Translations under genes and position numbers: made by a program
Virus record (IMG/VR): IMGVR_UViG_3300025141_013870
Location: 54,249 to 118,248 of that record
Length of the DNA: 64,000 nucleotides
Reading direction: 5' to 3' (one strand)
DNA from: a virus
Shown: piece after piece, positions 1-64,000 of the stretch
Position numbering within the stretch: the first letter of the stretch is position 1
How the letters are laid out: every line of letters begins with the position of its first letter
Notes under the pieces: model-generated
The model's database searches: none
What the model was told of the DNA's origin: nothing
What the model saw: the letters and a program-made list of their open reading frames with translations, nothing else

Positions 1-345
1 GTTGGATTTAAAACTTTATCAAAAAGATTTCCAGATTTTTCAAAAAGAACGCCACTCATGATACAGGACATAGTAGATTTGTGCGATGACATGATCAAAG
101 AGGGCGTAAAGCTAAAAGCCATCACTAACATATCAGAGTCAAAAGATCTAATTAAGAGAAATTGGAAATTGATCTATCTAGATACAATAAGCTTATCATC
201 AGATCAAATTTCTAAAATAAACTATTTGATTGATAATTTATGTGTCTCTAGAGATAAAGTTACTATGATGAGAATTTTCATAAGAGAAGGAATTCAAACA
301 TTCAATGTGGATAGATTTTTTCTATCTTTAAATCATATTAGGTAG
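1..345 (+). CDS. 5'-3' exonuclease / RNase H (T4 Rnh/FEN-like), C-terminal part, truncated by window edge
   Basis: Frame 1 is open from base 1 (VGFKTLSKRFP..), resembling the end of the H3TH motif; directly upstream of helicase. Confidence 0.55.
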   Translation, partial: VGFKTLSKRFPDFSKRTPLMIQDIVDLCDDMIKEGVKLKAITNISESKDLIKRNWKLIYLDTISLSSDQISKINYLIDNLCVSRDKVTMMRIFIREGIQTFNVDRFFLSLNHIR

Positions 346-348
346 GGT

Positions 349-1737
349 ATGAGCGAGACAACATCACATTTCAGTAGATATGGAAAGTCCTTTCAGGAAA
401 AGATTTTCCAAGCATTTATCACAGATCAAAACTGGGCAGCACAAATGACAGAGGTGATGGACTCTTCATTTTTTGAACAGAAATATTTACAATATTTATC
501 TAAAAAATATTTTGATTATTACTGTAAATACAAGTCATTTCCAACTCTTCCGCTATTGATAACAATAATAAGAGATGACCTTAGAGAGGGAAGTGACATT
601 ATCTTAAGAGATCAAATTATTGAGTTTCTTCATAGAATTAAGGTAAATCCTGATGTGGGAGATCTTGAATTTGTTAAAGAGAAGTCACTTGATTTTTGTA
701 AAAAACAAGCTCTTAAAAATGCCCTTGAGGTATCTGTTGATTTGATAGCAACAGAGAAATATGAGTCAGTCATAGAAGTTATGAAAGATGCCATATGCAA
801 AGGGATGCCTTCATCTATTGGTCATAACTTTTTTGAGGATTATGAATCACGATTTACGAGATTTAGTCGTGTCACTTGCCCAACTGGGATACCAGAAATA
901 GATAAAAAAGATATATTAAATGGCGGTCTCGGAAGAGGCGAGATAGGTGTCATAACTGCTCCCACAGGTGTCGGGAAATCTCATTTTTTGGTTCATGTTG
1001 GATCTGAGGCACTAAGAGTTGGTAAAAATGTCATACATTATACGTTTGAACTATCAGAGAGAGCTGCAGGATTAAGATATGATAGTAATCTTTGCGACAT
1101 ACCCAGCAATGAAGTGATAGATAGAAAGGATGAGGTCTTAAAAAAGTATGATGATTCAGATTTTGGAAGGCTTATTATCAAGGAGTACCCTACTGGATCT
1201 GCTACAGTTACAACTATTAGAAATCACATTGAAAAACTTTTACTCAAGTCTTTTGTTCCCAGCTTGATAATTATTGATTATGCAGATATCATGCGATCAT
1301 CAAGAAAATATGACTCTCTTCGTCACGAGCTAAAGTTAATTTATGAGGAATTGAGGAATCTCTCTATGGATATGAATATACCAATCTGGACAGCAAGTCA
1401 GGCGAATAGAGATGCAGCAAATGCGTCAGTTGTCGGATTAGAAAATATGGCAGAGGCGTACGGGAAAGCAATGGTGGCAGATGTAGTTTTATCGTTATCT
1501 AGAAAACCTATGGAAAAAGCATCTGGCTGCGGAAGGTTGTTTGTTGCCAAGAATAGAGCAGGAAGAGATGGAATACTTTTTCCTATTCACCTAGATACAG
1601 CAAGGTCAAAAATCTATGTTGTAGAAAATGGTGATGAGATGTCATTAAGCGATGTTGTCAAAACTGACGCTAATGCCATGAAAAATCTTTTAAAGCAGAA
1701 GTGGAAAGAAGTTAACGGTGACAGCCGCACGCAGTAA
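349..1737 (+). CDS. dnaB: Replicative DnaB/gp41-like helicase
   Basis: Walker A APTGVGKS, IIIDYADIM, WTASQANR, KNRAG motifs. Confidence 0.9.
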   Translation: MSETTSHFSRYGKSFQEKIFQAFITDQNWAAQMTEVMDSSFFEQKYLQYLSKKYFDYYCKYKSFPTLPLLITIIRDDLREGSDIILRDQIIEFLHRIKVNPDVGDLEFVKEKSLDFCKKQALKNALEVSVDLIATEKYESVIEVMKDAICKGMPSSIGHNFFEDYESRFTRFSRVTCPTGIPEIDKKDILNGGLGRGEIGVITAPTGVGKSHFLVHVGSEALRVGKNVIHYTFELSERAAGLRYDSNLCDIPSNEVIDRKDEVLKKYDDSDFGRLIIKEYPTGSATVTTIRNHIEKLLLKSFVPSLIIIDYADIMRSSRKYDSLRHELKLIYEELRNLSMDMNIPIWTASQANRDAANASVVGLENMAEAYGKAMVADVVLSLSRKPMEKASGCGRLFVAKNRAGRDGILFPIHLDTARSKIYVVENGDEMSLSDVVKTDANAMKNLLKQKWKEVNGDSRTQ

Positions 1738-1758
1738 AAATTATTATCGGAGAATTTT

Positions 1759-4218
1759 ATGAAAGTGTCTTTTAATAAAGCTCTGTCAGAAAGTATTGAA
1801 TATTTTGGTGGTGATGAACTTGCTGCTAATATTTTTGTAACAAAATACGCACTTTGTGATGAAGCTGGAAATTTTTATGAAAAGACGCCTGATGATATGC
1901 ATAAAAGACTTGCATCTGAGTTTCATAGAATTGAAAAAAATTATCCCAATCCGATGACAGAGGATGAAATATATCATCTTTTTAAAGATTTTAAATATGT
2001 TATTCCACAAGGAAGCCCGATGGCTGGAATTGGAAATAACTTTAGAATTCAGTCTTTGTCAAATTGTTTCGTCATAGAGTCTCCACATGACTCATATGGT
2101 GGAATTCTTAAGTCAGATCAAGAGCTAGTACAAATAGCAAAAAGAAGAGGAGGAGTAGGCTTTGACATTTCGACAATACGACCAAAAGGGTGCACGACAT
2201 CAAATGCTGCCAGAACTACTGACGGCATCGAAGTATTTATGGATAGATTTTCAAATTCGTGCAGAGAAGTGGCTCAGGGTGGACGCCGCGGAGCCCTTAT
2301 GCTTACTATCTCTATTCATCATCCTCAAGTTAGAGATTTTATAAGAATTAAAAGAGATCTTTCTCGAGTGACAGGTGCCAACATATCAGTAAGACTAACA
2401 GATGAATTTATGAATGCTGTAGAAAATAAATCTGAAGTTGAGCTAAGATTTCCAGTTGATAGTGAATTTCCTGAAATGTCAGAGTCTGTAGACGCATCCG
2501 AGCTTTGGGATGAGATAATAGAGTCAGCACATGAATCTGCTGAACCAGGAATTCTTTTTTGGGACACGGCGAAAAGATTAACACCTTCCGACATCTATGA
2601 AAAAGAAGGGTTTGGGTCAACATCTACAAATCCTTGCGGCGAGATAATTTTAAGCCCTGGAGATTCGTGTCGACTGATGCTAATAAATCTACTTTCATTT
2701 GTTGTCAATCCATTTAAAGATGATGCATTTTTTAATTTTAACAAGCTATCAGATATCACCACAAAGGCGCAGAGGCTCATGGATGATATGGTCGATCTTG
2801 AAATAGAACAGGTTGATAAGATACTTGAAAAAATATTTGCTGATCCCGAACCTGAAAAAGTAAAAAAGATAGAAAAAGATCTATGGAAAAACATCAAAGA
2901 GCAGGCAATTAGAGGCAGAAGAACAGGATTGGGAATAACAGCTGTAGGTGATACACTCGCAGCGCTTAATGTAAGATATGGTTCAGATGAGTCAATTGAT
3001 ATAATTGAAAACATATACAAGACTCTTTGTGTCAATGCATATAGATCATCATGTGTGATGGCAAAAGAGAGAGGGGCATTTCCAGTTCATGATTTTGCAA
3101 AAGAGACATATCATCCATTTTTAAGAAGAGTGTGGGAAGAAGATCCAGAACTCTTACAAATGAATGAAAAGTGGGGAAGAAGAAATATATCTCTTACAAC
3201 TACCGCACCTGCAGGATCTGTGTCTACATTAACGCAAACAACATCCGGAATAGAGCCTGCCTATCTTCTTAAGTACACTAGAAGGAAGAAGATAAACCAA
3301 TCTGATGAATCTGCATCTGTTGATTTTGTCGATGCTGTGGGAGATTCATGGCAAGAATATGATGTTTATCATCACGGATTCAAAAAGTGGATGGACATAA
3401 CAGGAAAAACATCAGTTAAAAAATCACCATATTGGAAATCTACATCAAATGATATTGACTGGGTCTCTAAAATAAAAGTTCAAGCTGCAGCACAGAAATG
3501 GGTATGCCATGCAATATCAAATACAACAAATGTTCCAGCAGACATAGACGTTGACACTGTTAAAAAAATCTATATTGATGGATGGAAGCTAGGTTGCAAA
3601 GGCGTAACAGTATATAGAGAAGGATGTAGATCGGGCGTTCTTGTTCCTACGGTTAGAGAAGATAAAAGTTTTGAATCTCATGATGCTCCATCTAGACCCG
3701 ATGAGCTAGATTGTTCTATTCACCACGCGACAATTAAAGACGAGGCATGGACAATTCTTGTAGGATTACTAGATGGAAGGCCATATGAGGTAATGGGAGG
3801 TCTCCAGAAGTATATTGAAATTCCGCGCAAGTACAAAGATGGAACAATTATCAAGCATCACTATAAGACAAAAAATTCTAGATATGATCTTCGTATTGGA
3901 AAAAACGGAGATGAAATTTTGATAAAGGATATTGTTTCAGTTTTTGATAATCCTAATCATGCTGGGTATACTAGGACGATATCCCTTGCACTTCGTCATG
4001 GAGCAAACATACATTATGTTGTTGAACAGCTGCAAAAAGACAGAGAGATGGACATGTTCTCATTCTCAAAGGTTATTGCTAGAGTTCTTAAGAATTACAT
4101 CAAGGATGGAACAGTACCAGGAAAGACGACATGTCAAAATTGTGGCGCTGAAGATACGCTGAGATATCAAGAAGGGTGTGTCATGTGCACAGCATGCGGA
4201 TCATCCAAGTGTGGATAA
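1759..4218 (+). CDS. nrdJ: Ribonucleotide reductase, class II (B12-dependent), with C-terminal Zn-ribbon
   Basis: SNCF, TNPCGEI, TTAPAGS, CKGVTVYREG; C-terminal CxxC..CxxC; no NrdB beside it. Confidence 0.85.
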   Translation: MKVSFNKALSESIEYFGGDELAANIFVTKYALCDEAGNFYEKTPDDMHKRLASEFHRIEKNYPNPMTEDEIYHLFKDFKYVIPQGSPMAGIGNNFRIQSLSNCFVIESPHDSYGGILKSDQELVQIAKRRGGVGFDISTIRPKGCTTSNAARTTDGIEVFMDRFSNSCREVAQGGRRGALMLTISIHHPQVRDFIRIKRDLSRVTGANISVRLTDEFMNAVENKSEVELRFPVDSEFPEMSESVDASELWDEIIESAHESAEPGILFWDTAKRLTPSDIYEKEGFGSTSTNPCGEIILSPGDSCRLMLINLLSFVVNPFKDDAFFNFNKLSDITTKAQRLMDDMVDLEIEQVDKILEKIFADPEPEKVKKIEKDLWKNIKEQAIRGRRTGLGITAVGDTLAALNVRYGSDESIDIIENIYKTLCVNAYRSSCVMAKERGAFPVHDFAKETYHPFLRRVWEEDPELLQMNEKWGRRNISLTTTAPAGSVSTLTQTTSGIEPAYLLKYTRRKKINQSDESASVDFVDAVGDSWQEYDVYHHGFKKWMDITGKTSVKKSPYWKSTSNDIDWVSKIKVQAAAQKWVCHAISNTTNVPADIDVDTVKKIYIDGWKLGCKGVTVYREGCRSGVLVPTVREDKSFESHDAPSRPDELDCSIHHATIKDEAWTILVGLLDGRPYEVMGGLQKYIEIPRKYKDGTIIKHHYKTKNSRYDLRIGKNGDEILIKDIVSVFDNPNHAGYTRTISLALRHGANIHYVVEQLQKDREMDMFSFSKVIARVLKNYIKDGTVPGKTTCQNCGAEDTLRYQEGCVMCTACGSSKCG

Positions 4219-4257
4219 ATTTTCAAAAAATAATACATAGTGCTAGGGGGAAAATTT

Positions 4258-4644
4258 ATGTCGTATTCAGATAAGGTATTAGATCATTTTAGCAACCCCC
4301 GTAATGTCGGAGCGATGGATAAAGATGATATCAATGTAGGCACAGGTATGGTCGGTGCTCCAGCGTGCGGCGATGTGATGAAGCTTCAGCTCAAGATCAA
4401 TGACAGCGGCATCATCGAGGATGCCAAGTTCAAGACATTCGGCTGCGGTTCTGCTGTTGCATCAAGCTCTTTAATAACAACATGGGTAAAAGGATTGAAT
4501 ATAGCAGAGGCTGAGAAGATAAAAAATTCATCAATTGCAGAGGAGCTTTGCTTGCCGCCTGTGAAGATTCACTGTTCAGTTCTTGCTGAAGATGCTATAA
4601 AGGCTGCGATTAAAGATTACCGGATCAAGAATGACAAGAAGTGA
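4258..4644 (+). CDS. iscU: Fe-S cluster scaffold IscU
   Basis: YSDKVLDHFSNPRNVG, GAPACGDVMKL, FGCGSA, LPPVKIHCSVLAEDA. Confidence 0.95.
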   Translation: MSYSDKVLDHFSNPRNVGAMDKDDINVGTGMVGAPACGDVMKLQLKINDSGIIEDAKFKTFGCGSAVASSSLITTWVKGLNIAEAEKIKNSSIAEELCLPPVKIHCSVLAEDAIKAAIKDYRIKNDKK

Positions 4645-4897
4645 TATACAAAAGCTCATTGATGAAGAAATCAACTCTGCCTTATCAATGCACGGAGGCC
4701 ATGTTTCAATTCATGAATTTGACGAAGAGAGCAAATCTTTGAAATTAAAAATGGGCGGTGGGTGTCATGGATGCTCATCATCAAGAATGACTATGAAAGT
4801 GGGAGTTGAAAATCTTCTCAGGGAGGTGTTTCCTGATATTGGAGAAATTGAGGATGTCACTGATCATTCAACAGGTGAAAATCCATACTATGACTAA
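4631..4897 (+). CDS. NifU-like (Nfu C-terminal domain) Fe-S carrier
   Basis: HGGHV..LKMGGGCHGCSSS (CxxC) motif; between iscU and iscA. Confidence 0.85.
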   Translation: MTRSDIQKLIDEEINSALSMHGGHVSIHEFDEESKSLKLKMGGGCHGCSSSRMTMKVGVENLLREVFPDIGEIEDVTDHSTGENPYYD

Positions 4898-4906
4898 GGA
4901 ACAAAT

Positions 4907-5233
4907 ATGGCAATAACAGTTACAGAGAAAGCAAGAATCAAAATAAAATCTCTGCTTAATCAGCGTCAAACTCCTGATCATTTTCTAAGGATAGGGTTAA
5001 GAGGAGGTGGCTGCTCTGGGTTTATGTATAAATATGAATTCATCGACAAGACAGATGAGAAAGATAAGATATTTGAATTTGATGACATTAAAATTTGCAT
5101 CGATATAAAATCCTATTTATTTCTTAATGGAATAGAGATAGATTATCAAGAAGACTTACTAAAGTCAGGCCTTGTGTTTAATGCTCCGGGAGCATCGCGA
5201 ACGTGTGGCTGTGGTGAGTCAGTAACATTTTGA
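4907..5233 (+). CDS. iscA: A-type Fe-S carrier IscA/HesB
   Basis: GGGCSG and C-terminal CGCGES motifs. Confidence 0.92.
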   Translation: MAITVTEKARIKIKSLLNQRQTPDHFLRIGLRGGGCSGFMYKYEFIDKTDEKDKIFEFDDIKICIDIKSYLFLNGIEIDYQEDLLKSGLVFNAPGASRTCGCGESVTF

Positions 5234-5240
5234 GGTATTG

Positions 5241-5843
5241 ATGAAGTGGATTACAAAAGTATCTCCATTAATTAAGGAAATTGAATTAAGAAAAAATCCA
5301 GTAGTCATACGTGTTAATAAGTTTGATGAAAAATCATCAAAAGAATTTGATAATCAAGTTGCTTTAGCGCATAATACTGGGCAAAAGGTTATTCCTATTG
5401 TCATTGACTCTTACGGCGGACAGGTTTATAGCTTGATGTCAATGATAAGTGCCATTAATCATTGTGAGATTCCAGTTGCTACAATAGTAGAAGGGAAGGC
5501 AATGTCATGTGGAGCTATACTTTTTTCATGCGGTGAGCAAGGCTTAAGGTTTATGGATCCTGATGCGACAGTCATGATTCATGATGTTTCATCTATGGAG
5601 TATGGAAAAGTTGAAGAGATAAAAGCGTCAGCTGAAGAAACAGAGAGGCTTAATCAAAAAGTCTATACAATTATGGCTAGAAACTGTGGAAAAAAAGACG
5701 ATTATTTTTTAAAGCTCGTTCATAAAAAAGGACACGCAGATTGGTTTTTAGATTCAACAGCTTGCAAAAAACACGGACTGGCTAATCAGATTCGTGTACC
5801 AAAGTTTAATATCAGCATTTCTGTTGATATAGATTTCGAATAA
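5241..5843 (+). CDS. clpP: ClpP-like serine protease
   Basis: IDSYGG, GKAMSCG (catalytic Ser), VMIHD (His). Confidence 0.85.
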   Translation: MKWITKVSPLIKEIELRKNPVVIRVNKFDEKSSKEFDNQVALAHNTGQKVIPIVIDSYGGQVYSLMSMISAINHCEIPVATIVEGKAMSCGAILFSCGEQGLRFMDPDATVMIHDVSSMEYGKVEEIKASAEETERLNQKVYTIMARNCGKKDDYFLKLVHKKGHADWFLDSTACKKHGLANQIRVPKFNISISVDIDFE

Positions 5844-5853
5844 GGTAATATAA

Positions 5854-7401
5854 ATGTTATTTCAAGATTTGAATATAGAAAAACAAGATACAGATATTTT
5901 AAGCGACGACGCTGTAAAATTTTTATCTGATCTAACAAGAATGTTTAGACAAAGTCTGATATCACTTCTTCAAAGAAGAAACCTGCGTCAGGCATTTTAT
6001 GATGAGAATCACTTTCCTAATTTTTTATCTGAGACAGTAGCTGTTAGACAGGGTGACTGGTCTGTTTGTGACATTCCAAATAGCATAAAAGATCGTCGAG
6101 TTGAGATAACGGGCCCTCCCGATAGAAAGATGATAATCAACGCTTTAAACTCTGGAGCAAAAGTGTATATGGCGGACTTTGAAGATTCAATGTCACCAAC
6201 ATGGGAAAATGTCGTCGATGGTCATGTAAACTTAATAGATGCAACAAGAAAGACCATAACATACGAACACCCAAAAAAAGGAATGTATGAACTTAATGAC
6301 GACGTAGCAGTGCTCTTTGTAAGGCCAAGGGGTCTTCACTTAAATGAATCTAATTTTATAGTTGACAATAAGCCGATTCCAGCATCATTATTTGATTTTG
6401 GATTATTTTTATTTTACAATGGGAAGCTTCTAGCTGATAAAGATGAAGGACCATATTTTTACATACCAAAATTAGAACACTATCTTGAAGCTAGATGGTG
6501 GAATGAGGTATTCACATGGTCACAAGAGGCTTTGGGCATACCGCATGGATCGATAAAGGCAACAGTTCTAATAGAGACTCTACCGGCAGCATTTCAGATG
6601 GATGAGATACTATATGAGCTAAGAGACCATTCAGCTGGCTTAAACTGCGGAAGGTGGGATTATATCTTTAGCTATATAAAGACATTGAGAAATCATGATA
6701 ACAGAATTCTACCAGATAGAAATACTGTCACGATGAATACACATTTTATGAACTCATATGCAAAATTGTTGGTAAAGACATGCCACAAGCGCGGTGCACA
6801 TGCTATGGGTGGAATGGCTGCACAAATTCCCATAAGAGGAGATCAGGAAAAGAATATTAAGGCATTGAACAAAGTCCGCGGAGATAAGATAAGAGAGGTT
6901 AATCTTGGACACGATGGAACGTGGGTCGCTCATCCAGGACTTGTAAAAATTGCAAAAGATGTATTTGATGAATATATGCCAGATGAAAACAATATTGAAA
7001 AGAAGATAGATTTTGTATGCTCAAGAGAAGACCTTCTTGATACACCCCAGGGTGAGATAACAGAGGAATGTTTAAGAAGCAATATCAATATCGGTATTCA
7101 CTATATAGCAGCGTGGCTATCTGGCCAGGGATGCGTTCCTCTTTATAATCTAATGGAGGATGCAGCAACTGCAGAGATATCTCGGGCTCAAACTTGGCAG
7201 TGGCTAAAACATGACAAGATTAGTATTGATAGATTTGAAGAAATTTTTATTGAAGAAATTAATAAAATAAGACATGAAGTTGGTGATTTAACATTTAAAA
7301 ATTCTAATTATGAAAGCGCTTCACAGCTATTCGAACGCTTATCTGTATCTGATGAGCTTGATAATTTTTTAACCTTAAAGGCCTATGAGCTAATATCCTA
7401 A
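5854..7401 (+). CDS. aceB: Malate synthase A
   Basis: [49 protein letters not shown]. Confidence 0.97.
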
Positions 7402-7412
7402 GGATCGTCTAT

Positions 7413-8651
7413 ATGACAACAGTCAAAAGAGATTTACCCCCCATTAAGAGAACCTGGAACCAGGAAGATGTCAACAACCTCAGGGGTAATGTTAAAATTG
7501 AATATTCACTAGCCAGGTCAGGAGCTAACAAGCTATGGAATCTACTTCTAGAAGATGATCCCGTTACTGCGCTAGGAGCGTTAACTGGAAACCAGGCAAT
7601 TCAACAAGTCAGAGGCGGCTTAAAGTCAATATATCTTAGCGGATGGCAGGTAGCAGCTGATGCAAATCTTTCTGGTAACATGTATCCAGATCAAAGCCTA
7701 TATCCGGCAAATAGCGTGCCATCAGTCGTGAAGAGAATAAATCAAGCTCTGCAAAGAACAGATCAGGTTGAGAGCGTTGAAGGGAATATAACTAGAGACT
7801 GGATGGTTCCCATAGTTGCAGATGCTGAAGCTGGATTCGGAGGGCCTCTAAACGCGCATGAGCTTATGAAAGGAATGATCGAAGCCGGCGCAGCAGGTGT
7901 ACACTTTGAGGATCAATTATCTTCAGAAAAGAAATGTGGGCACCTGGGCGGAAAGGTTCTAGTTCCAACATCACAGTTTGTAACAACGTTAAAGGCTGCT
8001 CGTCTAGCTGCTGATGTTATGGACGTACCGACCGTTTTAATTGCAAGAACAGATGCAAATAGCGCAAGATTAATGACATCTGACATAGATCCATATGATC
8101 ACCAGTTTATGACAGGAGAAAGAACGCAGGAAGGATTTTATCGAATCACAGGCGGAATCAATCAGGCAATATCCAGAGGGCTGGCATACGCACCATACGC
8201 AGACTTGCTTTGGTGTGAGACATCTACTCCTGATCTTCACGAAGCTAAACTGTTTGCAGATGCAATTCATGAGAAATTTCCAGGAAAGATTCTAGCATAC
8301 AATTGTTCACCATCGTTTAATTGGAAGAAAAATCTTGATGATGAGACAATAGAGATATTTCAAAGAGAGCTAAACGGTATGGGATATAAGTTTCAATTTG
8401 TAACTCTTGCTGGATTCCACTCACTTAACTACTCAATGTTTGATTTGGCTGATAGATATCGAGATGGCGGAATGACAGCGTACGTTCAGCTTCAGGAGAG
8501 AGAATTTTCAGCAGAGGAAAGAGGATACACGGCGACAAAGCACCAGAGAGAGGTAGGGACTGGATATTTTGATGCAGTTAAGAATGCTCTGTCTGGGGGA
8601 GACTCTTCAACTCTTGCTATGACTGAATCTACAGAGTCTGATCAGTTTTAA
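7413..8651 (+). CDS. aceA: Isocitrate lyase
   Basis: [18 protein letters not shown], catalytic [21 protein letters not shown]. Confidence 0.97.
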
Positions 8652-8653
8652 TT

Positions 8654-9586
8654 ATGGATAAGGACTTTTACAACAAGTCGAGCTCAGACAGCCTTGGGTG
8701 GAAACCTGAGTGGTTCGGGTGTAAATATTTCGATGAGGATCTTGTTAAAGCTGTAAGAAAGTGGCAGCGGGAGAACGGATTAACAGGCGACGGTCTTGTT
8801 GGTCCGATGACATATAGAAGAATATGGACAGAGAGAGAATCTCAAATTGATGAATTTAGACCCTATATCTATAGCCCCAAAGACAGTGCTTTCATAGTTC
8901 ATAATGGAAAATTTATTCCTATAGACTGGGGAAAGGTGATTCTATGGTCTGATACGGGTGGTCTCAAAGCTGCACCAGGAGCCTACTATAGCTATGGGGG
9001 ATCAGAAGATAGAAATCCAACAATGTTTGTAAACCACTGGGATGTCTGTCTATCAGCTGAGAGCTGTGCGAAGGTTCTTGCTAGAAGGGGCGTCTCAGTT
9101 CATTTCTGCATAGACAATGATGGAACGATCTATCAACTTCTTGATACACAGCATGCAGCGTGGCATGCTGGAAATTCAAAGGTAAACAGAGCTAGTGTAG
9201 GTGTGGAAATCTCAAATGCATATTACACAAAATATCAGGACTGGTATGAGAGACACGGGTTTGGAGAGCGACCACTATGGACAGACGCAGAGGTCCACGG
9301 AAAGACGCAGAAACCATTTTTAGGATTCTATGACGTTCAAATAGAGGCAGCTAAAGCTCTATGGAGAGCTATTCATGACGGGCTAGGCATTCCGCTAGAG
9401 TGCCCAGTAGATTCTTCTGGAGATATGGTTACAACAACAGTGAGCGAAGTGGCTTCTGGTAAGTTTAAAGGATTTATTCATCACTTTCATGTAACAAGAG
9501 GAAAGATCGACTGCGCAGGATTCGATCTAAAGAATCCTCTTGATGAAGTTAGAACAAGTAGAAAATATTGTATTGATAAGGAATAG
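8654..9586 (+). CDS. N-acetylmuramoyl-L-alanine amidase with N-terminal peptidoglycan-binding domain (endolysin-like)
   Basis: AVRKWQRENGLTGDGLVGPMT PG-binding motif; Amidase_2 motifs VNHW, SVHFCID, AWHAG, SVGVEI. Confidence 0.85.
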   Translation: MDKDFYNKSSSDSLGWKPEWFGCKYFDEDLVKAVRKWQRENGLTGDGLVGPMTYRRIWTERESQIDEFRPYIYSPKDSAFIVHNGKFIPIDWGKVILWSDTGGLKAAPGAYYSYGGSEDRNPTMFVNHWDVCLSAESCAKVLARRGVSVHFCIDNDGTIYQLLDTQHAAWHAGNSKVNRASVGVEISNAYYTKYQDWYERHGFGERPLWTDAEVHGKTQKPFLGFYDVQIEAAKALWRAIHDGLGIPLECPVDSSGDMVTTTVSEVASGKFKGFIHHFHVTRGKIDCAGFDLKNPLDEVRTSRKYCIDKE

Positions 9587-10636
9587 ATGAAAATGAGACA
9601 TATGAAGATAGAATATGTGTGGATCGATGGTTGCAACCCATGGGGATTAAGATCAAAGGTGAAGGTTTTAAAATTGTCAGATGCCAACTTTAATGACACA
9701 ATAGAAGGGAGCATTGATAACATTCCTGAGTGGGGGTTTGATGGATCGTCAACTGAGCAGGCGTCTGGCGGCGACTCTGATTGTCTTCTACGGCCTGTCA
9801 GGTGTGTCGTAGACTCAATAAGAAACGACTACACCTCAGCAATAGTCTTATGTGACGTTCTTATGGGAGATGGATTTCCCCACCCAACAAACAATAGGTC
9901 GTCACTACTAGAGACATCAAGGCTGTGTGAAAGTCACAAGCCTTTCTTTGGTATCGAGCAGGAGTATACAATAATGAAAGATGAGAGGCCTCTCGGATTT
10001 CCTCCGTCTGGATACCCGGCTCCCCAAGGAAAGTATTATTGCTCAGCGGGCGGAGATAGATCATATGGAAGGAACATATCAGATGAGCATCTAGATGCGT
10101 GCATAGCATCTGGTCTCAATATTACAGGAACAAATGCCGAGGTCATGCCAGGACAGTGGGAATATCAGATAGGGGGACCAGGCGTAGGGCCCGTGGAAGC
10201 GAGTGACGAGCTCTGGATATCTAGATGGATTCTATTAAAGGTAGCAGAGAGAAATGGAATGACTGTCACGTTTGAGCCAAAGCCCATGCTTGGTGACTGG
10301 AATGGCGCAGGATGTCACACAAATTTTAGCACAGAGAAGATGAGAGAGGAAGGCGGCATGAGACACATTGAGCAGGCATGCAAGAAGATGTCAAATAACA
10401 TCCAGCCTCATCTTGACGCGTATGGTGACGGCATAGAGTTTAGACTGACAGGAATGCACGAGACCTGCTCATATAGTGAGTTTAAGTGGGGCGTGGCTGA
10501 TAGAACAGCGTCAATAAGAATACCAAGGGGTGTATCAAATGATGGTCGAGGATATCTCGAGGATAGAAGACCCAATGCCAATTGTGATCCATATCAGGTC
10601 TGTAAGGTGATATTAGAATCGACGTGTATAGATTAA
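9587..10636 (+). CDS. glnII: Glutamine synthetase type II
   Basis: EYVWIDG, FDGSST, GQWEYQIG, GDWNGAGCH, RLTGMHET, GYLEDRRP. Confidence 0.93.
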   Translation: MKMRHMKIEYVWIDGCNPWGLRSKVKVLKLSDANFNDTIEGSIDNIPEWGFDGSSTEQASGGDSDCLLRPVRCVVDSIRNDYTSAIVLCDVLMGDGFPHPTNNRSSLLETSRLCESHKPFFGIEQEYTIMKDERPLGFPPSGYPAPQGKYYCSAGGDRSYGRNISDEHLDACIASGLNITGTNAEVMPGQWEYQIGGPGVGPVEASDELWISRWILLKVAERNGMTVTFEPKPMLGDWNGAGCHTNFSTEKMREEGGMRHIEQACKKMSNNIQPHLDAYGDGIEFRLTGMHETCSYSEFKWGVADRTASIRIPRGVSNDGRGYLEDRRPNANCDPYQVCKVILESTCID

Positions 10637-10669
10637 ACGACTTGGATAAGATACATCATCTTATCCCAT

Positions 10670-10677
10670 ATACTTAT
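10670..10677 (+). promoter_or_regulatory. Putative late promoter motif ATAnTTAW (leaderless start)
   Basis: ATACTTAT 4 nt before ATG 10682, no SD. Confidence 0.45.
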
Positions 10678-10681
10678 TAAC

Positions 10682-10909
10682 ATGAAAACGTATATCACCT
10701 CTGATCTGCCCGTAGCAGCTTTTCTCATGATGAGAGGCCTGGCATTAGTCCGCGCTGATAGGCAGTCTGGTAGGTTTGTATTCGAGCTAGAGGATCCTGA
10801 CGGAAAGGCTGCAAAGTTTGCAATAGAGTATCTAAACAGCGACTTTTGTAAGTTTGATAACTACATAAGAAATTTAAAAAGTGTGCTGTATCAGAATAAA
10901 AAACCTTGA
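10682..10909 (+). CDS. Small hypothetical protein (DUF5659-like)
   Basis: TSDLPVAAFL..RFVFELED pattern. Confidence 0.5.
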   Translation: MKTYITSDLPVAAFLMMRGLALVRADRQSGRFVFELEDPDGKAAKFAIEYLNSDFCKFDNYIRNLKSVLYQNKKP

Positions 10910-11084
10910 GTAGATTCTCGGCTCACGAATATATAATACTAAATCAGTCAGTATTGTAGGTATTCCTTAGAAAGTTAAAAAATGTTAATGATGGTTTGAT
11001 CTGTTTATCTTGCGTGTGTGATAGAAAGAAACGGTCAGTAAAAAAACTTAAACCATTTTTTTAATAACAAAAAGGAGATAAATA

Positions 11085-13529
11085 ATGGCTATAAAATCAC
11101 AAATTAGAGTACAGCAGGTAACAGGATCTATTATAGATATTGCATACTCTGGCTCACAAACATCGGCTACAAGCCTCACATCCGTCGATGATGGGGATCT
11201 TGGTAGTCTTTTAGGTCAGTTTGCTGGCGCAATCGGTAGAATATCCGGTTACAACGGTTCGGCGGCGACTGGGTTCACAAACGCAGCAGCCGGTACATTT
11301 GCTCAGGATATTATTCCGGAAGCAGACGGAACACGTGACTTAGGTTCCTCTACGAGAGAATGGGCAGAGGTTCACGCTAATGCGATTAACTCTGCTGCTA
11401 CACTTGTCATCAGCGGCACTACTGGTCTTACACTTGATGCAACAACAGTGTCAATCGATGGTATTGACGATTCTAACATCACTGTAACAGCATCTGGAAA
11501 GGACTTAAATATCGGCGTTGCTGGCGGCGGAGCTCAAGTACTCAAGCTAGATTCAGCTGGTACAGGTACTGACGCTATTGACGTTAATGCTTCTGCTGGC
11601 GGAATTGACATCGACGCATCCGGTGCAATCAGTTTAGACTCTTCAGCTGGATCAATCGACATCAATGTAGTGGACGGCCAGACGGTGAGCGTCGGCCTAA
11701 ACGGGGCAGTCGAGACAATATGGACGCCACATGCCACTGCAGGTAACGAGAAGTGGTCAACGACCAACACTGCTGGTACCGCGACTGATGCAATTGCGCT
11801 CACTGCGACTGCTGGCGGTGTTACAGTTGATGGCGGAGGTGGTGTCAATATTGTTGGTAACACTGCTGAGGTTGATATTACGACGACAGGTGCACTTGAC
11901 CTAAATTCAGGCGCTTTTACCTTGAATGGATCTACTGTTGGAATTGATGGTACAAGTGTCTTGACTCTGGGTGCAGCTTCAATGAATATTGATTCTGATG
12001 GTGGAGCAATTGATATGGATGCATCAACCACAGTTACCATTGGTGGCTCCAACGCAACCGGCGTTACAATCGGTCGAGCAGATAAGAACGTTACAATTCC
12101 TGGAAACCTGATAGTTAACGGTACTGCAACTTACATTAATACAAGCGAGTTGATGGTAGAAGATAAGCAGGTGGTCATCGGTATTCCTGGTGGCATGACA
12201 GACCCCGGAACTGCTACATACGCTCTAACTTCAGATGTTGTCACGGTAACAAGCGAAGCCCACGGGTTGACGAACGGACAGTATGTTCTCATATCTGATC
12301 CAGCCGCAACGCCACTTATCCCTGAGGGAGTCTATCTGATTACCTCTGTTGCTGATGCTGATACATTCACATTTGCATATGTCAGGGCTAATGTTCCCGC
12401 TGGTACTGCTATCGATCACTCAGTGAACGATGTAACAGACGCTACTGCTAGTGGATCTGGAATAATGCTTGCACCTGCATCAGCTGTACCGACCTTGCTT
12501 AAGTGGGATTCGACGACTGGTTGGCTCTTAGGCGGACCTGCTTCGTCAACTGCTGGCCTTTCACCAAATGTCGACGGCTCAGGAGCTCTTGGTGCTCCAG
12601 CTAAACGATGGGCAGATCTCTTCCTCGCGGAAGGTGGTGTTATCAACTGGGATAATGGTGATATGACCATGACTCAGGCTAGCGATGTTCTTACTGTTGC
12701 TGGCGGCGATATCCTTATGGATACCACTCAGAAGATTACTTTTGGTAACGCTAATAACGCTATCAATCTTAATACTGATCTCGTCATTGATGCTGCTGCT
12801 GACATCACTCTTGATGCCGCTGGTGGAAATGTTAAACCTGCTTCGAATGATCAGGCTGCTCTCGGTGTTAGTGGAACGGGTTGGTCAGACCTATTCCTTG
12901 CTGATGGTGCTGTGATTGACGTTAATGCTGGTAACTCCACTCTCACGGGTGGAAGTGCTGCTTGGGTTTCAAACGTTAAGTTCCAGGCTACAAGACTACA
13001 AGTTGATGGTGCTAATGACTATCTTGATGTCAACACTGATTTCACTATGACTGCTGCTGCAGATATTCGCCTTGCGGCGGGTGGTGCAGATGTTCAGCTT
13101 CGAGGCAGTGGAACCAATGACTTCATCTCCTTACAGAGAGCTAGTACAACAATTCAATACATGAACTTTGCAGCTGATGATTCTTCTGCAGCTCCTGGTG
13201 TTGCTGCAGCCGGTTTCGGTTTCCGCAACAATGCTGGGACCATGCAGTTCAAGAATAGCGCTGGATCATGGCAGAACATCGCTGCTGGAACAGGTGAAGC
13301 TCGTGTTAAGGATGTCGTAACAGTTGCAGCGACAGCGACAGCAGTTACATCCACATCTAGTGGATTCCTAGCATTGGCTCCAAATGATCTTGATGTCTAC
13401 CTAAACGGACAGCTGATGGCATCTGGATCTGGAGGTACTGGTAATGACTATAACGTCACAGCAACAAGTGTGGTTACATTCACATTTAATGTTGAGCCAG
13501 ATGACACCGTAACGTTTGTCAAGCCCTAA
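11085..13529 (+). CDS. Virion structural / tail-fibre-like protein
   Basis: 814 aa G/A/T/D-rich; three P..D....LG....W repeats; strong SD AAGGAG; own terminator. Confidence 0.7.
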   Translation: MAIKSQIRVQQVTGSIIDIAYSGSQTSATSLTSVDDGDLGSLLGQFAGAIGRISGYNGSAATGFTNAAAGTFAQDIIPEADGTRDLGSSTREWAEVHANAINSAATLVISGTTGLTLDATTVSIDGIDDSNITVTASGKDLNIGVAGGGAQVLKLDSAGTGTDAIDVNASAGGIDIDASGAISLDSSAGSIDINVVDGQTVSVGLNGAVETIWTPHATAGNEKWSTTNTAGTATDAIALTATAGGVTVDGGGGVNIVGNTAEVDITTTGALDLNSGAFTLNGSTVGIDGTSVLTLGAASMNIDSDGGAIDMDASTTVTIGGSNATGVTIGRADKNVTIPGNLIVNGTATYINTSELMVEDKQVVIGIPGGMTDPGTATYALTSDVVTVTSEAHGLTNGQYVLISDPAATPLIPEGVYLITSVADADTFTFAYVRANVPAGTAIDHSVNDVTDATASGSGIMLAPASAVPTLLKWDSTTGWLLGGPASSTAGLSPNVDGSGALGAPAKRWADLFLAEGGVINWDNGDMTMTQASDVLTVAGGDILMDTTQKITFGNANNAINLNTDLVIDAAADITLDAAGGNVKPASNDQAALGVSGTGWSDLFLADGAVIDVNAGNSTLTGGSAAWVSNVKFQATRLQVDGANDYLDVNTDFTMTAAADIRLAAGGADVQLRGSGTNDFISLQRASTTIQYMNFAADDSSAAPGVAAAGFGFRNNAGTMQFKNSAGSWQNIAAGTGEARVKDVVTVAATATAVTSTSSGFLALAPNDLDVYLNGQLMASGSGGTGNDYNVTATSVVTFTFNVEPDDTVTFVKP

Positions 13530-13566
13530 TAAGATCTCTTCTAATTAGATTAGATTTTAGTTTCCT

Positions 13567-13607
13567 GGCGGGGTCCTTTTTATAAGGACCCCGCCTTTTT
13601 ATTTTTT
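13567..13607 (+). terminator. Rho-independent terminator
   Basis: Perfect 12-bp stem GGCGGGGTCCTT/AAGGACCCCGCC, 5-nt loop, followed by TTTTTATTTTTT. Confidence 0.9.
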
Positions 13608-13642
13608 CTATCGTTAGTGTTATTATATGCCTGTTGTTATAA

Positions 13643-14167
13643 ATGCCTGGAGTAAACATGACTTTTGAATTGGATGAGATAGGATTATTAATAGAAAAGC
13701 TTAGTAATGAAAGAAATGAGCTAGATGATAACGTGGTTACATTGTCTTCATCTGTTATTCAATTAAGTAACCTGGCCTCTGCGGCGGGAAATATTTCTAA
13801 TAACTTGCAGGTCTCACTTAGTGAATCAGATAATGAATCTGAGACATTAAATATACTGTTAGCTGGATTTAACAATCTTTCATCTCTAGTGAGTTCTCAT
13901 CCTAACGTAATATCACAATCGATAATTAGGATGCAAGCACAGCGCGAGAAGATAGAATCTGTGATAGAAAGTTTAAAAGAATCTCAAGAAAAAATTAACG
14001 TAAGAAATGCTGCACAAGATAAATTAATTAAAAAGCTCAAAGATGAGGGTACCTCATCTGGTGATAGAGAAGTAGGAACACACCCAGATGGTCTTTCAAA
14101 GATAAGAAAAGCTAAGTCAAAAATGAACAAAAAAGACGAGAAGGCCAATACACAGCTTGATACATAA
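13643..14167 (+). CDS. Hypothetical coiled-coil protein
   Basis: 174-aa ORF, heptad-like; start may be ATG 13658 after GGAG. Confidence 0.7.
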   Translation: MPGVNMTFELDEIGLLIEKLSNERNELDDNVVTLSSSVIQLSNLASAAGNISNNLQVSLSESDNESETLNILLAGFNNLSSLVSSHPNVISQSIIRMQAQREKIESVIESLKESQEKINVRNAAQDKLIKKLKDEGTSSGDREVGTHPDGLSKIRKAKSKMNKKDEKANTQLDT

Positions 14168-14185
14168 TATTAGGAGATATCTATC

Positions 14186-14407
14186 ATGTGTGAACTTTTA
14201 TTTGTCTACATAGTCTCTTCTATTCTATTTCTCTCTCTTTGTGTAGGAAGAATATCTGATTTAAAAACTATAGAGGCAACCACAAGAAATAGGGATACAA
14301 AGCTTTTCTGCAAGAGACTGCATGAAAAAGAAGTTGCTAGGTGTAAGACTTTTATTTTTTGGCCAGCTGCTATGTTCTACGAGGTCTGGAAGATTTTTAA
14401 AAAATAA
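14186..14407 (+). CDS. Small membrane-anchored hypothetical protein
   Basis: SD AGGAG; N-terminal hydrophobic stretch. Confidence 0.65.
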   Translation: MCELLFVYIVSSILFLSLCVGRISDLKTIEATTRNRDTKLFCKRLHEKEVARCKTFIFWPAAMFYEVWKIFKK

Positions 14408-15096
14408 TGTCTCAAATAAAAAATCTTCTTTTAAAGTTCAGATATCTTAAAAGTGAGCTTGAGAGAGTTGACACAATAGTTTCTGAATCAAAGAAGCAAT
14501 TTTTAGACAGATCAAGAAAAATTCAGAAGGATCTAAACGTTTATGACTCTGATTTTGATAGACCTTTTGAGAAAAGATCCGATGAATCTGATTATAAAAA
14601 AGACGATTCACCAGAGATAAATTGCGATCTCAATGATGATGTGGTTAAATCTGAAAAGCCAGCGTGGTCGAAAAAGCTTTTTAGAAAGATAGCCACTATA
14701 ACACATCCAGATAAGATACCAGAAAATCTAAGCGATGTAGTTAAGGATAAATTTTTAAATTTTTATAAATCTGCCACTGAATCATATGAATCTAATTCAT
14801 TTTTAGATCTCATAGATATTGGCGAGAATCTGGGAATAAAGATAGAAGACATGGGCAACATCGATATCTCAAGTTTAAACTCTAAAATTAAAACAATCGA
14901 AGATAGGATATTTGAATTAAAAAGCACAATTTTCTGGGAGTGGTGGCACATGAGCAAAGAACAAAAAAGGGAAGTCATCAAAAAATTTGTGAAAGATAGA
15001 GGGTGGGAAAGCGCTAGAGCACAATCTAAAAAATCTCGCCCCGGGCATCCGGGAACATCTATATCCCAGAGTAGGAAAAAGATGCAAAAAGATTAA
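14407..15096 (+). CDS. J-domain-like (HPD motif) protein
   Basis: KKLFRKIATITHPDK resembles J-domain helix II-HPD. Confidence 0.6.
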   Translation: MSQIKNLLLKFRYLKSELERVDTIVSESKKQFLDRSRKIQKDLNVYDSDFDRPFEKRSDESDYKKDDSPEINCDLNDDVVKSEKPAWSKKLFRKIATITHPDKIPENLSDVVKDKFLNFYKSATESYESNSFLDLIDIGENLGIKIEDMGNIDISSLNSKIKTIEDRIFELKSTIFWEWWHMSKEQKREVIKKFVKDRGWESARAQSKKSRPGHPGTSISQSRKKMQKD

Positions 15097-15180
15097 TTTA
15101 CGTTCTGGCGGATAGGTATTAATATCCGGGGCTGAATTATTGATTTTTGTTCTCTAGCTTCTATTAAGTCGTTTAGATTC

Positions 15181-15498
15181 ATGTTAAAGATGATTTTGAT
15201 TATGAATCTTATAGACGCTCTTGCCACCTTGGTGTGGATTAGGCTAGGGCTCGCTGAGGAAGAAAATCCAATGATGGCATTTGTTTTAGAAAATAATGAA
15301 TCAGCATTCATCATCATTAAGACAGCCTTGGTGATATTATCAATATTACTATTGTGGAGAATAAGAACAGAGATGCTGGCAAGAATTTTAATCATTCCTG
15401 TTTTTTTATCTTATGTGTATGTCATGATTTTGCATACATCTGCCACGATTAACGTTATTACCGGAGGTGCGTTATGGAATCTTTTAATATTGCACTAG
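15181..15498 (+). CDS. Membrane protein (DUF5658-like)
   Basis: NLIDALAT..EENPMM..F..IK pattern, three hydrophobic segments. Confidence 0.6.
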   Translation: MLKMILIMNLIDALATLVWIRLGLAEEENPMMAFVLENNESAFIIIKTALVILSILLLWRIRTEMLARILIIPVFLSYVYVMILHTSATINVITGGALWNLLILH

Positions 15499-15866
15499 CA
15501 TTTTTAGTGGGCTGCATTGTATCATGCATATTTTTTACGATTGGAAGATTCATAGGAAAAATAGAAAAAGAATCTAAAGATAGAGATGACAGGGTACAGG
15601 ATCTATTTGACGGAATCATTCATAATAATGAAGATGAATATGAACAAAGTTTTAAAAATTCATTTTCTGATGAGATGATAATTGACGCAGAGTATGAAGA
15701 TGTGGTTTTAGATCTTCAGGAATATAGAAAGAGAAAAATATCACAAGAAGAAAATTTTGATAGTCTTCTTGGCTATGAAATCATGTACCATAAGAAAAAT
15801 AATGAGTATATTAAAGTACCACGTGAGATTGCAGATCTCATAAAGTATCTTAAAAAGCACACATAA
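15474..15866 (+). CDS. Hypothetical protein with N-terminal TM
   Basis: 130-aa ORF, SD GGAGG. Confidence 0.7.
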   Translation: MESFNIALAFLVGCIVSCIFFTIGRFIGKIEKESKDRDDRVQDLFDGIIHNNEDEYEQSFKNSFSDEMIIDAEYEDVVLDLQEYRKRKISQEENFDSLLGYEIMYHKKNNEYIKVPREIADLIKYLKKHT

Positions 15867-15868
15867 TT

Positions 15869-16114
15869 ATGAATGAGAAAAATGTAGGAGAAATAGCAAG
15901 GGCTACATCTAAGGTTCTTGTCATAATCACATTGTGTATATTTTGTGGCTGGTGGATAAAGGAGAGGACTCTAACTCCAGATATCATGAAAGAGTGTAAG
16001 CTAACATGCGGAAACTTTTCAGGTTATGTCGAAGAGGTAACTGTGACAAGATGTGAATGCTCTCAAGAAAGAGCTAAAATTATTGAAAGTCCATGGGTTT
16101 TGCCAAAAAAGTAA
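15869..16114 (+). CDS. Small Cys-containing membrane-anchored hypothetical protein
   Basis: TM segment then CxxxC..CxC. Confidence 0.65.
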   Translation: MNEKNVGEIARATSKVLVIITLCIFCGWWIKERTLTPDIMKECKLTCGNFSGYVEEVTVTRCECSQERAKIIESPWVLPKK

Positions 16115-16121
16115 TACTTAT
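16114..16121 (+). promoter_or_regulatory. Putative late promoter motif (leaderless start)
   Basis: ATACTTAT 2-5 nt before ATGATG at 16124/16127. Confidence 0.45.
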
Positions 16122-16123
16122 TA

Positions 16124-16489
16124 ATGATGCGCATCTCTAGAAAAATACTCAGATCACTAATATTAAGAGAAGTTAAGCTGTCTTTAAATAATCTAGACAG
16201 ACTTATGGAGTCTGCGCTGGTATCTAAGATGATATCTGGGAAGGACCCTGCGGAAATAGCTAGCGGAATATCTAAGATAAAGGATCTTGATGGAATGATT
16301 TTGAATGCGCTAAAAGATAAAAGCGGGTTCAAGTCTGCTATATCAAAACTAGACGATGAACAATCTAACCTGCTTGTTAGTGTGCTTGGACAACTACGAG
16401 GTTCGCTGGCCCCAAGCACATTTACTAAATTAAAGAAAGAAATAATTGCATCTAAACCAGATTTAAAAGATAAGCTGTCTGCCATGTAA
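16124..16489 (+). CDS. Hypothetical protein with LRxLIxxE motif (putative virion internal protein)
   Basis: N-terminus MRISRKILRSLILREV. Confidence 0.7.
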   Translation: MMRISRKILRSLILREVKLSLNNLDRLMESALVSKMISGKDPAEIASGISKIKDLDGMILNALKDKSGFKSAISKLDDEQSNLLVSVLGQLRGSLAPSTFTKLKKEIIASKPDLKDKLSAM

Positions 16490-16512
16490 ATTAGATCTTA
16501 TACTTGTATTAT
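16485..16512 (+). promoter_or_regulatory. Putative TGTAWW-N16-TAnnnT promoter
   Basis: TGTAAA-N16-TATTAT, ATG 6 nt downstream. Confidence 0.5.
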
Positions 16513-16518
16513 TGTATA

Positions 16519-16959
16519 ATGATGAATTGGCGTCCTCCTAAATCACCGTACAATCTTATTCAGGAACATCTTTGGGAAGATCCCTGGAAGATATTTGTCG
16601 CGTGTATATTTTGCAATCTAACAAGAAGAGTCGACGCTGAACCGTATATGTGGAAATTCTTTGAGAGATATCCCACGCCAGACTCTGCATCAGAGGCTGA
16701 TGTCGATGACATAGCAGATATGATAGGCCCGCTCGGACTCTCTCAGAGACGATCTAAGACCCTGGTTAAGATGTCCTATGATTATATCAACGAGGACTGG
16801 AGAAGCGATCCTGCAGTTCTCTATGGGATCGGAAAGTATGCATCTGATGCGTATCGAATCTTTTGCCTCGGTGAATGGAGAGATGTTCGACCAAAGGATC
16901 ACGCATTAAATGATTATCATAACTGGTTAAAAAAAGAGAATCATAATACGTTGTTATAG
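16519..16959 (+). CDS. MBD4-like HhH-GPD DNA glycosylase (T:G/U:G mismatch)
   Basis: WRPPKSPYNLIQE..DPWK, LYGIGKYASDAYRIFC, RPKDH closely mirror the MBD4 glycosylase domain. Confidence 0.85.
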   Translation: MMNWRPPKSPYNLIQEHLWEDPWKIFVACIFCNLTRRVDAEPYMWKFFERYPTPDSASEADVDDIADMIGPLGLSQRRSKTLVKMSYDYINEDWRSDPAVLYGIGKYASDAYRIFCLGEWRDVRPKDHALNDYHNWLKKENHNTLL

Positions 16960-16974
16960 ATCAGTATTGATAGT

Positions 16975-16982
16975 ATATTTAA
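16975..16982 (+). promoter_or_regulatory. Putative late promoter motif (leaderless start)
   Basis: ATATTTAA 4 nt before ATG 16987. Confidence 0.45.
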
Positions 16983-16986
16983 TATC

Positions 16987-17148
16987 ATGCTGATAACAGA
17001 AAGAAGTCTAAGAGCTCTCATTAGAAACGAGCTACGCCTATATTCAAATAAAATACTTGAGGCGAGATTTAAGGGCTGGAGTCCAAGGGGAGATATTGGG
17101 GATTTGATTGACCAGAATCTTGAAGCTAAAGAAGATGACATAGCATGA
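16987..17148 (+). CDS. 53-aa protein missed by ORF track, LRxLIxxE motif
   Basis: MLITERSLRALIRNELRLYSNKILEARFKGWSPRGDIGDLIDQNLEAKEDDIA; stop overlaps next ATG (ATGA). Confidence 0.7.
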   Translation: MLITERSLRALIRNELRLYSNKILEARFKGWSPRGDIGDLIDQNLEAKEDDIA

Positions 17149-18002
17149 TTCTTTCAAGAAAAAATCTTAGGATGCTCATACACGATGTCATGCTTAAGGA
17201 GTCAAAGTATTTTGGCATGTCTGTGGAAGAGGTTCTTTCATTTTTTGATAAGTTTAGTCAAAATACGTGGATATTTTTTGATACAGAGACCACTGGTCTT
17301 CCACGGGATGTACAAAAGGGACAGATAACAGAGATAGGTGCGGTTGCTGTAAATCCTAAAAACTGGAATGACGATGCTGAAATTCTTGGTGAATTCAACG
17401 AGAAGATCACGTTAAATCCGGACACACTTGCAACAATTGAAAGACAGAGGCCTGATACAGAAAGTACACATACTAGTAGCAGGGTGTGGACAGTGGAAAA
17501 GGCACTTGAGATGACACGATATCATGAGTGGGATAGAGAATATAAAGATGAGCAGGATGTTATCAAAGGGTTTATAGAGTTTGTACAGTCATTTTCCAAT
17601 CCGGTTCTTGTAGCGCAGAACGCATCATTTGACATGAAGTGGATCTTCGCACGGTCAGAGACAAAGATGAATAGATACCCTGTTATAGACACAATGAAGA
17701 TAATGCAGCTATTTTTAATTCCGCTTCTTAAGACTTTGCGTGATAAGCATGGAGACGTTGAGGCTAGAGAATTTTTACAGCTGATTAGAAAAGGTAGAAT
17801 GTATTCGTCGTCTCAGGGCGTTGTTTCAGCTGCATATGGAATATCTACGGATAACTGGCATAGTGCAATTGGAGATGTTGAGATGCTCATGGATCTCTTT
17901 CAGCACGTAGTTGACACCCTTAGAGAGGGAGAAGGTGTGGACATAAGCGGAGAGCATGGAAAGACAGCTGCGTATGCGATGAAGAGAAAGAGAAGAAGAT
18001 AA
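17145..18002 (+). CDS. DEDDh 3'-5' exonuclease (DnaQ/epsilon-like) with N-terminal LRxLI motif
   Basis: FFDTETTG (ExoI), AQNASFD (ExoII), WHSAIGD (ExoIII). Confidence 0.85.
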   Translation: MILSRKNLRMLIHDVMLKESKYFGMSVEEVLSFFDKFSQNTWIFFDTETTGLPRDVQKGQITEIGAVAVNPKNWNDDAEILGEFNEKITLNPDTLATIERQRPDTESTHTSSRVWTVEKALEMTRYHEWDREYKDEQDVIKGFIEFVQSFSNPVLVAQNASFDMKWIFARSETKMNRYPVIDTMKIMQLFLIPLLKTLRDKHGDVEAREFLQLIRKGRMYSSSQGVVSAAYGISTDNWHSAIGDVEMLMDLFQHVVDTLREGEGVDISGEHGKTAAYAMKRKRRR

Positions 18003-18003
18003 C

Positions 18004-18660
18004 TTATTCGTGTTTCTTTAGTCTAGCAACTCCATCTACTATCGTCACATATGTCTGATGTGTGACCCAGTCTCCAGCATTTATATATGTTTTAATATCT
18101 TCGTCTGAATTAATCCACACGAGAGCTTCAGGAATATGCGTATGACCCATGATAAATACATCAACATCAGGATTATGTCTTAGTATATGAATCACGCTTC
18201 TAAGCTTGTGCTTTTTGATTTGCTTTTCTGTCCACCATGTAGTAAAGTCAAAATTAAAAGTAAATTCTAGTATATTTTGAATTACCGAAAGAATTATAAC
18301 AAATATTTTGTTGTGAAGGACACCCTTATCATATTCGTCACCATGCTCAATTCTAAAATTTCTACCGTGAGATTCAAAGTCATATCTCTTTACAAACTCT
18401 ACATTGTGAACATTTTTTCCTACAAGATTTAAAAGGCTCTGATCATGATTGCCTACAACATATATTATTTTTTTATTGTAATTGACTGCGCTTATAATCT
18501 CTAGACACCTTTCAGTGAATATAGGAATTTTAATAAAGTCTATGATATCACCTGCAAGTATTAATTCATCATAGCTTTCTGACTTTAAAAATGACAGAAG
18601 CTGCTCTGATTTGTAGAATTTACTTCCAATGTGTGTATCAGAGACGACAATTCTTTTCAT
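18004..18660 (-). CDS. Calcineurin-like metallophosphoesterase, LpxH-like
   Basis: SDTHIG, AGDIID, GNHD, EHGD, GHTH, NAGDW; only convincing minus-strand gene. Confidence 0.85.
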   Translation of the reverse strand: MKRIVVSDTHIGSKFYKSEQLLSFLKSESYDELILAGDIIDFIKIPIFTERCLEIISAVNYNKKIIYVVGNHDQSLLNLVGKNVHNVEFVKRYDFESHGRNFRIEHGDEYDKGVLHNKIFVIILSVIQNILEFTFNFDFTTWWTEKQIKKHKLRSVIHILRHNPDVDVFIMGHTHIPEALVWINSDEDIKTYINAGDWVTHQTYVTIVDGVARLKKHE

Positions 18661-18791
18661 TGAATAAGCGCCTTTATAATATGATTATAATCAAAATTTT
18701 GCCCTTGTTTTTCTATAAAAACAGAGAGATACACTTATAGTTTCAGTGTTTATAATAATGAATATCCGAAAGGAATTAACAGGAGAAAAAA

Positions 18792-19037
18792 ATGTATAGA
18801 ATGTCAGACGAAGTTATTTCACAAATTGCAAAGCTTGTTCAGCTTGCAATTATCACTGGAACAGATGTCGTAGATAATCTTAGAATGATAAGAGTTGAAC
18901 CGTCTGAGGAAGATGGCGCATGTCTTTCACTGACACAAGAGTACAGAGAGATTGGTGAAAATCAGATTAATAGTTTGCTGTCTGAGCTTGACAATGTCAA
19001 TACTTCAGATGAGGAAGTAGATGTCGAAATCGAGTGA
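18792..19037 (+). CDS. Hypothetical protein
   Basis: SD AGGAG, 81 aa. Confidence 0.75.
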   Translation: MYRMSDEVISQIAKLVQLAIITGTDVVDNLRMIRVEPSEEDGACLSLTQEYREIGENQINSLLSELDNVNTSDEEVDVEIE

Positions 19038-19404
19038 TAATCTAAAACACATGTTTGATCTAAGAGAGTCATTTATGGTATCTCTTAGAAAGAAGTTTTC
19101 TACTGAAAATCCTGAATGGCCACTAGATCTTTCTACAAAAGAACATCAACAATATTGCAGAGACATAGCACTGAGAGGTGTTGAAGAGATGTTTGAAGCT
19201 CTGCAGCATTTAAAAAACTGGAAGCCACATCGGACAACTGAGATAACTGAATTTGACAGAGATGAGTTTTTAGAAGAGGTAGTAGATGCTTTTAATTACT
19301 TTTTATCTTTGTTAGTTTTGACAGGCTTTTCATCAGAAGATTTTTACAAGATGTATGTCAAGAAGGATAAGATTATACATGAAAGACTCAAAGGCGACTA
19401 TTAG
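19021..19404 (+). CDS. All-alpha dimeric dUTPase/dCTPase (dUTPase_2 / T4 gp56-like)
   Basis: VEEMFEAL..KNWKPH, LEEVVDAFNYF, KK..I.ER...Y. Confidence 0.75.
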   Translation: MSKSSDNLKHMFDLRESFMVSLRKKFSTENPEWPLDLSTKEHQQYCRDIALRGVEEMFEALQHLKNWKPHRTTEITEFDRDEFLEEVVDAFNYFLSLLVLTGFSSEDFYKMYVKKDKIIHERLKGDY

Positions 19405-20332
19405 AGATTTATTTGAATTACAAAAAAGATTTAATGATATTTTCTATGATATGGATGATATCGGATCAAGAGAACGAGAAGAGATCACAAAATCTTTAGC
19501 GCTAGCATTACACACTGAGGTTAGCTCTCTTATATCTGCAATAAACTTTAAAGATCACAGGCAGAATAAAAAAGATGCTGATGAATACAAGATCTTGTTT
19601 GAAAGTGTAGATATATTTCGATATCTTATTTCTATTCTAAACATCTGGGATATCACGCCAGAAAGATTTACAGAGGCATTTCTTGATAAGGATTTGTTTC
19701 TTCATGCAAGATACAAGATCAATTCTAGCAAGTGGTCGGGACAGGATGTAATCATAGTAGATCTTGATGATGTAGTAATAGAATTTAGGAATGGTTTTCT
19801 AGAGTGGCTTAGTGATACATATAAAATATTTGTTGACCCTGATAGCAAAGAATACTATACAACTGCTGAATTAAAAAATGCTGGTGTTAATCCTGAAAAG
19901 GTATTTTCTAATTTTATTAAGAGTAGAGGATTAAGATCTTTAGAAAAAAATCAAGATATGATTGATGTAATTAACAAGCTGAGTGCAGACGGATATTGGA
20001 TTCAGCTTTTAACAGCTAGACCGCAAGATAATCTTGTGTGCCATTACGATACGTTTAGATGGATAGAAAGCTCTAATTTAAAATATGATAGATTAGATTT
20101 CAGCAATGAAAAATATAGATGGTGTACCCAGTCTGATTATTTTGATAGCAACAGTATCGTGTGTGCTATAGATGACTCAGCTAAGCATAGTGCTGAATAT
20201 GCAAAACACGGAATTCCAGTTTTTCTTCCTTCAAAAAGTTACAACACTGAAGTACACAATATGACCAATGTAACAGTGTTTGATGATCCGAGAGACGTGT
20301 GGGAAAAAGTTAAATCTCTTAAGAATAAGTAG
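19379..20332 (+). CDS. Fusion: divergent all-alpha NTP pyrophosphatase + HAD 5'(3')-deoxyribonucleotidase
   Basis: N-half LFESVDIFRY; C-half IIVDLDDVV, LLTARP, AIDDS. Confidence 0.7.
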   Translation: MKDSKATIRDLFELQKRFNDIFYDMDDIGSREREEITKSLALALHTEVSSLISAINFKDHRQNKKDADEYKILFESVDIFRYLISILNIWDITPERFTEAFLDKDLFLHARYKINSSKWSGQDVIIVDLDDVVIEFRNGFLEWLSDTYKIFVDPDSKEYYTTAELKNAGVNPEKVFSNFIKSRGLRSLEKNQDMIDVINKLSADGYWIQLLTARPQDNLVCHYDTFRWIESSNLKYDRLDFSNEKYRWCTQSDYFDSNSIVCAIDDSAKHSAEYAKHGIPVFLPSKSYNTEVHNMTNVTVFDDPRDVWEKVKSLKNK

Positions 20333-20352
20333 AATAGGATGGCTTACCTCAA

Positions 20353-21414
20353 ATGATAGATAGAAAATCACTAAGAGATATGATACATGAGATGTCTAAA
20401 TCATCACTATTTGAACAGGATGATACAAATGAAAGAATATCAGCAAGTGATTATGAAAAGATATATTCAGATTCACAGCAATACTTTAGAATCACGCTTA
20501 ACAAGTATGTGGAGAGAATTTCTTCAGAACAATATAAGAAAAAAATAAAAAATCAACTAAGGAAAGATGGATTTAAAGATAGCGAAATAGATGAATTTTT
20601 AGATGATAGTGACTTTCTAGACAGGGTTTCATCTGCAATAGAAAATGCTTCTATTGTTGTTGTCACAAACTCATCTTTTAATTATGACAGACTTGACAGG
20701 TGGTACGGGGCCGTACTTTCAGAAAGAAGCGAAAAATCATGGGCGCCAGATTTTAATAAGCTAAAGGATTCAATTAAAGATTCTGGAAGGATAGCGCAAC
20801 TACTTTTAAAGGTAAAAACATCTATAGGTGATTTTGTAAATCAGACTAGATCATTTGATAGTCCGATTATTCTTATAAGTTTTGAAAATTTTAAAGATGG
20901 AAAAGGAGATCTGAAAGGAACAGTTGAACATGAGGTAGACCATATTCAAGGCTTAATGGTTTCGAAAGCTAGAAAGATTATTAAAAAATCTCCTGATGAG
21001 CCAGAGACATTTTCATCTGCAGTGATATCTCTCGTAAGAGACCCGAGGATTGGAGGATGGGACGAGTGGGTGATTGATAGATTCCAAGGAGATAAAAGAG
21101 AAGCGTTTAATTTTTTAAAAGATTCATTTCAAGGAAATTTAGATCCTTCAAATCCTAGAGGAGTAGAGGAGTCCAGAAATAGATTTCGCGAGCTAAATGA
21201 TAAGCTCGGTGAATCTGAAGCTGCATTAAAAAAATTTCTTAGCAATGAAATTTCTAACCCTACGCCGCACATCCAGCTTGTCTCTAAGTACGGTAGAAGA
21301 ATTGCTCAGATAGTTCCGTTAATAAATTATGACTTGGGTGTGGATGAACTTGCGTCTATGATTTATGGAATAGCTTCTGCAGAAATGCCAGAAAAAAAAT
21401 CTAAAATAGTTTGA
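20353..21414 (+). CDS. Putative virion-associated zinc metallopeptidase-like protein
   Basis: N-terminal LRDMIHE..LFEQ motif; VEHEVDH (HExxH). Confidence 0.5.
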   Translation: MIDRKSLRDMIHEMSKSSLFEQDDTNERISASDYEKIYSDSQQYFRITLNKYVERISSEQYKKKIKNQLRKDGFKDSEIDEFLDDSDFLDRVSSAIENASIVVVTNSSFNYDRLDRWYGAVLSERSEKSWAPDFNKLKDSIKDSGRIAQLLLKVKTSIGDFVNQTRSFDSPIILISFENFKDGKGDLKGTVEHEVDHIQGLMVSKARKIIKKSPDEPETFSSAVISLVRDPRIGGWDEWVIDRFQGDKREAFNFLKDSFQGNLDPSNPRGVEESRNRFRELNDKLGESEAALKKFLSNEISNPTPHIQLVSKYGRRIAQIVPLINYDLGVDELASMIYGIASAEMPEKKSKIV

Positions 21415-21422
21415 TATTTTAA

Positions 21423-21450
21423 TGTAATTCAGTCGGTTATGAGGTATATT
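21423..21450 (+). promoter_or_regulatory. Putative TGTAWW-N16-TAnnnT promoter
   Basis: TGTAAT-N16-TATATT. Confidence 0.5.
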
Positions 21451-21475
21451 TGTTATGCATATAAAAGGAGGCTTT

Positions 21476-21733
21476 ATGCGCTATCTTCTCGTTTCTATTT
21501 TTCTAACTTTTACCTCAACTGCGCATGCAGACGACAAGATCAAGGAGGATCCCAAGGTTGTTTACAAGCAGCGTACTGAGATCGACTTTGAAGGTGTTGA
21601 AATCGCAGGCGAGCTTGTTCGGCCGCAAGGATCTCTCATCCACGAGCGGCGCCATGCAACTTTTAACCCTTTAATCAAGCTTCGTACTGACTTTGACGCA
21701 GAAATGTCACAGTCTGTAGACGAGATCAAGTAA
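21476..21733 (+). CDS. cglF: CglF/GltF-like adventurous gliding motility protein
   Basis: Signal peptide (..AHA|DD) then YKQRTEIDFEGVEIAGELVRPQG..FNPLIKLRTDFDAEMSQSVDEI, matching the myxobacterial CglF pattern as recalled; SD GGAGG. Confidence 0.75.
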   Translation: MRYLLVSIFLTFTSTAHADDKIKEDPKVVYKQRTEIDFEGVEIAGELVRPQGSLIHERRHATFNPLIKLRTDFDAEMSQSVDEIK

Positions 21734-21751
21734 AATATAAAGGATAAAGGC

Positions 21752-22732
21752 ATGCCGCAAAATTTTGACTTAGATCCTATTGTACTACCAATGGATTTAA
21801 AGTTTGATCAAGATCCTACTACAGAGTTTTATAATAATCTACAAGCACTAAAGGTAGAGCTGATTGATTATCCAACCAGAACTCAGGCTTTAAAGGTTGC
21901 ATGGCAATATGTCAAGGCTACGTGGGCTGATCATCATGATGAAACAACCACTGCTGGAATTGATCCAGCAGAGCTATCAAAAAATCTTGAAGATGTTATG
22001 TGCTTTAGAGCTCTTCCCACTCCAATGGAGTGTCTTGGGTTCACGTTTAAATTGAGCGGGCTTTCATTTCAAGAGGTCACGCATATTATTCGTCACAGAG
22101 CAGGATCTTTTGCTGCTCAATGCACGGGAGATAGAGATCTTAGAAGTGATCCGGCTGTAATTCCCGAGGCTGTTCAAAATTCTCCTGAGTTTCTTGAGAG
22201 ATGGAAGAATCTTGTCTTAGAGTCTAAACAGTTATATGCAGACATGACTGATAGTAAAGATGTTTCAATGATGGATGCCAGGATGGTTCTTCCAAAGTGT
22301 ATGACTTCTTTTTATCTTATGAGAATGAATTTAAAAGATTTGCTTGGATTTATTCGACAGAGGCAGGATAAGCAGATTCAGCCAGCTGCTGACAACATTC
22401 TCGCCGCATATATGGCTAGAGAACTAATTAATGTGCTACCAGAAGCATCTGTAGCTATTAGATTCGACTCACCTGACATGCACTATATCAAGACATTTAG
22501 AGTTAAAGAAGCAGGAAGATGGACAAGTAAGGGGACAAATCTATACTGGCCTGAGCCAAAGAATGATACATTTGAGTATCATCCAGACGACACCATATAT
22601 CAGGCTCGAAGAGAATCAATTAACGGAACAAAGAAGCCAGACGGTCCTACAGTTTTTGAAAGATTATGGGACGATGTTATGAATGATATTAGTTTCATGA
22701 AGACAGAATATAATAAAAACAAATTAGAATAA
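21752..22732 (+). CDS. thyX: ThyX-like flavin-dependent thymidylate synthase (divergent)
   Basis: HIIRHR motif, DARMVLP, NLKDLLGFIRQR. Confidence 0.75.
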   Translation: MPQNFDLDPIVLPMDLKFDQDPTTEFYNNLQALKVELIDYPTRTQALKVAWQYVKATWADHHDETTTAGIDPAELSKNLEDVMCFRALPTPMECLGFTFKLSGLSFQEVTHIIRHRAGSFAAQCTGDRDLRSDPAVIPEAVQNSPEFLERWKNLVLESKQLYADMTDSKDVSMMDARMVLPKCMTSFYLMRMNLKDLLGFIRQRQDKQIQPAADNILAAYMARELINVLPEASVAIRFDSPDMHYIKTFRVKEAGRWTSKGTNLYWPEPKNDTFEYHPDDTIYQARRESINGTKKPDGPTVFERLWDDVMNDISFMKTEYNKNKLE

Positions 22733-22802
22733 TAAATTTTAAAACAATCATAAAAATCTTATCAAGTTTTGATTATAATAATAGGCCAGATTTGGAGGAA
22801 AT

Positions 22803-23243
22803 ATGAAGGCATATATAGCAAGTTCGTGGTTTAATCCTGTAGCTAATCAGGAGGTAAACGATATTATTAGCTCTCTAGCAGAAAATAATTTTGAATTTTT
22901 TTCACCTAGAGATTTTTTTGTGTGTCCACCAGGCGCTGACCTAGAGACTCAAAAATCAACATATGAAGGAAATCTTGAACATCTTCACAATTGTGATTTC
23001 ATGATATGTAATACGCACGGAAAAGACATGGGATCAATTTTTGAGGCAGGATACTTTAAGGCACTAGATAAGCCTATTGTTTACTTTTGTGCAGGGTTGC
23101 CAGAGGGAGCATCATTTAATCTTATGCTAGCTCAAAGCGGTGTGACTGTGTGCACGTCAAAAGATCAACTAAGTGACTATCTATCTAGGTGTAGTGATCA
23201 AGAGCAGCTTCTTTTTGAGCCATATTACGGCAGTATTGAATGA
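22803..23243 (+). CDS. Nucleoside 2-deoxyribosyltransferase / dNMP N-glycosidase family
   Basis: YIASSWF, FSPRD, DMGSIFEAGY..ALDKPIV. Confidence 0.8.
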   Translation: MKAYIASSWFNPVANQEVNDIISSLAENNFEFFSPRDFFVCPPGADLETQKSTYEGNLEHLHNCDFMICNTHGKDMGSIFEAGYFKALDKPIVYFCAGLPEGASFNLMLAQSGVTVCTSKDQLSDYLSRCSDQEQLLFEPYYGSIE

Positions 23244-23713
23244 TATTTGCTTTTTTGCAAATTATCTCTACATGGATTTATGGCCACGTACTAGAGTACT
23301 CAATTCATAGATGGCTTTTGCATAAGCTTGGAACTAAAAAAGGTAGAATTTTTTCATTTCACTTCTATGGTCATCATAGCTTTGCAAGACTAAATGAATT
23401 TTTTGATAAATCATATTCTGGTTTTCCACTTAGGTGGGATCCCGCTGGAAAAGAATTGCTATCACTTTTATTCTTGATGGCAATTCATATTCCTGTTATG
23501 ATTTATTTACCATGGTCTGCACCCGTTATAGTATTTTCACTAGCACAATATTATTATGTTCACAGGAAATCTCATAACAACCCACATTGGGCAAGATCTA
23601 GTCTTATATGGCATTATGAACATCACATGGGATTAAATCAAAATAAAAACTATGGAGTCAGAACAGATATTATAGATAGGATTGTTGGAACTAGAGTAAG
23701 GTACTATAGATAA
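23240..23713 (+). CDS. Fatty acid hydroxylase / sterol desaturase family membrane protein
   Basis: His boxes HRWLLH, HFYGHH, HRKSH, HYEHH. Confidence 0.8.
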   Translation: MIFAFLQIISTWIYGHVLEYSIHRWLLHKLGTKKGRIFSFHFYGHHSFARLNEFFDKSYSGFPLRWDPAGKELLSLLFLMAIHIPVMIYLPWSAPVIVFSLAQYYYVHRKSHNNPHWARSSLIWHYEHHMGLNQNKNYGVRTDIIDRIVGTRVRYYR

Positions 23714-23728
23714 TAGCTAGGTTTGTTT

Positions 23729-24772
23729 ATGAAAAAAGATTATTATGAAATATTAGGAGTTAATAAAGATTCTACGCCAGATGAGATCAAAAAGGTGTAT
23801 AGAGGACTTGCTTTAAAATATCATCCTGATAAAAATCCAGATGATAAGGATGCAGAGCAGATGTTTAAAAATATCTCTGAGGCATATGCAGTTTTATCAG
23901 ATAAAGAAAAACGATATAACTATGATAATTTCGGGCATCATGGGGACCAACAGTTTCCAGGAGGCTTTGAAGATATATTTGATCACTTTTCTGGAATGTT
24001 TGGAGGTACATTTGGATCTGAATTTTTCAATAGACAAAGAAGATCTGCACCTGTTGGGAACCCTGTTGCGATAAAAGTTCCTATTACTCTTGAAGAAGTT
24101 CTTTCCGGAACAGTAAGAGATATAAATTTTTCTAGAATAGATTCATGCGAAGAGTGTAGCGGGCGTGGATTCATCAACGATCATGATGTTGGAATTTGTG
24201 AAGGGTGTAGCGGAAGCGGTCAATCTCATCACAGTGTCGGGTTTGTCAAGGTCCAGATGACATGTGGTCAATGCGGCGGCACAGGAAAGAAAATAACTAA
24301 TCCATGTTCATCTTGTAATGGAAAAGGATTAAATCATAAGAAAGATAATGTGACTATAACAATTCCCCCTGGCGTCTTAGAGGGTGACCAGCTATGTATC
24401 TCTGGAAAAGGAAACAGGCCATCTAACAATCACGCACCTGGAGATCTTGTTTTAATCATGTCAATAGTAGGTGACAATAGATTTGAAAGAGATGGACCTC
24501 ATCTTTATAGCAGAGAGTCTATATCGTTCCCGCAAGCAGCACTCGGCACGTCTATTATAGTAGATTTAATAGACGGAAAGATAAACCTCGCGATACCGCC
24601 TGGTACACAACCAAACTCTATGATGAGCATTCCAAAAAGAGGGTTGCCCATCGATACGCAAAATTCCGAAAGGGGTCACCACTATGTCAGAATTTCAGTA
24701 GAAGTTCCAAAGTCATTAAGCGCCAGAGAGAGAGAAATAATAGAGAAACTTAGAGACATTGAAAGCGTGTAA
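23729..24772 (+). CDS. dnaJ: Chaperone DnaJ
   Basis: J domain with HPD, G/F region, four CxxCxGxG repeats. Confidence 0.95.
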
Positions 24773-24795
24773 AATTCTTTATTTAAGCCTATAAT
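24768..24795 (+). promoter_or_regulatory. Putative TGTAWW-N16-TAnnnT promoter
   Basis: TGTAAA-N16-TATAAT upstream of dnaE. Confidence 0.55.
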
Positions 24796-24818
24796 AAAAT
24801 AACAAACTAAGGTTTTAA

Positions 24819-27800
24819 ATGTCAGAGAAAAAGAATTTTATACTTCCTAAGAGATTTGTCGGCTTACACGCTCACAGCGGAACTGGATCTCCGTATGACG
24901 GTCTGGGATATCCAGATCAGCATATAGATTTTGTTCTATCTAATGATATGGATGCATGGGCATTAACTGATCACGGAAACGGAAATGGTCTTGCACATGC
25001 TCATGCGTATGCCAAGAAGTTAAAAAACAAGGGACAAAAATATAAACAGCTGTATGGTGTAGAATTTTATTTTGTTCCTTCTCTTTTTGACTGGAGAATA
25101 CAATATGAGAATCATAGAGAGGAAGTTCGTCAAGCTAGAACAGAAAAAAAGTCAAAAGAGAGAACAGATATCGATTCTGAAGACGAGGTGTCAGGCGGAC
25201 TTATTATAGAAAACGAAGAAGAGACAAAAGGTGATTTTGATAAAAATGTGTGGAAAAGACGATATCATCTCGTTGTCTTAGCTAAAAACAGCCAGGGTCT
25301 AGAGAATTTATTTACTCTTGTAAAAAGATCATACACAGATGGTTTTTATAGATTTCCAAGAATTGATTTTGATCTTCTTAATAAGTATGGTGATGGCCTT
25401 ATAGTAAGCACAGCATGCATTGGCGGATACCCATCATCGTTAATAGCAAGAGGTGAATCACATGGAAAGTCAAGCAAAGATATCATTCTTGATTTAGAAA
25501 ACATGTCTGATAGATTTATTGACGCAGTAGGAAGAGAAAATTTTAATCTCGAGATTCAATTCAATTCATTGTCTATGCAACATAAGACAAACAAATATCT
25601 TATAAAGCTTCATGAAAAAACAGGAATTCCTCTAGTTGCAACTGCTGATAGTCACTACTATAGCAGAAACATGTGGGAAGCAAGAGAGCTTTACAGAAAG
25701 CTTGGCAGAATGGGAGCTAGAGGAGATTCAATGCCTACACTTCCTTCTTTTGAAGATCTTAAATGTGAGCTTTATCCTAAGAATGCTAACCAGATGTGGG
25801 ATGAATTTAACGTTCACCTTCCTGAATATGAGTTTTATAAAGGAAAAGAACAGATTATTTCCGATGCAATTGAGAGAACATATGACATTGCATGGGAACA
25901 ATGTGAAGAAATATGGTTTGACGAAGATGCAAAATTACCAAATTTTGACTTGCCTGACAATCCTGCTATTACTCAGCTAGTATTTAGAGTCAAAAAAGCA
26001 CTTATTGATGAAGGTCTTCACGAAAAGAAAGAGTATGTAGAAAGAGCAACGATGGAGCTGAGCGACATCAAGCACCTTGGTTTTGAAAATTATTTTCTCA
26101 CAATGACAAAGGTTTTTGATCTAGCTTCAAAGAAAACTATTATTGGACCAGGAAGAGGTTCTGGAGCAGGATCTCTTGTAAATTATCTCTTAGGAATCAC
26201 TACGACAGATCCCATCAAGTATGGTCTTCTATGGGAGAGGTTTTTGCATAGAGCAAAAGCAGGATGGCCAGATATTGATACAGACGCTGGTGATAGAGAT
26301 GTCTTGATAAATGCGTCTAGAGAATTATTTGGAGATGAATCAGTTGTACCTGTTTCAAATTTTAATACTTTAAAATTAAAATCTCTAATAAAAGATGTTT
26401 CAAAATTTTATGGCATTGATTTTGGTGAGGTCAATGCAATGACAAATAAGCTTGAAAAAGAAGTCATGCATAAGGCAATGGGAGACCATGAAGAAAAATC
26501 GACTTATGTTCTAACTCATGAAGACTGTTTGAAATATTCTGATAACTATGTTGACTTCATGTCAAAATATCCAAAGGTATCCGAACAGGTTCAAAAGCTT
26601 TTTATGGAATCAAGATCTATTGGAAGACATGCAGGCGGAGTCCTGATATGCCCAAATCTAGAAAAATATATGCCACTTATTAAGGTAAGAGGAGAGCTCC
26701 AGACGCCATGGTCAGAAGGCATGAACTTTAGGCACTTAGAGCCTAATGGCTTTCTTAAGTTTGATTTTCTAGGTCTAACAACTTTAAAAATGGTTGAAGA
26801 TTGTATTCGACTTGTCTTGAGAAAACAGGGAAACACATCACCTTCATTTGATGACATTAGTAAATTTTTTGATGATAATATAAACTGTAGATATAATGAC
26901 TTAACTGATGATAAAGTTTGGGAACATGTTTATCACAAGGGAAGATTTGTACAGGTGTTTCAATTTACGCAGCAGGGCGCAAGAAATTTTTGCAGAAGAG
27001 CAAAGCCAAGAACCATAGAAGAGCTAGCAACAATTACGGCAATATATAGGCCGGGCCCGCTGGCAGCAAATGTTGATAAGAAATATGTCAAGACGAAAAG
27101 GGAGGCAGAAAATGGAAGCCCTATTCGCTATGATCATCCAGTGATTGAAGAGATACTGAGTGAAACATATGGTTTTATATCATTCCAAGAGCAATTCATG
27201 CTCTTAGCACAGAGGCTATCAGGATTTGACAAGGGGGAATCAGACAAGATGAGAAAGACACTTGTCAAGAAGTCTCTTGATTCAAATGCAGCAAAGGTGC
27301 AGGAAAGAATTGACTTAAGAAAGAAGTTTGTTGATGGAGCAGTTGAGCTATCTGGAATGAAAAGAGATATAGCAGAGACTCTTTACGAGACAATTGAGTA
27401 TTTTTCTGGATATGGATTTAATAAATCACATGCGATTTCGTATGCGATCGATTCGTATTATTCTGCGTGGCTGCATACTCATTATGAAAAAGAATGGCTA
27501 GCCACATGTCTTCAGACTCAAAACGGAACAAATAAGTTTGGAAAGGTTATCAATGAGATCAAGTCTTTGGGATACAAAATACTTCCTCCTGACATTAATA
27601 TTTCTTCTGATGTCTGGGTGTATAGTGATGAAAGAAACGGTTTTGTTCCGCCTTTAACTGCGATCAAAGGTGTTGGATCAGCTGCAGTTGAAGAGATCAT
27701 TGATCGCAGACCGTTTTCTAATATAGATGAAATGCTTTTTACAGAGGACGGAAAATGGAAGCCTTCTAAGATGAATAAAACATGCTTTGATTCATTGTGC

Positions 27801-28385
27801 AAGGTAGAAGCTTTTGGATCACTTGATGAGATGAAAAATAGAGCAATTAAGAATCATAGACAGCTATATGAAACAATTGTTGGAAATTATGATCTTTTAA
27901 AAAAAGGTCGATACGGAATAACAAAAACTGCGTATAAAAAGACTATTAAAGAAAGAGGTGATATTCCAAGATTTATAGATGAAAAAACAATAGAGAATTA
28001 TGATCTTCAAGATTGGACTCGTGAATCTAAAATATTATTTAGTGTTGACTTGATGGCAGGAGCAGATGAAACTCTTATCTTTCCTCCAAAGATAATGGAG
28101 AAGATTGAAAATGCCAATGTGAGACCTGCCTCTAGCCTGATGGGAAAGGAGAAAGATATAGTCTGGTTCTGTATTCAAACACTAGAGGAGAGAACAACGA
28201 AAAATGGAAAAATTTTCTACAGGATGAAAGTTATAGATAATAACTTCGAAAGTACGTGGATTCGTGTTTGGGGTGCATTTAGAGATATTCCAGATCTTTA
28301 CACCATGTGGATCGCTGAGGTTGCATCTACAGATTCATGGGGCTGTTCTACATCGTCATATAAAATGAAAAGGATTGATGTATAG
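24819..28385 (+). CDS. dnaE: DNA polymerase III alpha subunit (PHP domain with intact metal ligands)
   Basis: LHAHS, TDHG, GRGSGAGSL, PDIDTD, GRHAGG, KFDFLGL, GFNKSHA. Confidence 0.95.
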   Translation: MSEKKNFILPKRFVGLHAHSGTGSPYDGLGYPDQHIDFVLSNDMDAWALTDHGNGNGLAHAHAYAKKLKNKGQKYKQLYGVEFYFVPSLFDWRIQYENHREEVRQARTEKKSKERTDIDSEDEVSGGLIIENEEETKGDFDKNVWKRRYHLVVLAKNSQGLENLFTLVKRSYTDGFYRFPRIDFDLLNKYGDGLIVSTACIGGYPSSLIARGESHGKSSKDIILDLENMSDRFIDAVGRENFNLEIQFNSLSMQHKTNKYLIKLHEKTGIPLVATADSHYYSRNMWEARELYRKLGRMGARGDSMPTLPSFEDLKCELYPKNANQMWDEFNVHLPEYEFYKGKEQIISDAIERTYDIAWEQCEEIWFDEDAKLPNFDLPDNPAITQLVFRVKKALIDEGLHEKKEYVERATMELSDIKHLGFENYFLTMTKVFDLASKKTIIGPGRGSGAGSLVNYLLGITTTDPIKYGLLWERFLHRAKAGWPDIDTDAGDRDVLINASRELFGDESVVPVSNFNTLKLKSLIKDVSKFYGIDFGEVNAMTNKLEKEVMHKAMGDHEEKSTYVLTHEDCLKYSDNYVDFMSKYPKVSEQVQKLFMESRSIGRHAGGVLICPNLEKYMPLIKVRGELQTPWSEGMNFRHLEPNGFLKFDFLGLTTLKMVEDCIRLVLRKQGNTSPSFDDISKFFDDNINCRYNDLTDDKVWEHVYHKGRFVQVFQFTQQGARNFCRRAKPRTIEELATITAIYRPGPLAANVDKKYVKTKREAENGSPIRYDHPVIEEILSETYGFISFQEQFMLLAQRLSGFDKGESDKMRKTLVKKSLDSNAAKVQERIDLRKKFVDGAVELSGMKRDIAETLYETIEYFSGYGFNKSHAISYAIDSYYSAWLHTHYEKEWLATCLQTQNGTNKFGKVINEIKSLGYKILPPDINISSDVWVYSDERNGFVPPLTAIKGVGSAAVEEIIDRRPFSNIDEMLFTEDGKWKPSKMNKTCFDSLCKVEAFGSLDEMKNRAIKNHRQLYETIVGNYDLLKKGRYGITKTAYKKTIKERGDIPRFIDEKTIENYDLQDWTRESKILFSVDLMAGADETLIFPPKIMEKIENANVRPASSLMGKEKDIVWFCIQTLEERTTKNGKIFYRMKVIDNNFESTWIRVWGAFRDIPDLYTMWIAEVASTDSWGCSTSSYKMKRIDV

Positions 28386-29290
28386 TGTTATTGTTTCCTA
28401 CAAATACTCTTTTTATAGAAGGTCCTGACTGTTCTGGAAAGACAACTTTAATAAAGAACATTCACAATCTATCAAATTATTTGTGGCATATTCACGATAG
28501 ATCTCAAATATCAAGAAGCATATTTAATGAGCTTTATAATAGAGAAAATGATAACATAGAGTCAGATTTACATCTTGAAATTTCAAATCTCAATAATAGA
28601 TTCGTCTTGTTACTACCTGATATAAGGGTTGTTAGTGAAAGATTTATTAAAAGAGGAGATGACTTTCATAAAGACATGAAATCAATAGAAAGTGTTTATA
28701 ATATCTTTGAGAGAAAATTTAAATACCTAAGAGATTTTCCAAATACTATGATATATTCAAAAAGTCATCCAGATGAAATAGCATCAATTGTGCTCGCCAG
28801 GCTTCATCTTGTTGAACGATGCATGATTAGAGAGGTATCAGATCAGGTATTAAGATTTGTAGAGTGTAATAATAATGAGGCTTATCCCGTTAAGTTTACA
28901 TTATATGATGATGGTGAATTTGAAGAGGCTAGTGAATCAGTACTTGACTATAAGCCAGAAAGCGATTATTACAATTCCATATTTAATAAACTGCACACAA
29001 AAATAAGTGATGAGCTAGCGGGAAATAATGAATATAGCAGGGTTGAAGATACAACCTCTAGAAGATTTATTTATACAGATAATACATGTATATCGCTTAT
29101 TCATGTCGCAATTAGAGACAGAGTTATGGATTTTCATACAGTGATTAGATCATCTGATGTCGAAAACATTTTTCCTCACGATCTAAGATTTTTGTATTAT
29201 CTAGCTGCCACTTGTTATAATAGATTTTCAGATGAATGTGATAAGGTTAGAATGAGATTTAATTTAAACTCTGCTCACATAATATGTTAA
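28385..29290 (+). CDS. Fusion: dNMP kinase-like P-loop domain + thymidylate-synthase-fold domain (dCMP hydroxymethylase-type)
   Basis: EGPDCSGKTT and HDRS; C235, R255-S-S-D258, P-H-D266, C-terminal SAHI. Confidence 0.7.
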   Translation: MLLFPTNTLFIEGPDCSGKTTLIKNIHNLSNYLWHIHDRSQISRSIFNELYNRENDNIESDLHLEISNLNNRFVLLLPDIRVVSERFIKRGDDFHKDMKSIESVYNIFERKFKYLRDFPNTMIYSKSHPDEIASIVLARLHLVERCMIREVSDQVLRFVECNNNEAYPVKFTLYDDGEFEEASESVLDYKPESDYYNSIFNKLHTKISDELAGNNEYSRVEDTTSRRFIYTDNTCISLIHVAIRDRVMDFHTVIRSSDVENIFPHDLRFLYYLAATCYNRFSDECDKVRMRFNLNSAHIIC

Positions 29291-29316
29291 AATTTTGAAG
29301 TTAAAACGGAGAGACT

Positions 29317-30324
29317 ATGAAAAGAGCACTAGTAACAGGAGGATGCGGATTTATCGGATCCAATCTTTCAAAGAGACTTGTAAAAGACGGATGGGTTGTT
29401 GACATTGTAGATGATCTATCAAGTGGACATTTAGAGCTAGTTCAAGAATTAAAGATTAGAGTTATACCGGTAGACTTGTTATCACAATTTTATGATAATT
29501 TTGATAGAGATGAAGGAACAGTTCACATTTTGCAAGGTGATTTTTCACATGACAATGTGTTAAAAAATATCATTGATCAAAAATATGATTATGTTTTTCA
29601 TCAGGCTGCGATACCAAGGGTCCTTTTTTCTGTTGAAAACCCATCTTTAACAACAGAAGTGAATATAGCAGAAACGGTTAGGTTGTTTGAGGCATGCATA
29701 GGAAGTGTCAAGAGAGTCATATTTGCATCATCATCATCTGTTTACGGAGGCGCGGATGTTCTTCCCACACGTGAAAGTATGTCAAAAAATCCTAAGTCAC
29801 CATATGCGTGGCAAAAGAGCGCAGTTGAAGATATAGCGGAATTATTTTGTCAATTATACGATATTGATATCGTATGCTTAAGATACTTTAACGTCTTTGG
29901 ACCAGGCCAGTATGGCGACTCTCCGTACTCCACAGCAGTTTCTGCCTGGTGTCACGCACTTAAAAATGGATCGCCTATGAGAAGTGACGGTGATGGATCA
30001 CAAACAAGAGATATGTGCTATATTGACAATGTTATCCACGCTAACGTACTAGCTGCTGAATCTGATCGAACGAGATTTGATGGATTTAATGGAAGATGCT
30101 ATAATATTTCATGCGGAGATAGAACATCTAATTCTGAAATATTAGAATACTTTACAAAGAGATATTCTCACGCAGCTGTTGTCAATGCTCCCTGGAGACC
30201 TGGTGATGTAATGCACACCCAGGCAGATATATCAAGAGCAAGCGAAGAGATTGGATATGAACCTCTTGTGAGATTCTGGGACGGACTAGAAAAGACTATT
30301 GAATGGTGGGGTATAGATTCTTGA
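29317..30324 (+). CDS. NAD-dependent nucleotide-sugar epimerase/dehydratase
   Basis: VTGGCGFIGS, SSSSVYG, YAWQK (YxxxK), LRYFNVFGP. Confidence 0.92.
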   Translation: MKRALVTGGCGFIGSNLSKRLVKDGWVVDIVDDLSSGHLELVQELKIRVIPVDLLSQFYDNFDRDEGTVHILQGDFSHDNVLKNIIDQKYDYVFHQAAIPRVLFSVENPSLTTEVNIAETVRLFEACIGSVKRVIFASSSSVYGGADVLPTRESMSKNPKSPYAWQKSAVEDIAELFCQLYDIDIVCLRYFNVFGPGQYGDSPYSTAVSAWCHALKNGSPMRSDGDGSQTRDMCYIDNVIHANVLAAESDRTRFDGFNGRCYNISCGDRTSNSEILEYFTKRYSHAAVVNAPWRPGDVMHTQADISRASEEIGYEPLVRFWDGLEKTIEWWGIDS

Positions 30325-30755
30325 TGCTTTCTAAAAAACACGTAAAATCTTCCTGGGTTGTTAGAAAAAAAACAAACAGTGTTATAAACAAACCTTGGGG
30401 AACTGAAACAATATGGTCAGGATTTTTTGGAATTCATGGAAAAACATGTTTTATTAAAGCCGGTGCCAGATCAAGTTTTAAATATTTTCCAATAAAATCT
30501 GAAGTTTTATTTTTAAGATCTGGAAAGGCAGAGGTGACGTTTGGGGCTGAGGAGACACTATTGGATCCCATAGGCTATCCGTTAAAGAGTGAGATACTTT
30601 GCGAGGGAGACGTGCTAATGGTTCAATCTGGCTGCCCGTATAGGGTTAAAGCCATAACTGATTGTGAGATAATTGAGATAGGAAATAATTCTACAGATAA
30701 GCCAGTTAGAATAGAGGATGACTATGGAAGAGCTACAGCTAAAAAGAAATCCTGA
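30324..30755 (+). CDS. Cupin-fold protein (sugar isomerase-like)
   Basis: VINKPWGTE start and cupin beta pattern, though usual His ligands are not evident; ORF track start 30303. Confidence 0.6.
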   Translation: MLSKKHVKSSWVVRKKTNSVINKPWGTETIWSGFFGIHGKTCFIKAGARSSFKYFPIKSEVLFLRSGKAEVTFGAEETLLDPIGYPLKSEILCEGDVLMVQSGCPYRVKAITDCEIIEIGNNSTDKPVRIEDDYGRATAKKKS

Positions 30756-31305
30756 GTTTATAATTTTTACAGGGCCGATGTTTAGCTCTAAAACAACTAG
30801 ACTTCTTGCTACAATAGATCGATTCAGATATCAAAATAGAAATGTCGTCGCATTCAAGCCTTCTCTTGATGAACGATACTCGCAATCTAAAATTTGTACA
30901 CACAACGGAGGAGAAATAGAAGCACATGTAGTTAAGTCAGGTGACGATATAATTAAGTTAGTGAAAAACTACGATAAAAATATAGATGTCATCGCAGTTG
31001 ATGAAGCGTTTATGATAGAAGGAGTAGCTGTGTCGCTACTCGATCTTTTTAGATCTGGAAAAACAATAGTCATATCTTCTTTACAGCTTTCTGCAACTGG
31101 CAATGTATTTGAAGAGATTAGAGATATGATGCCGTGGGCAACAAAAATAGAAGTTTGCCCAGCAGTATGTACTATTACTGGTCTTGACGCATATTACACT
31201 CATAGAAAATTTAACAATATGGAAGAGATAACAGTCGGAGGTTCTGATTTATATGAACCTAGATGCTGGTTTTACCATAGTTTTATGAACCAGTCAGACA
31301 TTTAG
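30718..31305 (+). CDS. tdk: Thymidine kinase
   Basis: GPMFSSKTT, VDEAF, YEPRC. Confidence 0.9.
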   Translation: MTMEELQLKRNPEFIIFTGPMFSSKTTRLLATIDRFRYQNRNVVAFKPSLDERYSQSKICTHNGGEIEAHVVKSGDDIIKLVKNYDKNIDVIAVDEAFMIEGVAVSLLDLFRSGKTIVISSLQLSATGNVFEEIRDMMPWATKIEVCPAVCTITGLDAYYTHRKFNNMEEITVGGSDLYEPRCWFYHSFMNQSDI

Positions 31306-31311
31306 GAGATT

Positions 31312-32394
31312 ATGATGCTAGAGCCAACAAGTGTCGATTACGTTATTTATCACGCTAACTGTTCTGATGGATTTGGTGCAGCATATGCTGCATGGAAATG
31401 TCTAGGCAATAAGGCAACTTATCTCGCTGCAAAGCATGGTTCAACGCCTCCAGACATCACAGATAAGAATGTAGCTATTCTTGATTTTTCTTATGATAAC
31501 ACGACTATAAAAGGAATGATCGAAGAGGCAAATGATCTAATAGTTATAGATCATCATAAATCTGCGGTGGTAGAGCTTCATGATATTTCTAATACTCGCT
31601 TCGATATGACAAAGAGCGGTGCAATGTTATCTTGGGAGTATTTTCACCCTGGAAAAGAACCCCCGAAGTTCATACGATATATTCAGGATCGCGATCTCTG
31701 GAAGTGGGAATTAGATTATTCCAAGGAATTTAGTGCAGCATTTGATATGGTTCCGTTTGAATTTGAAGAATTTGTGAAATTTGAAGATGATTCAGTTTTT
31801 GATGACGCTGTAAAGCGTGGCTCATTTATTCTTGCGTATAGCAAAACAGTTGTAAAGAAAGTTTGTGAAAAGGCACGGCCCAGAAAGTATGGTGGTCTTG
31901 ATGTACTAGTCGTAAATTCATCTCACTGGATGTCTGAGATTGGTGCAAGATTATCCGCAGAGTGTGACTTTGCTGTAATATGGTATTATGATCATGAGGA
32001 AAGAAATATTCGAGTAAGCCTCAGATCATTTCATGATAATGTAGATGTATCAGAAATAGCTAAAAAATTTGGCGGCGGCGGCCACAAGAAGGCAGCTGGC
32101 TTTACACTGTCTGGTGAGACGATTGTAGATGATCTATTTGATAGAATCGAAGAACCTTTAGTTGATACTACTCCTGCCAGAGAGGAGCTTAAGAAAATTC
32201 GAGAAGTTCTTGAGGAAAAAGGCGATATTGACAAAGAGGAGGCGGTTGATCAAATGGAAGCTCTTTTAGATGGGCTTGAGGTTAAGGAAACAGATGAATC
32301 AGAAAAATTGCAAGAAGATAAGGGAGACGATACAGGAGTCAGCGAAGAAGCTAGAGGGAAAATTACCCTCATCCAGTCGTCATCCCAAGGGTAG
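31312..32394 (+). CDS. DHH/DHHA1 phosphoesterase with acidic tail
   Basis: CSDG, IDHH, SLRS, GGGGHKKAAGF. Confidence 0.85.
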   Translation: MMLEPTSVDYVIYHANCSDGFGAAYAAWKCLGNKATYLAAKHGSTPPDITDKNVAILDFSYDNTTIKGMIEEANDLIVIDHHKSAVVELHDISNTRFDMTKSGAMLSWEYFHPGKEPPKFIRYIQDRDLWKWELDYSKEFSAAFDMVPFEFEEFVKFEDDSVFDDAVKRGSFILAYSKTVVKKVCEKARPRKYGGLDVLVVNSSHWMSEIGARLSAECDFAVIWYYDHEERNIRVSLRSFHDNVDVSEIAKKFGGGGHKKAAGFTLSGETIVDDLFDRIEEPLVDTTPAREELKKIREVLEEKGDIDKEEAVDQMEALLDGLEVKETDESEKLQEDKGDDTGVSEEARGKITLIQSSSQG

Positions 32395-32521
32395 AAACCC
32401 ATACGCACACCTACCAAAAGTTATAAAGTCATTTTTTGGAAAGTCATATAAAGATTTATCAGATGATAAAATAGATGAAGTGATGTATATAATTGAATAT
32501 TGCACGGAGAATCCATTTTAA
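32294..32521 (+). CDS. Small hypothetical protein overlapping the DHH gene
   Basis: GRNPYAHL..FGKSYKDL looks protein-like; fills gap to next gene. Confidence 0.6.
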   Translation: MNQKNCKKIRETIQESAKKLEGKLPSSSRHPKGRNPYAHLPKVIKSFFGKSYKDLSDDKIDEVMYIIEYCTENPF

Positions 32522-32522
32522 T

Positions 32523-33272
32523 ATGTCATATCTTGGTTATATAAAATGCTTATCAAAGCTAATGTCACATATTAATGATCCTGTTATATTAGAGATAGGC
32601 GTTGACTATGGGCAATCTACTCTTCCTCTTGTTCATAACCTTATCTCATCTTGCGATCGTTTTTTATATACAGGTGTCGATATAAAGTTACGACAAGAGG
32701 TAATTGAACAAGCTGTTCAGATGAACGATGTTTTACTTTTAGGAAAGCCGGGCGTGCCTAAAGATTCTGCAAATGTTGTATTTTATACAGCTAACAGTCT
32801 TGAATTATTACCAAAGCTTAAAAGTCACGGTGCAAAATATGATTTAATTCTTATCGATGGAGATCACAATTACTTCACTGTTAAAAATGAACTTGATCAC
32901 ATAAAGGATATCGTGTATCCAAGCACAATAATTATGTGTGATGACTATAACGGTAGATGCGCTGAGTCAGACATGTTTTATTCTGATAGAAAAGAATATG
33001 AATCTATTGAAATCGCCACACCAAGAAAGCATACTGAGAAACAAGGAGTGCGCACGGCTGTCTCTGACTTTCTAAGTGAAAACCCTACGTGGGCAATTCT
33101 TGATCATGGTCTGGATCCTTGTTTTTTATTCCAGAAAGACTACGTTGATTTTAATATTTTTTCTCCTGAAGGCTCAACATCTCTTAGCGATTGTATTTTA
33201 GAGTTTAATCTCAAGTCACCTTCAGCATTGGCAAGGTTCAAGGAGAGCACAATTGCGTCCATCATGGAATAA
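32523..33272 (+). CDS. Class I SAM-dependent methyltransferase
   Basis: ILEIGVDYGQS, YDLILIDGDH, CDDY. Confidence 0.8.
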   Translation: MSYLGYIKCLSKLMSHINDPVILEIGVDYGQSTLPLVHNLISSCDRFLYTGVDIKLRQEVIEQAVQMNDVLLLGKPGVPKDSANVVFYTANSLELLPKLKSHGAKYDLILIDGDHNYFTVKNELDHIKDIVYPSTIIMCDDYNGRCAESDMFYSDRKEYESIEIATPRKHTEKQGVRTAVSDFLSENPTWAILDHGLDPCFLFQKDYVDFNIFSPEGSTSLSDCILEFNLKSPSALARFKESTIASIME

Positions 33273-33666
33273 AGTATGGATGGAGTTTGCGTATATAATA
33301 TCCAAAAGATCATATGATCTACGACATCAGGTGGGTGCTGTGATTGTGACTGATGATAACACTCAGGTTCTTGCAGTGGGATATAATGGAAACTATGCAG
33401 GAGGGCCAAATGAATCTGAATCACTTGAGCCAGGTCAGTCTGGAATGATACACGCAGAGATAAATGCTCTTTTAAAATGTGATTATAATTGCCCAAAAAG
33501 AAAAATAATGTATATCACTTTGTCTCCTTGCAGGATGTGTGCAAAGGCAATAATCAATGCGGGAATAAGTGCTGTAATTTATGATCAAGAATATAGAGAT
33601 TCATCAGGAATAGACTTGCTTCATAATGCAGGCATCTCTGTTGTTTCATTCAAAAATATTAGATAA
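33253..33666 (+). CDS. dCMP deaminase
   Basis: GYNG, HAEINAL, SPCRMC. Confidence 0.9.
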   Translation: MRPSWNKVWMEFAYIISKRSYDLRHQVGAVIVTDDNTQVLAVGYNGNYAGGPNESESLEPGQSGMIHAEINALLKCDYNCPKRKIMYITLSPCRMCAKAIINAGISAVIYDQEYRDSSGIDLLHNAGISVVSFKNIR

Positions 33667-33674
33667 TCTACATC

Positions 33675-33682
33675 ATATTTAA
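33675..33682 (+). promoter_or_regulatory. Putative late promoter motif within SD-occluding palindrome
   Basis: ATATTTAA inside TCATATTT/AAATATGA; SD GAGGTG at 33687. Confidence 0.45.
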
Positions 33683-33697
33683 ATATGAGGTGTATCT

Positions 33698-33970
33698 ATG
33701 AAGACCTTTTCCTCAAAAGATATCTTAGAGATCGTAAAAAAAATACATAATCAAAATGAAAATATTGATGTATTTGCAGGAAAAGGATCAGATAGAAAAA
33801 TAATAGTTAAAAAGGGCCTGAAGATACGTCACAAGCCATCAGGCCTAGTTTATACTGTTTTAAAGGTAATAATTCCAGATGGTAGCTCTGAACCTAAAAT
33901 TTTATGCAGAAGGCCTGGAAAGGAATTACTTATTACGAGAAATGAGTTTAAAGACTACGAGAGGCACTAA
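33698..33970 (+). CDS. Hypothetical protein
   Basis: SD GAGGTG; 90 aa. Confidence 0.75.
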   Translation: MKTFSSKDILEIVKKIHNQNENIDVFAGKGSDRKIIVKKGLKIRHKPSGLVYTVLKVIIPDGSSEPKILCRRPGKELLITRNEFKDYERH

Positions 33971-34680
33971 TGTCAGATAATAAGGATAAAGGATTGTTCA
34001 CACATAAAGATTTGAGAAAAAACATCAGAAAAAGCTTGAATCTTTGTGATGAGAGGCTAGATGAATCCTATGTTGCACAAGTGAAACAATTTAATCTACC
34101 AACAGAATTACTTAGCAAGTCAAGTAAAAAAAATCATATAGTGCTCTACGACAATTATGTAGCTGTATTTAATAGAATTAGCGCTGAGCTTGATACCGCA
34201 GATAGAGCTAGTTCAAATTCTGATCATTCTCAATTTAGAGATCTTAAAGTTGATGAGACATATAATATGAATTCATCTTACTTACATGAATTATACTTTT
34301 CTAACATTAGTGATCTTCATAGCGAGATATCGATGGATTCACTGTCTTATATGCGTCTCGCTAGAGACTTTGGCTCTTTTGATGATTGGCAAAAAGATTT
34401 TGTCGCTTGCTGCTTGGCTTCTAGGTGCGGCTGGGCGATTACATATTTTAATACTTTCATGCAAAGATACATGAATTGCTCTATTGATCTGCATAGTCTT
34501 AATGTTCCCGTGGGTGCTTATCCCGTCATAGTGATGGATGTGTGGCAACATGCTTATTATAGAGACTATCTTAAGGATGTAAAGACATATGTATATGGCA
34601 TGATGAAGCAGCTAAATTGGAAAGTTATAGAAAAACGATTTGAGAAAGCTGATGAAATTCAAAAAATACTAAGGGCATAA
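33970..34680 (+). CDS. sod: Fe/Mn superoxide dismutase family protein with N-terminal extension
   Basis: HIVLYDNYV, LHELYFSN, DVWQHAYYRDY. Confidence 0.8.
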   Translation: MSDNKDKGLFTHKDLRKNIRKSLNLCDERLDESYVAQVKQFNLPTELLSKSSKKNHIVLYDNYVAVFNRISAELDTADRASSNSDHSQFRDLKVDETYNMNSSYLHELYFSNISDLHSEISMDSLSYMRLARDFGSFDDWQKDFVACCLASRCGWAITYFNTFMQRYMNCSIDLHSLNVPVGAYPVIVMDVWQHAYYRDYLKDVKTYVYGMMKQLNWKVIEKRFEKADEIQKILRA

Positions 34681-34681
34681 T

Positions 34682-35338
34682 ATGAAAAATTCAGTTACTA
34701 GAACTATTAGATCTTTGATACTGGAACAGGTAGAAGATCTGTTTGTCAACCCTGCAGCTGCTGAGGAAACAACTCGACTCGAGGTAGATTCAGCAGATGA
34801 TCAAATTGATTCATTTATTTTGAAATTTGAAAAAGATTCAATATCAGAGGATGACAATGAGATCAATAGTCTAAATGAGTCATTATATAATCTGTCTTTA
34901 AAAGCTCTCCTAGAGCAGGAAGAGGACGAAGAAGCTGTTGAAGTAGATGAGGAAGAACCTGTCGAGGATGAGGGTGAAGAGTCTCCGGCTGGTGATGACG
35001 CTGCACCAGAAGATCCTGAACCTGCAGGAAGCGAAGATACAGATGTTGAACCTGCTGAATCTCTTCCAAGACCGCCACTAGACGTTGATTCCTTTACTAA
35101 GCGAGTCGCAAGACTGGCAATGAATCATGAAAACCTTTTAGATATAAAAACAGTTATCATAAACAGAGCTATGAATTTTCTTAAGGAGAATTATGATGAC
35201 GCACACGCCCTTGAGATGAAAGACATTCTTGATTCACAGTTTGATTTTGATCTAGACGGAGGGAAGGAAATACCTTCTGCACCATTTGCTGTAGGCGCCA
35301 ATCCTGCGGGTGCTGGAACTATGGGCGGCGGGGCGTGA
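34682..35338 (+). CDS. Acidic hypothetical protein (head core/scaffold-like)
   Basis: IRSLILEQ, LLEQ motifs, E/D-rich. Confidence 0.65.
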   Translation: MKNSVTRTIRSLILEQVEDLFVNPAAAEETTRLEVDSADDQIDSFILKFEKDSISEDDNEINSLNESLYNLSLKALLEQEEDEEAVEVDEEEPVEDEGEESPAGDDAAPEDPEPAGSEDTDVEPAESLPRPPLDVDSFTKRVARLAMNHENLLDIKTVIINRAMNFLKENYDDAHALEMKDILDSQFDFDLDGGKEIPSAPFAVGANPAGAGTMGGGA

Positions 35339-35628
35339 TGGCTAAGAAGACGTACATAGATTTCGAAACAAAGAAGACTATTCACTTTAACATAACAAGA
35401 GAAACCCATAGCAAAATTAGAATTATGTGTTTTAAAAATAGGCTTTCTTTACAAGAGGTATATGAAGAAATCTCACAAAGAATAGCATCAGAATCTCCTG
35501 AAATGATTTCTTTTTTAGAAGATCTTTCTCAAAAGAAAAGAGACAAGATTGTTAAAAAATTATCAGAAACGGATGCAGAATCACTATTTAATATTATAGA
35601 AAAAGAAAACCCGTTACGTGATGAGTGA
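35338..35628 (+). CDS. Hypothetical protein (possible RHH-type DNA-binding)
   Basis: KTIHFNITRETHSKIR..SLQEV strand-helix-helix pattern. Confidence 0.55.
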   Translation: MAKKTYIDFETKKTIHFNITRETHSKIRIMCFKNRLSLQEVYEEISQRIASESPEMISFLEDLSQKKRDKIVKKLSETDAESLFNIIEKENPLRDE

Positions 35629-35908
35629 GATGATTAAATATATTAAAAATTTATTTCGTAGAAGGAGAAGGCATCTCGATCATATCGAGACGCTAGAGGA
35701 GAGAATAATCTCTCTTGAAAAACATCTTTTAGAATCACAGCATATGCTTGCAAAACAGTCAGAGCTTCTATCAGTTGTAGCAAGCATTCAGTGTGATATT
35801 ATCGGAGTAATGTTTAAAGAATCTCCCAAGGCTATAAAGAAAGATAAAAAATCTTCGCAGAAAAGAACGCTTATAGTCATACCATCTGATGATGACTTTA
35901 TAAATTAA
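35618..35908 (+). CDS. Hypothetical protein
   Basis: Coupled ORF, 96 aa. Confidence 0.65.
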   Translation: MMSEMIKYIKNLFRRRRRHLDHIETLEERIISLEKHLLESQHMLAKQSELLSVVASIQCDIIGVMFKESPKAIKKDKKSSQKRTLIVIPSDDDFIN

Positions 35909-35932
35909 TCCTCCTATTTATATTAGGAGGAT
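35908..35932 (+). promoter_or_regulatory. SD-occluding hairpin containing late promoter motif
   Basis: ATCCTCCTA-tttatat-TAGGAGGAT perfect 9-bp stem covering AGGAGG. Confidence 0.65.
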
Positions 35933-35935
35933 CAA

Positions 35936-36130
35936 ATGCGAACTGGACTTGTAGATAGAATTCTAGGTAAAATCATTTCTAGAAAATTTACTGTCTTTGT
36001 AACAGCTACAGCATTAATGCTTTGGGCCGATCTCACTTCAGATACGTGGGGAATGATTGCGATAGTTTATATCGGGGGCCAAAGTGTTATTGATGCAGCG
36101 CTTTCTTGGAAGCACGGTAAAGATGACTAG
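35936..36130 (+). CDS. Small two-TM protein, holin-like
   Basis: 64 aa, ISRKF + two hydrophobic helices, charged C-terminus. Confidence 0.5.
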   Translation: MRTGLVDRILGKIISRKFTVFVTATALMLWADLTSDTWGMIAIVYIGGQSVIDAALSWKHGKDD

Positions 36131-36539
36131 TAGTTTAATATGGCTATCGATTAAAGCTCGATTAAGAAAAACATACGCGTGGTGCAAGAAGTACTGGCAG
36201 ATACTTGTTGGTGCTGCGATTCCGATTATTCTGATGATAATATTTAAAAAAAATAACGAAGCTGGAAAAATCTTAGACAGAGCAAGAGATGATTATAAAA
36301 AAGAGATAGACGTTATTAATAAGTCTCATAATAAGGAAATAGAAGATATAGAGGTCGCAAGAAAAATATATTTAAAATCATTAAAAGAAATAGAAGAAAA
36401 ATATATTGATGCCAAAGAGAGCCTCGACGATAAAAAGAAAAAAGAGATAGAGAAAGTCATACTAGAAAATGTTAATAATCCTGATGAGATAACAAGAAGA
36501 ATTTCAGAGATTACAGGATTTGAAATTCATGTATCATAA
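36123..36539 (+). CDS. TM-anchored coiled-coil protein (i-spanin-like)
   Basis: Single TM then long K/E coiled coil. Confidence 0.45.
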   Translation: MTSSLIWLSIKARLRKTYAWCKKYWQILVGAAIPIILMIIFKKNNEAGKILDRARDDYKKEIDVINKSHNKEIEDIEVARKIYLKSLKEIEEKYIDAKESLDDKKKKEIEKVILENVNNPDEITRRISEITGFEIHVS

Positions 36540-36557
36540 ACGATATTTTTTTAAAAT
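36530..36557 (+). promoter_or_regulatory. Putative TGTAWW-N16-TAnnnT promoter
   Basis: TGTATC-N16-TAAAAT. Confidence 0.4.
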
Positions 36558-36580
36558 GATATTATCTTTAAGGGAAAGCT

Positions 36581-37045
36581 ATGAATAAAAAAATTAATAT
36601 TATAACGGGACACTTCTCATTACTGTTTTTTATTTTCAATATATTATTTTTTCCATCTTTATCATACGCTGATGAAAAAGTTGTTACTGTTACAAAAGGT
36701 GAATCAGCTCCATTTTCCGGCACTCTTTTTAACACTGAGGCTGCAGCAAGGCTTTTAATAGATCTCGAATCAAATACCGAGCTTTGTGATATTGAATGTG
36801 GCAAGAAGATAGAGAAAAAAGAAGCAGAGTTAAAATTTGATTATGATATTTTAAAAGCGTCTCATGATGCATTGCAAATAAAATATGACGAGACACTTAT
36901 AATAAAAAATAATCAAATAGAATTTTTAGAAAAGCAGGCAACAAAGCCCAAGCTAGGTGGAGAATTAGTTTTTATTTTAGGTGTTCTGGGAGGCGTAGGA
37001 ATAACAATGGCGTCAGCGTATACTTTAAATCAAATTTCTAATTAG
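36581..37045 (+). CDS. Exported protein with coiled coil and C-terminal TM
   Basis: Signal peptide (SYA|DE), KGESAPFSGTLF, C-terminal hydrophobic helix. Confidence 0.6.
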   Translation: MNKKINIITGHFSLLFFIFNILFFPSLSYADEKVVTVTKGESAPFSGTLFNTEAAARLLIDLESNTELCDIECGKKIEKKEAELKFDYDILKASHDALQIKYDETLIIKNNQIEFLEKQATKPKLGGELVFILGVLGGVGITMASAYTLNQISN

Positions 37046-37088
37046 AATACTTTGGGTAGATGAGATATTTATTTGTGTGGAGCGATTC

Positions 37089-38975
37089 ATGAAAGTCATC
37101 GTTAATAGAAATGCATTAGAAACAGCTATCAAAAGCATGGTCGAGTCTCGAAGCATACAGTCAACAAGTATAGACACTATAGCTGGAGACATAGATGCCG
37201 ACGAAACTGATGAGCCAATACAGGCATCTGACATGATGTCTGTTCAGCTCGCAGTTGATAAGCCCCCTGTTGAAGATCCAGAGTTTGTTCCAACAACCCG
37301 ACAAGCGCTAGGAAGATCAGCATCAGCGATATCTCAAGAGGTTCCAGATGATCAGATAGATTTTTTCTATAGGAAGCTACATGATCTTTTAGATCAATCC
37401 CTAGATAGGCATGATGCTTCTAAATGGGAGGAGCCCACAGTTGAACAGGAAGATGAAGAAGCCGTGGAGGCACAAGATGAAGCCATACCAGAGGAAGAGG
37501 ATTCTATAAGAGAAGCTAAGTTTAGAAAAGCTGTGTCATTAATGCTTGAGGAAGATGATTCTTTTACAGAAGACGAACATGACAAGATAGTTGTTGCCAC
37601 AGAAGAGATAGTAGAATTTCTTGAGTCAATTAAATTTGGATATTCTACTAGAGAAAGAGTTTTAACTGCTGGAGAAATTCAGACATATTTTGCTGATGGT
37701 CTTATGAGACGAGCATTAGACGACATTCTTGATACAAATGATATGCTTCCAGAGATATCGTCAGCTATAGCTGACTTGTCAGATATCGAAAAAGACCGTG
37801 TGCTATCAAATGTAAGGGATCACTACATGAAGCTTTCAAGGTCAATTCCAACTCAGCAAGATGTTGACCAGATAGATGCGAATAAAGAAGTTGACATGGT
37901 TGCAAATTCAATGTTAAAATCTATGTCATCTGACGATGTTGCAAAATTCCTATTAAACAAGGCTAAATCTGAAAAAGATCCCTTAAAGAAAAATGCTTAT
38001 AATAATATAGCAACATTACTCTTGAAGAAGGGCGAGACAGCATTTGTTGATCCTGGGTACTATGGTGAAAAAGAAGAAGAGGAAGCACAATTATCTCCAG
38101 AAGATGCAGCACAAGTTGCACAAGAGAAGCTCGAGAGAGATTTAAAGAAGCTAGATGCTCTTGCAGCTGTCTTCGGTTTCAGCGCAGCAAGCGGGTTTAG
38201 ACAGTGGAGGATGAAATTTCCCGAACCTATTTTTAAAGCTGTCCTTGGATCAGAAGGTGGGATCTCTGAGTATAGAGGATTTTCTAATGAAGTCTATAAA
38301 TCTATGATACTTGCAATGAAAAAGGTGTCTGAGATGGTCGGTCTTCTCGTCGAAGAGGTTGAGGATGATTTAGAAGAAAACCCTGGAGACAAAGATCTTG
38401 AACAGATGGTAGAGGTGCTTCAGAAGATTGATATAGAGTTACTTGAAATTGGAGAGACAGTAACAGAGGATGGCGACTTTGACAGTGAAATGATTCACAA
38501 TACTCTTGGAGGAAAAGTTTTAAAACAGATATTTAGCACTCATTTTTATAAGCCTCCGTTTACTGAGTATGCTAGAACAATTAAAAAACACATGATATCG
38601 TTTCTTACCGGCCAGGGAATAGATCAGAAAACTGCATCAACGTTTGCCAAGATGTTCAACGGAGAGGTTGATCTGCTTCCTTATAATTCTCCAAAAATGC
38701 AAATGAATAAGGTTCGGCTGGGCGGTGTGACGATTCAAATTTATAGAGCTTCGCTAGCAGAGGCACAAAAATTTAATAGAGTATTTTTTGGAAAAGAAAA
38801 TAGAGAAAAAATTAGTGCTAATTTTGAAAAGATGCTAAGAGATCCACAAAAAATCACTCGAGCAATATTTGATTCAATTCCTGATGTATTAGAATGGTCA
38901 TCTACTGAGAGTGAAAATCCCCAATTACAGGTAACTGAAACTCGCATAAGAGATCTTATCTCAGGAATGATTTGA
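37089..38975 (+). CDS. Large acidic hypothetical protein with LRxxI motifs
   Basis: Long ORF (track start 37077); three copies of the recurrent motif. Confidence 0.75.
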   Translation: MKVIVNRNALETAIKSMVESRSIQSTSIDTIAGDIDADETDEPIQASDMMSVQLAVDKPPVEDPEFVPTTRQALGRSASAISQEVPDDQIDFFYRKLHDLLDQSLDRHDASKWEEPTVEQEDEEAVEAQDEAIPEEEDSIREAKFRKAVSLMLEEDDSFTEDEHDKIVVATEEIVEFLESIKFGYSTRERVLTAGEIQTYFADGLMRRALDDILDTNDMLPEISSAIADLSDIEKDRVLSNVRDHYMKLSRSIPTQQDVDQIDANKEVDMVANSMLKSMSSDDVAKFLLNKAKSEKDPLKKNAYNNIATLLLKKGETAFVDPGYYGEKEEEEAQLSPEDAAQVAQEKLERDLKKLDALAAVFGFSAASGFRQWRMKFPEPIFKAVLGSEGGISEYRGFSNEVYKSMILAMKKVSEMVGLLVEEVEDDLEENPGDKDLEQMVEVLQKIDIELLEIGETVTEDGDFDSEMIHNTLGGKVLKQIFSTHFYKPPFTEYARTIKKHMISFLTGQGIDQKTASTFAKMFNGEVDLLPYNSPKMQMNKVRLGGVTIQIYRASLAEAQKFNRVFFGKENREKISANFEKMLRDPQKITRAIFDSIPDVLEWSSTESENPQLQVTETRIRDLISGMI

Positions 38976-39370
38976 TGAAACTAGTAGAGCTACTAGAGAA
39001 ATCACAAGGCACTCAGTTGCCCACGACATCTGTTGGAATGGCTCTAGGAAATTTGCAAACAACGATTCCGGATACTGAACCTCCAATCAAAGCTGAGAGC
39101 TCTGACTGGACCACATTCACAGACCCTGAGAGGATATCTAGAACTTTTAATTTTGATAAATCTAATCATTTGAAATATTTTATCACAGAATTATTATCAT
39201 ACCAGGAAAAAGTTCAGCACCATGCAAAGATTACAATAGAACACGGAAGCGTTAGCGTAGAGACTTATACACATGATATTAACTCTGTTACACAACAAGA
39301 TATATCACTTGCAAAGTTTTGTGACGAGATATATGATGATGTAACTTTTCTTGACTGGTCTAGAAGATGA
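38975..39370 (+). CDS. Pterin-4-alpha-carbinolamine dehydratase family protein with N-terminal extension
   Basis: ISRTFNF, QHHAKI, THDINSVTQQDISLAKFCD. Confidence 0.8.
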   Translation: MKLVELLEKSQGTQLPTTSVGMALGNLQTTIPDTEPPIKAESSDWTTFTDPERISRTFNFDKSNHLKYFITELLSYQEKVQHHAKITIEHGSVSVETYTHDINSVTQQDISLAKFCDEIYDDVTFLDWSRR

Positions 39371-39750
39371 AAGAGATAGAATACGAAAATTCTAAAGTAA
39401 TGATTAGCGACTCTCTGGTAGACAAGATAGATCCCAGACAGTTCTATGATGACCCTGACAAGATAAGCGACTTAACAGTTATTGTCTATTTTGACTCTAC
39501 GTCGCTATCTGCATCAGTTAATAAAATAAAAATATCAAAAAATTTAATTCGTTTAAATTTTGTGTGTGAGTCTAAAGATGTGTGGCCTATAGTCTCTGGA
39601 GAAAAAATTAATAATTTTTCAATTTTAATGAACGATAATGATATAATTTTAAAGGATTATGAAGCGTTTGATATCTTGACAAGATCTGTAGCTGCGACAC
39701 AAGATAGTGTGTATGAATGTGATTTAGTTGTAAAGATGCATAATACATAA
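39367..39750 (+). CDS. Hypothetical protein
   Basis: Coupled ORF (ATGA overlap). Confidence 0.65.
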   Translation: MKEIEYENSKVMISDSLVDKIDPRQFYDDPDKISDLTVIVYFDSTSLSASVNKIKISKNLIRLNFVCESKDVWPIVSGEKINNFSILMNDNDIILKDYEAFDILTRSVAATQDSVYECDLVVKMHNT

Positions 39751-39765
39751 TAATAGAGGTTTAAG

Positions 39766-39945
39766 ATGAAAAATCCCAAGTTTAAGTTTGATAAATTTAT
39801 TGAAGATATTGATAAAAAAGAAAACGAAGGAAGGCAGAGGGTAAAGGACCACGCCGACAGAGATGAATTTCTCCCACAGCGAAGATACAATAGGCTTTAT
39901 AGGGAACATTGGCAAAATTCAACAAGATTTAGAAGTAAAAAATGA
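39766..39945 (+). CDS. 59-aa protein missed by ORF track
   Basis: SD GAGGT; MKNPKFKFDKFIEDIDKKENEGRQRVKDHADRDEFLPQRRYNRLYREHWQNSTRFRSKK; ATGA overlap with next gene. Confidence 0.7.
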   Translation: MKNPKFKFDKFIEDIDKKENEGRQRVKDHADRDEFLPQRRYNRLYREHWQNSTRFRSKK

Positions 39946-40619
39946 GTACAATAAAACTAGATACGTCAGATGATATCGTAACCTTTTTAAGGTTGCTGGC
40001 TGAGGAAAGCGTAAAAGATGCAAAAAAAACGATAGAGTCAGATCCAAAACAAGAATATTTTACTAGCAACATGAACAAAGACAACAAATTTTTTCATTCT
40101 CTTTCTGAACAGCCAGAGGCTGAGGAAGAGACTGAAGGGGAGCCTACAGAGGAAACAGAGGAGGAAGTTGAAGTTGAGGAACCGGAAGGTCCCCCAACAC
40201 TTGAAGTTTCTCTTGACAGTATATCAGATACAATCAAACAACTTAGAAGCGGTCGATCTGTAGATGATAGTAAGGTTAGAGATCAGCTTCGTACTTATTT
40301 TGATAGACTTGACGAGACTGAAAGACAGGCACTTCTTATATTTTTAAGGGCATTTTCTGGAATTTTAACTGGATCTCTACAAGGGGATGATGCTCCTGAT
40401 CCTGGAGATCCTCCATCGAGTATAACTATGGGTTCTGGCTCTGATGAAGTAGAAGAAGTCGAAGAAGAGGTTGAGGAAGAGTCTGGTGAGGAGACAGAAG
40501 AGGAAGGATTCGAAGAAGAGGAAGAAGAGGAAGAAGATACAACGCCGCCGATAAAAGCTGGTGAACCAGCTGAGCTTGCAGAAATAAGAAAGCGAGTCCG
40601 AGCGTTAATGATAAAATAG
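39942..40619 (+). CDS. Highly acidic hypothetical protein (head core/scaffold-like)
   Basis: Two poly-Glu tracts; LAEES and LSEQ motifs. Confidence 0.7.
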   Translation: MSTIKLDTSDDIVTFLRLLAEESVKDAKKTIESDPKQEYFTSNMNKDNKFFHSLSEQPEAEEETEGEPTEETEEEVEVEEPEGPPTLEVSLDSISDTIKQLRSGRSVDDSKVRDQLRTYFDRLDETERQALLIFLRAFSGILTGSLQGDDAPDPGDPPSSITMGSGSDEVEEVEEEVEEESGEETEEEGFEEEEEEEEDTTPPIKAGEPAELAEIRKRVRALMIK

Positions 40620-40622
40620 ACG

Positions 40623-40650
40623 TGTATTTTTAGTTATTTTTTGATAGAAT
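40623..40650 (+). promoter_or_regulatory. Putative TGTAWW-N16-TAnnnT promoter
   Basis: TGTATT-N16-TAGAAT, ATG 6 nt downstream. Confidence 0.5.
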
Positions 40651-40656
40651 ATATAC

Positions 40657-40917
40657 ATGGAAAAAAGAATAATAAAGCTACCAAAGGGTGGAGATCTTGA
40701 GGTCGATATGACTCCAAGGTTTTTAGATATTATCAAAGAGTATTTTGATCTCGATAGTACTGAGTCTATTACAGATGATCAAATTAGGATGTTTGTATAT
40801 GGAAGCACAAAGTCTGCTTTAGATACTGTTCCAGAGCATGGGTATGTTCCCGTACCAGGCCCTCTAGACGGTTTGGATGAGGACATAGATGCTGTTTCAG
40901 ATGAGCCTTTGAAATAG
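40657..40917 (+). CDS. Hypothetical protein
   Basis: 86-aa ORF after promoter-like motif. Confidence 0.7.
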   Translation: MEKRIIKLPKGGDLEVDMTPRFLDIIKEYFDLDSTESITDDQIRMFVYGSTKSALDTVPEHGYVPVPGPLDGLDEDIDAVSDEPLK

Positions 40918-40951
40918 AGATATCCTTTGTCATCATTTAGATTTTAAAATG

Positions 40952-40959
40952 ATATTTAT
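40952..40959 (+). promoter_or_regulatory. Putative late promoter motif
   Basis: ATATTTAT ahead of the NTase operon. Confidence 0.45.
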
Positions 40960-40974
40960 AATCAAGGATTTTAA

Positions 40975-42030
40975 ATGTTCGCCATGTCTTTATCTGAATT
41001 TCTTTTTGACAAGGATGCAGCTGTCCTTTTTGAGGGAGGGCTTAAGCTACCCGTCAACCAGAGGCATAGGCTAGCAGAGCTTACTCCTGACGTTGCAGAT
41101 CAAGCTATAAAGATATATGAGGATTTAATTAATAGGTGGAATGGATATCTTATCTCTATTGGAGAAGAACCCGTTAAAGCGCTTAGACCAACAGGTTCAG
41201 TTAGCTATTACCAGCTTGATATCTCGCAGAGCAAAGATAACGTGTATGGCGACATAGATTATCTTGTTGAGTTTCCTTTGGCAGTAGAAGGAAATGAATC
41301 TGAGATAAGGCAAGCAGATAGAAGAGCAGACAAAAAATACACAGAACTATTTATTAATTTTTTAAATACAAAGATGCCTGATATTGTAGATGTAGAAGCA
41401 ACCTTGGAGGGCAGGACACCCATGATGGTGATGATACGTCTGCCAGATAACAAGCTAGTTCAAGTTGATACTGTAAAAACATTTCCTAGATATTCATCTT
41501 GGATGGAGGGGCGCTATACGCCAGAGAGAGGATTAAAAGGATATACAACAGGAAATCTCTATAAGGCACTAGGGGACTACCTAGTAATGTCAATTGGAAC
41601 AGAAGGTGTAATAGTTAGATCAAAGATGGGTCAAAGAGTCCAGTCTAAGTTTTCACGAAGTAAAGGAGTCGAAACATCAAGCATTAGTCTTGATATAAGA
41701 AACTTTCTAAGAGATATAGCTAGATATATCATAGGATCCGATGACATAGAAGAAGACCCGCTTTTGACAAAAAATCCAGGAGTAGATCCTGTAAACGTGA
41801 AAATATCTGGAATTGCACGTGGAATCAAGGGTCTTGCAAGAACACTAGGGAAGTACGGTGTGTACGATACAGATGATATGCTAAGAGAGATTCACTCCAG
41901 CTATGTGGAAAATGTAAGAAAAAACATAGAAAATAAATTGAACAAGGGATTAGACGAGACAGCTTATCAAAAACTGTTACAGCTAAATGATCATGTGGCA
42001 GCTATAGTAAAGAAAGAGTTTGGTATTTAA
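40975..42030 (+). CDS. Pol-beta-superfamily nucleotidyltransferase
   Basis: TGSV..GDID (GS + DxD) and third Asp in LVQVD; LFEGG after short N-terminal peptide. Confidence 0.65.
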   Translation: MFAMSLSEFLFDKDAAVLFEGGLKLPVNQRHRLAELTPDVADQAIKIYEDLINRWNGYLISIGEEPVKALRPTGSVSYYQLDISQSKDNVYGDIDYLVEFPLAVEGNESEIRQADRRADKKYTELFINFLNTKMPDIVDVEATLEGRTPMMVMIRLPDNKLVQVDTVKTFPRYSSWMEGRYTPERGLKGYTTGNLYKALGDYLVMSIGTEGVIVRSKMGQRVQSKFSRSKGVETSSISLDIRNFLRDIARYIIGSDDIEEDPLLTKNPGVDPVNVKISGIARGIKGLARTLGKYGVYDTDDMLREIHSSYVENVRKNIENKLNKGLDETAYQKLLQLNDHVAAIVKKEFGI

Positions 42031-42682
42031 CGTGGATTATTTTATTTCAGATATACATTTTGGTCATAAGAACATTATAAGACTTTGTGACAGGCCGTTT
42101 AGTTCTGTTTCAGAGATGAATAGCGAGATTATTAAAAAATGGAATTCAATAGTCACAGATGCAGATAGGGTTTTTGTTGTAGGAGATGTTTTTTTGTGCC
42201 CTCTATTAGAGGTAAAGTCGTATATGAAAGAACTGAACGGGTACAAGATTCTCATAAAAGGTAACCATGATTTATCAAAATCAATGATGCTAGAGGCGGG
42301 ATTTGATGAATACCATAGGAGCTATGATTATACGATGCCAGATGGAAGAGTTGCACTTCTAAAGCATTATCCTGTTCCTGACTGCCTACTAGATATGTAT
42401 GATTTAATGATACACGGACACATACATATATCAAAGAGGCTACGAGGCAAGAAGATTAATGTGAGCTGTGATATATGGGATTTTACGCCTATAGGTGTAG
42501 ATGTTTTAAACGAGATGGATACGCGATCTATTTGCAAGGATGATTCAGAATTTGTTGAGGTATCTTTAGATGATGATAAAATGTTAACAATGAATGTAAA
42601 AATACCGATGCTTGATGTCTCAGGATTCATTGATCATATGTATAGACAAATGAATGGGAAGTGGCCGCGGAGTAGAGAATGA
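42020..42682 (+). CDS. Calcineurin-like metallophosphoesterase
   Basis: SDIHFGH, VGD, KGNHD, HYP, HGHIH; start may be GTG 42032. Confidence 0.88.
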   Translation: MVFNVDYFISDIHFGHKNIIRLCDRPFSSVSEMNSEIIKKWNSIVTDADRVFVVGDVFLCPLLEVKSYMKELNGYKILIKGNHDLSKSMMLEAGFDEYHRSYDYTMPDGRVALLKHYPVPDCLLDMYDLMIHGHIHISKRLRGKKINVSCDIWDFTPIGVDVLNEMDTRSICKDDSEFVEVSLDDDKMLTMNVKIPMLDVSGFIDHMYRQMNGKWPRSRE

Positions 42683-43482
42683 AATTAGGATTATTTGGCG
42701 GAGGATTCAAACCATTCACAACTGGTCACTTTGCTAAATTAGCAAATGCAATAAGAGATAATGATAAGGTTTATCTATTCTACGGAATTCAGGAAAGGAA
42801 GCCTCCAAAAATTGGAAAAAGAGGAAAGCCCCTAAAGTCCCAGCAAAAATTTAGACCCATAGGAGATAGTGGAAGATTCTATACGCCAGAGATATCTAGA
42901 GAAATTTTCGCCATATATGAGAGAGCAATTGAAAGAGAGCTTCCAATGGTAGAGGTTGAATCTACAATAGGCAGCACGCCTATGAGAAGAGTGTTTGAAA
43001 TTATTGAAGAGTTTGTAGAAAATCCAGAGATGTATGAGAAGGTTACAATCTACGGAGCTGGAGACACTATTAGAGAGTATCTTAGAAAGCTACCATACTT
43101 TGGAGATCTTATAGAGACTGGAAAGGTACAGCTAGGATCGATATCTCCGGAATCTGCAAATGATTATCTTGATGAAGAGAGGCTCGTGGATATAATAGGT
43201 CAAAGTGAAGAAAGTGCATTGTCATCTTTAGGTTCGTATTATCCAGACGCTTCACAAGAGGACATAGAAAGAATGCAGAGAATAAGGGGCACAGAGGTTA
43301 GGGATATTGCATCAACAAAATCAGGAATCGAAGAGGCAAAGAGATTCCTACCGCCATTTTTAAATAATGATGAGAAGCAGCAGGTGATAAATCTATTACT
43401 AGGAGAAATTTCACCTCCACAGGATCAAGCGCTATCTGAGCTTTATTTGAGAAGTTTTATAAGAGGGATTATAAGAGGTTGA
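42679..43482 (+). CDS. HxGH-superfamily (cytidylyl/adenylyltransferase-like) nucleotidyltransferase
   Basis: FGGGFKPFTTGHF; IRGTEVRD as KMSKS-equivalent loop. Confidence 0.7.
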   Translation: MKLGLFGGGFKPFTTGHFAKLANAIRDNDKVYLFYGIQERKPPKIGKRGKPLKSQQKFRPIGDSGRFYTPEISREIFAIYERAIERELPMVEVESTIGSTPMRRVFEIIEEFVENPEMYEKVTIYGAGDTIREYLRKLPYFGDLIETGKVQLGSISPESANDYLDEERLVDIIGQSEESALSSLGSYYPDASQEDIERMQRIRGTEVRDIASTKSGIEEAKRFLPPFLNNDEKQQVINLLLGEISPPQDQALSELYLRSFIRGIIRG

Positions 43483-43483
43483 T

Positions 43484-46400
43484 GTGGCTATAATTTTAAC
43501 ACCAGATATGATTGCGAGAGCATCTCATAAGTTTACTGCAAAGAAGTTTATAACAGAACAGGATGAGCCAGATCTTACAAAACATATCTGGCATTTTTAT
43601 GAAGATTTTGAGATGCCTCTCTCTGAGCTATTTGAATTAATTGATGCAGCAAAGGCGGGTGAGCTGCAAGACGTAGAGGAAAAACTAGATGGACAAAACA
43701 TAACCTTTACAGTTAGAGACGGAACTCTTCTCTTCTTTAATAAGGGCGGCAGTGGCCAGGGAAAAGATAGATCGGGAGTAATGTCTCACCCAGTCGAGAG
43801 CGTGAGAAATGCTTTTATTAAAGCATATGACGCAATTGAAGAGATAGCAATTCCTAGTGACGACCCTAGCAGGTGGCAGAACCTTTTTCAAAATGGTGCT
43901 GTGATGATTGAGAGTGCGATTCTCACGCCTGAAAATCCTAATACAATAGTATATGACACTCCTTCGATAAGATTTATCAAGACGTCTACGAGCAGTCCAG
44001 ATGTAAATTTAGCATTTTCTGAGTTTAAGTCTGTTGCAGACTCAACTGTTAATGAAGAGTTTTATATGGGACCAGTTCCCTATCTTAATCTAAAGGCATC
44101 TCTCGAAGCAACTGATCAGGAAGCGGATGACATCAAAGGAAATCTTTCACAATTAGTCTTTAGTTACGGAGTCTCTACGCAAGGGACAGTTGGAAATCTT
44201 ATTCACGCCATGGTTAGAATAAGATTAGAGAAGAGTGGCTTAGTTCCAGATTCTTTATTAGATCTAGCAGCTACACGAGTTTCGACTGGAAGAGGACCAA
44301 TAGGAAGAATGTTTCCAAAAATTGCTGGAAAAGATGCATGGGTAACATTTCAAACAGAGGTACTTAATAATAGGCAATCCTACCTTGCGGAATCTATAAT
44401 CCCTCTAGAGAGAATAATTCAAAGAGTTGGGTCCTTAGCATTTAGAAATCTTGAATTTACTCTTGAGGCAGGAAATAGAGATGATCTGATTCAGCAGGTA
44501 GCTGATACTAAAAGAGCATTTGAAGGTGGACACATACTCGCTAGCCCAAAGCAACTGGAAGGAATCAGAGTAGCTCTAGATAGGATAGGCATGTCATCAG
44601 CTGATGACATGGACAATAGATTTAGTAGAGCGACTGAAGGGATAGTCTTCCAGTGGAAGGGAAAGACAAGAAAGCTAACTGGTCTCTTTACACCTATTAA
44701 TAAGCTTAGGGGATTCTTCGCTTACGGAGAAAACAAGGCAACAATACAAGAGCCTGTCACTCCTAATGCACTACAAGAAGCTATTAGAAAAAATTTAAAT
44801 ATGCTTTTATTCGAAGGCGGTAATGCATTTAAATATCCAGACGGAACGAATGTAACAAGGCAAGAGAGAATACCACGTTCAGAGGTTGAACCAATCGTCT
44901 CAAATTTTGTGAAAGACATTCTTGAACCACTAGGAATGGATCATATAGGAGTAGGAACAACTGTGACTGATACCCCTGATGTCGGAGATGTTGATGTAGT
45001 AGTTAGTGCAAATAATTCTAGAAGCCTCTATTCTCAGTTGTCAGCTCATCCTGAATTACAGAGAGAGCTTTCTGAAGCCCCGGGTATAAATAGACTTTAT
45101 TCACTCCCCGGCGGTGCGGGAATCGCAGTATTATATAAAGTTCCATCTACAGGTGATCTGGTTCAGGTAGATGTAATGCCAAGCAAAGGTGTCGATCTTG
45201 AACATATTTCGTGGATGCTAGCAGGAGCTTCTGCAGGCGGTGCAAAGTCACGATATAAAAACATACTTCTATCATGGATAGCAAAAAACAAGAGTGAAAA
45301 AGAGTCAGCAGAGACTGGCCAGAATATTAAATACACATACGCGCGAGGGCTTTTGAAAAAGATAGACGGTATTCCAGAGCAAGGCGGTAGAGTTACTGAT
45401 CCTGATGTCTTTTTACCTATGTTAGGTATCACTGCATCAAAGGGTGCAGTAAGATCATTTGAAGGACTTGTTGATGAGATGAGAAAAGATACCTTCCTCA
45501 GTTCAATATTACCAAAATATAGAGAGTATCTTAATAATACAAGTCATCTATTAAGTCCAGACCCTAGGAGAGCAGCTGAGGCTGAGGAAGCTATGAGATA
45601 TATAGAAGGAGGATCTATGGATGAAGTATTTAGAAATATAATAAAACATCTTTTAGAAGAGGGAGAACAAATAAATTTATTTCCAGATACCGGCACACCT
45701 GATGGATCAGGAAAAGAAAGAATTGACTACAGGTGGCTTAATGACAACTCTGTAGAAGATCCATTATATGACCACGCTTCTAAAAAGCTTTATCCCGCTG
45801 GGTATGCTGCACTTCTTAAGGGCATGACAAGCGAGAGTGCTGGAAAGGAAAGGGTCGAAGGAGAGAAATTCGAGCATGGAATAATCGAATACGCCAAAGA
45901 GATCGGCGCAGGAAATATGAAACGAGTCGGAGGTCAAGGAGAGGATCTGCAAGGTGTCTCAGGCGCAGTGCAAGGTAGGTCATATGAGCTTAAAAAGACA
46001 AAGGCGTCAACGCCTAATTTAAAACTTAACTCATCATTTCCAAAACCAAAGGAAAAACACTATTATATGTTTGTGACAAATCTTCCAATGATTGATGAGA
46101 TGAAAGTTGGGATGGGGAATTTATCGCAGACAGGAAAAGATTTTGAAACATTTGAGGGAGAGCTTGATGAGTTAAATAGCTTCATTCAGGAAATAAATTA
46201 CTTTTCTAAAGCTTTAAGCGCAACTGAAAGAGAGTCTATAGTTAGACGTACTAAAGATAGACTAGAGATGTCTACAAGACAACAGACGTTGCCTCTTCCT
46301 GATCGTGAAACAAACGTTGTTACAGAGGCAGAAGCCCCTCAGCATAGTGACACAGTCGATAGATTTATTAATCTTATAGATAAAATTGGAAAGAAAAACT

Positions 46401-46909
46401 ATGATGACTACAATGAAAGTGATTCTGAAAGACTTGAAGTAATCAACAGCCTTGAGCATAATGGGAAGGTGTCTTCTGCTGCACTAAAAAGACAAATCAC
46501 AACTAAACTTGACGGATCTAAAAGTCAAACACAGCTTCAAAAAGAACTTACAAAAGTCTTTAGAAATATACTGGGCGATCTTAGATGTTGGGTAGTTCCT
46601 AGCACCGCACTAAGAGTTTCTCTTCTTGCATCTGCATTTAAGGGAGGTGACGGAAAGATATTTGACAAATCCACGGGAAACTTGTTACCCGGAGGAAAGA
46701 AACATATTGAAGAGGAGCTCAGAAATAAATTTGGAGATTTAGATTTAGCAGGCAAGCTAGCTGAGAAAATTTCTCCAGAAATTGTAAACCAAGCGCAGGG
46801 AACAGCGGTAAAGAAAAAGGAGTCTGAGTGGGACATACGATTGGGTCTGTTAAAGGTTAGGGTTAGCTTAAAAATAGAACCCCCTACTGTAAAAGGTGAT
46901 GATGATTAA
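43484..46909 (+). CDS. Multidomain protein: ligase-like adenylyltransferase + Pol-beta NTase + PD-(D/E)xK nuclease-like
   Basis: EEKLDG (K67), EGIVF (E385), KLTG; GTT..GDVD and LVQVD; GEKFE..EDL..YELKK. Confidence 0.6.
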   Translation: MAIILTPDMIARASHKFTAKKFITEQDEPDLTKHIWHFYEDFEMPLSELFELIDAAKAGELQDVEEKLDGQNITFTVRDGTLLFFNKGGSGQGKDRSGVMSHPVESVRNAFIKAYDAIEEIAIPSDDPSRWQNLFQNGAVMIESAILTPENPNTIVYDTPSIRFIKTSTSSPDVNLAFSEFKSVADSTVNEEFYMGPVPYLNLKASLEATDQEADDIKGNLSQLVFSYGVSTQGTVGNLIHAMVRIRLEKSGLVPDSLLDLAATRVSTGRGPIGRMFPKIAGKDAWVTFQTEVLNNRQSYLAESIIPLERIIQRVGSLAFRNLEFTLEAGNRDDLIQQVADTKRAFEGGHILASPKQLEGIRVALDRIGMSSADDMDNRFSRATEGIVFQWKGKTRKLTGLFTPINKLRGFFAYGENKATIQEPVTPNALQEAIRKNLNMLLFEGGNAFKYPDGTNVTRQERIPRSEVEPIVSNFVKDILEPLGMDHIGVGTTVTDTPDVGDVDVVVSANNSRSLYSQLSAHPELQRELSEAPGINRLYSLPGGAGIAVLYKVPSTGDLVQVDVMPSKGVDLEHISWMLAGASAGGAKSRYKNILLSWIAKNKSEKESAETGQNIKYTYARGLLKKIDGIPEQGGRVTDPDVFLPMLGITASKGAVRSFEGLVDEMRKDTFLSSILPKYREYLNNTSHLLSPDPRRAAEAEEAMRYIEGGSMDEVFRNIIKHLLEEGEQINLFPDTGTPDGSGKERIDYRWLNDNSVEDPLYDHASKKLYPAGYAALLKGMTSESAGKERVEGEKFEHGIIEYAKEIGAGNMKRVGGQGEDLQGVSGAVQGRSYELKKTKASTPNLKLNSSFPKPKEKHYYMFVTNLPMIDEMKVGMGNLSQTGKDFETFEGELDELNSFIQEINYFSKALSATERESIVRRTKDRLEMSTRQQTLPLPDRETNVVTEAEAPQHSDTVDRFINLIDKIGKKNYDDYNESDSERLEVINSLEHNGKVSSAALKRQITTKLDGSKSQTQLQKELTKVFRNILGDLRCWVVPSTALRVSLLASAFKGGDGKIFDKSTGNLLPGGKKHIEEELRNKFGDLDLAGKLAEKISPEIVNQAQGTAVKKKESEWDIRLGLLKVRVSLKIEPPTVKGDDD

Positions 46910-46924
46910 TCTGCTTTCTCTTTT

Positions 46925-47197
46925 GTGACAATGTCAACTGAAAAAATATTTGAACAGGTTAGGTTTGTCTCCTCTTATGTGGGTGACTGTGATGACTGGG
47001 TGACAGTTAAGAAACAGGTTATGTTAAATCTGCCGTCAGTGCTAAGAAAGAACTTCTCTACTAGAGATCCTAAAACTAAAGAGCAGTGGTTGAATGATTT
47101 TGAGAAGGAGCTGATTAATTACTATAGGGAGCTAACCGGAGTGACGCTAGTGTTAAGAACCCTTGCTCAGCGGAGAGAGATATTCGATGTCTTATAA
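46925..47197 (+). CDS. Hypothetical protein
   Basis: 90-aa ORF. Confidence 0.7.
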   Translation: MTMSTEKIFEQVRFVSSYVGDCDDWVTVKKQVMLNLPSVLRKNFSTRDPKTKEQWLNDFEKELINYYRELTGVTLVLRTLAQRREIFDVL

Positions 47198-48098
47198 TGA
47201 AGAACTTCTAAAAGAATTTATTCGAAGATCTATTGACAACAGAGTTGATGAGAGAATTAGATCTGATGCTGGAAAGGCTGCCGGAGATGTGCACATAGGT
47301 GCACCAAAGCACACAGCGTTTGGAGATAGGTGGGGATGGCACGGTACTGTTGAGAGATGTCCTGAGCGTGAGTGTGGAATACTTCACACCCTTGGTATGA
47401 CAAAAAGCACGTGGGAGTGGCCTGGAAAGATGAAGAATTTTTTCACAGCGTGGTGGGATCTTGCAACAAGCACAGGCCAAAAGTTTCTTGAAATTTTGGA
47501 GAGCACTGTGAATCCGAGCCCGGGATCTCAAAAGAACTGGGCGTTTCCACGAGTTCAAAAATTCGTAGATAAAGCAACTGGAAAAGGACCGAAAGGAAGA
47601 GCATCGTGGGGATCTTCATATGCCACTGCAAAGCCTAGATCTGGCGGAGATATTACCGGCGGGTCACTCTTTACAGGCGGCGAAGCTGGCATAAAAGAAT
47701 CTCTCAATAAACTCGATCCTCTTCTGGTGAGGTCTTTATTGTCAGAAGCTGCAGGTGACACTGAGTTTATATCGGCATTGACTGGAGATCTTGGTGACAT
47801 CGCTGCATTTGTTAATAATGTGAAAACAGGTCTGGATGTTATAGATACTGTCTCAACATGGAAGGAAAAAGTTGATACTAATGGATCTGTGACAGATCTT
47901 TCGGTTTCTAAAGAGGATCTTAAAGCTGATGATTTAGATGAGGGGCGGCTGATGCAGGAATTAATTGACGATGTTTTGTTGCCTTACATAAGAGAGATGC
48001 TAGATGAGATGCCTGCTGTTCTTTCAAAGATGGGCGTGCCAGATGATATGATGCCTGAGGTAGAACAAATGATAAGCGCTACATCTCAAAAGATTTAA
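47187..48098 (+). CDS. Hypothetical protein with LKEFIR motif (putative virion internal)
   Basis: YNEELLKEFIRRSI; LVRSLLSEA. Confidence 0.7.
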   Translation: MSYNEELLKEFIRRSIDNRVDERIRSDAGKAAGDVHIGAPKHTAFGDRWGWHGTVERCPERECGILHTLGMTKSTWEWPGKMKNFFTAWWDLATSTGQKFLEILESTVNPSPGSQKNWAFPRVQKFVDKATGKGPKGRASWGSSYATAKPRSGGDITGGSLFTGGEAGIKESLNKLDPLLVRSLLSEAAGDTEFISALTGDLGDIAAFVNNVKTGLDVIDTVSTWKEKVDTNGSVTDLSVSKEDLKADDLDEGRLMQELIDDVLLPYIREMLDEMPAVLSKMGVPDDMMPEVEQMISATSQKI

Positions 48099-48112
48099 AT
48101 GATAAACTTATC

Positions 48113-48502
48113 TTGAGTATTGTGTTATCATTAAATGATTCTAGGGAGATGCACATGTCAGATAACTGGATACCAGAAATACTATACGAAGAGGATGAAA
48201 CTGGTGGTTCATCAGCAATTCCTTTTATAATGGTGCCAGACAACGAGACAATGCCACGCTTGTTATATATTTTTGAGAGCCGAGATACTGGTGAATTTGA
48301 ACCTGGAAATGAAGGGGAAGAGCTCCCAGTCGTTCAGTGGGATCTTCATCAATATGCAGATATGGCTATTTTAAAGAGCTCTTTAGAGCCTACTGTATAT
48401 GATATTGTTCGAGACGTTCTTGGATTAGAACCACTAGTGTCAGCAGCTAAAAAGGGTAAAGAAATAACTGATTCAGTCAATAGAAGCGTAAACTCTAATT
48501 AA
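48113..48502 (+). CDS. Hypothetical protein
   Basis: Likely start ATG 48149/48155. Confidence 0.7.
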   Translation: MSIVLSLNDSREMHMSDNWIPEILYEEDETGGSSAIPFIMVPDNETMPRLLYIFESRDTGEFEPGNEGEELPVVQWDLHQYADMAILKSSLEPTVYDIVRDVLGLEPLVSAAKKGKEITDSVNRSVNSN

Positions 48503-48538
48503 TAACACTAAAACGTAAGCAGTTTCTTAATCTTGTTA

Positions 48539-48546
48539 ATAATTAA
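48539..48546 (+). promoter_or_regulatory. Putative late promoter motif
   Basis: ATAATTAA, SD GGAGG, ATG 48571. Confidence 0.4.
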
Positions 48547-48570
48547 ATTATGTGCGGAGGTTTTTAAACC

Positions 48571-49320
48571 ATGAAATTTAATGCAGATAGATTAGGTAAA
48601 TTAGCTGGTTTTCCTGTTACATCGAGAAGATCTCTCAATGAGGCTGGAAACAGAAGTCAGCGAGAAGATCCAGGTGAGCCAGATGATGTGGATTACCGCT
48701 GGGGAAAGAATCAGCTCAACGAAGAAGAAGATTTCCTTACCCTAGACACACCCATCCAGGAAGAAGACGGGTCAGAAGAGGGCGATGAGTCTGATACAGA
48801 TCCTGGCGAAGAGGACTATACCACTAAGAAGGGTAAAAAGAAGAAGACATCTGGGCAAGAACGCGGCACAAAGAAGGGTGATGAAGCAGATGTCAATGAG
48901 ACTTATGGAGAAGATTATCTCTCTCAATCACGCAGAGGCGGATCAGGCGAGATGGCAGATCCTTCTCTAGATTACACTGAGCTTGAAGAGCTTGGAACGA
49001 TGGATTGGAAAGGTGAAGGAGTTGAGGATGAAGTTGACGATGAGGAAAAAGACGAAGCTCCTGTAGAACCGCTGGATGAGATCATGCTGGAGCTTGACGA
49101 GAACATGCTCAGACGTGAGATAGTCAAGATGCGAAGACAGCGTCAGTCACGACTACAGGAATCTCGTCTTCGATCTGCTATTAGAAACGAAATACAAGGT
49201 ATTTTCTCAGAACTCGATCTTTATAAAACTGATAACAAGTGGGTATATGGAGATAAACAGCCTCGAAACAGCAGAGACGGATACGTGAGTCGGGGTTTTC
49301 CAGGTGTTGGATTTAGATAA
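48571..49320 (+). CDS. Acidic hypothetical protein (scaffold-like)
   Basis: RLGKLAG, LNEA/LNEE, LQESRLRSAIRNEI. Confidence 0.7.
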   Translation: MKFNADRLGKLAGFPVTSRRSLNEAGNRSQREDPGEPDDVDYRWGKNQLNEEEDFLTLDTPIQEEDGSEEGDESDTDPGEEDYTTKKGKKKKTSGQERGTKKGDEADVNETYGEDYLSQSRRGGSGEMADPSLDYTELEELGTMDWKGEGVEDEVDDEEKDEAPVEPLDEIMLELDENMLRREIVKMRRQRQSRLQESRLRSAIRNEIQGIFSELDLYKTDNKWVYGDKQPRNSRDGYVSRGFPGVGFR

Positions 49321-49345
49321 ACCGCCGCATTATATGCTAAATTAT

Positions 49346-49374
49346 GTGGGTCGCTTAGTCGACCCACTTTTTTT
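49346..49374 (+). terminator. Rho-independent terminator
   Basis: GTGGGTCG/CGACCCAC 8-bp stem, 6-nt loop, T7 tract. Confidence 0.88.
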
Positions 49375-49412
49375 ATAAACTTTTATCTAGTTCATATTGT
49401 ATAATCATCTGT

Positions 49413-49868
49413 ATGAAGGTGAGCACTGTGAATTATAAAGTTGGTCAAATTGTCTATCTCCTGTCTAGAAAAGACATAAAAATATTCCCGGCACAGGTAA
49501 TAGAGGAGATAAGAAGAAAGACACTAGATAAAGAGATTATCTCTTACATACTTCGTCTTCCCAATAAAGATAGATCTGAGGTTCTTTTAGATGAAATAAA
49601 CGCTGATGTTTTTACTTCTCTTGAAGACGTTGACAGTAAAATGAAAAAGAACGCGCATGAGCAAATAAATGGATTTTTAAAGAGAGCAAAAGATATGGAA
49701 TCAATTTTTAATCCACCGGATCTTGATACAGAAGATAAAGAAAAAGAACGTTCTAGCACAGAAGATCATCAGCTTGTTTCACATGAAAACAATGATAAAT
49801 CGCTCGCTGAGGTTGATCTAGGAAATGGCATGAAAGGAAAAATTAATCTTAGTGAGCTTCCCGTATAG
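49413..49868 (+). CDS. Hypothetical protein
   Basis: 151-aa ORF, YKVGQIVY beta-rich N-terminus. Confidence 0.7.
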   Translation: MKVSTVNYKVGQIVYLLSRKDIKIFPAQVIEEIRRKTLDKEIISYILRLPNKDRSEVLLDEINADVFTSLEDVDSKMKKNAHEQINGFLKRAKDMESIFNPPDLDTEDKEKERSSTEDHQLVSHENNDKSLAEVDLGNGMKGKINLSELPV

Positions 49869-49876
49869 GAAAAAAC

Positions 49877-51665
<1,789 letters not shown>

Positions 51666-51668
51666 AAT

Positions 51669-51702
51669 CACCACCGATATTGAATAGTTATATCTGATGG
51701 TG
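51669..51702 (+). promoter_or_regulatory. Imperfect SD-occluding hairpin with late motif ATAGTTAT
   Basis: CACCA..GATAT / ATATC..TGGTG; motif at 51684-51691. Confidence 0.45.
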
Positions 51703-51707
51703 TTAAT

Positions 51708-52085
51708 ATGAACTCTAAGTCTATTTTAAAAGAATATGTGAATCTTCTTTTAGAAGTTGATGAAACTAGATTGAAACATGAACAGATGAAGATTGGTTGT
51801 CATCTTATCATGAATCCCGATGCACATGTGCCAGATACGCTTACGCGAATAAGAGCTCTTGCAACAGTCACTGTTGTAGGACAGCAACAGCCTGTCAATA
51901 GAACGTCTATGGGAAACACTATTCTTGATGTCTACGTGAAATTTCTTCCTTCGTCTGGGAGCACATATAAGAATCTCGTATCTATAGCAAAGCTTATTAA
52001 GTCATTGCCAGGAATTAGAATAGTCAAGGTAGTTTCTGTCGGTGGAAAACCAATTCTGTATAAGGGTGAACATATAGTTTTATGA
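51708..52085 (+). CDS. Hypothetical protein with LKEYVNLLLE motif
   Basis: 125-aa ORF. Confidence 0.7.
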   Translation: MNSKSILKEYVNLLLEVDETRLKHEQMKIGCHLIMNPDAHVPDTLTRIRALATVTVVGQQQPVNRTSMGNTILDVYVKFLPSSGSTYKNLVSIAKLIKSLPGIRIVKVVSVGGKPILYKGEHIVL

Positions 52086-52309
52086 CTATAAAAAAACAAA
52101 ACAGTAAAAAAGCTACGATTATAGCTGGGTATAGTGAAGATCTTTCGCTAGTCTTAAACTGGCTACGGCTTAATAAGGCGATTACGCAGGTGGGTAATAG
52201 AAGAGAACTAGAGAGAGGATTTGCAGTCAGCGTGAAAAGCAAACTAAGCAAAAAAGATCTTAATACCATGGTCAAAGATAGGTTTGGAATTTTTGCAAAA
52301 GTGATATAG
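52082..52309 (+). CDS. Hypothetical protein
   Basis: Coupled ORF. Confidence 0.6.
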   Translation: MTIKKQNSKKATIIAGYSEDLSLVLNWLRLNKAITQVGNRRELERGFAVSVKSKLSKKDLNTMVKDRFGIFAKVI

Positions 52310-52314
52310 TTTCA

Positions 52315-52342
52315 TGTAAATTTAAGCCATACGTGGTAGAAT
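52315..52342 (+). promoter_or_regulatory. Putative TGTAWW-N16-TAnnnT promoter
   Basis: TGTAAA-N16-TAGAAT. Confidence 0.55.
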
Positions 52343-52642
52343 ATGTTTATGATTTCAAATCATAGATTCACAGGGCTTAATAAAATGAACAAGATAAATA
52401 CTGATGATCTAGAAACCATGTCTGATCACGATGTTGACTACCTTTATAGACAAATTAAATCAAAAATATATCGTCTTCGAGAAATGATGAAAAAAATTAA
52501 TGATGCCTCGATGATAAGTGATATGATGTTTTTTCAGGTTGAGTATTGTTATGTGAAAAGAGAACACAATACAAGAATCGAAAGAAAGAAATCACATGAA
52601 ATTTATATGAAAAATTTACATAAGAATGAGAAACGTTTTTAA
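52343..52642 (+). CDS. Hypothetical protein
   Basis: 99-aa ORF. Confidence 0.65.
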   Translation: MFMISNHRFTGLNKMNKINTDDLETMSDHDVDYLYRQIKSKIYRLREMMKKINDASMISDMMFFQVEYCYVKREHNTRIERKKSHEIYMKNLHKNEKRF

Positions 52643-52711
52643 AATTTTCCTTTTCTTATAAAAAAATGTGATTAAATATAGATTACCAACTTAATACCAA
52701 TCAAAAGCTCA

Positions 52712-52739
52712 TGCATTTATGCCTTTTGCGTGGTATAAT
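52712..52739 (+). promoter_or_regulatory. Putative promoter of sigma gene
   Basis: TGCATT-N16-TATAAT; SD GGAG then TTG 52761. Confidence 0.5.
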
Positions 52740-52760
52740 TTATTCAATGGAGATTAAATT

Positions 52761-53516
52761 TTGAATAATTCCTTAGATCCTTATTTTAAAAACGTCGGTA
52801 GAAGAAAGCTTCTTACAAGAGAAGAAGAGGTATATCTATCACAGAAAATAGAAAAAGGAGACGAGCTAGCAAGAGCTCATATGATTGAAGCGAATCTAAG
52901 ATTAGCAATAAGTATAGCCAAAAAATATTATTATAGTGGCTGTAATATGGATGATCTTATTCAGGAATCTAATATCGGCTTGATGAAAGCAGTTGAAAAG
53001 TTTGACTGGAGGAAAGGATTCAAGTTTAGCACGTATGCAAGCTGGTGGATTAGACAATCAGTATGCAGGTACATTAGCTCTCACAAAAACACAATTAAAA
53101 TTCCTGCTCACGCTAGCAGTCTTTCATATAAAATAAAAAATCTTATTAGTGAATATGAAGATGAGTTTTCCCAAAAGCCAACAATAGAAGAGATTTCTGA
53201 AATATTGGGAGTAACTCAGAGCATGGTTAAGGATAGCTTTGACTCTATAAAATTACAATATATGGTCCAGTATGATGCTAAGATTGGAAATGATGATACC
53301 GGTAGACGTATCTTTGAGACGATTCCAGATGAGCATATCACTCTCCCAGACGATGAGCTAGATAAGAAAAAGCTATCTAATATTGTCGCATCATCTCTTT
53401 CTCGTTTAACAAAGAGAGAAGAACAGGTGATGAGATTAAGGTTTGGGCTATTCGAACTTGATGATGATAACTTTGCTGTAACTGAAGAACAGCTAAATAA
53501 TATAAAGGAGCAATAA
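52761..53516 (+). CDS. Sigma-70 family factor (RpoD-like regions 1.2-4.1, no 4.2 HTH)
   Basis: ANLRLAISIAKKY, DLIQE.NIGL.KAVEKFD, TYASWWIRQ, LTKREEQVMRLRFGL then stop. Confidence 0.9.
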   Translation: MNNSLDPYFKNVGRRKLLTREEEVYLSQKIEKGDELARAHMIEANLRLAISIAKKYYYSGCNMDDLIQESNIGLMKAVEKFDWRKGFKFSTYASWWIRQSVCRYISSHKNTIKIPAHASSLSYKIKNLISEYEDEFSQKPTIEEISEILGVTQSMVKDSFDSIKLQYMVQYDAKIGNDDTGRRIFETIPDEHITLPDDELDKKKLSNIVASSLSRLTKREEQVMRLRFGLFELDDDNFAVTEEQLNNIKEQ

Positions 53517-53519
53517 AAC

Positions 53520-53804
53520 ATGTCAATGCCAAAGGGCCACAAATCGAAGCACGGCTACGCAACTGTCTCTTCTATGGACGGGGGACTCGGGTATAGAGAA
53601 ATAGCTGAGAAGATGACTGATCTAGGTGATAAGATGAATCATTCCACTGCGAGAAATGTATTCCTAGCAGGTATGAGAAAGATAGCTAGAGACTCTTGTG
53701 TTTTTAGCGGAGTCTCACCTAATGATGAAAATCTTAAAAGGATATCTTCTGATCCCAGATTTCAATCAGGCATAATAGATATTCTTAGAGGTATTGATGT
53801 TTGA
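53520..53804 (+). CDS. HTH protein resembling sigma region 4.2
   Basis: GLGYREIAEKM..KMNHSTARNVFLAGMRKIA; own SD AAGGAG. Confidence 0.6.
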   Translation: MSMPKGHKSKHGYATVSSMDGGLGYREIAEKMTDLGDKMNHSTARNVFLAGMRKIARDSCVFSGVSPNDENLKRISSDPRFQSGIIDILRGIDV

Positions 53805-54090
53805 CAATGTCATGTCTTTATTTTTTGGTCTCTCATATGAGACAGCCATACTTGAAGCGTGCGACTGGGATGAGGAAAGAGCCGAAGACGTAGCTAAGAT
53901 CTTTAGTCACACGCTCGCCAAATGTATCACATCAGGCCTGACTAATAAAGAAGATGCACTAGAAAGAGTTCGTGAAAATCTTTATGACTCAACAAACGAG
54001 ACAGAGAGAGAAGCTTTAATAGAATTATTAAAAGAGTCATTCAGCAATATATCTTTACTTATAAATTCGAGCGATGGGTATGAAAATTGA
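53794..54090 (+). CDS. Hypothetical protein
   Basis: SD GAGGT. Confidence 0.65.
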   Translation: MMFDNVMSLFFGLSYETAILEACDWDEERAEDVAKIFSHTLAKCITSGLTNKEDALERVRENLYDSTNETEREALIELLKESFSNISLLINSSDGYEN

Positions 54091-54292
54091 CATTAAGAAA
54101 GGCAGTCTTGTCAAAAATATTAGAAGTGATGAGATAGGAATGATTGTTGAGGAGAATATGGAAATTAACGATTCACAGTATTACAAAGTATTGCTAGACG
54201 GTAAGATTGTAAGCTGGTTTAAACCAAATATTGAAACAGTTGAGAAATCTGATGAACGAACCTACAGAGATAGCAGAAGGAATCTGGCTTGA
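54074..54292 (+). CDS. Small SH3/KOW-like hypothetical protein
   Basis: KGSLVK..GMIV..YYKV pattern. Confidence 0.55.
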   Translation: MGMKIDIKKGSLVKNIRSDEIGMIVEENMEINDSQYYKVLLDGKIVSWFKPNIETVEKSDERTYRDSRRNLA

Positions 54293-54500
54293 TATCGTAA
54301 CAAATACGGTTATAGTTGGAATAAATGAGAAGATAACTATTTCATTTGAAGTGCCAGAGTTTTGGGACTTTTGTGAGATGATATCTGATGCACAGACAGA
54401 GATTAAAAATAATAAGGATTTTGTCATAGGGACGTATGACGATGAAGGTATCACAAAGACTCAGCTGTTTTTAAAGTCTGATACAGGTGATGTTAATTAA
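54252..54500 (+). CDS. Hypothetical protein
   Basis: Coupled ORF. Confidence 0.65.
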   Translation: MNEPTEIAEGIWLDIVTNTVIVGINEKITISFEVPEFWDFCEMISDAQTEIKNNKDFVIGTYDDEGITKTQLFLKSDTGDVN

Positions 54501-54513
54501 TAAAGGCATGTGA

Positions 54514-55011
54514 ATGGAAATTGTAAAGTGGCCCAGCAATATATTGATGAAAAAGTCTGACATCGTTAGTGATGTCAAAGATGTTCATGATGTATTTGAC
54601 GAGATGAAGATTCTTATGAGATCTAATAACGGTATAGGATTAGCTGCTCCTCAGGTGGGCATCTCAAAAAGATTCTTTATTCTTGATGAATCTATTCTAG
54701 CAGATGTTGACAAAAGAGATAAGACATGTGATGTCTTGGTCATGGTCAATCCTGAGATAGTTGACGGTTTAGGAGAGATTGTTGTTGAAGAGGGGTGTCT
54801 ATCTATTCTGGGAGAGACGTTTAGTGTTCAACGAGCTCCCTGGATTTTAGTGAGATTTACAGATGAGAACGGAGATAATCACGAGAAAGGGTTTTCTGGA
54901 TTGACAGCGATAGCAATTCAGCATGAGTGTGATCATCTAGATGGTAGGATTCTCGTTGAGAGAGCTACACTTGAAAGAAGAAATGAAATTAGAGAGAGGT
55001 TAACAGCTTAA
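54514..55011 (+). CDS. def: Peptide deformylase
   Basis: GIGLAAPQVG, EEGCLS, QHECDHLDG. Confidence 0.95.
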   Translation: MEIVKWPSNILMKKSDIVSDVKDVHDVFDEMKILMRSNNGIGLAAPQVGISKRFFILDESILADVDKRDKTCDVLVMVNPEIVDGLGEIVVEEGCLSILGETFSVQRAPWILVRFTDENGDNHEKGFSGLTAIAIQHECDHLDGRILVERATLERRNEIRERLTA

Positions 55012-55049
55012 TTCGTGAGAATTAGAATGGACTTAATCTATTTTATTTA

Positions 55050-55057
55050 ATAGTTAT
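55050..55057 (+). promoter_or_regulatory. Putative late promoter motif
   Basis: ATAGTTAT, SD AGGAG, GTG 55077. Confidence 0.45.
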
Positions 55058-55076
55058 TGCTGTATAGGAGATACCA

Positions 55077-55535
55077 GTGGGACTTAAGCAACAGATTGGA
55101 CCAGGTGTTAATTTCACACCAGCATACCAGGCGTCAGGAACGCCATGGGTAAGAACATACCAGGGTTCTGGAGCAAACCCAGCTATAGATGATAACGCAA
55201 TCAGAGTCACATTTCCATATGTGACAAGATGGATAATGATATCAGCTAAAGATAATGCCTTTGGACAGATTCGAATAGGGTTTTCAGAAAACGGCGTAGA
55301 CGGCACACCGAATGCTGACTATTTTCTTTTAAATCTCGCAGAGGGTACAGGGCTTGATGACGCTTCTTTTTATATGGGTCAGACTCCAAGGCTAGAGCTC
55401 AGATGTAAAGAGATATGGATTCGCGCTGAGAGCACTGGGATTCAATTTGTATCTGTCATGGCAGGTCTCACTGGAATCACAGAGGGAGCATTCCCGACTC
55501 TATCAGGTTCAGCTGGATTTGAAGGAATCGGATAG
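55077..55535 (+). CDS. Hypothetical protein, probably virion structural
   Basis: G/A/T-rich beta-type composition, late motif upstream. Confidence 0.6.
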   Translation: MGLKQQIGPGVNFTPAYQASGTPWVRTYQGSGANPAIDDNAIRVTFPYVTRWIMISAKDNAFGQIRIGFSENGVDGTPNADYFLLNLAEGTGLDDASFYMGQTPRLELRCKEIWIRAESTGIQFVSVMAGLTGITEGAFPTLSGSAGFEGIG

Positions 55536-55590
55536 GCATTAACGAAACTGAGCGTTGCATTATACTTGACATATAGATTCGAGATAAGGT

Positions 55591-55806
55591 ATGTCACGAG
55601 GCTCTTTAGTTAAATTATCAGAAACAGCTAAGATATCAATTTGTATTGATTCACCTAATGATGTTTGCGGGCTTGTTCTAGGTCTTGTAGATTTTTATGA
55701 TGTTACGGGCATACGTGATCCTAAGCCCGTGTGCTATTCTGTGTTTTTAGAGTCTGGATTGACTGAAACATTTTATGAAGAAGATTTGGAGGTGATCTGT
55801 GAGTAG
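55591..55806 (+). CDS. Small SH3-like hypothetical protein
   Basis: RGSLVK..GLVL..YSVF. Confidence 0.55.
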   Translation: MSRGSLVKLSETAKISICIDSPNDVCGLVLGLVDFYDVTGIRDPKPVCYSVFLESGLTETFYEEDLEVICE

Positions 55807-56269
55807 AAAGATAATAGCTGTTAGCGGCGGATTTGATCCTATTCACGTAGGACATGTGAGAATGATACTAGATGCTGGTACTCATGGAGACGTTATCATT
55901 ATTTTGAATACCGATGAGTGGCTTATGAGAAAGAAAGGATATACATTCATGAACTGGGAGGAGAGGGCTGAGATCCTTCGAAGCATACGTGGAGTTATGA
56001 ATGTCGTTGCTGCAAAAGATGATGATAACACTGTGTGTGAAACTTTGCGAAATCTTAAGGTTGATATTGATCTTAATACATTTGCAAATGGCGGTGATAG
56101 AGTCACGTCAAATACACCTGAGATGGATACATGCAAAGATCTAGGGATCTCATTGTTGTGGAATTGCGGAGGCGGAAAGATTCAGAGCAGTTCATCTCTT
56201 GTTGACACAAGGGTCTGGAGTAAGGATGGCATATGGAACAGATCTACAAAGAAAAAGGACAAAGAGTAG
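55799..56269 (+). CDS. Cytidylyltransferase-like (TagD/RfaE family)
   Basis: SGGFDPIHVGH, FANGGDR, KIQSSS. Confidence 0.88.
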   Translation: MSRKIIAVSGGFDPIHVGHVRMILDAGTHGDVIIILNTDEWLMRKKGYTFMNWEERAEILRSIRGVMNVVAAKDDDNTVCETLRNLKVDIDLNTFANGGDRVTSNTPEMDTCKDLGISLLWNCGGGKIQSSSSLVDTRVWSKDGIWNRSTKKKDKE

Positions 56270-56272
56270 AGA

Positions 56273-57871
56273 ATGTGCGGCTTTTTAACTTACTTTGGTT
56301 ATGACTATGATCTTTTTCAATTGGAAGAGTCGTCTAAGAAAATAAGCTATAGAGGTCCTGATACATCATCATACAAGACAATATCGCCTAATGTTGTGAT
56401 GACATTTCACCGGCTTGCCATAATGGACACATCATCTTTAGGTGATCAGCCTTTGTTTCACCCTGAGGATGCTAGCCTATCCTTGGTGTGCAATGGTGAG
56501 ATCTATAATTATAAAACTTTAATAGATGAGCTTGGGTTTCAAATGAAATCTAATTCTGATTGTGAAGTCATTTTGCATCTTTATAAAAAATACGGTATAG
56601 AAAAAACAGTTGAGATGCTTGATGGAGTTTTTGCATTTACACTATACGATGGAAAAAAGAATATCTTATTTGCATCTAGAGATTCATTTGGTGTGAGGCC
56701 TTCGTTTATAGGATGGGATAACCGCGGTGGCGTTGCGATTGCTAGCGAGATAAAAGCTTTAGTTGATATTTGTGATAAGAGTATAATTCCCTTCCCGCCA
56801 GGATCATGGTGGGCTTCTGACGTTCCTTATGCATTTACAGGGTTTAATGTACATTTTGATAATAAATTTCAAAAGGGCGATGAAAAAGAATTTTGTAAAA
56901 ATATAAAAAATCTTCTAACTAATTCTGTTAAAAAGAGAATGATGTCTGATAGGGAGGTAGGATGCTTGTTATCTGGTGGACTAGATTCCAGCCTGATATC
57001 AGCATTAGTTGCCTCGATGACAGACGACAGAAAAAAATTAAAAACATTTTCAATTGGCATGGAAGGAAGTCCAGACTTAGATCATGCAAAAATAGTTGCA
57101 GATCACATAGGATCTGATCATCACTCAATTCAATTATCTCAACAGGAATTTCTTGATGCTATAGATGTTGTTATTTATAACATCGAATCATATGATACAA
57201 CGACAGTTAGAGCATCAGTGGGAAATTATCTAGTTTCAAAATACATTAGAGAGAACACAGATGTTAAAGTTGTATTTAATGGTGACGGAGCAGATGAGGT
57301 ATGTATGGGATATGTTTATAATAAGCATGCTCCCTCTGTAGATGATTTTTACAATGAGAACATTAAGCTAATTGATGAAATTTATATGTTTGATGTATTA
57401 CGATCAGATAGATGCGTGAGCTCTAATGGACTTGAAGCCCGCACACCATTTCTTGATAAAAAATTTGTAGAATATTATATGTCAATTCCGCCTGAGATGA
57501 AGATGTTCGGTAGCAACAAAAGACCTGAAAAATATCTTTTACGCAAGGCATTTGAAAAATCTAATCTTCTTCCTGATGAAGTTTTGTGGCGTCGCAAGTG
57601 TGCTTTTTCAGATGGTGTGAGCAGTATTGAAAATTCATGGCACAAAACGTTGCAAAAGTTTATAAATTCTCAGGTCACAGATAAAGAGTTTGAGAGAGAA
57701 AGGGCAAAGATCGAGCACTGTTCTCCTATTTTAAAAGAAAGTTACTATTATAGGAAGGTTTTTAAGACGTTTTTTGGAGATAATTCTCATATTATTCCTC
57801 ACTTTTGGATGCCAAATTGGTCAGATACAGTTGATCCTTCTGCTAGAGAGTTATCTGGATATAAAGAATAG
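56273..57871 (+). CDS. asnB: Asparagine synthase (glutamine-hydrolysing)
   Basis: N-terminal MCG, RGPD, CNGEIYN, LSGGLDSS, GDGADE, LEARTPFLD. Confidence 0.93.
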   Translation: MCGFLTYFGYDYDLFQLEESSKKISYRGPDTSSYKTISPNVVMTFHRLAIMDTSSLGDQPLFHPEDASLSLVCNGEIYNYKTLIDELGFQMKSNSDCEVILHLYKKYGIEKTVEMLDGVFAFTLYDGKKNILFASRDSFGVRPSFIGWDNRGGVAIASEIKALVDICDKSIIPFPPGSWWASDVPYAFTGFNVHFDNKFQKGDEKEFCKNIKNLLTNSVKKRMMSDREVGCLLSGGLDSSLISALVASMTDDRKKLKTFSIGMEGSPDLDHAKIVADHIGSDHHSIQLSQQEFLDAIDVVIYNIESYDTTTVRASVGNYLVSKYIRENTDVKVVFNGDGADEVCMGYVYNKHAPSVDDFYNENIKLIDEIYMFDVLRSDRCVSSNGLEARTPFLDKKFVEYYMSIPPEMKMFGSNKRPEKYLLRKAFEKSNLLPDEVLWRRKCAFSDGVSSIENSWHKTLQKFINSQVTDKEFERERAKIEHCSPILKESYYYRKVFKTFFGDNSHIIPHFWMPNWSDTVDPSARELSGYKE

Positions 57872-57874
57872 ATT

Positions 57875-58168
57875 ATGATAAAAGCAGTGCGGAATAATAT
57901 AAAGCACAAGATATTATTTTGGAAGATTCCTAATCTAAAAGATCTATTCATTAAATACGGATTACCCTTTTTTATAATTTTAATAGTGTGGGAGATAGTT
58001 GAAGACGTTATATTTCCAATAATATTTTTATTTTTAGGAAAAAATTACGATCCTATCTTTTATACATTTATACCAGCTTCGTGGATTATATGCCTTCATC
58101 CAATAGCTGTTCCGCTATTGTGGTCTGTATGGTGTTACTTTAGAAATAGAAAAGATAAACAAAAATGA
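57875..58168 (+). CDS. Membrane hypothetical protein
   Basis: Hydrophobic, WEIVED, CLHP. Confidence 0.65.
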   Translation: MIKAVRNNIKHKILFWKIPNLKDLFIKYGLPFFIILIVWEIVEDVIFPIIFLFLGKNYDPIFYTFIPASWIICLHPIAVPLLWSVWCYFRNRKDKQK

Positions 58169-58365
58169 GCTTAACTCTTTACAAGGTGATAGCGTGGAGA
58201 ATGGTATCTACTATAATTGGAACTTTTGTTACAATTCTATACACAGGAAACGTTAACAAAGCAGTTACTTTAGTTTTATTATTAACAGTTATTTTAACTG
58301 GAGTACACTACATTTTTGAAAGATTGTGGGAAACTCTTATCATAGGAACAAATAATGGAAAGTAA
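58165..58365 (+). CDS. Small membrane protein (DUF2061-like)
   Basis: KVIAWRMVS..HYIFERLW. Confidence 0.6.
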   Translation: MSLTLYKVIAWRMVSTIIGTFVTILYTGNVNKAVTLVLLLTVILTGVHYIFERLWETLIIGTNNGK

Positions 58366-58537
58366 TGAAGTAGAAAAGATGGTCATGCTTAGGCAATTTG
58401 TGATAGATGCATTTAATTCACTGGACGGAAAGAGTGAGCCTCTTTCAATGATTAAGCAGCAAGACGTAGCTTATACGCTATCGAGTGTGATTAAAAGCAT
58501 TGATGAACTACTTGTCGATTATGTAAAATTTGATTAA
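58355..58537 (+). CDS. Hypothetical protein
   Basis: 60 aa, coupled. Confidence 0.6.
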   Translation: MESNEVEKMVMLRQFVIDAFNSLDGKSEPLSMIKQQDVAYTLSSVIKSIDELLVDYVKFD

Positions 58538-58554
58538 TCTAGAATAAAAAACTT

Positions 58555-58579
58555 AACCCCTATATTTAATATAGGGGTT
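58555..58579 (+). promoter_or_regulatory. Perfect 25-bp palindrome containing late motif and SD
   Basis: AACCCCTATATT-T-AATATAGGGGTT; ATATTTAA at 58562; GGGG 9 nt before ATG 58587. Confidence 0.65.
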
Positions 58580-58586
58580 TACATTT

Positions 58587-59570
58587 ATGATCAGCTGGAT
58601 CAAATCTCTCCTATATGATAGGAAAGATATGAAGCATAGAGAATTTAGTTCTCATGCTAATGTAAACTTACACAGCATGATGAACAAGGGAAGATATTTG
58701 ATAATATCTTCCTTTTTTATTTTTCTAGGCTGCCAAAGCGATATAACTGTCACAAGTCAACAAGAGACAGCCGTGATTATAGATTCTGTTTTTCAGTCTG
58801 ATCAGATTGGAGAGCTTGATGTTTTAGTTGCACTAGATACATCTGGCTCAATGAGAGACAACGATGAGGCTGTGGGAACAGGTATAGAATTATTTAGAGC
58901 AGACGTGGAATCTTTAACAAATCAATATCAATTTGGATTCATCACTATGGATTCTAATTATTTGAACTATGTAGGGCCTTACGATCGTTCTTCGTCATCA
59001 ATTGATCTTATGCTTGCGCCAAGCTTGCTTCCTTCTACGTCTGGAGAGGCTGGCTTTGAAGCATCTTATATATTTTTAATGAGCGAAGATGGGCTTGATT
59101 TCCGACGCCCAGAAGCTGATTTTTTGTTATTTCTAGTATCAGATGAAGAAGAGCAAAGCTCTATAAGTGCACAGATATTTTATGAGTGGTTGCAAGAGTT
59201 TTTTCAAGATGTCAGACATGATGTAACTGTCATCACAACAACTCCTGAAGGAGACTGTAGTGATGACTGGGGCCAGGGAACGGGAATAGGATACAAATAT
59301 ATTGAGCTTTGTGATCTGTACACAAAGGATACAATTGATATTTGTGATGAAGATTGGGAGGTATGGCTTGCAGATAGCTCTTTTTTAACACAGATGATTA
59401 GCTCTGTTCATCTGAGTCAAACTCCAATCCAGGAGTCAATTATAGTATATGTTGATAGTGAGTCAATATACGGGTGGTCATATGATGAAGAATCCAATAT
59501 AGTTCATCTAGATCATACACCAAATTATGGATCTCTAATTGAGGTTGGATACAAAGTACTACTAGAGTGA
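58587..59570 (+). CDS. vWA-domain lipoprotein
   Basis: Lipobox-like FLGC; MIDAS DTSGS; VSDEEEQS. Confidence 0.75.
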   Translation: MISWIKSLLYDRKDMKHREFSSHANVNLHSMMNKGRYLIISSFFIFLGCQSDITVTSQQETAVIIDSVFQSDQIGELDVLVALDTSGSMRDNDEAVGTGIELFRADVESLTNQYQFGFITMDSNYLNYVGPYDRSSSSIDLMLAPSLLPSTSGEAGFEASYIFLMSEDGLDFRRPEADFLLFLVSDEEEQSSISAQIFYEWLQEFFQDVRHDVTVITTTPEGDCSDDWGQGTGIGYKYIELCDLYTKDTIDICDEDWEVWLADSSFLTQMISSVHLSQTPIQESIIVYVDSESIYGWSYDEESNIVHLDHTPNYGSLIEVGYKVLLE

Positions 59571-59579
59571 GGTGAGATT

Positions 59580-61229
59580 ATGAGATTATTGTTTATTTTG
59601 ATAGCTATGATAACATCATGCAGTGACTATAATCTCACAAAATATACAGAGGAAATAGAGCCTGGAATATTAGAGCCTGAAATAGAGGTGACGCCTGAAG
59701 AACACGACTTTGGGAATCTTAATGCTGATGGTGAAACTGACAATCTTATCATTAGAATATCTAATGAAGGATCTGATACGCTTTCTCTTGACGCAGCGTA
59801 TCTAATTGATGGAAATGAAAATTTCACCATGACATCTTTACAGGCGGGAGCGCTAGAACCTAATGATTCAACTGAGCTAATCATCACGTATGACCCAGGT
59901 ACATATGAATCTAATAGTGACATTGTAAGCATATGGTCCAATGACTCTGATGAAACAGAGGTTCAGATACCAATTGGTGGCGCCGGTGACGCTCCGGTTA
60001 TTAGAGTCACACCTGAGACTTATGATTTTGGTGCGGTGTTTGTGGGATGTGATGACTCTTTAGGGATCCTTATTGAAAATGTGGGAAATGTTGATTTAGA
60101 AATTTCTGATCTTGAATATTTTGCAAGCCTACCTGTTGACTTCTCTATCGAGGATTATAATTCATCAGAGGGTCCACTGCCGTGGACACTTTCGCCCTCA
60201 GATTGGATTCACCTAAGAGTTGAATACACTCCTCTTGACGATCTAGATGATGGAGCATGGGTGGAAATAACTTCAAATGACCCTGTAAATTCTTTATCTA
60301 CTTCAATGCACGAAGGCATTGGAGACTATGAGGCTTGGGTACAAGATAGCTTTACGCAAGATGGCGATGCAACAGTTGATATACTTTTTGTTGTCGACAA
60401 TTCAGGTTCAATGTCAGCCAATCAGTCGAATCTTAAAAATAACTTTGATGATTTTATGGCAGTTTTTGTGAGTGCTGGCGTTGATTATCAAGTCGCAATT
60501 ATCACAACAGATCAATCAGAGTTTATAGGAGATATAATAACACCTCTAACATTTGACCCTGTTACAGAGTTCGGAAATCAAATAGATCTCGTAGGATACG
60601 GCGGCTCAGCTATTGAAAAGGGTCTTTGGTATGCATATGAATCAACAACAACTGGAGATGCTTCATCATCATCTTCAGTAGGGTTTTTAAGAGAATCAGC
60701 GAGGCTCGTACTAGTTTATATTTCTGATGAGCCAGATGCTTCTACAAGCTTAGCTTACGGCGGAGGCTCTTCGACAATGACGCCTTCAGATTACTCTGCA
60801 AGCCTTTTATCACTCAAGACTTCTTCTAGTCTAGTAGTGGCTCATGCAGTTGCAGGTGATTACCCGTCTGGCTGCTCTGGCAATGGACACGCTACATTTG
60901 GAGATGGATATTATGATGTGGTTAATGATTTAGGTGGTACGTTCATGTCAATTTGTGCCGAGGACTGGAGTGTGACAATGGATACTCTAGCTAGAGAATC
61001 TATGGCTCAACACTTGTTTAATCTTACAGACAATCCAATCGAAGATACAATTTCAGCTACAGTTGATGGCTATGCGTCTACTGACTGGTCTTACGATAGT
61101 TCATTGAATGCAGTTATATTTAGCGTAGCACCTTCTGACGGAAGTGTGATTGAAATAGAATATGCAATATTATCTGATTGTGAATCAGAGAGCGGTGATA
61201 CAGGCAGTGCTGACACGAGTGGCGAGTAA
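59580..61229 (+). CDS. Lipoprotein with two Ig-like (ASH/choice-of-anchor D-like) domains + vWA domain
   Basis: ITSC lipobox; two repeats I.V.P...DFG..I.N.G...L; DILFVVDNSGSM MIDAS. Confidence 0.8.
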   Translation: MRLLFILIAMITSCSDYNLTKYTEEIEPGILEPEIEVTPEEHDFGNLNADGETDNLIIRISNEGSDTLSLDAAYLIDGNENFTMTSLQAGALEPNDSTELIITYDPGTYESNSDIVSIWSNDSDETEVQIPIGGAGDAPVIRVTPETYDFGAVFVGCDDSLGILIENVGNVDLEISDLEYFASLPVDFSIEDYNSSEGPLPWTLSPSDWIHLRVEYTPLDDLDDGAWVEITSNDPVNSLSTSMHEGIGDYEAWVQDSFTQDGDATVDILFVVDNSGSMSANQSNLKNNFDDFMAVFVSAGVDYQVAIITTDQSEFIGDIITPLTFDPVTEFGNQIDLVGYGGSAIEKGLWYAYESTTTGDASSSSSVGFLRESARLVLVYISDEPDASTSLAYGGGSSTMTPSDYSASLLSLKTSSSLVVAHAVAGDYPSGCSGNGHATFGDGYYDVVNDLGGTFMSICAEDWSVTMDTLARESMAQHLFNLTDNPIEDTISATVDGYASTDWSYDSSLNAVIFSVAPSDGSVIEIEYAILSDCESESGDTGSADTSGE

Positions 61230-61230
61230 A

Positions 61231-61398
61231 ATGTTTGGACTTAAAAGAAAGACATTTTGGACAATATTAGTAGGAATCAATATGACATCTGCTATGATTT
61301 GTATATTTTCAAGAAACTCTGTGGGCGGAATGTTTAGCTTGATATCTGTTGTAGCTTGTTATTATATGTTGACACTTTGTGAAAAAGAAGACAATTAA
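61231..61398 (+). CDS. Small membrane hypothetical protein
   Basis: Two hydrophobic segments; ATG 61231. Confidence 0.55.
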   Translation: MFGLKRKTFWTILVGINMTSAMICIFSRNSVGGMFSLISVVACYYMLTLCEKEDN

Positions 61399-61447
61399 TA
61401 TATAAATCTTTGCCTGTTATGATTATAATCTAATAGGAAGCTAAACA

Positions 61448-61723
61448 GTGAATAGAAAGCAAAGAAGAGAGATTCAGTCTCTCGCTAGAAAGTCAGGAAA
61501 CAAAGACATAGAAGAAAAGATGAAAATCTTCTCTAAGCTATCTGATAAATGCAGGGCGTGTGAATCTCCATTTGATAAAACAAATATAGATCACCTCTCA
61601 GATTGGATGGTAATTGTAAGAGAAAGCGAAAGAAAGATTAATCTTTATTGTCCATCATGTTGGGATAAAGCAAAAAATGCTGTTGAAGATTTAAAAAATA
61701 TGACAACAACAGAAGAAAAATAA
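61448..61723 (+). CDS. Zn-binding hypothetical protein
   Basis: CRAC and CPSC. Confidence 0.7.
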   Translation: MNRKQRREIQSLARKSGNKDIEEKMKIFSKLSDKCRACESPFDKTNIDHLSDWMVIVRESERKINLYCPSCWDKAKNAVEDLKNMTTTEEK

Positions 61724-61732
61724 AAAAGAGGG

Positions 61733-61760
61733 TGTACACTATTAAGATGGTGTTTATCTT
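61733..61760 (+). promoter_or_regulatory. Putative promoter of dnaK
   Basis: TGTACA-N16-TATCTT; SD AGGAG at dnaK. Confidence 0.35.
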
Positions 61761-61819
61761 TTACGTACAACAAATTCTTAATTGGATTTTTATTTGCACT
61801 AAAAATAACAGGAGTATAT

Positions 61820-63715
61820 ATGAGCAAAGTAATAGGGATCGATTTAGGCACAACAAATTCTTGTGTCGCTGTAATTGAAGGAAATCAACCAAAAGTCATT
61901 ACAAATGAAGAAGGGAATCGTACGACGCCTTCTGTAGTTGCTTTTGACAAAGAGGGAGACAGACTTGTTGGAGTTGCTGCACGTCGCCAAGCAGTTACAA
62001 ATCCTGATTCTACGATTTATTCTGTAAAGAGATTTATGGGAATGCGCTTCAAAGAGGCGAAGAAAGAAATCAAAAATGTTCCATACAAAGTGACGCAGTC
62101 AAGCGATGGTGATTGTAGAATTTCAGTAAATGGTAAGAATCTTGCTGCAGCAGAGATTTCTGCACATGTCTTATCAAAGCTCAAGCGTAGTGCTGAATCT
62201 TATCTTGGTCACAAAGTGACTGAAGCTGTTATCACGGTTCCCGCTTACTTTAATGATTCTCAGCGTCAGGCTACAAAGGATGCTGGAAAGATAGCTGGCC
62301 TGGATGTAAAGCGTATTATTAATGAACCTACAGCTGCAGCGCTTGCATATGGTTTTGATAAAAAAGGTGAGCAGAAGATAGCTGTATTTGACTTAGGCGG
62401 AGGAACTTTTGATATCTCTATTTTAGAAATTTCTGAAAATGTTGTTGAAGTTTTAAGTACAAACGGTAATACACATCTTGGCGGTGATGACATTGATCAA
62501 ATTTTAATTACGTGGCTTATTGATACATTTAAATCAGACACTGGTCTTGACATAAGCGACGATAGTATGGTAATTCAAAGGTTGAAAGATGCAGCGGAAA
62601 AAGCTAAGATAGAGTTATCTAGTGCGCCGACAACTGAAATTAACTTGCCTTTTTTAACAGCTGACTCTACAGGGCCCAAGCACATAGCAGTTAATCTATC
62701 TAGATCTGAATTTGAAAAGATGATTGATAAATTTTCAAAGAAGACGCTTGTTCCTGTTCGAGCTGCTTTGAAAGATGCAGGATTGTCAAAGAAGTCTATT
62801 GATGAAGTTATAATGGTAGGAGGATCAACAAGAATCCCTCTGATAAGAAACACTGTAGAAAAATTCTTTGGAAAGAAGTCTAACAACTCTGTAAACCCCG
62901 ATGAGGTCGTTGCTCTTGGTGCAGCTGTTCAAGGCGGCGTATTCTCCGGAGAGGTCAACGATGTGCTTCTTTTAGACGTAACTCCGCTATCTCTGGGAAT
63001 AGAAACGCTGGGAGGAGTAATGACACGACTAATAGATAGAAACACTACAATCCCATGTCAAAAGAGCGAGATATTCAGCACGGCTGCAGACAATCAGCCA
63101 ACAGTAGATATACATGTCTTGCAGGGTGAACGTAGATTTTCAGATGACAATAGAACCTTAGGAAGATTTCAACTTGATGGAATTCCCCCAGCGCCAAGAG
63201 GGATACCTCAAATTGAGGTGACATTTGATATTGATGCAAACGGTATCGTAAGTGTTGCTGCAGCAGATAAGGCGACTCAAAAAGAGCAATCCATTACAAT
63301 TACTTCTGGAAACTCTCTATCTGAAGATGAAATACAGGAAATGGTAGCTGAAGCAAAGGAAAATGAAGAGAGAGACAAAGAGAAGCAAAGAACAATCGAA
63401 GCTCGTAATAAGCTAGATAGCCTCACTTATCAAAGTGAAAAGACAATCAATGAGAATGGTGAAAAGATCCCAGAAGAAACTATTCAGTTGATCAAAGATG
63501 AGCTATCTTCAGCAAAAGAAGCACTTGATTCTGATGATGTCGATGCTATGGAGGCAGCCTTTAAATCTCTTGAAACGGTGTTTCATGAAACAGTAAAGTC
63601 TCTATACGCAGATTCTGTGAAGGAGTCCATAGAAAATACGTCTGACATAGATTTTTCTAATATTGGAAATGATACGAAAGCATCTACGGAGGCCGCTACT
63701 GAGCCTAATGCCTAG
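61820..63715 (+). CDS. dnaK: Chaperone DnaK
   Basis: [38 protein letters not shown]. Confidence 0.97.
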
Positions 63716-63736
63716 CAATGTAGAATGTTAAAATTT

Positions 63737-63774
63737 CGCAAGATAATAGACCAGATAGCTTCTATTATCTTGCG
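63737..63774. terminator. Perfect 14-bp hairpin after dnaK (terminator or processing site)
   Basis: CGCAAGATAATAGA-N10-TCTATTATCTTGCG; weak U-tract. Confidence 0.55.
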
Positions 63775-63904
63775 TCATTTAATTACAGCCAAATCTTTTA
63801 TGATAAGATTTTTAGAAGTTAAAAATCCATTTTTTCTTTTAATTTCTACTATCTTGGCATATGGTATATGGCGGTATGTTAAAAATAATGGCATTTTATA
63901 GTGA

Positions 63905-63912
63905 ATATTTAT
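63905..63912 (+). promoter_or_regulatory. Putative late promoter motif
   Basis: ATATTTAT, SD GAGGA, ATG 63932. Confidence 0.45.
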
Positions 63913-63931
63913 TGATAGCACCGGAGAGGAC

Positions 63932-64000
63932 ATGCCAACAGAAATTAGAGGCGGACAAATAAAAGATGAATCGATTGATTCTGTTGATATAGCGTCCGGA
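63932..64000 (+). CDS. N-terminus of probable virion protein, truncated by window edge
   Basis: MPTEIRGGQIKDESIDSVDIASG; SD GAGGA. Confidence 0.55.
   Translation, partial: MPTEIRGGQIKDESIDSVDIASG

Follow-up and report, generated by a model that had tools for sequence, protein, structure and literature searches.

Genes for malate synthase (MS; aceB) and isocitrate lyase (ICL; aceA) were first reported as virus-associated in the Pacific Ocean Virome (Hurwitz et al. 2013, PMC4053976), where they gave rise to the same carbon- and energy-rerouting hypothesis that we consider here; those data were at the read and gene level and lacked genomic context, whereas the pair described here lies on a 118-kb contig with viral hallmark genes. 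An aceBA operon is also present in the complete 179-kb marine viral genome TARA_ERS478052_N000008 (Nishimura et al. 2017, PMC5332604). That virus resembles the present phage in having adjacent MS and ICL genes in the order aceB-aceA and T4-like structural genes, and in that its host is not known; by its description, however, it is smaller and was discussed in connection with LPS/capsule genes and the possibility of lysogeny, whereas our pair belongs to a lineage with genomes of about 300 kb, where it sits in a DnaB-RNR-ClpP-amidase block together with Fe-S and GlnII genes. More broadly, the Huge Phage Genome Collection contains 98 ICL and 22 MS genes, which are adjacent in 20 genomes, with MS-bearing phages coming from marine, soil, and plant-related habitats and glutamine synthetase occurring in 247 huge phages (bioRxiv 10.1101/2025.02.27.640493). 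This 2025 preprint likewise found both enzymes, adjacent in part, but relied on structure clustering only, without phylogeny, synteny, or selection analysis.

The bacterial aceBAK operon of E. coli and the Bacillus-type aceBA operon encode the same two enzymes in the same gene order; unlike these operons, the phage locus has no regulator and no aceK that we could find, and it is embedded among replication genes. The novelty implied by the original prediction is not supported, since the pair had appeared in PMC4053976, in PMC5332604, and in 20–22 huge phages (bioRxiv 10.1101/2025.02.27.640493). Its companion statement, that the pair is not known to be well characterized in a tailed phage, agrees with our literature search, which found no experimental characterization of any phage MS or ICL copy. 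The present phage is thus a well-supported further example of an already published pair, not a discovery, and its value is that of a clean, well-contextualized case of phage aceBA. To the published reports it adds that most phage copies of MS and ICL fall into clades of their own and that the enzymes are under strong purifying selection; that the pair occupies a variable cargo slot in a very large DnaB-RNR-ClpP backbone lineage, with repeated gain and loss; and that, in the records searched, neither AceK nor the remaining enzymes of the cycle accompany it.

Viral context and gene layout of the locus

We analyzed a window of 64,000 nucleotides (positions 54,249 to 118,248 of IMG/VR record IMGVR_UViG_3300025141_013870). 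The 118-kb record is catalogued as a virus in IMG/VR and carries genes for the large terminase, portal, major head protein, and two tail-sheath proteins, all on the same strand; 94 of 96 ORFs lie on one strand. From its CheckV completeness of 37%, the full genome is estimated at roughly 300 kb; a complete relative measures 293 kb. Judged by terminase and capsid, the nearest isolates are Flavobacterium phage immuto, Microcystis phage Mel-JY01, and the huge phage LR756508 (39–50% identity), and the source is an uncultured marine jumbo myovirus whose structural genes are distantly T4-like. The GC3 z-scores of MS and ICL against the rest of the contig are −0.34 and +0.47, respectively, and the RSCU of the pair correlates with that of the rest of the genome at 0.95 (background 0.91 ± 0.07). 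The pair is flanked by phage genes, with DnaB, RNR, and a ClpP-like protein upstream and an endolysin-type amidase downstream. The structural genes, the codon usage, and a gene order that recurs in independent assemblies support a viral, not chimeric, aceBA locus, and the phage-like setting assumed in the original prediction is borne out.

Neither enzyme points to a host: cellular homologues of the MS at 52–59% identity are scattered over many phyla among the matches listed, and in the ICL tree the sequences sister to the phage clade, from two Acidobacteriota, Archangium, and a proteobacterial MAG, are placed there with a support of only 87. Typical Myxococcota have a high GC content, and the phage GC of 36–38% argues against such hosts. 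The window contains no tRNA genes and hence offers no host clue from tRNAs.

All genes of the aceBA neighborhood are on the plus strand. A DnaB-like helicase (349–1737; Pfam DnaB_C) and a class II-type ribonucleotide reductase (RNR; 1759–4218; Pfam Ribonuc_red_lgC and TSCPD) form the conserved replication backbone into which cargo is inserted. The cargo region that follows holds an Fe-S assembly trio at 4240–5233, comprising IscU, a NifU C-terminal domain protein, and an IscA-type carrier (221 bits against TIGR01999, cut-off 192; 110 bits against TIGR00049, cut-off 58.8; and a Pfam NifU match), whose presence varies from contig to contig. Directly upstream of aceB lies a ClpP-like serine protease (5238–5843; Pfam CLP_protease, E 2.7e-27), which scores under every NCBIfam ClpP cut-off and is kept in backbone contigs both with and without the aceBA cassette. 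Downstream of aceB (5854–7401) and aceA (7413–8651) are an endolysin-type N-acetylmuramoyl-L-alanine amidase with a peptidoglycan-binding domain (8654–9586; Pfam Amidase_2 and PG_binding_1), a backbone gene that is found upstream of the cassette in other contigs, and a GlnII-type glutamine synthetase-like gene (9587–10636; Pfam Gln-synt_C and Gln-synt_N; 435 bits against NF041605, under the cut-off of 500), which often accompanies the cassette. The original prediction had described full-length, adjacent MS and ICL genes with intact motifs between clpP and an amidase; these coordinates confirm that arrangement, with both genes co-directional, 11 nt apart, and above their equivalog cut-offs. Farther away in the window are a protein with an Fe/Mn superoxide-dismutase C-terminal domain (33970–34680) and an AsnB-type glutamine-dependent asparagine synthase (56273–57871, plus strand; Pfam Asn_synthase, E 1e-74, and GATase_7), which might use aspartate from the shunt and glutamine from GlnII.

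The intergenic gaps from ClpP through aceB, aceA, and the amidase to GlnII are 10, 11, 2, and 0 nt. A Shine-Dalgarno-like AAGG lies 9 nt upstream of the aceB ATG and overlaps the ClpP stop codon, and an AAGGA motif lies 8 nt upstream of the aceA ATG and overlaps the aceB stop codon. This spacing, with ribosome-binding motifs overlapping the preceding stops, suggests that aceBA is most likely cotranscribed and cotranslated with the DnaB-RNR block. No terminator was found between DnaB and GlnII, the sole strong one being at 13567–13595. Neither sigma-70-like promoter sites (41 versus 42.5 expected) nor the T4 late motif TATAAATA (6 versus 6.2 expected) were enriched, and they give no indication of transcription timing.

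Malate synthase A and isocitrate lyase of the phage

The aceB product has 515 aa, a length that fits isoform A (about 530 aa), and contains the MS_N, MS_TIM-barrel, and MS_C domains (Pfam, E 9e-110). It scores 730.2 bits against TIGR01344 malate_syn_A, for which the curated equivalog cut-off is 594.5, and its alignments to the solved MSA structures of Bacillus anthracis and E. coli run end to end. The best match among solved structures is 3cux (E 2.7e-185, end to end over residues 14–514); residues 10–514 align to 3cuz. The catalytic set R157, E241, D269, and D436 is present, is invariant in all 55 viral copies, and lines up with the expected catalytic and Mg2+ positions of MSA in 3cuz. We take the MSA equivalents of the catalytic and metal-binding residues of MSG to be D447, R166, E250, and D278, a numbering that the alignment supports. 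The roles of these residues, namely a catalytic Asp base, an enolate-stabilizing Arg, and two Mg2+ ligands, have been described (E. coli MSG D631 and R338; PMC3112382). By profile, domains, and residues, the protein is a malate synthase A, with predicted activity.

The aceA product, of 412 aa, matches Pfam ICL at E 1e-100 and scores 732 bits against NF011645 (cut-off 562) and 565 against TIGR01346 (cut-off 276); against the methylisocitrate lyase model prpB (TIGR02317), it reaches only 103 bits for a cut-off of 354. Its best solved structures are 6lrp and 7cmx (E about 1e-190, end to end). The active-site loop KKCGH, with the catalytic Cys, occupies residues 173–177 and is invariant in all 49 viral copies; KKCGH is the ICL type of this loop, and KRCGH is the methylisocitrate lyase type. 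The substrate- and Mg2+-binding residues D137, E139, H164, E166, R212, N297, S299, S301, and T331 are likewise present and invariant in the 49 copies; their counterparts in M. tuberculosis ICL1 are D153, E155, H180, E182, R228, N313, S315, S317, and T347. Unlike bacterial ICLs, the phage enzyme is about 12–23 residues shorter at the N-terminus, as judged from solved structures, and belongs to a phage-specific clade. Profile and residues identify it as an isocitrate lyase, also with predicted activity.

Phylogenies separate most phage copies of each enzyme, as a clade, from the bacterial sequences sampled: 35–46 viral rows lie on one side of a branch with a support of 100 in the MS tree and 34 phage rows on one side of a branch with a support of 99 in the ICL tree, where the trees are unrooted and the cellular side is the best 80 of at least 598 relatives. 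Overall identity between the phage and bacterial enzymes is roughly 50–70%. For MS, cellular identity does not exceed 59% among the matches listed; for ICL it is about 64% to the Salmonella gene and 60–73% to the bacterial genes sampled. The closest metagenome proteins (P0002–P0004) are 76–82% identical. Phage aceB and aceA are under strong purifying selection, with dN/dS values of 0.04–0.11 that rest on the closer phage pairs, those with unsaturated dS, since dS was saturated between the ICL of the window and that of contig L008 and in several other pairs. With their catalytic residues intact and under such selection, the enzymes look active, and aceBA appears to be an old, phage-adapted accessory cassette that bears no sign of recent host capture.

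These data bear on whether the pair might be an artefact, either cellular DNA mis-assembled or mis-binned as viral or decaying passenger genes. The MS of some IMG/VR contigs does nest in cellular clades (L028 next to Brevibacillus; L030, L031, L034, L035, L051, and L052 near Archangium and Acidobacteriota), and these contigs may be cellular or recent captures; moreover, the full-length pairs otherwise labeled as GenBank phages are misfiled Salmonella contigs. In the present case, however, structural genes on the same contig, matching codon usage, a gene order kept across many independent assemblies, and phage-specific clades argue for viral DNA, and dN/dS far below 1 with invariant catalytic residues argues against decay. 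The artefact reading is already largely refuted, and we regard it as extremely improbable.

A variable cargo slot in related phages

The order DnaB-RNR-ClpP-(amidase)-MS-ICL is common to more than 25 independent viral contigs from many samples, and MS and ICL are adjacent and co-directional, 11–120 nt apart, in about 50 IMG/VR contigs. The nearest contigs, L008 and L009, share 95% identity in DnaB, 76% in MS, and 85% in ICL. At least 583 IMG/VR stretches encode DnaB relatives; the pair is absent from 22 of 24 further backbone loci, the complete 293-kb relative has neither gene, and the DnaB tree requires at least eight gains or losses of the pair. The pair is thus an accessory cassette that occupies a variable cargo slot within the DnaB-RNR-ClpP-amidase backbone; most relatives carry this backbone without it, and the cassette appears to move among related phages. 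Two other kinds of cargo tend to travel along, GlnII being present in 10 of 16 backbone loci with the pair versus 1 of 19 without (Fisher p 0.0006) and Fe-S genes in 11 of 16 versus 4 of 19 (Fisher p 0.007), associations that, with only four independent contrasts, are not separable from kinship. Among GenBank phages we found no genuine full-length pair: apart from the misfiled Salmonella contigs, the matches were Phage C48C1, which has ICL only, and unannotated single-gene records of 1.5–4.5 kb labeled as phage.

The uneven occurrence of the two genes allows for their separate use, with ICL serving to produce glyoxylate (for glycine and purines, for example) or succinate or acting on 2-methylisocitrate, and MS removing toxic glyoxylate. 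Such a division would agree with the excess of ICL over MS in huge phages (98 versus 22), with Phage C48C1 and its lone ICL, and with the differing sub-clade membership in the MS and ICL trees, which points to partly separate histories. Nevertheless, the genes are adjacent and co-directional both here and in the roughly 50 IMG/VR contigs, as expected for a functional pair; the KKCGH loop and the low prpB score speak against a methylisocitrate lyase; and we found no glyoxylate aminotransferase in the window. Taken together, we find separate use improbable.

Proposed role in the infected cell

The original prediction spoke of a complete glyoxylate shunt. The two shunt-specific enzymes are indeed there, but they are all that the phage supplies, which leaves each remaining step to the host: aconitase, citrate synthase, and AceK were found neither in the 37%-complete record nor in four large pair-bearing records. 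AceK (PF06315), the branch-point kinase/phosphatase of an aceBAK-type regulated bypass, thus had no match in these five phage records, and the partition of flux would depend on enzyme amounts.

We propose that aceB-aceA is probably an auxiliary metabolic pair that works as a host-dependent, carbon-conserving glyoxylate shunt. In the infected cell, phage ICL would split host-made isocitrate into succinate and glyoxylate, and phage MS would condense glyoxylate with acetyl-CoA to malate, while citrate synthase, aconitase, succinate dehydrogenase, fumarase, and malate dehydrogenase would be provided by the host. Because this route skips the two TCA-cycle steps that release CO2 and produce NAD(P)H, two acetyl units would give one C4 acid. 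In a host starved of carbon, oxaloacetate and aspartate for making nucleotides and amino acids could in this way be replenished with acetyl-CoA derived from lipids, storage polymers, or acetate. The earlier suggestion that lipid- or acetate-derived carbon would be redirected into biomass and dNTP precursors is plausible and consistent with the neighboring genes. The excess of ICL over MS genes in huge phages indicates that a benefit need not require a full phage-encoded shunt. If the shunt enzymes are active, infected cells in the carbon- or iron-poor ocean would lose less carbon as CO2 and direct more of it to progeny, which would matter when estimating how viruses affect marine carbon flux.

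On the other hand, bypassing the NAD(P)H-producing steps would also lower electron flow through iron-rich complex I and the formation of ROS, and a host short of iron or under oxidative stress would stay productive; the main role could then be to spare iron and redox capacity, with carbon saving secondary. In marine heterotrophs, iron limitation increases expression of the shunt, and circumvention of complex I has been put forward as an explanation (PMC11069385). At the phage locus, the cassette adjoins the genes for IscU, the NifU-domain protein, and the IscA-type carrier; Fe-S genes are more frequent in loci with the pair (11/16 versus 4/19); and a superoxide-dismutase-like gene lies at 33970–34680. 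This role fits the gene neighborhood about as well as carbon conservation does, and for the Fe-S assembly and superoxide-dismutase-like genes the fit is at least as good. However, the Fe-S association loses its significance when kinship is taken into account (four independent contrasts), the Fe-S genes may merely serve other Fe-S enzymes of phage or host, and the nucleotide and amino-acid genes RNR, GlnII, and AsnB are equally close. We consider a primarily iron- or redox-sparing function rather unlikely, although the two roles are not mutually exclusive.

A broader variant would treat aceBA, Fe-S assembly, GlnII, AsnB, and the SOD-like protein of this deep-branching lineage of marine jumbo phages as a coordinated, mobile "starved-host support" cargo, swapped between phages via one slot beside RNR/ClpP and acting mainly in iron and redox sparing tied to aspartate and glutamine supply, with carbon saving again secondary. 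We hold this variant to be doubtful; if it were true, phage-to-phage exchange, not host capture, would spread central-carbon pathways in the ocean virosphere. As for the host-dependent shunt that we favor, RNR, GlnII, and AsnB occur in the same window and are metabolically coherent with a carbon role.

Identity of the enzymes and of the genome that encodes them

The original prediction placed two full-length, adjacent shunt enzymes with intact catalytic motifs in a phage-like genome, and both reading frames lie on the + strand at just the positions it gave. The first, aceB (window 5854-7401), encodes a malate synthase A (MS) of 515 aa with MS_N, MS_TIM-barrel and MS_C domains (E 9e-110), and aceA (window 7413-8651) encodes a 412-aa member of the isocitrate lyase (ICL) family (E 1e-100). 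Both exceed the cut-offs of the NCBI curated models (730 bits against 594.5 for malate synthase A; 732 against 562 for isocitrate lyase), whereas the ICL reaches 103 bits with the methylisocitrate lyase model, far under its cut-off of 354. The proteins align end to end with solved structures (3cux/3cuz for MS; 6lrp/7cmx/1f61 for ICL). Active sites were mapped using the residue numbering of MSA and of ICL1. MS keeps the catalytic R157 and D436 plus two Mg2+ ligands, E241 and D269 (roles from PMC3112382), and ICL keeps the KKCGH loop at 173-177 and all remaining substrate and metal residues.

The whole IMG/VR virus record comprises 118,248 bases (CheckV completeness 37%), of which the window covers bases 54249-118248. 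Upstream, on the same strand, the record encodes a large terminase, portal, major head protein, head-tail adaptor and two tail-sheath paralogues, together with an SbcC-like nuclease, a UvsX-like recombinase and an exonuclease; of 96 ORFs with 100 aa or more, 94 are on the + strand. The window also encodes GroEL, DnaJ, ThyX, thymidine kinase, other nucleotide genes and a replicative polymerase of PolIII-alpha type (window 24819-28385; phrog_405, E 2e-221), and elsewhere in the record lies a gene for a separate small PolA-like protein (G000:C1:48618-49844). A T4-type family B polymerase is absent, in contrast to the T4-like head, portal, terminase and sheath genes. In terminase and capsid, the closest isolates (Flavobacterium phage immuto, Microcystis phage Mel-JY01, Rhodothermus phage RM378 and huge phage LR756508) are only 38-50% identical, and we therefore regard this phage as a remote branch within the T4-like structural superfamily. 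One complete relative, which has direct terminal repeats, measures 293 kb. The viral origin of the aceBA locus is secure.

Ancestry and selection of the gene pair

A chimeric or cellular locus would have undone the prediction. The GC3 of both genes matches that of the contig (z-scores of -0.34 for MS and +0.47 for ICL), and their codon usage correlates with the remaining genes at 0.95 (background from adjacent gene pairs, 0.91 +/- 0.07). In IMG/VR, a scan with an MS alignment gave 65 loci; ICL adjoins MS in nearly all phage contigs, and more than 25 of these contigs have the common neighbourhood DnaB-RNR-(IscU/NifU/IscA)-ClpP-(amidase)-MS-ICL-(amidase)-(GlnII). Two further samples yielded the closest contigs, L008 and L009, whose gene order is identical to that of the window, with identities of 95% (DnaB), 89% (RNR), 76% (MS) and 85% (ICL). 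Within the limits of sequence evidence, this excludes both chimerism and recent capture.

The window MS falls in a group of viral sequences bounded by a branch with support 100, both in a FastTree phylogeny of 133 sequences (46 viral members) and in an IQ-TREE phylogeny of 84 (35 viral members). Cellular MS homologues (one genome per GTDB species) span many phyla at no more than 59% identity among the matches listed, and the best 80 of at least 598 relatives formed the cellular side of the comparison. In the ICL tree, support of 99 separates 34 phage sequences, whose sister group (two Acidobacteriota, Archangium gephyra and one proteobacterial MAG) has weak support (87). The two trees disagree on sub-clades, with L006, L025, L007 and L024, for instance, joining the window in MS and not in ICL, which suggests exchange among phages. 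Pairs with unsaturated dS give dN/dS of 0.04-0.11, reflecting strong purifying selection. It is very probable that both phage enzymes are active and under selection.

Some 'viral' MS loci lie elsewhere: L028 and L030/31/34/35/51/52 branch within cellular groups, as either independent captures or misclassified DNA. Three unfused MS genes from GVMAG contigs (L054-L056) sit inside the phage clade beside L050/L059, an odd position for viruses of eukaryotes that may reflect mis-binning. In the GVMAG giant-virus contigs L060-L069 and L072, one ORF of ~1100 aa (~8001-10600 per locus) matches MS (42-47%) and distantly ICL (27-31%), and the two enzymes appear to be fused.

Accessory cargo and published relatives

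The DnaB-type backbone (DnaB-RNR-ClpP-amidase) is very common in IMG/VR, where at least 583 stretches encode relatives. Among 24 additional backbone loci that extend at least 7 kb downstream of DnaB, 22 lack the pair and the remaining two are contigs found before. MS and ICL genes are also absent from five large backbone records, one of which is the complete 293-kb genome. On the DnaB tree, the presence of the pair requires at least eight changes, four of them forced by well-supported branches. Since the cassette lies variously after ClpP, after the amidase, or before or after GlnII, the RNR-to-amidase region behaves like a cargo slot, open to Fe-S assembly genes and GlnII as well, and aceBA is accessory cargo of the backbone. 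GlnII is found in 10 of 16 backbone loci with the pair vs 1 of 19 without, and Fe-S genes in 11 of 16 vs 4 of 19, associations that are inseparable from kinship (four independent contrasts). The window carries both: an Fe-S cluster assembly trio (window 4240-5233) of IscU (above the equivalog cut-off), a NifU C-terminal domain protein and an IscA/SufA-type carrier, and a GlnII-type glutamine synthetase-like gene (window 9587-10636; 435 bits, under the GlnII cut-off of 500). The latter is a GC3 outlier (z 2.35), as is IscU (z 2.68), unlike aceB and aceA; the IscU deviation may reflect more recent acquisition.

The novelty implied for the pair did not survive the literature. Hurwitz et al. 2013 (PMC4053976) had detected aceA and aceB in viromes from the Pacific Ocean and put forward the same re-routing; Nishimura et al. 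2017 (PMC5332604) found the genes as an aceBA operon in a marine viral genome (complete, 179 kb) that, like the window's phage, has T4-like structural genes; and a 2025 preprint on huge phages (bioRxiv 10.1101/2025.02.27.640493) counted 98 ICL and 22 MS genes, adjacent in 20 genomes, as well as glutamine synthetase in 247 huge phages. Giant viruses of eukaryotes express both shunt genes too (PMC9270025). The locus is a further example of this published kind of gene pair, to which we add phylogeny, cargo-slot behaviour, selection estimates and host dependence for the remaining cycle. The remark that the pair is little characterised in tailed phages held, as our literature searches turned up no phage copy that had been put to a biochemical or physiological test.

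The complete 156-kb genome of Phage C48C1 (Kyanoviridae; GenBank OQ984149.1) has a neighbourhood like the window's (DnaB, NifU-like, endolysin) with a full-length ICL (L005 8001-9233; 57% identical to that of the window) annotated only as 'hypothetical protein'. In the ICL tree this protein occupies a long branch apart from the main phage clade; malate synthase has no match in that genome. Matches to aceB/aceA in AFYI01000007.1 and AGRM01000005.1 are falsely labelled as phage, these being two 501-kb Salmonella enterica WGS contigs filed among GenBank phage records.

Gene layout and proposed role

From ClpP through GlnII, intergenic gaps are 10, 11, 2 and 0 nt, AAGG(A) motifs lie 8-9 nt ahead of the aceB and aceA starts, overlapping the preceding stop codons, and no terminator-like site occurs between DnaB and GlnII. 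The simplest reading is that aceBA would be co-expressed with the replication block. The 449-nt gap after GlnII contains a 75-aa DUF5659 ORF (window 10682-10909). An 814-aa ORF (window 11085-13529; GC 0.48) has no Pfam, PHROG or NCBIfam match and a 40% identical homologue in contig L209; after it comes the sole strong intrinsic-terminator-like hairpin of the region (window 13567-13595).

Searches of the window's record and of four large records with the pair (one of them 99% complete) found no aconitase, citrate synthase or AceK. The 'complete glyoxylate shunt' of the original prediction thus stands for the two shunt-specific enzymes and not for the rest of the cycle, for which the phage would depend on its host. 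Together, ICL and MS convert isocitrate and acetyl-CoA to succinate and malate without loss of CO2, and we therefore favor a role in which they would keep C4 acids, and hence aspartate, supplied from acetyl-CoA as precursors are drawn off by the phage. RNR, the GlnII-like gene and a full-length glutamine-dependent asparagine synthase of AsnB type (window 56273-57871; GATase_7 and Asn_synthase, E 1e-74) fit this role.

The main rival is that the shunt spares iron and redox capacity: the IscU/NifU/IscA genes adjoin the cassette, shunt expression reportedly rises in iron-limited marine bacteria (PMC11069385), and the window encodes an SOD-like protein of 236 aa (window 33970-34680) with an Fe/Mn superoxide dismutase C-terminal domain (E 7e-18) and no detected N-terminal SOD domain. 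Such a function is compatible with C4 supply, and the present results do not tell the two apart. The AsnB-type gene is a further amino-acid AMG that would use up aspartate and glutamine. Elsewhere in the window, genes for a fatty-acid-hydroxylase-family protein and a nucleoside 2-deoxyribosyltransferase (window 23240-23713 and 22803-23243) adjoin DnaJ and ThyX.

Follow-up and report, generated by a model that had tools for sequence, protein, structure and literature searches.

The closest known counterpart of the gene reported here is gltF, also named cglF, of Myxococcus xanthus (MXAN_4868; NCBIfam family NF033764). Its product is needed for gliding and localizes to focal adhesion sites, and the gene was found to be confined to Myxococcales and Bdellovibrionales (PMC3169522). 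In a published structural model, M. xanthus GltF is largely disordered; its C-terminal helix is lodged in a GltC crevice, and one strand pairs with GltG at the latter's TonB-like C-terminal domain, by which GltF bridges the outer-membrane platform to GltD/GltG (PMC11761067). A paralogue, NfsF, belongs to the Nfs spore-coat machine. The nfs operon has a contiguous A/B-C-D-E-F-G-H layout. We found no literature report of a phage-borne gltF or of any phage-borne subunit of a gliding-type machine. A parallel is offered by host-derived auxiliary genes of marine T4-like phages such as cyanophage psbA: as with the gene described below, one subunit of a large host machine, of rapid or probably rapid turnover, has been copied into the phage, purifying selection maintains it, and the phages have a GC content far below that of the host; the difference is that the target would here be an envelope-spanning, motility-type machine and not metabolism or photosynthesis.

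The DNA analyzed (the window, 64,000 nucleotides) corresponds to bases 54249-118248 of a 118,248-base IMG/VR record. A gltF/cglF homologue of 85 codons plus stop occupies positions 21476-21733 of the plus strand (ATG at 21476, TAA at 21731-21733), as defined by its open reading frame, its translation and a match to NF033764. A Shine-Dalgarno sequence, AAGGAGG (21465-21471, plus strand), precedes the ATG with a 4-nt spacer, as the original prediction of a strong ribosome-binding site had it, and is kept in three syntenic phage loci (L052, L053 and L025). A further in-frame ATG at position 21455 is without an SD site. Since the SD sequence stands before 21476, none accompanies the upstream ATG and GltF homologues are 79-88 aa long, the start was placed at 21476. 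The same prediction had given the gene its own promoter, and this held in part. In four syntenic phage loci a -10-like element, GTATAnT, is conserved at an identical distance from the ATG, and alignment of the four upstream regions identifies the window copy, TATATT (21445-21450, plus strand), as a candidate promoter element; a scan for the sigma-70 consensus upstream of gltF, however, found no promoter, and there is no canonical -35 at TATATT. In the syntenic locus L025 (9960-10000), a clean extended -10 (TGGTATAAT) lies 5' of gltF, at the aligned position where the window has its weaker hexamer TATATT. The gene is flanked by a gene for a 353-aa protein on one side and by thyX on the other, with neither gltE nor gltG as a neighbor. 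In one RNA run, the part of the window that was present was 22808-23049, which is outside gltF.

A search with the NF033764 profile (gliding_CglF) gave a significant, full-length match to the phage protein (E 5.9e-16, 58.3 bits; residues 5-84 against profile positions 5-88 of 88), which is far beyond chance, and every letter of the CglF residue pattern proposed earlier is present in the translation. Together with the open reading frame and a Sec-type leader, the match bears out the predicted secreted 85-aa CglF/GltF homologue. The score of 58.3 bits is below the equivalog cut-off of this model (adventurous gliding motility protein CglF), which is set at 90 bits. The positional gltF of a marine Myxococcota metagenome-assembled genome (MAG; locus L037), located between gltE and gltG, is also below it and scores even lower (50.9 bits), so a sub-cut-off score is normal for the marine lineage; judged by these two proteins, the cut-off leaves out the whole marine GltF lineage and not the phage copy alone. 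Pfam and PHROGs searches with phage GltF returned no usable match. The phage protein shares with M. xanthus GltF/CglF a size of 80-90 aa, a signal peptide and the match over the full profile, and its close cellular relatives are placed between gltE and gltG. It differs in that the phage gene stands alone, scores below the equivalog cut-off and is carried by a T4-like phage.

Residues 1-18 (21476-21529, plus strand) form a predicted Sec signal peptide, read by eye from the sequence; it has a single basic residue and a hydrophobic core, and the cut would follow A-H-A. In an alignment of 37 relatives, all homologues begin with a hydrophobic leader that closes with A-x-A, and the sequence together with this alignment predicts a small exported-type protein with a mature part of approximately 65 aa. 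This mature, GltF-like linker (21530-21730, plus strand) comprises a conserved stretch (Y30-V41), a short helix (residues 53-59) and a C-terminal helix (residues 73-84). AlphaFold2 predicted the last two with a pLDDT of 86-88, added a leader helix (residues 2-12) and left the chain otherwise extended, with no compact fold (pTM 0.21). The predicted phage protein and the published M. xanthus model are thereby alike: both appear mostly unstructured, with a strand segment and a C-terminal helix. When the mature phage protein was modeled with the C-terminal domain of GltG from L037, the predicted complex scored 0.37 (best control, 0.00), with at least 88% contact agreement between runs and a partner pLDDT of at least 50. 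Of 80 solved complexes, 58 reach the mark applied to such predictions, as do 2 of 110 mismatched pairs; only 7 of the 80 complexes, but both mismatches, do so at scores of 0.60 or less. The GltG C-terminal domain is 81-88% identical to that of L037 across the aligned MAG loci. The modeled complex gives weak support to binding of GltG by phage GltF.

The record carries genes for a T4-type major capsid protein (gp23; PF07068, 216.7 bits) and a T4-type portal protein (gp20; PF07230, 260.2 bits), and by this gene content the contig is a real phage, as had been proposed, here an uncultured marine giant phage of the T4-like kind. Two independent metagenome contigs, L052 (124 kb) and L053, are collinear with the window for more than 12 kb, through dUTPase-like genes, the gene for the 353-aa protein, gltF, thyX, and genes for a deoxyribosyltransferase, dnaJ and dnaE; their GltF proteins are 82% and 75% identical to the window copy, respectively. 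An unrelated run of 2025 yielded a contig of 2,317 bases that covers positions 19944-22238 with 5 differences. The GC content around gltF is a uniform 37%. The window also encodes a full-length Hsp70 (DnaK; 61820-63715, 836 bits), DnaJ (23723-24772) and an asparagine synthase (56273-57871).

Relatives of this GltF are numerous: 668 were found among 5.8 billion proteins, many of them 65-86% identical and from marine surveys, and when 1.84 billion cluster representatives were scanned without a profile, 673 clusters matched at E ≤0.001. In IMG/VR, gltF is present on 34 viral contigs with a GC content of 37-47%; none of the isolated phages in INPHARED carries it. The best 80 metagenome loci fall into two kinds, 76 having low-GC flanks and no glt neighbor, and four having high-GC flanks and a glt cluster. 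All 16 gltF loci found in species-representative genomes have a GC content of 57-70%, and these and the four high-GC metagenome loci (20/20) share one gene order: two genes for outer-membrane barrels, gltC, gltD, gltE, gltF, gltG and cglE (gltH). In the 16 species-representative loci, a gene for a choice-of-anchor-D protein ends the cluster after cglE (gltH). Such contiguous clusters also match the A/B-C-D-E-F-G-H layout of the Nfs machine, and separating the Glt and Nfs types among them calls for an Nfs-specific model. Most of the 16 cellular loci come from records titled Myxococcota, and 156 of 301 sampled genomes of this candidate host phylum have a gltF match. Four loci (L040, L043, L041 and L051) are titled Enterobacterales, Alphaproteobacteria or Cognaticolwellia, yet contain a glt cluster of 58-67% GC that is syntenic with those of the Myxococcota MAGs; their titles or binning are probably wrong. 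Some cellular clusters contain tandem gltF paralogues of about 40% mutual identity (L036, 283-1020; L046, 9367-10246), a pattern that recurs in several Myxococcota genomes. A search for GltJ in five MAGs gave weak, partial matches only, which do not discriminate between gliding-type and Nfs-type clusters. Eight proteins of 636-1345 aa (P0159, P0171, P0182, P0192, P0215, P0231, P0232 and P0262) contain an internal GltF-like segment, and may be fusions with neighboring glt genes or gene-calling read-throughs. In the phage record and the viral loci, tblastn with the L037 Glt proteins revealed no other glt gene.

In a tree of the mature region, a branch with support 91 separates all 76 phage-type copies from the 16 cellular ones, and in a tree with a paralogue as outgroup, 73 of the 76 nest within the cellular set, adjoining the L038/L115 lineage. 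The simplest reading of both trees would be a single capture from a marine Myxococcota-like donor, which the 62 columns of the alignment leave short of proof. A first tree, built with leaders and distant representatives included, had given three phage groups; the multiple acquisitions that it implied were dropped, the mature-only tree giving one side. Pairwise comparison of the phage copies (241 phage-phage pairs) gives a median dN/dS of 0.09 at a dS of about 1.1. Across the 76 phage and 16 cellular sequences, Y30, T34-V41, G45, L47, P50, G52, L54, R58, F63, N64, R70 and F73 are invariant; the phage copies retain all residues that are invariant in cellular GltF, and the two consensus sequences differ at 4 of 62 positions, each time conservatively. 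The GC3 of the window gltF (0.48) is the highest of the window ORFs (mean 0.31, z 3.2; 75 ORFs of at least 80 aa), while its syntenic relatives have values of 0.40 (L052) and 0.35 (L053). The high GC3 fits a foreign, higher-GC origin, and is suggestive only, not decisive, with respect to a recent capture. One further copy (L119, 862-1107) has a GC3 of 0.65 within flanks of 41% GC and combines a cell-type GALLLDRKRA and a phage-type FNSMIKLR segment in one protein; it may reflect a recent exchange of alleles between host and phage.

Two lipoprotein genes with a von Willebrand factor A (VWA) domain and a DxSxS MIDAS motif are located near the end of the window. The product of the first (58587-59570, plus strand; 327 aa) has a lipobox ending in FLGC and the MIDAS sequence DTSGS. 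The second (59580-61229, plus strand; 549 aa) encodes a lipobox ending in ITSC, two HYDIN/choice-of-anchor-D Ig domains and a VWA/MIDAS domain (DNSGS), supported by Pfam and NCBIfam matches; its N-terminal Ig domains were also flagged by tblastn with the L037 Glt proteins, and a PDB sequence search with it returned a marginal HYDIN match only. Full-length homologues of the 549-aa protein (28-37% identity, E down to 1e-80) occur in the MAGs that have the closest cellular gltF, where the VWA lipoprotein family has 3-31 matches per genome, partly in tandem, and each of its look-alike clusters in the atlas is assigned to either Uroviricota or Myxococcota. By these similarities the two phage lipoproteins belong to a Myxococcota-expanded family. 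Their local matches to the Bdellovibrio MIDAS-family adhesin Bd0875 (NF052240; E 2.7e-10) and to M. xanthus CglD (NF033765; E 2.9e-8) span approximately 50-65 residues around the MIDAS and are far below the cut-offs, and the Ig-Ig-VWA architecture sets the phage proteins apart as a separate family.

In about 30 related phage loci, a homologue of the 327-aa lipoprotein gene lies 0.3-7 kb 5' of gltF, and the order VWA lipoprotein, trypsin-like protease (with a signal peptide), NUDIX and gltF is kept. This cassette is compact in L033-35 and L109-L129, contains inserts of about 4 kb in the main clade, and in L128 and L130 has the VWA gene directly adjoining gltF. Examples are L112 (3173-6258), L002 (4086-10246) and L130 (2516-4520), with inserts of 0 to about 4 kb before gltF. 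A gene for a lectin-like Laminin_G_3 protein often follows gltF in the main phage clade. In the window, gltF is found among nucleotide-metabolism genes, 37 kb away from the VWA genes, and the 118-kb record has no homologue of the protease or of NUDIX; from the comparison of these loci, the arrangement in the window is a derived one.

The original prediction had taken the gene as a pointer to the host group, and as far as gene content goes, which is the evidence here, Myxococcota are a reasonable assignment: the nearest cellular relatives are positional gltF genes in full glt-type clusters of MAGs titled Myxococcota, and the VWA family is shared. The nearest donors of the phage gene are marine Myxococcota-like MAGs. 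Since selection holds all partner-facing residues of the phage protein, the infected cell must have the partners of GltF. The host thus very probably carries a Glt/Nfs-type machine, and the sequence evidence points to marine myxobacteria. A general DNA search, not built for spacers, of window positions 1-20000 against 401 Myxococcota genomes had no spacer-like match among the matches listed; the 63-85% matches were to conserved metabolic genes only (iscU, aceB and aceA regions). There is no tRNA or tmRNA gene in the window or in the 118-kb record. The GC content of the phages is 37-39% vs. 57-70% in the candidate hosts. A comparable difference in GC separates T4-like cyanophages from the bacteria they infect.

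The reading we prefer, to which we assign a probability of about 0.5, is that the gene encodes a working GltF that supplies or retunes the linker of a Glt/Nfs-type machine of the host. GltF would be made by the phage during infection and exported to the periplasm by the Sec system of the host, a marine Myxococcota-like bacterium. There it would replace host GltF at the point where the outer-membrane platform (GltC) meets the part in the inner membrane and periplasm that is coupled to the motor (GltD, and GltG with its TonB-like C-terminal domain). Once host expression has been shut down, the phage protein would replenish a linker that is small, mostly unstructured and probably short-lived, so that the machine is kept running or its stoichiometry is set, alongside the exported lipoproteins of the phage itself. 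Both the action on the host machine and the possession of one by the host are what we infer. A wider version of the scheme is more speculative and rather improbable as a whole: the cassette of one or two VWA/MIDAS lipoproteins, the protease and GltF would have been taken from myxobacterial hosts, and GltF would couple the Glt platform to the adhesin-like lipoproteins of the phage, as the Glt outer-membrane complex loads and exposes CglB, thereby reprogramming surface adhesion, gliding or receptor display.

The main competitor of supply or retuning is interference, a possible but less favored explanation, by which an excess of phage linker would saturate GltC and GltG/GltD separately and uncouple the platform from the motor, stopping gliding or adhesin cycling or, if the machine is Nfs-like, spore-coat assembly. 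The phage could gain superinfection exclusion, which includes the receptor masking suggested previously, or an infected cell barred from dormancy. Supply or retuning is favored over such jamming since neither interface shows decay: throughout the mature protein the phage and cellular consensus sequences are almost the same, and nothing in the former marks a one-sided blocker. The full conservation of both interface segments, however, fits an excess competitor as well as a replacement. The strong SD sequence and the likely dedicated promoter element suggest high expression, a point in favor of jamming, as is the capture of the linker alone, the phage DNA searched having no other glt gene. Phages are also known to block host surface motility machines against other phages, as Pseudomonas phages do with type IV pilus inhibitors. 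Against this, phage inhibitors of a host machine are, as far as we know, seldom closely homologous to one of its subunits, and no Glt component is known to be a phage receptor. A change of partner appears unlikely. Here the GltF-like protein would work mainly with the exported VWA/MIDAS lipoproteins and the trypsin-like protease of the phage, and not with the host Glt machine; this would account for the cassette order kept across many phage lineages and for the adjacency of the VWA gene and gltF in L128 and L130. Yet the residues that are invariant in cells are invariant in all phage copies, which implies the same partners as in cells, and in the window the VWA genes are 37 kb off, with the protease and NUDIX homologues absent from the record.

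Two simpler accounts deny the gene a role or a place in the phage. A recently captured host gene, carried as a passenger, would fit the elevated GC3 of the window copy (0.48, z 3.2) and its higher-GC foreign source, but it is made very improbable by the occurrence of gltF on 34 IMG/VR contigs and in 76 low-GC metagenome loci of diverged phages, by a dN/dS of 0.09 at saturating dS, and by leaders that are intact in all copies. Still harder to credit is a cellular contig or a phage/bacterial chimera: IMG/VR records can be misassembled and CheckV puts the completeness of this one at 37%, yet the record that carries gltF also has the T4-type capsid and portal genes, the flanking GC is uniform at 37%, independent contigs repeat the order over more than 12 kb, and the contig of the 2025 run matches across gltF.

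As far as we know, no structural subunit of a gliding-type envelope machine has been described before among phage auxiliary genes, and phage gltF would be the first. We know of no cultured phage of marine myxobacteria, and these bacteria are themselves, as far as we are aware, uncultured. For that reason a phage-borne subunit of a lineage-restricted machine is a rare gene-content marker, by which marine T4-like phages of a large and abundant group can be linked to probable hosts. The 76 phage and 16 cellular sequences also constitute a natural set of minimal, highly conserved GltF variants in which the key residues are marked, and the linked genes for VWA lipoproteins and a protease suggest that these phages may reprogram the host surface in ways that have not been described.

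The 2025 run (X4) that yielded the 2,317-base contig is labeled with an organism (coded) and not as a metagenome. It matches positions 19944-22238 at 99.8% identity and a depth of about 2, and may help to trace the host, or a holobiont.

What the first reader, a model, noticed from the sequence alone, without database searches (positions are those of the whole stretch)
28385..29290. dNMP-kinase/ThyA-fold fusion with the Asn-to-Asp switch of cytosine-modifying enzymes
Seen: a P-loop kinase N-half is fused to a compact TS-fold domain. C235 lies exactly 20 residues before R255-S-S-D258 (as E. coli ThyA C146/R166), and RSSDVENIFPHD aligns gap-free with RSCDVFLGLPFN, so Asp266 replaces Asn177. The C-terminal SAHI resembles the T4 hydroxymethylase S-L-H rather than the ThyA D-x-H. 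Established: Asp at this position gives dCMP specificity (T4 dCMP hydroxymethylase Asp179; ThyA N177D). Inference: the enzyme modifies dCMP at C5 (methyl, hydroxymethyl or hydroxy) and the fused kinase channels the product toward the phage Pol III, whose stop codon overlaps this gene's start.
Basis: partly seen in the sequence, partly recalled or inferred. Interest (0 to 1): 0.85.

Follow-up and report, generated by a model that had tools for sequence, protein, structure and literature searches.

The report
Nucleotide kinase fused to mini thymidylate-synthase domain
An uncultured marine giant phage encodes, right after its DNA polymerase gene, one protein that joins a small nucleotide kinase to a stripped-down thymidylate-synthase-like domain with a cytosine-type active site, so the phage probably builds an altered cytosine into its DNA, but which alteration is not known.

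Summary
ORF 28385-29290 (301 aa) is a real, conserved gene. Residues 1-145 are a YorR/Tmk-like P-loop kinase. Residues 146-301 are a 156-residue thymidylate-synthase (TS) fold.

- C235, with R255-S256 twenty residues later
- D258
- D266 in place of ThyA Asn177
- S-A-H at the C-terminus

The domain folds at pLDDT 97. Only TS-superfamily structures match it well. The best match is the flavin-dependent dCMP 5-hydroxylase AfhB (Z 11.9, 141 of 156 residues).

It keeps the nucleotide-binding and catalytic core. It lacks the segments that bind folate in ThyA and T4 dCMP hydroxymethylase. The Asp169-to-Asn marker of 5-hydroxy-dCMP synthases is absent here but present in half of the family.

The fusion lay within 10 kb of a Pol III alpha gene in 75 of 75 related viral loci. 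A split form exists (kinase gene overlapping a mini-TS gene, beside a PolB). The kinase half falls in the same PHROG as the kinases next to the RB69 and JS10 5-hydroxy-dCMP synthases.

Most likely it is a dCMP C5-modifying enzyme with its own kinase, with 5-hydroxy more likely than 5-hydroxymethyl as product. Cofactor and any attached sugar are unresolved. It is a new variant of a known kind. This scan reached the same reading for this fusion in several other genomes.

The parts
28385..29290 (+). Whole gene: 301-aa kinase / mini-TS fusion (GTG start, TAA stop)
   Evidence: 395 homologues, almost all of those listed about 300 aa and aligning over the full length. 75 non-redundant viral loci.
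28370..28374 (+). AAGGA ribosome-binding-like site, 10 nt before the GTG and inside the end of the Pol III alpha gene
   Evidence: read directly from the sequence
28385..28819 (+). N-terminal domain, residues 1-145: YorR/Tmk-like P-loop nucleotide kinase. Walker A is E12-G-P-D15-x-x-G18-K19-T-T. It also has D38-R39-S40 and a lid motif R86-x3-R90-G-D92.
   Evidence: VIA Z 14.1 to B. subtilis SPbeta YorR 2axp (140 aligned, rmsd 2.5), followed by dTMP and deoxynucleoside kinases. Profile against PDB sequences: YorR E 7e-6. phrog_761 'thymidylate kinase' E 6e-10. Motif residues at least 95% conserved.
28820..29290 (+). C-terminal domain, residues 146-301: minimal thymidylate-synthase fold (helix A, strand i, helix B, then the SRR, Cys and RS strands, helix J, and the last strand with S-A-H)
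   Evidence: Domain model pLDDT 97.2. VIA: 9iqc AfhB Z 11.9 (141 of 156 aligned), ThyA 3ix6 Z 11.0, MilA Z 10.2, T4 dCH Z 8.9, next unrelated row Z 5.7. Foldseek 9iqu E 6.8e-8. hhalign E 7e-10.
29087..29089 (+). Codon of Cys235, which aligns with the catalytic nucleophile Cys146 of ThyA and Cys148 of T4 dCH
   Evidence: present in 75 of 75 family members
29060..29065 (+). Codons of Arg226-Arg227, which align with the phosphate-binding pair R126'-R127' that ThyA receives from the partner subunit
   Evidence: 75/75 and 74/75
29147..29158 (+). Codons of R255-S256-S257-D258 (ThyA R166-S167-C168-D169). Position 258 varies in the family: Asn 37, Asp 28, Glu 10.
29180..29182 (+). Codon of Asp266, at the position of ThyA Asn177 and T4 dCH Asp179 (the cytosine-specificity and N3-protonating residue)
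   Evidence: 75/75. Role of this residue from PMC6400193 and PMC13326640.
29270..29278 (+). Codons of S296-A297-H298 (ThyA D205-T-H207). The same S-A-H is found in the RB69, JS10, RL38J1 and Thanatos enzymes (5-hydroxy-dCMP synthases and homologues). The protein ends three residues later.
   Evidence: H298 in 75/75
24819..28385 (+). Pol III alpha (DnaE-type) replicative polymerase, 1188 aa; its stop codon overlaps the fusion's start codon
   Evidence: Pfam PHP, DNA_pol3_alpha, finger and HHH_6 domains. Present within 10 kb of the fusion in 75 of 75 loci.
29317..30324 (+). NDP-sugar 4-epimerase/dehydratase-family SDR, 26 nt downstream. It is a conserved neighbour whose link to the fusion is unproven.
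   Evidence: Pfam Epimerase 1e-46. Best NCBIfam families are TviC and GalE, both below cut-off. Within 10 kb in 58 of 75 loci and directly downstream in 37.

Best explanation
The gene encodes a two-step enzyme for making a modified cytosine nucleotide.

TS-like domain. It binds dCMP. The phosphate is held by Arg255/Ser256 and, across a TS-type dimer, by Arg226/Arg227. The base is read and N3-protonated by Asp266. Cys235 attacks C6, which makes C5 nucleophilic, and a non-methyl group is installed at C5. The most likely group is hydroxyl, by chemistry related to the flavin/O2-dependent 5-hydroxy-dCMP synthases (AfhB, RB69 gp48). Hydroxymethyl is less likely.

Kinase domain. The fused YorR/Tmk-type kinase phosphorylates the modified dNMP to the dNDP, so that it can reach the phage's own Pol III.

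Shown: the fold, the conserved residues, the fusion, the split form and the gene context. Inferred: the substrate, the product, the cofactor, the order of the two steps and the dimer.
For: 1. Fold. Only TS-superfamily chains match the domain (Z 8.9-11.9, then a drop to 5.7). AfhB is best in both VIA and Foldseek.

2. Sequence. hhalign against the TS family gives E 7e-10. The profile hits only the two dCMP-acting enzymes in the PDB (T4 dCH 1.7e-4, AfhB 3.6e-3), not ThyA.

3. Conservation. E192, R226, C235, R244, R255, S256, D266 and H298 are invariant across 75 sequences down to 29% identity. R244, at Cys+9, is shared with T4 dCH and RB69 gp48 but not with ThyA.

4. Motifs. S-A-H is identical to that of the four aligned 5-hydroxy-dCMP-synthase-type enzymes (RB69, JS10, RL38J1, Thanatos). 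Asn at the D169 position, the published hydroxylase marker (PMC13326640), occurs in 37 of 75 members.

5. Kinase link. The N-domain's best PHROG is phrog_761. The kinases beside the RB69 and JS10 synthases belong to the same PHROG (E 1.6e-45 and 1.5e-39). In JS10 the kinase gene overlaps the synthase gene in the same order as in this fusion.

6. Split form. In L087 a 155-aa kinase gene overlaps a 215-aa mini-TS gene next to a PolB. hhalign to the two halves of the fusion gives E 1.3e-12 and 1.7e-11.

7. Redundancy. The phage has its own ThyX, dCMP deaminase and TK, so dTMP synthesis does not need a second TS. A 100%-complete 284-kb relative has no other TS-fold gene detectable with PF00303.

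8. Context. The gene lies within 10 kb of the replicative polymerase gene in 75 of 75 loci.
Against: No biochemical or DNA-composition data exist for any member.

This protein has Asp258, not the Asn said to mark hydroxylases. Position 258 switches among D, N and E between clades with the same gene neighbourhood, so it cannot be used to call the product.

Several segments are absent: the one carrying Trp80/Trp83 in ThyA (Ile81/Trp82 in T4 dCH), the corresponding about 45 residues of RB69 gp48, and the C-terminal Tyr218/Arg220 region of T4 dCH. No known cofactor pocket, folate or flavin, can therefore be pointed to.

The Tyr94-equivalent general base (Y217) is only 80% conserved in the fusions and is not conserved in the stand-alone forms.

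L087 carries a second, full-size dCMP-type TS homologue as well, so the mini-TS may do something other than the first C5 modification.

No gp56-like dCTPase could be confirmed. No DNA glycosyltransferase lies nearby.
Confidence: 0.55

Rival explanations
1. It is a folate-dependent dCMP hydroxymethylase of the T4 gp42 type, joined to a gp1-like kinase function. The product would be 5-hydroxymethyl-dCDP, possibly decorated later.
For: The best sequence hit in the PDB is T4 dCH. This protein has Asp258, as T4 has Asp171, and Asp232 three before the Cys, as T4 has Asp145, the residue that activates the hydroxylating water. Glu192 aligns with Glu60/Glu58, which activates methylene-THF. Many stand-alone mini-TS proteins carry G-S-L-H as T4 does.
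Against: The residues that hold the PABA and pterin rings in T4 dCH (Tyr56, Ile81, Trp82, Val85, Tyr218, Arg220) lie in segments that this domain does not have. Glu at the E58 position is also kept in the flavin enzymes, so it does not discriminate. Half of the family has Asn at 258. L087 already has a Trp-bearing, T4-like TS homologue besides its mini-TS. T4 gp42 has no adjacent phrog_761 kinase.
Confidence: 0.15
2. The order of steps or the chemistry differs. Either the kinase acts first (deoxycytidine or another precursor to the monophosphate) and feeds the TS-like domain, or the TS-like domain uses Cys addition at C6 for something other than C5 substitution. Examples are acting on an already modified dCMP, deamination or exchange, or use of a small electrophile in a pocket shared with the kinase.
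For: The kinase is N-terminal, or upstream, in all forms. The D-R-S motif and the fold hits fit deoxynucleoside kinases as well as dNMP kinases (the dNK E-R-S motif is from my own knowledge). No canonical cofactor segment is present. The L087 phage has an extra full-size dCMP-type TS. In RB69 a separate gp1-type kinase already phosphorylates 5hodCMP, which leaves the cluster kinase without a proven role.
Against: The conserved set (Cys, Asp, Glu192, His298, three phosphate-binding Arg residues plus Ser256) is exactly the set used for C5 substitution in every characterised family member. The P-loop Asp15 and the lid Arg residues fit Tmk-type dNMP kinases (motif roles from my own knowledge).
Confidence: 0.2
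3. It is an ordinary thymidylate synthase fused to thymidylate kinase (dUMP to dTMP to dTDP), or a kinase with a non-catalytic nucleotide-binding appendage.
For: Source annotations call homologues 'thymidylate kinase' or 'deoxyadenosine/deoxycytidine kinase'. PHROG names the N-half 'thymidylate kinase'.
Against: Asn177 is replaced by Asp in 75 of 75 members. The phage has ThyX for dTMP. The folate and hydride-transfer parts are missing. An invariant Cys, Glu and His argue against a passive domain.
Confidence: 0.05

Closest known systems
Flavin/O2-dependent 5-hydroxy-dCMP synthases of the TS superfamily: E. coli phage HY126 AfhB (PDB 9iqu, 9iqc), RB69 gp48, DLP3 gp80, RL38J1 gp216 (PMC13326640; He et al. 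2026, not readable here)
   Same: Best structural match (Z 11.9, 141 of 156 residues; Foldseek E 6.8e-8). Shared features: the catalytic Cys, Arg at Cys+9, R-S, Asp at the N177 position, an acidic residue three before the Cys, the S-A-H motif, a shortened C-terminus, no Trp80/Trp83, and a phrog_761 kinase next door (fused here). Asn at D169 occurs in half of the family.
   Different: The domain is about 80 residues shorter (156 against 217-238 aa). It lacks the whole stretch between helix B and the SRR strand and ends 3 residues after S-A-H. This protein has Asp, not Asn, at the marker position. It is fused to the kinase and sits beside a Pol III alpha in uncultured marine jumbo phages. No arabinose or glycosyltransferase genes are adjacent. 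Flavin binding is untested.
T4 gp42 dCMP hydroxymethylase (PDB 1b5d, 6a9a) with gp1 dNMP kinase
   Same: Best PDB hit by sequence profile (E 1.7e-4). Equivalents of Cys148, Asp179, Asp171, Asp145, Glu60 and Arg123/124 are all present. The logic is the same: modify dCMP, then phosphorylate it with a phage kinase.
   Different: The folate PABA/pterin pocket residues and the C-terminal Tyr218/Arg220 are absent. The kinase belongs to a different family (YorR/Tmk-like, not gp1) and is fused.
B. subtilis SPbeta YorR (PDB 2axp, 3kb2) and phrog_761 'thymidylate kinase' (RB69 ORF045, JS10 gp40)
   Same: Fold (Z 14.1), the G-P-D-x-x-G-K P-loop, the D-R motif and the R-x-R-G-D-[DE] lid. Like these kinases, it lies near a phage polymerase or nucleotide-modification genes.
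   Different: Substrates of YorR and of the phrog_761 kinases are not established. The N-domain here is shorter (145 aa) and covalently joined to the TS-like domain.
Stand-alone mini-TS proteins of viruses (165-215 aa; e.g. L087:5836-6483; weak phrog_160 and phrog_35203 hits)
   Same: Same minimal fold elements and the same invariant residues (Glu, Tyr, Arg, Cys-x-Ser, Arg at +9, Arg-Ser, Asp, His). In L087 the gene is preceded by an overlapping gene for the same kind of kinase and is followed, about 440 nt downstream, by a DNA polymerase gene.
   Different: Not fused. The second Arg of S-R-R varies (R, K or Q). The C-terminal motif is S-L-H or S-A-H. They are uncharacterised as well.

Membership tests
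Thymidylate synthase superfamily (fold level) | TS alpha/beta fold with a central sheet that carries the active site | tested here: met
   Domain model pLDDT 97.2. Seven TS-superfamily chains score Z 8.9-11.9 and cover 134-143 of 156 residues; the next chain scores Z 5.7. More than 360 Foldseek hits with E below 1e-3; every row listed is a TS-family entry.
Thymidylate synthase superfamily (fold level) | Catalytic Cys, and R-S 20 residues later; Arg-Arg pair before the Cys strand; His in the last strand | tested here: met
   C235, R255-S256, R226-R227 and H298 align with C146, R166-S167, R126-R127 and H207. All are 99-100% conserved.
Thymidylate synthase superfamily (fold level) | Recognition by the curated family model Pfam PF00303 | tested here: not met
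   No PF00303 hit at E of 1 or below for the protein or anywhere in the 118-kb record. NCBIfam finds nothing.
ThyA (dUMP to dTMP, folate-dependent) | Asn177 reading uracil O4/N3-H | tested here: not met
   Asp266 in 75 of 75 members
ThyA / T4 dCH (folate-dependent enzymes) | Folate-binding elements: the Ile79-Trp80-Trp83 loop (T4 Ile81/Trp82/Val85) and the C-terminal segment (T4 Tyr218/Arg220; ThyA C-terminus) | tested here: not met
   Only about 13 residues lie between helix B and S-R-R, against about 60-68 in ThyA, T4 and RB69. The protein ends 3 residues after His298. Residue roles are from PMC6400193. A pocket built in another way cannot be excluded.
dCMP-acting TS homologues (T4 dCH, MilA, 5hodCMP synthases) | Asp at the N177 position; polar or acidic residue at the L143 position (non-methyl product) | tested here: met
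   D266 is invariant. D232 is present here (Asp in 42 of 75, otherwise S, Q, N, E, G or H) and the next residue is Asp in 56 of 75. The rule is from PMC13326640.
5-hydroxy-dCMP synthase (AfhB / RB69 gp48 type) | Asp169-to-Asn substitution, proposed as diagnostic | tested here: not met
   D258 in this protein. Family: Asn 37, Asp 28, Glu 10, switching between clades without any change in neighbourhood. Marker from PMC13326640.
5-hydroxy-dCMP synthase (AfhB / RB69 gp48 type) | Bound flavin and O2-dependent hydroxylation | not testable with these tools
   Needs the purified protein (UV-vis at 370/455 nm, 18O2 labelling), as done in PMC13326640.
5-hydroxy-dCMP synthase (AfhB / RB69 gp48 type) | Gene-cluster partners: a phrog_761 kinase next to the synthase; NDP-sugar synthesis genes and DNA glycosyltransferases | tested here: inconclusive
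   The kinase partner is met, being fused here and in the same PHROG as RB69 ORF045 and JS10 gp40. An NDP-sugar epimerase is adjacent. No glycosyltransferase was found in the record or near the fusion in 75 loci. GT1/GT2 clusters lie more than 100 kb away in 2 of 4 large relatives.
Tmk / YorR-like dNMP kinases | P-loop kinase fold with Walker A Lys, a D-R motif and an Arg-rich lid | tested here: met
   Z 14.1 to YorR, 11.9 to S. tokodaii dTMP kinase. G18-K19, D38-R39, R86 and R90-G-D92 are at least 95% conserved. The Pfam Thymidylate_kin model itself does not hit; there is only AAA_28, below its cut-off.

The most novel reading that the evidence does not exclude
The mini-TS domain is a third mechanistic type of pyrimidine-C5 enzyme. 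It has lost both the folate and the flavin pockets known in the superfamily. It would either use a different cosubstrate or build its cofactor site together with the kinase partner. It would then give an abundant, cosmopolitan lineage of marine and freshwater jumbo phages a cytosine derivative that has not yet been described.
Probability: 0.2. Interest if true: 0.85.

Novelty: new variant of a known kind. Interest (0 to 1): 0.66.

Why it matters
TS-fold enzymes are the entry point to nearly all known pyrimidine hypermodifications of phage DNA. Only in 2025-2026 was it shown that the fold can also run flavin-dependent hydroxylation.

This family is the smallest TS fold seen here (about 155 residues). 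Pfam and NCBIfam do not detect it. It has hundreds of homologue clusters in public, mainly marine, metagenomes. It lay near the replicative polymerase gene in all 75 viral loci examined.

If it does make a modified dCMP, three things follow:
- A large group of uncultured jumbo phages has non-canonical DNA. That affects how well they are recovered by sequencing, how they evade restriction and CRISPR, and how their hosts can be predicted.
- The minimal domain would define the irreducible catalytic core of the superfamily.
- The fused and split kinase partner also gives a testable role for the unexplained 'nucleotide kinase' next to the RB69, DLP3 and JS10 5-hydroxy-dCMP synthases.

Tried and rejected
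Searches that found nothing for the TS-like half:
- Pfam and NCBIfam on the protein.
- phmmer against PDB sequences.
- PF00303 in the phage's own record and in four large relatives.

No cultured relative:
- tblastn of the fusion against 50,697 phage records found only a weak kinase-only hit in a pelagiphage.
- Pol III alpha has no relative above 33% identity there.

dCTPase idea:
- The two dUTPase_2-like ORFs (19021-19404, 19355-20332) show no pairwise similarity to RB69 gp56. I do not call them a dCTPase.

Glycosylation idea:
- No GT1 or GT2 in the 118-kb record.
- None among the conserved neighbours within 10 kb.
- GT clusters in 2 of 4 large relatives lie far from the fusion and look like polysaccharide clusters.
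- A sugar on the base is therefore not supported, and the adjacent epimerase remains unexplained.

Position 258 as a product marker was rejected. D, N and E switch between clades that have the same neighbours.

Tools and steps that failed:
- Alignments A3 and A2 were too diverse for the search for related loci.
- P0260 and P0229 gave no viral locus.
- P0254 led to a full-size TS cluster (L098), not a mini-TS.
- He et al. 2026 (AfhB structure paper) is not held, so the flavin-contacting residues of AfhB could not be mapped.

Cellular genomes:
- There was one full-length match, on a 26-kb contig of an archaeal MAG, probably a mis-binned viral contig.
- The other matches cover the kinase half only, in DPANN and Patescibacteria genomes.
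Full report
**The gene.** ORF 28385..29290 (+) encodes 301 residues.
- Its GTG start shares one base with the TAG stop of the upstream 1188-aa Pol III alpha gene (24819..28385).
- An AAGGA site lies 10 nt before the start.
- Homologues start with the same M-L-x-F-P-T, so the start is well placed.
- The gene is real and under selection. A word-indexed search found 395 homologues. Almost all of those listed are about 300 aa and align over the full length, and they come mostly from marine metagenomes, on contigs of up to 280 kb.
- A scan of IMG/VR gave 80 loci and 75 non-redundant proteins, down to 29% identity, almost all aligning over nearly the full length.

**N-terminal half (residues 1-145).**
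- Pfam sees only a sub-threshold AAA_28 match.
- PHROGs gives phrog_761 'thymidylate kinase'.
- A family profile finds B. subtilis SPbeta YorR among PDB sequences (E 7e-6). The alignment covers the E-G-P-D-C P-loop and the R-x-R-G-D-E lid.
- In the full-length AF2 model (pLDDT 93.9, pTM 0.90) this half matches YorR at Z 14.1 (140 residues, rmsd 2.5). dTMP kinases and deoxynucleoside kinases follow at Z 10-12.
- E12, G13, P14, D15, G18, K19, D38, R39, R86, R90, G91 and D92 are at least 95% conserved.
- This is an intact nucleotide kinase of the Tmk/YorR type. Whether its acceptor is a dNMP or a nucleoside cannot be read from the sequence.

**C-terminal half (residues 146-301).**
- No curated family model recognises it.
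- hhalign of the 75-sequence domain profile was run against an alignment of E. coli ThyA, T4 gp42, RB69 gp48, JS10 gp39, RL38J1 gp216 and Thanatos TH1_062. All of these were fetched from annotated records. The result was probability 96.5% and E 7.2e-10.
- The alignment pairs S-R226-R227 with S-R126-R127, C235 with C146, R255-S256 with R166-S167, D258 with D169, D266 with N177 and H298 with H207.
- An HMM of the domain searched against all PDB sequences finds only T4 dCMP hydroxymethylase (E 1.7e-4) and the HY126 dCMP hydroxylase AfhB (E 3.6e-3). No dUMP-type ThyA is found.
- Folded alone, the domain reaches pLDDT 97.2.
- In an exhaustive comparison with 48,161 chains, the only rows with Z of 8 or more belong to the TS superfamily:

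| Chain | Z | Aligned residues |
|---|---|---|
| AfhB 9iqc | 11.9 | 141 of 156 (rmsd 2.9) |
| Brucella ThyA | 11.0 | 140 |
| MilA | 10.2 | 143 |
| three further TS chains | 9.7-10.1 | 137-141 |
| T4 dCH | 8.9 | 134 |
| next, unrelated row | 5.7 | 84 |

- Foldseek also ranks AfhB first (E 6.8e-8).

**What is kept and what is missing.**
- The model has helix A, strand i, a long helix B carrying E192-x-x-Y195-Y196, a short loop with N215 and Y217, then the S-R-R strand, the Cys strand, the strand ending in R-S, helix J starting at D266, and the last strand ending in S-A-H.
- This is the whole central sheet of TS with its three flanking helices.
- Three parts are missing when compared with ThyA, T4 gp42 and RB69 gp48:
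  - about 45-55 residues between helix B and S-R-R, the part that carries Ile79/Trp80/Trp83 in ThyA and Ile81/Trp82/Val85 in T4;
  - 11 residues before the Cys;
  - everything after the His. ThyA has 57 more residues there, T4 about 30 and RB69 about 15, whereas this protein has 3.
- According to the T4 ternary-complex paper, the folate rings are held by Tyr56, Ile81, Trp82, Val85, Phe174, Tyr218 and Arg220 (PMC6400193). Most of these have no counterpart here.

**Conserved residues.** Across the 75 sequences the following are invariant or nearly so: E165, E192, Y195, Y196, R226, R227, C235, R244, R255, S256, D266, F269, S296 and H298.
- R244, nine residues after the Cys, is shared with T4 gp42 and RB69 gp48 but not with ThyA.
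- The position three before the Cys (ThyA L143) is D232 here and is polar in most members.
- PMC13326640 links an acidic residue at that position to non-methyl products, and an Asp at N177 to dCMP specificity.
- The same paper proposes Asp169-to-Asn as the signature of 5-hydroxy-dCMP synthases.
- This protein has D258. The family has Asn in 37, Asp in 28 and Glu in 10 members. On a tree these states switch between clades whose neighbouring genes are the same. I conclude that this position does not decide the product in this family.
- The C-terminal S-A-H is identical to the motif in RB69, JS10, RL38J1 and Thanatos. T4 has S-L-H and ThyA has D-T-H.

**Context.**
- The record is a 118-kb fragment, estimated at 37% of a jumbo-phage genome.
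- Genes around the fusion:

| Window coordinates | Gene |
|---|---|
| 19021-20332 | two dUTPase_2-like ORFs, one fused to an NT5C nucleotidase |
| 21752 | ThyX |
| 22803 | NDT-family protein |
| 23723 | DnaJ |
| 24819 | Pol III alpha |
| 29317 | NDP-sugar epimerase/dehydratase-family SDR |
| 30303 | cupin |
| 30718 | thymidine kinase |
| 31312 | DHH phosphoesterase |
| 32493 | class I methyltransferase |
| 33253 | dCMP deaminase |

- Occurrence of these genes within 10 kb of the fusion in the 75 non-redundant loci:

| Gene | Loci (of 75) |
|---|---|
| Pol III alpha | 75 |
| TK | 62 |
| dCMP deaminase | 61 |
| epimerase | 58 (directly downstream in 37) |
| NDT | 40 |
| ThyX | 34 |

- Other recurrent neighbours are a GMP-reductase-like protein, an Fpg/Nei glycosylase, a trimeric dUTPase, a phosphoribosyltransferase and a sulfotransferase.
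- No glycosyltransferase, flavin reductase or DHFR is among them.
- A 284-kb relative rated 100% complete has no PF00303-detectable TS. The mini-TS is therefore the only TS-fold gene that this model-based search leaves in that genome.

**The kinase and the TS-like part belong together.**
1. RB69 ORF045 and JS10 gp40 are the 'nucleotide kinases' that sit in the arabinosyl-5-hydroxycytosine clusters (PMC13326640). Both are members of phrog_761 (E 1.6e-45 and 1.5e-39). phrog_761 is also the best PHROG of the N-domain here (E 6e-10).
2. In JS10 the kinase gene overlaps the start of the synthase gene. The order, kinase then TS homologue, is the same as in the fusion.
3. An exhaustive profile search of 1.84 billion representatives found 444 relatives of the domain. 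Besides fusions, these include stand-alone proteins of 165-200 aa with the same invariant residues. They weakly hit phrog_160 'thymidylate synthase'.
4. In one viral contig (L087) a 155-aa kinase gene (5381-5848) overlaps a 215-aa mini-TS gene (5836-6483), with a PolB gene about 440 nt downstream. hhalign links the two genes to the two halves of the fusion, with E 1.3e-12 over 100 columns and E 1.7e-11 over 104 columns.

The module therefore exists split and fused, always in the same order, and beside replicative polymerases of two different families.

**Interpretation.**
- The conserved set is a Cys nucleophile, an Asp that reads and protonates cytosine, a Glu on helix B, a His in the last strand, and three phosphate-binding Arg residues plus Ser256. 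This is the set used by every characterised dCMP-modifying TS homologue.
- dTMP synthesis is already covered by ThyX, dCMP deaminase and TK.
- I therefore read the protein as a dCMP C5-modifying enzyme joined to the kinase that moves the modified nucleotide towards the triphosphate (confidence about 0.55 for this core statement).
- For the product I lean to 5-hydroxy (about 0.3). The reasons are the best fold match, S-A-H, Asn258 in half of the family, the absence of the Trp loop, the truncated C-terminus and the phrog_761 partner.
- 5-hydroxymethyl is less likely (about 0.15). In its favour are the best sequence hit to T4 dCH and the presence of Asp258 and Asp232 here.
- Some other product remains possible (about 0.1).
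- Methyl is unlikely because the L143 position is polar.

**Open problems.**
- No cofactor pocket can be pointed to, neither for folate nor for flavin.
- Y217, the possible Tyr94 equivalent, is only 80% conserved and is lost in the stand-alone forms.
- L087 also has a 248-aa, Trp-bearing, dCMP-type TS homologue (R-S-I-D, N-D, S-N-L-H). In that phage the mini-TS may therefore do something different from a first hydroxymethylation.
- The role of the adjacent epimerase is unknown, and a sugar on the base is not supported.
- A gp56-type dCTPase could not be confirmed.

**Novelty and earlier work.**
- I found no paper describing a kinase/TS-fold fusion or a 155-residue TS domain.
- Public annotations of homologues read 'hypothetical protein', 'thymidylate kinase' or 'deoxyadenosine/deoxycytidine kinase'.
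- The closest described systems are the 5-hydroxy-dCMP synthases (2025-2026) and T4 gp42.
- I class this as a new variant of a known kind.
- Earlier follow-ups in this scan reached the same reading for the same fusion on other genomes. I saw those notes only after my own analysis, and they agree with it.

Noticed in passing
L087:2051-2797 and L087:5381-6483 (IMGVR_UViG_3300033148_006757): One viral contig carries both a full-size (248 aa) dCMP-type TS homologue (R-S-I-D, Asp at N177, S-N-L-H, Trp loop present) and the split kinase plus mini-TS pair. It also has ThyX and an NT5C nucleotidase, next to a PolB. Two cytosine-type TS-fold enzymes in one phage suggest two different chemistries.
   Followed up: partly
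window 29317-30755 and 32493-33272: An NDP-sugar 4-epimerase-family SDR lies directly downstream of the fusion in 37 of 75 loci. It is followed by a small cupin and, further on, a Methyltransf_24 class I methyltransferase. No glycosyltransferase is nearby, so the target of this sugar chemistry is unexplained.
   Followed up: partly
window 19021-19404 and 19355-20332: Two overlapping ORFs each match a different half of the dimeric dUTPase_2 model (profile 105-162, then 2-90). The second ORF continues into an NT5C 5'-nucleotidase domain. This is either an odd split or permuted arrangement or a pyrophosphatase-nucleotidase fusion. There is no similarity to RB69 gp56.
   Followed up: partly
window 21752-22732: ThyX homologue of 326 aa (Thy1 domain at residues 37-230, E 1e-19), with about 95 extra C-terminal residues. 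It is present near the fusion in 34 of 75 loci.
   Followed up: no
window 22803-23713: A nucleoside 2-deoxyribosyltransferase-family protein (146 aa) is followed by a 157-aa fatty-acid-hydroxylase-superfamily (di-iron membrane) protein. I recall, without checking here, that MilB, which partners the CMP hydroxymethylase MilA, belongs to the NDT family, so this gene might act on a modified nucleotide.
   Followed up: no
window 38972-39370 and 33970-34680: The phage encodes a pterin-4a-carbinolamine dehydratase and a protein with an Fe/Mn superoxide dismutase C-terminal domain. The SOD-like gene is near the fusion in 52 of 75 loci.
   Followed up: no
L098:3257-5720 (IMGVR_UViG_3300033121_001553): A 187-kb viral contig has the arrangement kinase (N-domain-like, 179 aa), then a 319-aa ORF, then a full-size 323-aa TS homologue. 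This resembles the RB69 order of kinase, glycosyltransferase and synthase.
   Followed up: no
L100-L112 (genome contigs): Kinase-only relatives of the N-domain (matching residues 7-136 or so) occur in DPANN archaea (Woesearchaeota, Nanoarchaeota) and Patescibacteria MAGs. The only full-length fusion in a cellular bin is on a 26-kb contig of an archaeal MAG (L099), probably a mis-binned virus.
   Followed up: no
G001:C1:124000-150500 and G003:C1:202000-214500: Two large relatives (284 kb and 237 kb) carry clusters of three GT1 and two GT2 glycosyltransferase genes more than 100 kb from the fusion. Two other large relatives (87% and 70% complete) have none.
   Followed up: no

Follow-up and report, generated by a model that had tools for sequence, protein, structure and literature searches.

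The window analysed here, a 64,000-nucleotide stretch of DNA, comes from an uncultured marine giant phage whose 118-kb record represents only 37% of the genome. Between 40975 and 46909 on its plus strand lie four co-directional genes, overlapping or abutting as had been claimed in the original prediction. The first, g1 (40975-42030), encodes a family-X-like Pol-beta-fold nucleotidyltransferase of 351 amino acids, about the size of ASFV Pol X; g2 (42020-42682) a calcineurin-like metallophosphoesterase of 220 amino acids; g3 (42679-43482) an NMNAT-like TxGH/RGTxVR nucleotidyltransferase of the cytidylyltransferase-like superfamily with 267 amino acids; and g4 (43484-46909) a protein of 1141 amino acids composed of a ligase-like, a family-X-like and a nuclease-like domain. 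The overlap is 11 nt between g1 and g2 and 4 nt between g2 and g3; g3 and g4 are separated by 1 nt. The g3/g4 split is genuine in this phage population. Three marine DNA runs were compared, one of which may be the source sample; contigs of runs X1 and X2 span the junction without indel, and in run X3 positions 43454-43476, immediately 5′ of it, are uncovered.

The 57-nt spacer upstream of g1 holds a candidate promoter-like element, TTAAAATGATATTTATAAT (40944-40962, plus strand). In the same spacer ATATTTATAAT sits 14 nt 5′ of the g1 ATG; the similar words ATATTTATGAT and ATATTTATATT are found 16-17 nt upstream of g1 in two related contigs (L003 and L004), where ATATTTAT(A/G)A(T) precedes g1 at a similar distance. 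The 13-mer TTAAAATGATATT has one further exact copy, at 36551, upstream of another gene. Neither a generic sigma-70 scan (37 sites vs 27.3 ± 5.1 expected) nor the 10-mer count (23 vs 16.6 expected) was above chance.

The Pol-beta-type nucleotidyltransferase predicted for the first gene was recovered, its catalytic motifs G74-S75, D93xD95 and Q163-V-D165 being invariant in 33 homologues; the protein begins with a tag peptide finishing LFE/GG and ends in a helical extension. A second such domain, also foreseen, occupies residues 446-710 of g4 (44819-45613, plus strand) and is a paralogue of g1 (hhalign probability 80%, E 1.4e-5). For both domains the top fold matches are DNA polymerases of family X, which rank above the CD-NTases and align over a larger part of the domain. 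At the sequence level membership of family X is absent (PF14792, E 0.2), neither an 8-kDa lyase nor a helix-hairpin-helix domain was detected, and g1 and g4 have no match to PF10127 (RlaP) at E up to 1.

That g2 is a calcineurin-like phosphoesterase, as called originally, was reproduced with Pfam Metallophos (PF00149; 24.5 bits, cut-off 21.5) and with phrog_547 (1.8e-43), and its translation shows the motifs DxH, GD, GNHD, H and GHxH. Among solved structures Aquifex aq_1665 (1xm7; E 5e-11) is nearest, and the nearest named family is the ligase-associated PdeM (TIGR04123), to which the match is weak (21.8 bits vs a cut-off of 150).

Residues 30-420 of g4 (43571-44743, plus strand) form the expected KxDG covalent-nucleotidyltransferase domain, in which E66-K67-x-D69-G70-Q71, E385-G386 and K397 are invariant in 28 homologues; positions 43682-43684 (plus strand) encode the active-site lysine, K67. 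Motifs III/IIIa and IV are separated by a helical insert of about 190 residues, and an OB domain is absent behind the core. RNA_ligase is the nearest Pfam family and the only one recurring across the domain (weak matches in 28 of 36 family members), and the family did not match the DNA-ligase Pfam models; BFVD gave weak RNA-ligase fold matches, and the top solved fold match is the adenylation domain of ASFV DNA ligase. The C-terminal residues 745-1141 (45716-46906, plus strand) are the PD-(D/E)xK-like domain of the original prediction, with E797...D821...E835-x-K837 conserved to at least 90% in 15 homologues. The domain resembles RecU and Hjc, which suggests DNA as substrate; about half of the g4 family lacks it. 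For g4, 41 homologue clusters were found; its structure model (pLDDT 73) is of low confidence in the linkers 401-445 and 711-744.

The third gene had been called an HxGH nucleotidyltransferase; its identity as a nucleotidyltransferase stands, the exact motif does not, since g3 has TxGH. The motifs GGFKPFTTGH and RGTEVR are conserved in 30 homologues, and the protein ends in the tail LRSFIRGIIRG. Its best PDB profile matches are NadM NMNAT (2qjo, E 0.028) and PPAT, it matches the NMNAT family phrog_3462 at 1.6e-3, and its atlas neighbours bear PF01467. In five distinct contigs (L007, L008, L016, L017 and L002, the last identical with L005 and counted once) g3 and g4 are one reading frame, and 30 of 37 sampled proteins with the ligase-like domain also bear a NadM-type, NMN-adenylyltransferase-like PF01467 domain (best E 3e-15). 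The strongest feature, near-universal fusion of the HxGH gene with the ligase-like domain, is missing from the original prediction.

The fused HxGH domains of relatives carry the signature GRFQPFHxGH...SGTxxR, and their best NCBIfam matches are models of NadM/archaeal NMNAT (E down to 2e-10), although these matches lie far under the equivalog cut-offs and cover the first 60-70 residues only. They favour a counter-defence based on NAD+ or other nucleotide metabolites, in which the NMNAT-like enzyme would rebuild NAD+ depleted by host NADases, and the KxDG and Pol-beta domains would make or destroy nucleotide signals instead of repairing polymers. The P-loop kinases of some relatives, together with the NMNAT, recall NadR, and NAD+ salvage is known to be encoded by phages (PMC9503650). 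We consider this explanation improbable: the block has no NadV/Nampt partner, the family X matches of the Pol-beta domains beat those to CD-NTases, and salvage alone would leave unexplained why a ligase-like domain almost always accompanies the phage domain, either fused or adjacent. NadM and archaeal NMNAT share with the phage family the (H/T)xGH and SGTxxR-type motifs; a Nudix or NadV partner is missing here.

Synteny in relatives, which the original prediction had anticipated, was found in about 15 diverged phage contigs; the order g1-g2-g3-g4 is shared by L003, L004, L007, L008, L016 and L017, and g3 adjoins g4 in every related locus having g3. Downstream on the plus strand (46925-49320) follow dn1 (46925-47197), an unnamed gene (47163-48098), dn3 (48113-48502) and dn4 (48571-49320), closed by a strong terminator-like hairpin (49346-49367). 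The genes dn1-dn4 are co-conserved with g1-g4 in at least 12 loci, dn1 with identities of 52-76%, higher than those of g4 in every locus; searches of the downstream genes against Pfam, PHROG and PDB gave no match. Among the 37 ligase-like-domain proteins, five contain Zeta_toxin or AAA_33 P-loop kinases. Three relatives (P0270, P0324 and P0341) have a PolyA_pol head of the CCA-adding type and RNA-binding domains (E about 1e-30). The order in P0324 is HxGH, CCA-type enzyme, ligase, and in P0302 HxGH, family-X-like domain, ligase, from which it follows that CCA-type and family-X-like Pol-beta enzymes occupy one slot.

We tentatively propose, at somewhat less than even confidence, that the four genes form a kit that heals, fills and seals broken nucleic-acid ends, most likely of RNA, for example of tRNA that anticodon nucleases or ribotoxins of the host have cleaved. 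First, g2 would strip 2′,3′-cyclic or 3′-phosphates; second, g1 and residues 446-710 of g4 would re-extend the 3′-OH by one or a few nucleotides; third, the KxDG domain would form a Lys67-AMP intermediate and join the 3′-OH to a 5′-phosphate; fourth, the PD-(D/E)xK domain would trim ends. Finally, g3, whose counterparts in most relatives share one polypeptide with the ligase-like domain, would partner the ligase, perhaps by making or regenerating an adenylyl donor, an NAD-type dinucleotide, or by acting on a phosphorylated end. RNA repair, as originally proposed, has partial support. The domain calls were all reproduced and the predicted synteny was found, and comparative support for RNA comes from the weak RNA_ligase matches in 28 of 36 members, the kinase and CCA-adding/poly(A)-polymerase fusions and the RlaP precedent. 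Against an RNA kit we count that neither the operon nor, in a search with AAA_33 (PF13671), the 118-kb record (37% of the genome) yielded a polynucleotide 5′-kinase, that the 64-kb window has no tRNA genes, the family X fold matches, the weak likeness of g2 to PdeM and the RecU/Hjc-like nuclease, as well as the NMNAT-like partner, which to our knowledge no RNA repair system needs.

The closest known RNA repair systems are bacterial Pnkp/Hen1 and T4 Pnkp with Rnl1, in which a 3′-healing phosphoesterase is likewise paired with a KxDG sealing ligase. In Clostridium thermocellum Pnkp a calcineurin-type metallophosphoesterase stands beside a ligase-like adenylyltransferase, and some g4 relatives bear an N-terminal P-loop kinase. 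The coupling of a metallophosphoesterase to a ligase in Pnkp is covered by PMC2190708. In the phage block, however, kinase and Hen1 methyltransferase were not found, the nucleotidyltransferase core of the ligase-like domain is interrupted by the helical insert and followed by no known C-terminal module, and two polymerase-like domains, a nuclease and the NMNAT-like partner are added, the parts being spread over four genes. RlaP enzymes (T4 copy, NrdC.11) are also of Pol-beta fold and genetically tied to RNA ligases; encoded next to these, they extend damaged RNA 3′ ends by 1-2 nucleotides (bioRxiv 10.64898/2025.12.29.696909). They were proposed as an answer to RloC-type nucleases. Unlike RlaP, the phage enzyme lacks PF10127, is nearest to family X in fold, including the fingers (N) subdomain, and is duplicated, one copy being ligase-fused.

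The main rival, which we regard as unlikely, is a DNA gap-filling or end-joining module, BER- or NHEJ-like, in which nuclease and metallophosphoesterase would clean ends, the family-X-like domains fill short gaps and the KxDG domain seal. Its targets could be nicks, gaps or breaks left by restriction or CRISPR in the phage genome as it enters or replicates, or it could mature the lagging strands that the phage's DnaE-type polymerase synthesises; for replication the phage uses Pol III alpha and DnaB. A close known system is viral base-excision repair by ASFV Pol X and ligase, where a minimal family-X-type polymerase stands beside a ligase and end-cleaning enzymes, and g1 aligns over 170 of the 176 residues of Pol X. 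The ASFV ligase fold match, the likeness of g2 to PdeM of a bacterial ligase-associated DNA-damage operon and the RecU/Hjc-like nuclease agree with it. A further DNA ligase was not found in the 118-kb record, which means little in a 37% fragment. In bacterial LigD a polymerase, a phosphoesterase and a ligase are joined in a single polypeptide, but its polymerase (of primase-type fold) and phosphoesterase differ in fold from those of the phage. Unlike the ASFV pair, the phage Pol-beta enzymes lack sequence-level family X membership. The phage ligase core is RNA_ligase-like and is followed by no OB domain, no 8-kDa lyase or helix-hairpin-helix was detected, relatives have CCA-adding/poly(A)-polymerase heads with an RNA-binding domain in place of the family-X-like domain, and the nuclease is missing in about half of the g4 family, all of which argue against DNA.

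The putative head-targeting peptides of the original prediction exist and are conserved. They have the form LRxLI...LxE/GG; IRKNLNMLLFE/GG precedes the family-X-like and FRNIIKHLLEE/G the nuclease domain of g4. Their LxE ends fit the cleavage rule of T4 gp21, the genome has a gene for a gp21-type protease, and distant relatives of the fusion gene adjoin terminase in 59 of 65 loci and portal in 41 of 65. From these sequence features virion delivery is plausible, and the enzymes may act early, upon release from the capsid. T4 Rnl1 has a second, morphogenetic role. Very improbably, the proteins are mainly structural or packaged cargo with repurposed enzyme folds (genome-end protection, DNA modification or, cf. 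T4 gp63, tail-fibre assembly), for which the terminase/portal neighbours and tag-like peptides would also speak; the repair-like domain set would then be coincidence. In all five enzyme domains, however, the catalytic residues are (near-)invariant across hundreds to thousands of clusters, which argues for retained chemistry. Large multi-enzyme strings are also typical of polyvalent virion-packaged effectors (Iyer et al. 2017, PMC5512222) and T4 capsid-targeted internal proteins, and distant relatives here sometimes bear M78 peptidase or ART domains. Unlike polyvalent effectors, the phage proteins show no MuF or portal fusion, and the block lies amid metabolic and replication genes; Iyer et al. 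(2017) report that they observed no association of RNA ligases with the 2H phosphoesterase domains that occur in polyvalent proteins.

We found no paper on the ligase-like/NMNAT-like family, including none that describes the pairing, and only one cultured phage has it. The ligase-like domain occurs in more than 2,300 metagenomic protein clusters, and its pairing with an NAD-synthase-like enzyme is a large, unstudied phage family.

The four co-directional genes g1 to g4, on the plus strand of the window, form a block that reads as a nucleic-acid repair system, in which the coupling of a ligase-like domain with an NMNAT-like enzyme is possibly a new element. They encode a Pol-beta-fold enzyme (g1, 40975-42030), a metallophosphoesterase (g2, 42020-42682), a TxGH nucleotidyltransferase (g3, 42679-43482) and a three-domain protein of 1141 residues (g4, 43484-46909). 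Gene g1 overlaps g2 by 11 nt, g2 overlaps g3 by 4 nt, and 1 nt separates g3 from g4. That the break between g3 and g4 is due to a frameshift or assembly error was considered and ruled out: X1 and X2, two of three marine DNA runs compared, have contigs that bridge the junction without an indel, so that the split is real in the window's population, and the same stop/start arrangement in six relatives also counts against such an error.

The record of 118,248 bp, of which the window is the second half, is 37% complete according to CheckV, from which a genome of roughly 300 kb follows. Almost all genes in the window lie on the plus strand; among them are those for ribonucleotide reductase, DnaB, Pol III alpha, malate synthase, isocitrate lyase, GroEL, DnaK and asparagine synthase. 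The same DNA was found across many marine metagenomes. In a poly(A)-selected metatranscriptome (run X23) a single contig of 665 nt lies inside g4 (45860-46490), one of its ends bearing a template-switch adaptor and the other, at 46490, a poly(A) tail, the rest of the block being uncovered in that run; it is a weak sign, hinting that g4 is transcribed in nature. The late promoter that the original prediction had placed before g1 gained no support: neither a generic promoter scan nor a 10-mer count rose above chance. The word ATATTTATAAT is found in the upstream spacer 14 nt 5' of the g1 start, and two related contigs have similar words about equally far from the start. Two exact copies of the 13-mer TTAAAATGATATT lie in the 64 kb (36551-36563 and 40944-40956), each about 18 nt 5' of a gene start (36581 and 40975), and may be a shared regulatory element.

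From sequence alone the original prediction had read a Pol-beta-type enzyme with GS, DxD and QVD motifs, a calcineurin-like phosphoesterase, an HxGH-type enzyme, a KxDG ligase-like domain and a PD-(D/E)xK-like domain. The motifs behind all five readings are present and conserved in homologues, and the phosphoesterase also has a Pfam score over the cut-off. In the ligase-like domain (residues 30-420 of g4) E-K-x-D-G-Q (motif I), E143 (motif III), E385-G386 (motif IV) and K397 (motif V) are invariant in the alignments A1, A4 and A6. The window copy scores 15.2 bits against PF09414 (RNA_ligase, Rnl2-like), below the gathering threshold of 27; 28 of 36 relatives match this family at E 0.1 or better (best 1.2e-6), and the relative P0037 has a precomputed PF09414 call. 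Sequence-profile searches of the PDB with g4, g1 and the ligase-like domain returned nothing meaningful. Matches to eS6 fall in a helical insert of the domain and look like composition artefacts. A Pfam search gave the window's protein no match to DUF6267, on which no literature was found.

The sequence of g3 contains GGFKPFTTGH and RGTEVR; T14-T15-G16-H17 and R203-G204-T-x-V207-R208, conserved in 30 homologues, correspond to the (H/T)xGH motif and the C-terminal ISSTxxR-type motif, and judged by these motifs g3 belongs to the HxGH superfamily. Its score against PF01467 is 12.3 bits, the threshold being 21. Its likeness to NMNAT and PPAT is consistent but weak, and its similarity to NadM and archaeal NMNAT models is weak and N-terminal only. 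A fold match to a 'cytidyltransferase-like' protein of S-PM2 was rejected as too weak (E 5.5e-3, TM 0.13). The window encodes a second HxGH nucleotidyltransferase (55799-56269) with the canonical motif SGGFDPIHVGH, directly 5' of asparagine synthase (56273-57871; PF00733, E 1e-74).

In every related locus having g3 this gene adjoins g4, and in five distinct contigs (L007, L008, L016, L017 and L002, the last being the same contig as L005 and counted once) the two are one ORF. Of 37 proteins with the ligase-like domain that were sampled outside the window's lineage, 30 also contain PF01467 at E 0.001 or better, several of those listed scoring above 21 bits and up to 33.6. The PF01467 domains of the fused relatives bear the NadM-like signature GRFQPFHxGH...SGTxxR, and the order of domains varies among these proteins. 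The near-obligate fusion of the NMNAT-like and the ligase-like enzyme would imply that their chemistry is coupled.

Clustering at 50% identity divides the family of the ligase-like domain into at least 2,306 clusters. Among its best 150 representatives, a P-loop kinase of Zeta_toxin type stands at the N-terminus of four that were scanned, three of which also match AAA_33 (kinase fusions are present in P0267, P0278 and P0283), and a CCA-adding/poly(A)-polymerase head with its RNA-binding domain is present in three. In P0302 the order is HxGH, family-X-like, ligase; the CCA-type and family-X-like domains therefore occupy one and the same architectural slot. In distant phages the fusion gene adjoins the large terminase in 59 of 65 loci and the portal in 41 of 65. 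Non-jumbo phages with this HxGH-ligase fusion often have, immediately upstream of it, a gene for a fused SbcD-SbcC-like nuclease (phrog_100, phrog_77; L031:2249-5428 and 23 other distant loci); terminase and portal are found downstream. The only cultured carrier among 50,697 GenBank records is the Microcystis phage Mel-JY01, whose gene product of 639 residues, WWT39297.1, is annotated 'cytidylyltransferase like protein'; the other matches of the protein search are two unannotated huge-phage records, and a near-identity DNA search of GenBank phages gave zero matches.

In g1 the residues G74-S75, D93, D95 and D165 are invariant and form the GS loop and the three catalytic carboxylates of a Pol-beta palm; they align with GT, GDVD and QVD of the second such domain, residues 446-710 of g4. 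Both domains have the palm and the fingers (N) subdomain arranged as in Pol beta and ASFV Pol X. Sequence membership in family X was not found: against PF14792 g4 has E 0.2 and 12.3 bits (cut-off 25), g1 has no match, and a sequence-profile search of the PDB with g1 and g4 gave no family X match. Neither Pfam nor fold searches of g1 and g4 446-710 reported 8-kDa dRP-lyase or helix-hairpin-helix domains; some of the fold alignments extend over Pol beta residues from about 94. That the two domains are CD-NTase/cGAS or CCA-adding enzymes are minor rival readings, which score lower and cover the palm only. To RlaP (PF10127) neither g1 nor g4 has a Pfam match at E up to 1.

The metallophosphoesterase g2 scores 24.5 bits against PF00149 (threshold 21.5) and matches phrog_547 at 1.8e-43; the five metal-binding motifs D10xH12, G55-D56, G81-N82-H83-D84, H116 and H132-G-H134 can be read in its translation. 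Against PdeM, the ligase-associated DNA-damage phosphoesterase (TIGR04123), it reaches 21.8 bits with a cut-off of 150. In the C-terminal domain of g4 (residues 745-1141) conservation of E797, D821 and E835-x-K837 is 90% or higher; in the structure model this E...D...ExK signature sits on a helix (792-806) and the strands 822-824 and 833-838 of an alpha-beta-beta-beta core, with weak resemblance to RecU and Hjc. Only about half of the g4 family carries this nuclease domain. C-terminal regions of 400-500 residues in L006, L007, L009, L015 and L016 are unlike it, and the relative in L015 has an insert of 260 residues between the ligase-like and family-X-like domains (L015:9309-10085); Pfam found no families in these alternative regions or in the insert. 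The C-terminal module of the g4 family appears to be swappable.

The synteny in related phages that the original prediction called for is observed: the order up3-up5-up4-up2-up1-g1-g2-g3-g4-dn1-dn3-dn4, where up and dn denote conserved flanking genes, is kept for the most part in contigs whose proteins share 25-80% identity with those of the window, g1 and g2 being absent from some. At 37077-49320 the syntenic unit extends beyond the 40952-46909 originally delimited. Its best-conserved members lie just 3' of g4: dn1 (46925-47197) shows 52-76% identity (64-76% in 10 of its 12 distinct loci) and dn3 (48113-48502) 48-66%, whereas g4 is 28-45% identical. Neither has a relative in Pfam, PHROG or the PDB; they may be partners of the enzymes that have gone unrecognised. 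The conserved upstream part (37077-40917) includes a 632-residue protein without a family and a pterin-4a-carbinolamine dehydratase (38972-39370; PF01329, E 1.8e-16), the only conserved flanking gene to which PHROG and Pfam gave an assignment. A match of the 632-residue protein to STING_LBD is below threshold (15.8 bits versus 27) and probably due to chance.

The set of predicted activities follows the logic of RNA end repair: removal of phosphate, addition of nucleotides at the 3' end, sealing via an adenylyl-lysine, and trimming of ends. The agreement is best when two published systems, similar in part, are set beside it. RlaP, a Pol-beta enzyme found beside RNA ligases, adds one or two nucleotides to damaged RNA (bioRxiv 10.64898/2025.12.29.696909) and has been proposed as an answer to nucleases such as RloC that excise one nucleotide; g1 and g4 have no match to its family. 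Pnkp joins a metallophosphoesterase to a ligase (PMC2190708), but Pnkp-type systems also contain a polynucleotide 5'-kinase, which the operon in the window lacks and some relatives have by fusion. In the 118-kb record there is no AAA_33 match and no ATP-dependent DNA ligase, and the window contains no tRNA genes; such negatives count for little in a record that covers 37% of the genome. What makes us lean towards RNA as the target, with a confidence somewhat short of even, is the affinity to RNA_ligase together with the fusions of relatives to kinases and CCA-type enzymes. The family-X fold of the Pol-beta domains, a nuclease resembling RecU and the slight likeness of g2 to PdeM would instead suit repair of gaps or ends in DNA, which we regard as rather unlikely, though still a serious competitor to RNA repair.

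For the part of the NMNAT-like partner in a scheme of healing, filling and sealing, the simplest idea is that g3 would supply an NAD-type adenylyl donor locally. A bolder idea is that the two enzymes would perform a new ligation chemistry. In one version of it the ligase would be charged from an NAD-type dinucleotide made on the spot by its fused partner; if true, this would be the first NAD-dependent RNA ligase. In another, the HxGH enzyme would adenylylate a phosphorylated end directly and non-covalently.

A further feature of the block may concern delivery. Standalone homologues of g1 start with the conserved peptide M..(L)LRxLIxxxLxE and then GG, also in cases with 75-90 additional residues in between. 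In g4 the peptide IRKNLNMLLFE/GG precedes the family-X-like domain and FRNIIKHLLEE/G, conserved as RxxIRxxLxE, precedes the nuclease domain, both in low-confidence linkers of the model. In L002 a peptide of this type marks the fusion joint, and in L012 one opens the ligase gene; in 115 of 150 distant relatives the ligase-like domain comes after a motif of the form hydrophobic-x-E-(G/N/S/A)-G, most often LLxEGG. The original prediction had assigned a putative head-targeting motif to three of the four genes; g3 ends with the related LRSFIRGIIRG, of LRxxI type and without the LxE-GG end. The T4 prohead protease gp21 cuts after (L/I)xE, the pattern in which the other peptides end, and a gp21-type protease (Peptidase_S77, 88 bits) is encoded in the record upstream of the window (G000:C1:19545-19988). 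A loose N-terminal LRxLI-type pattern is found in 9 of the 58 ORFs of the window, against about 3.9 expected. Amphipathic starts of this type occur on unrelated ORFs, for example ISRKILRSLILRE and SRKNLRMLIHD (ORF starts 16124, 17145, 20353, 34682, 47163 and others). Peptides and protease together fit capsid targeting and processing into separate enzymes. Against taking this as established count the LLLMGG that replaces LxEGG in some relatives and the position of the block among non-structural genes in the window's genome. That everything holds jointly, the NMNAT-like and KxDG enzymes performing a new two-enzyme ligation chemistry in a kit that is cut at LxE-GG by the prohead protease, injected with the DNA and active before phage gene expression, seems to us improbable.

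No paper was found on this ligase-like family or on an NMNAT-ligase fusion; the published surveys consulted cover RlaP, CCA-adding enzymes, Rnl1, Rnl2 and RtcB, and treat NadM and NadR separately. The known systems by which phages counter tRNA- or DNA-cutting nucleases of the host are only a handful (T4 Pnkp/Rnl1, RtcB and, only recently, RlaP). The block would add a fuller tool set from families not named in databases: phosphate removal, re-addition of nucleotides by polymerase-X-like enzymes, sealing and trimming. The enzymes are small, look soluble and have clear active sites, which brings these questions within reach of bench work. The block also exposes a very large phage family, most sampled members of which fuse the ligase-like to the NMNAT-like enzyme, a pairing behind which there could be a novel chemistry of ligation or a coupling of repair to the supply of NAD.
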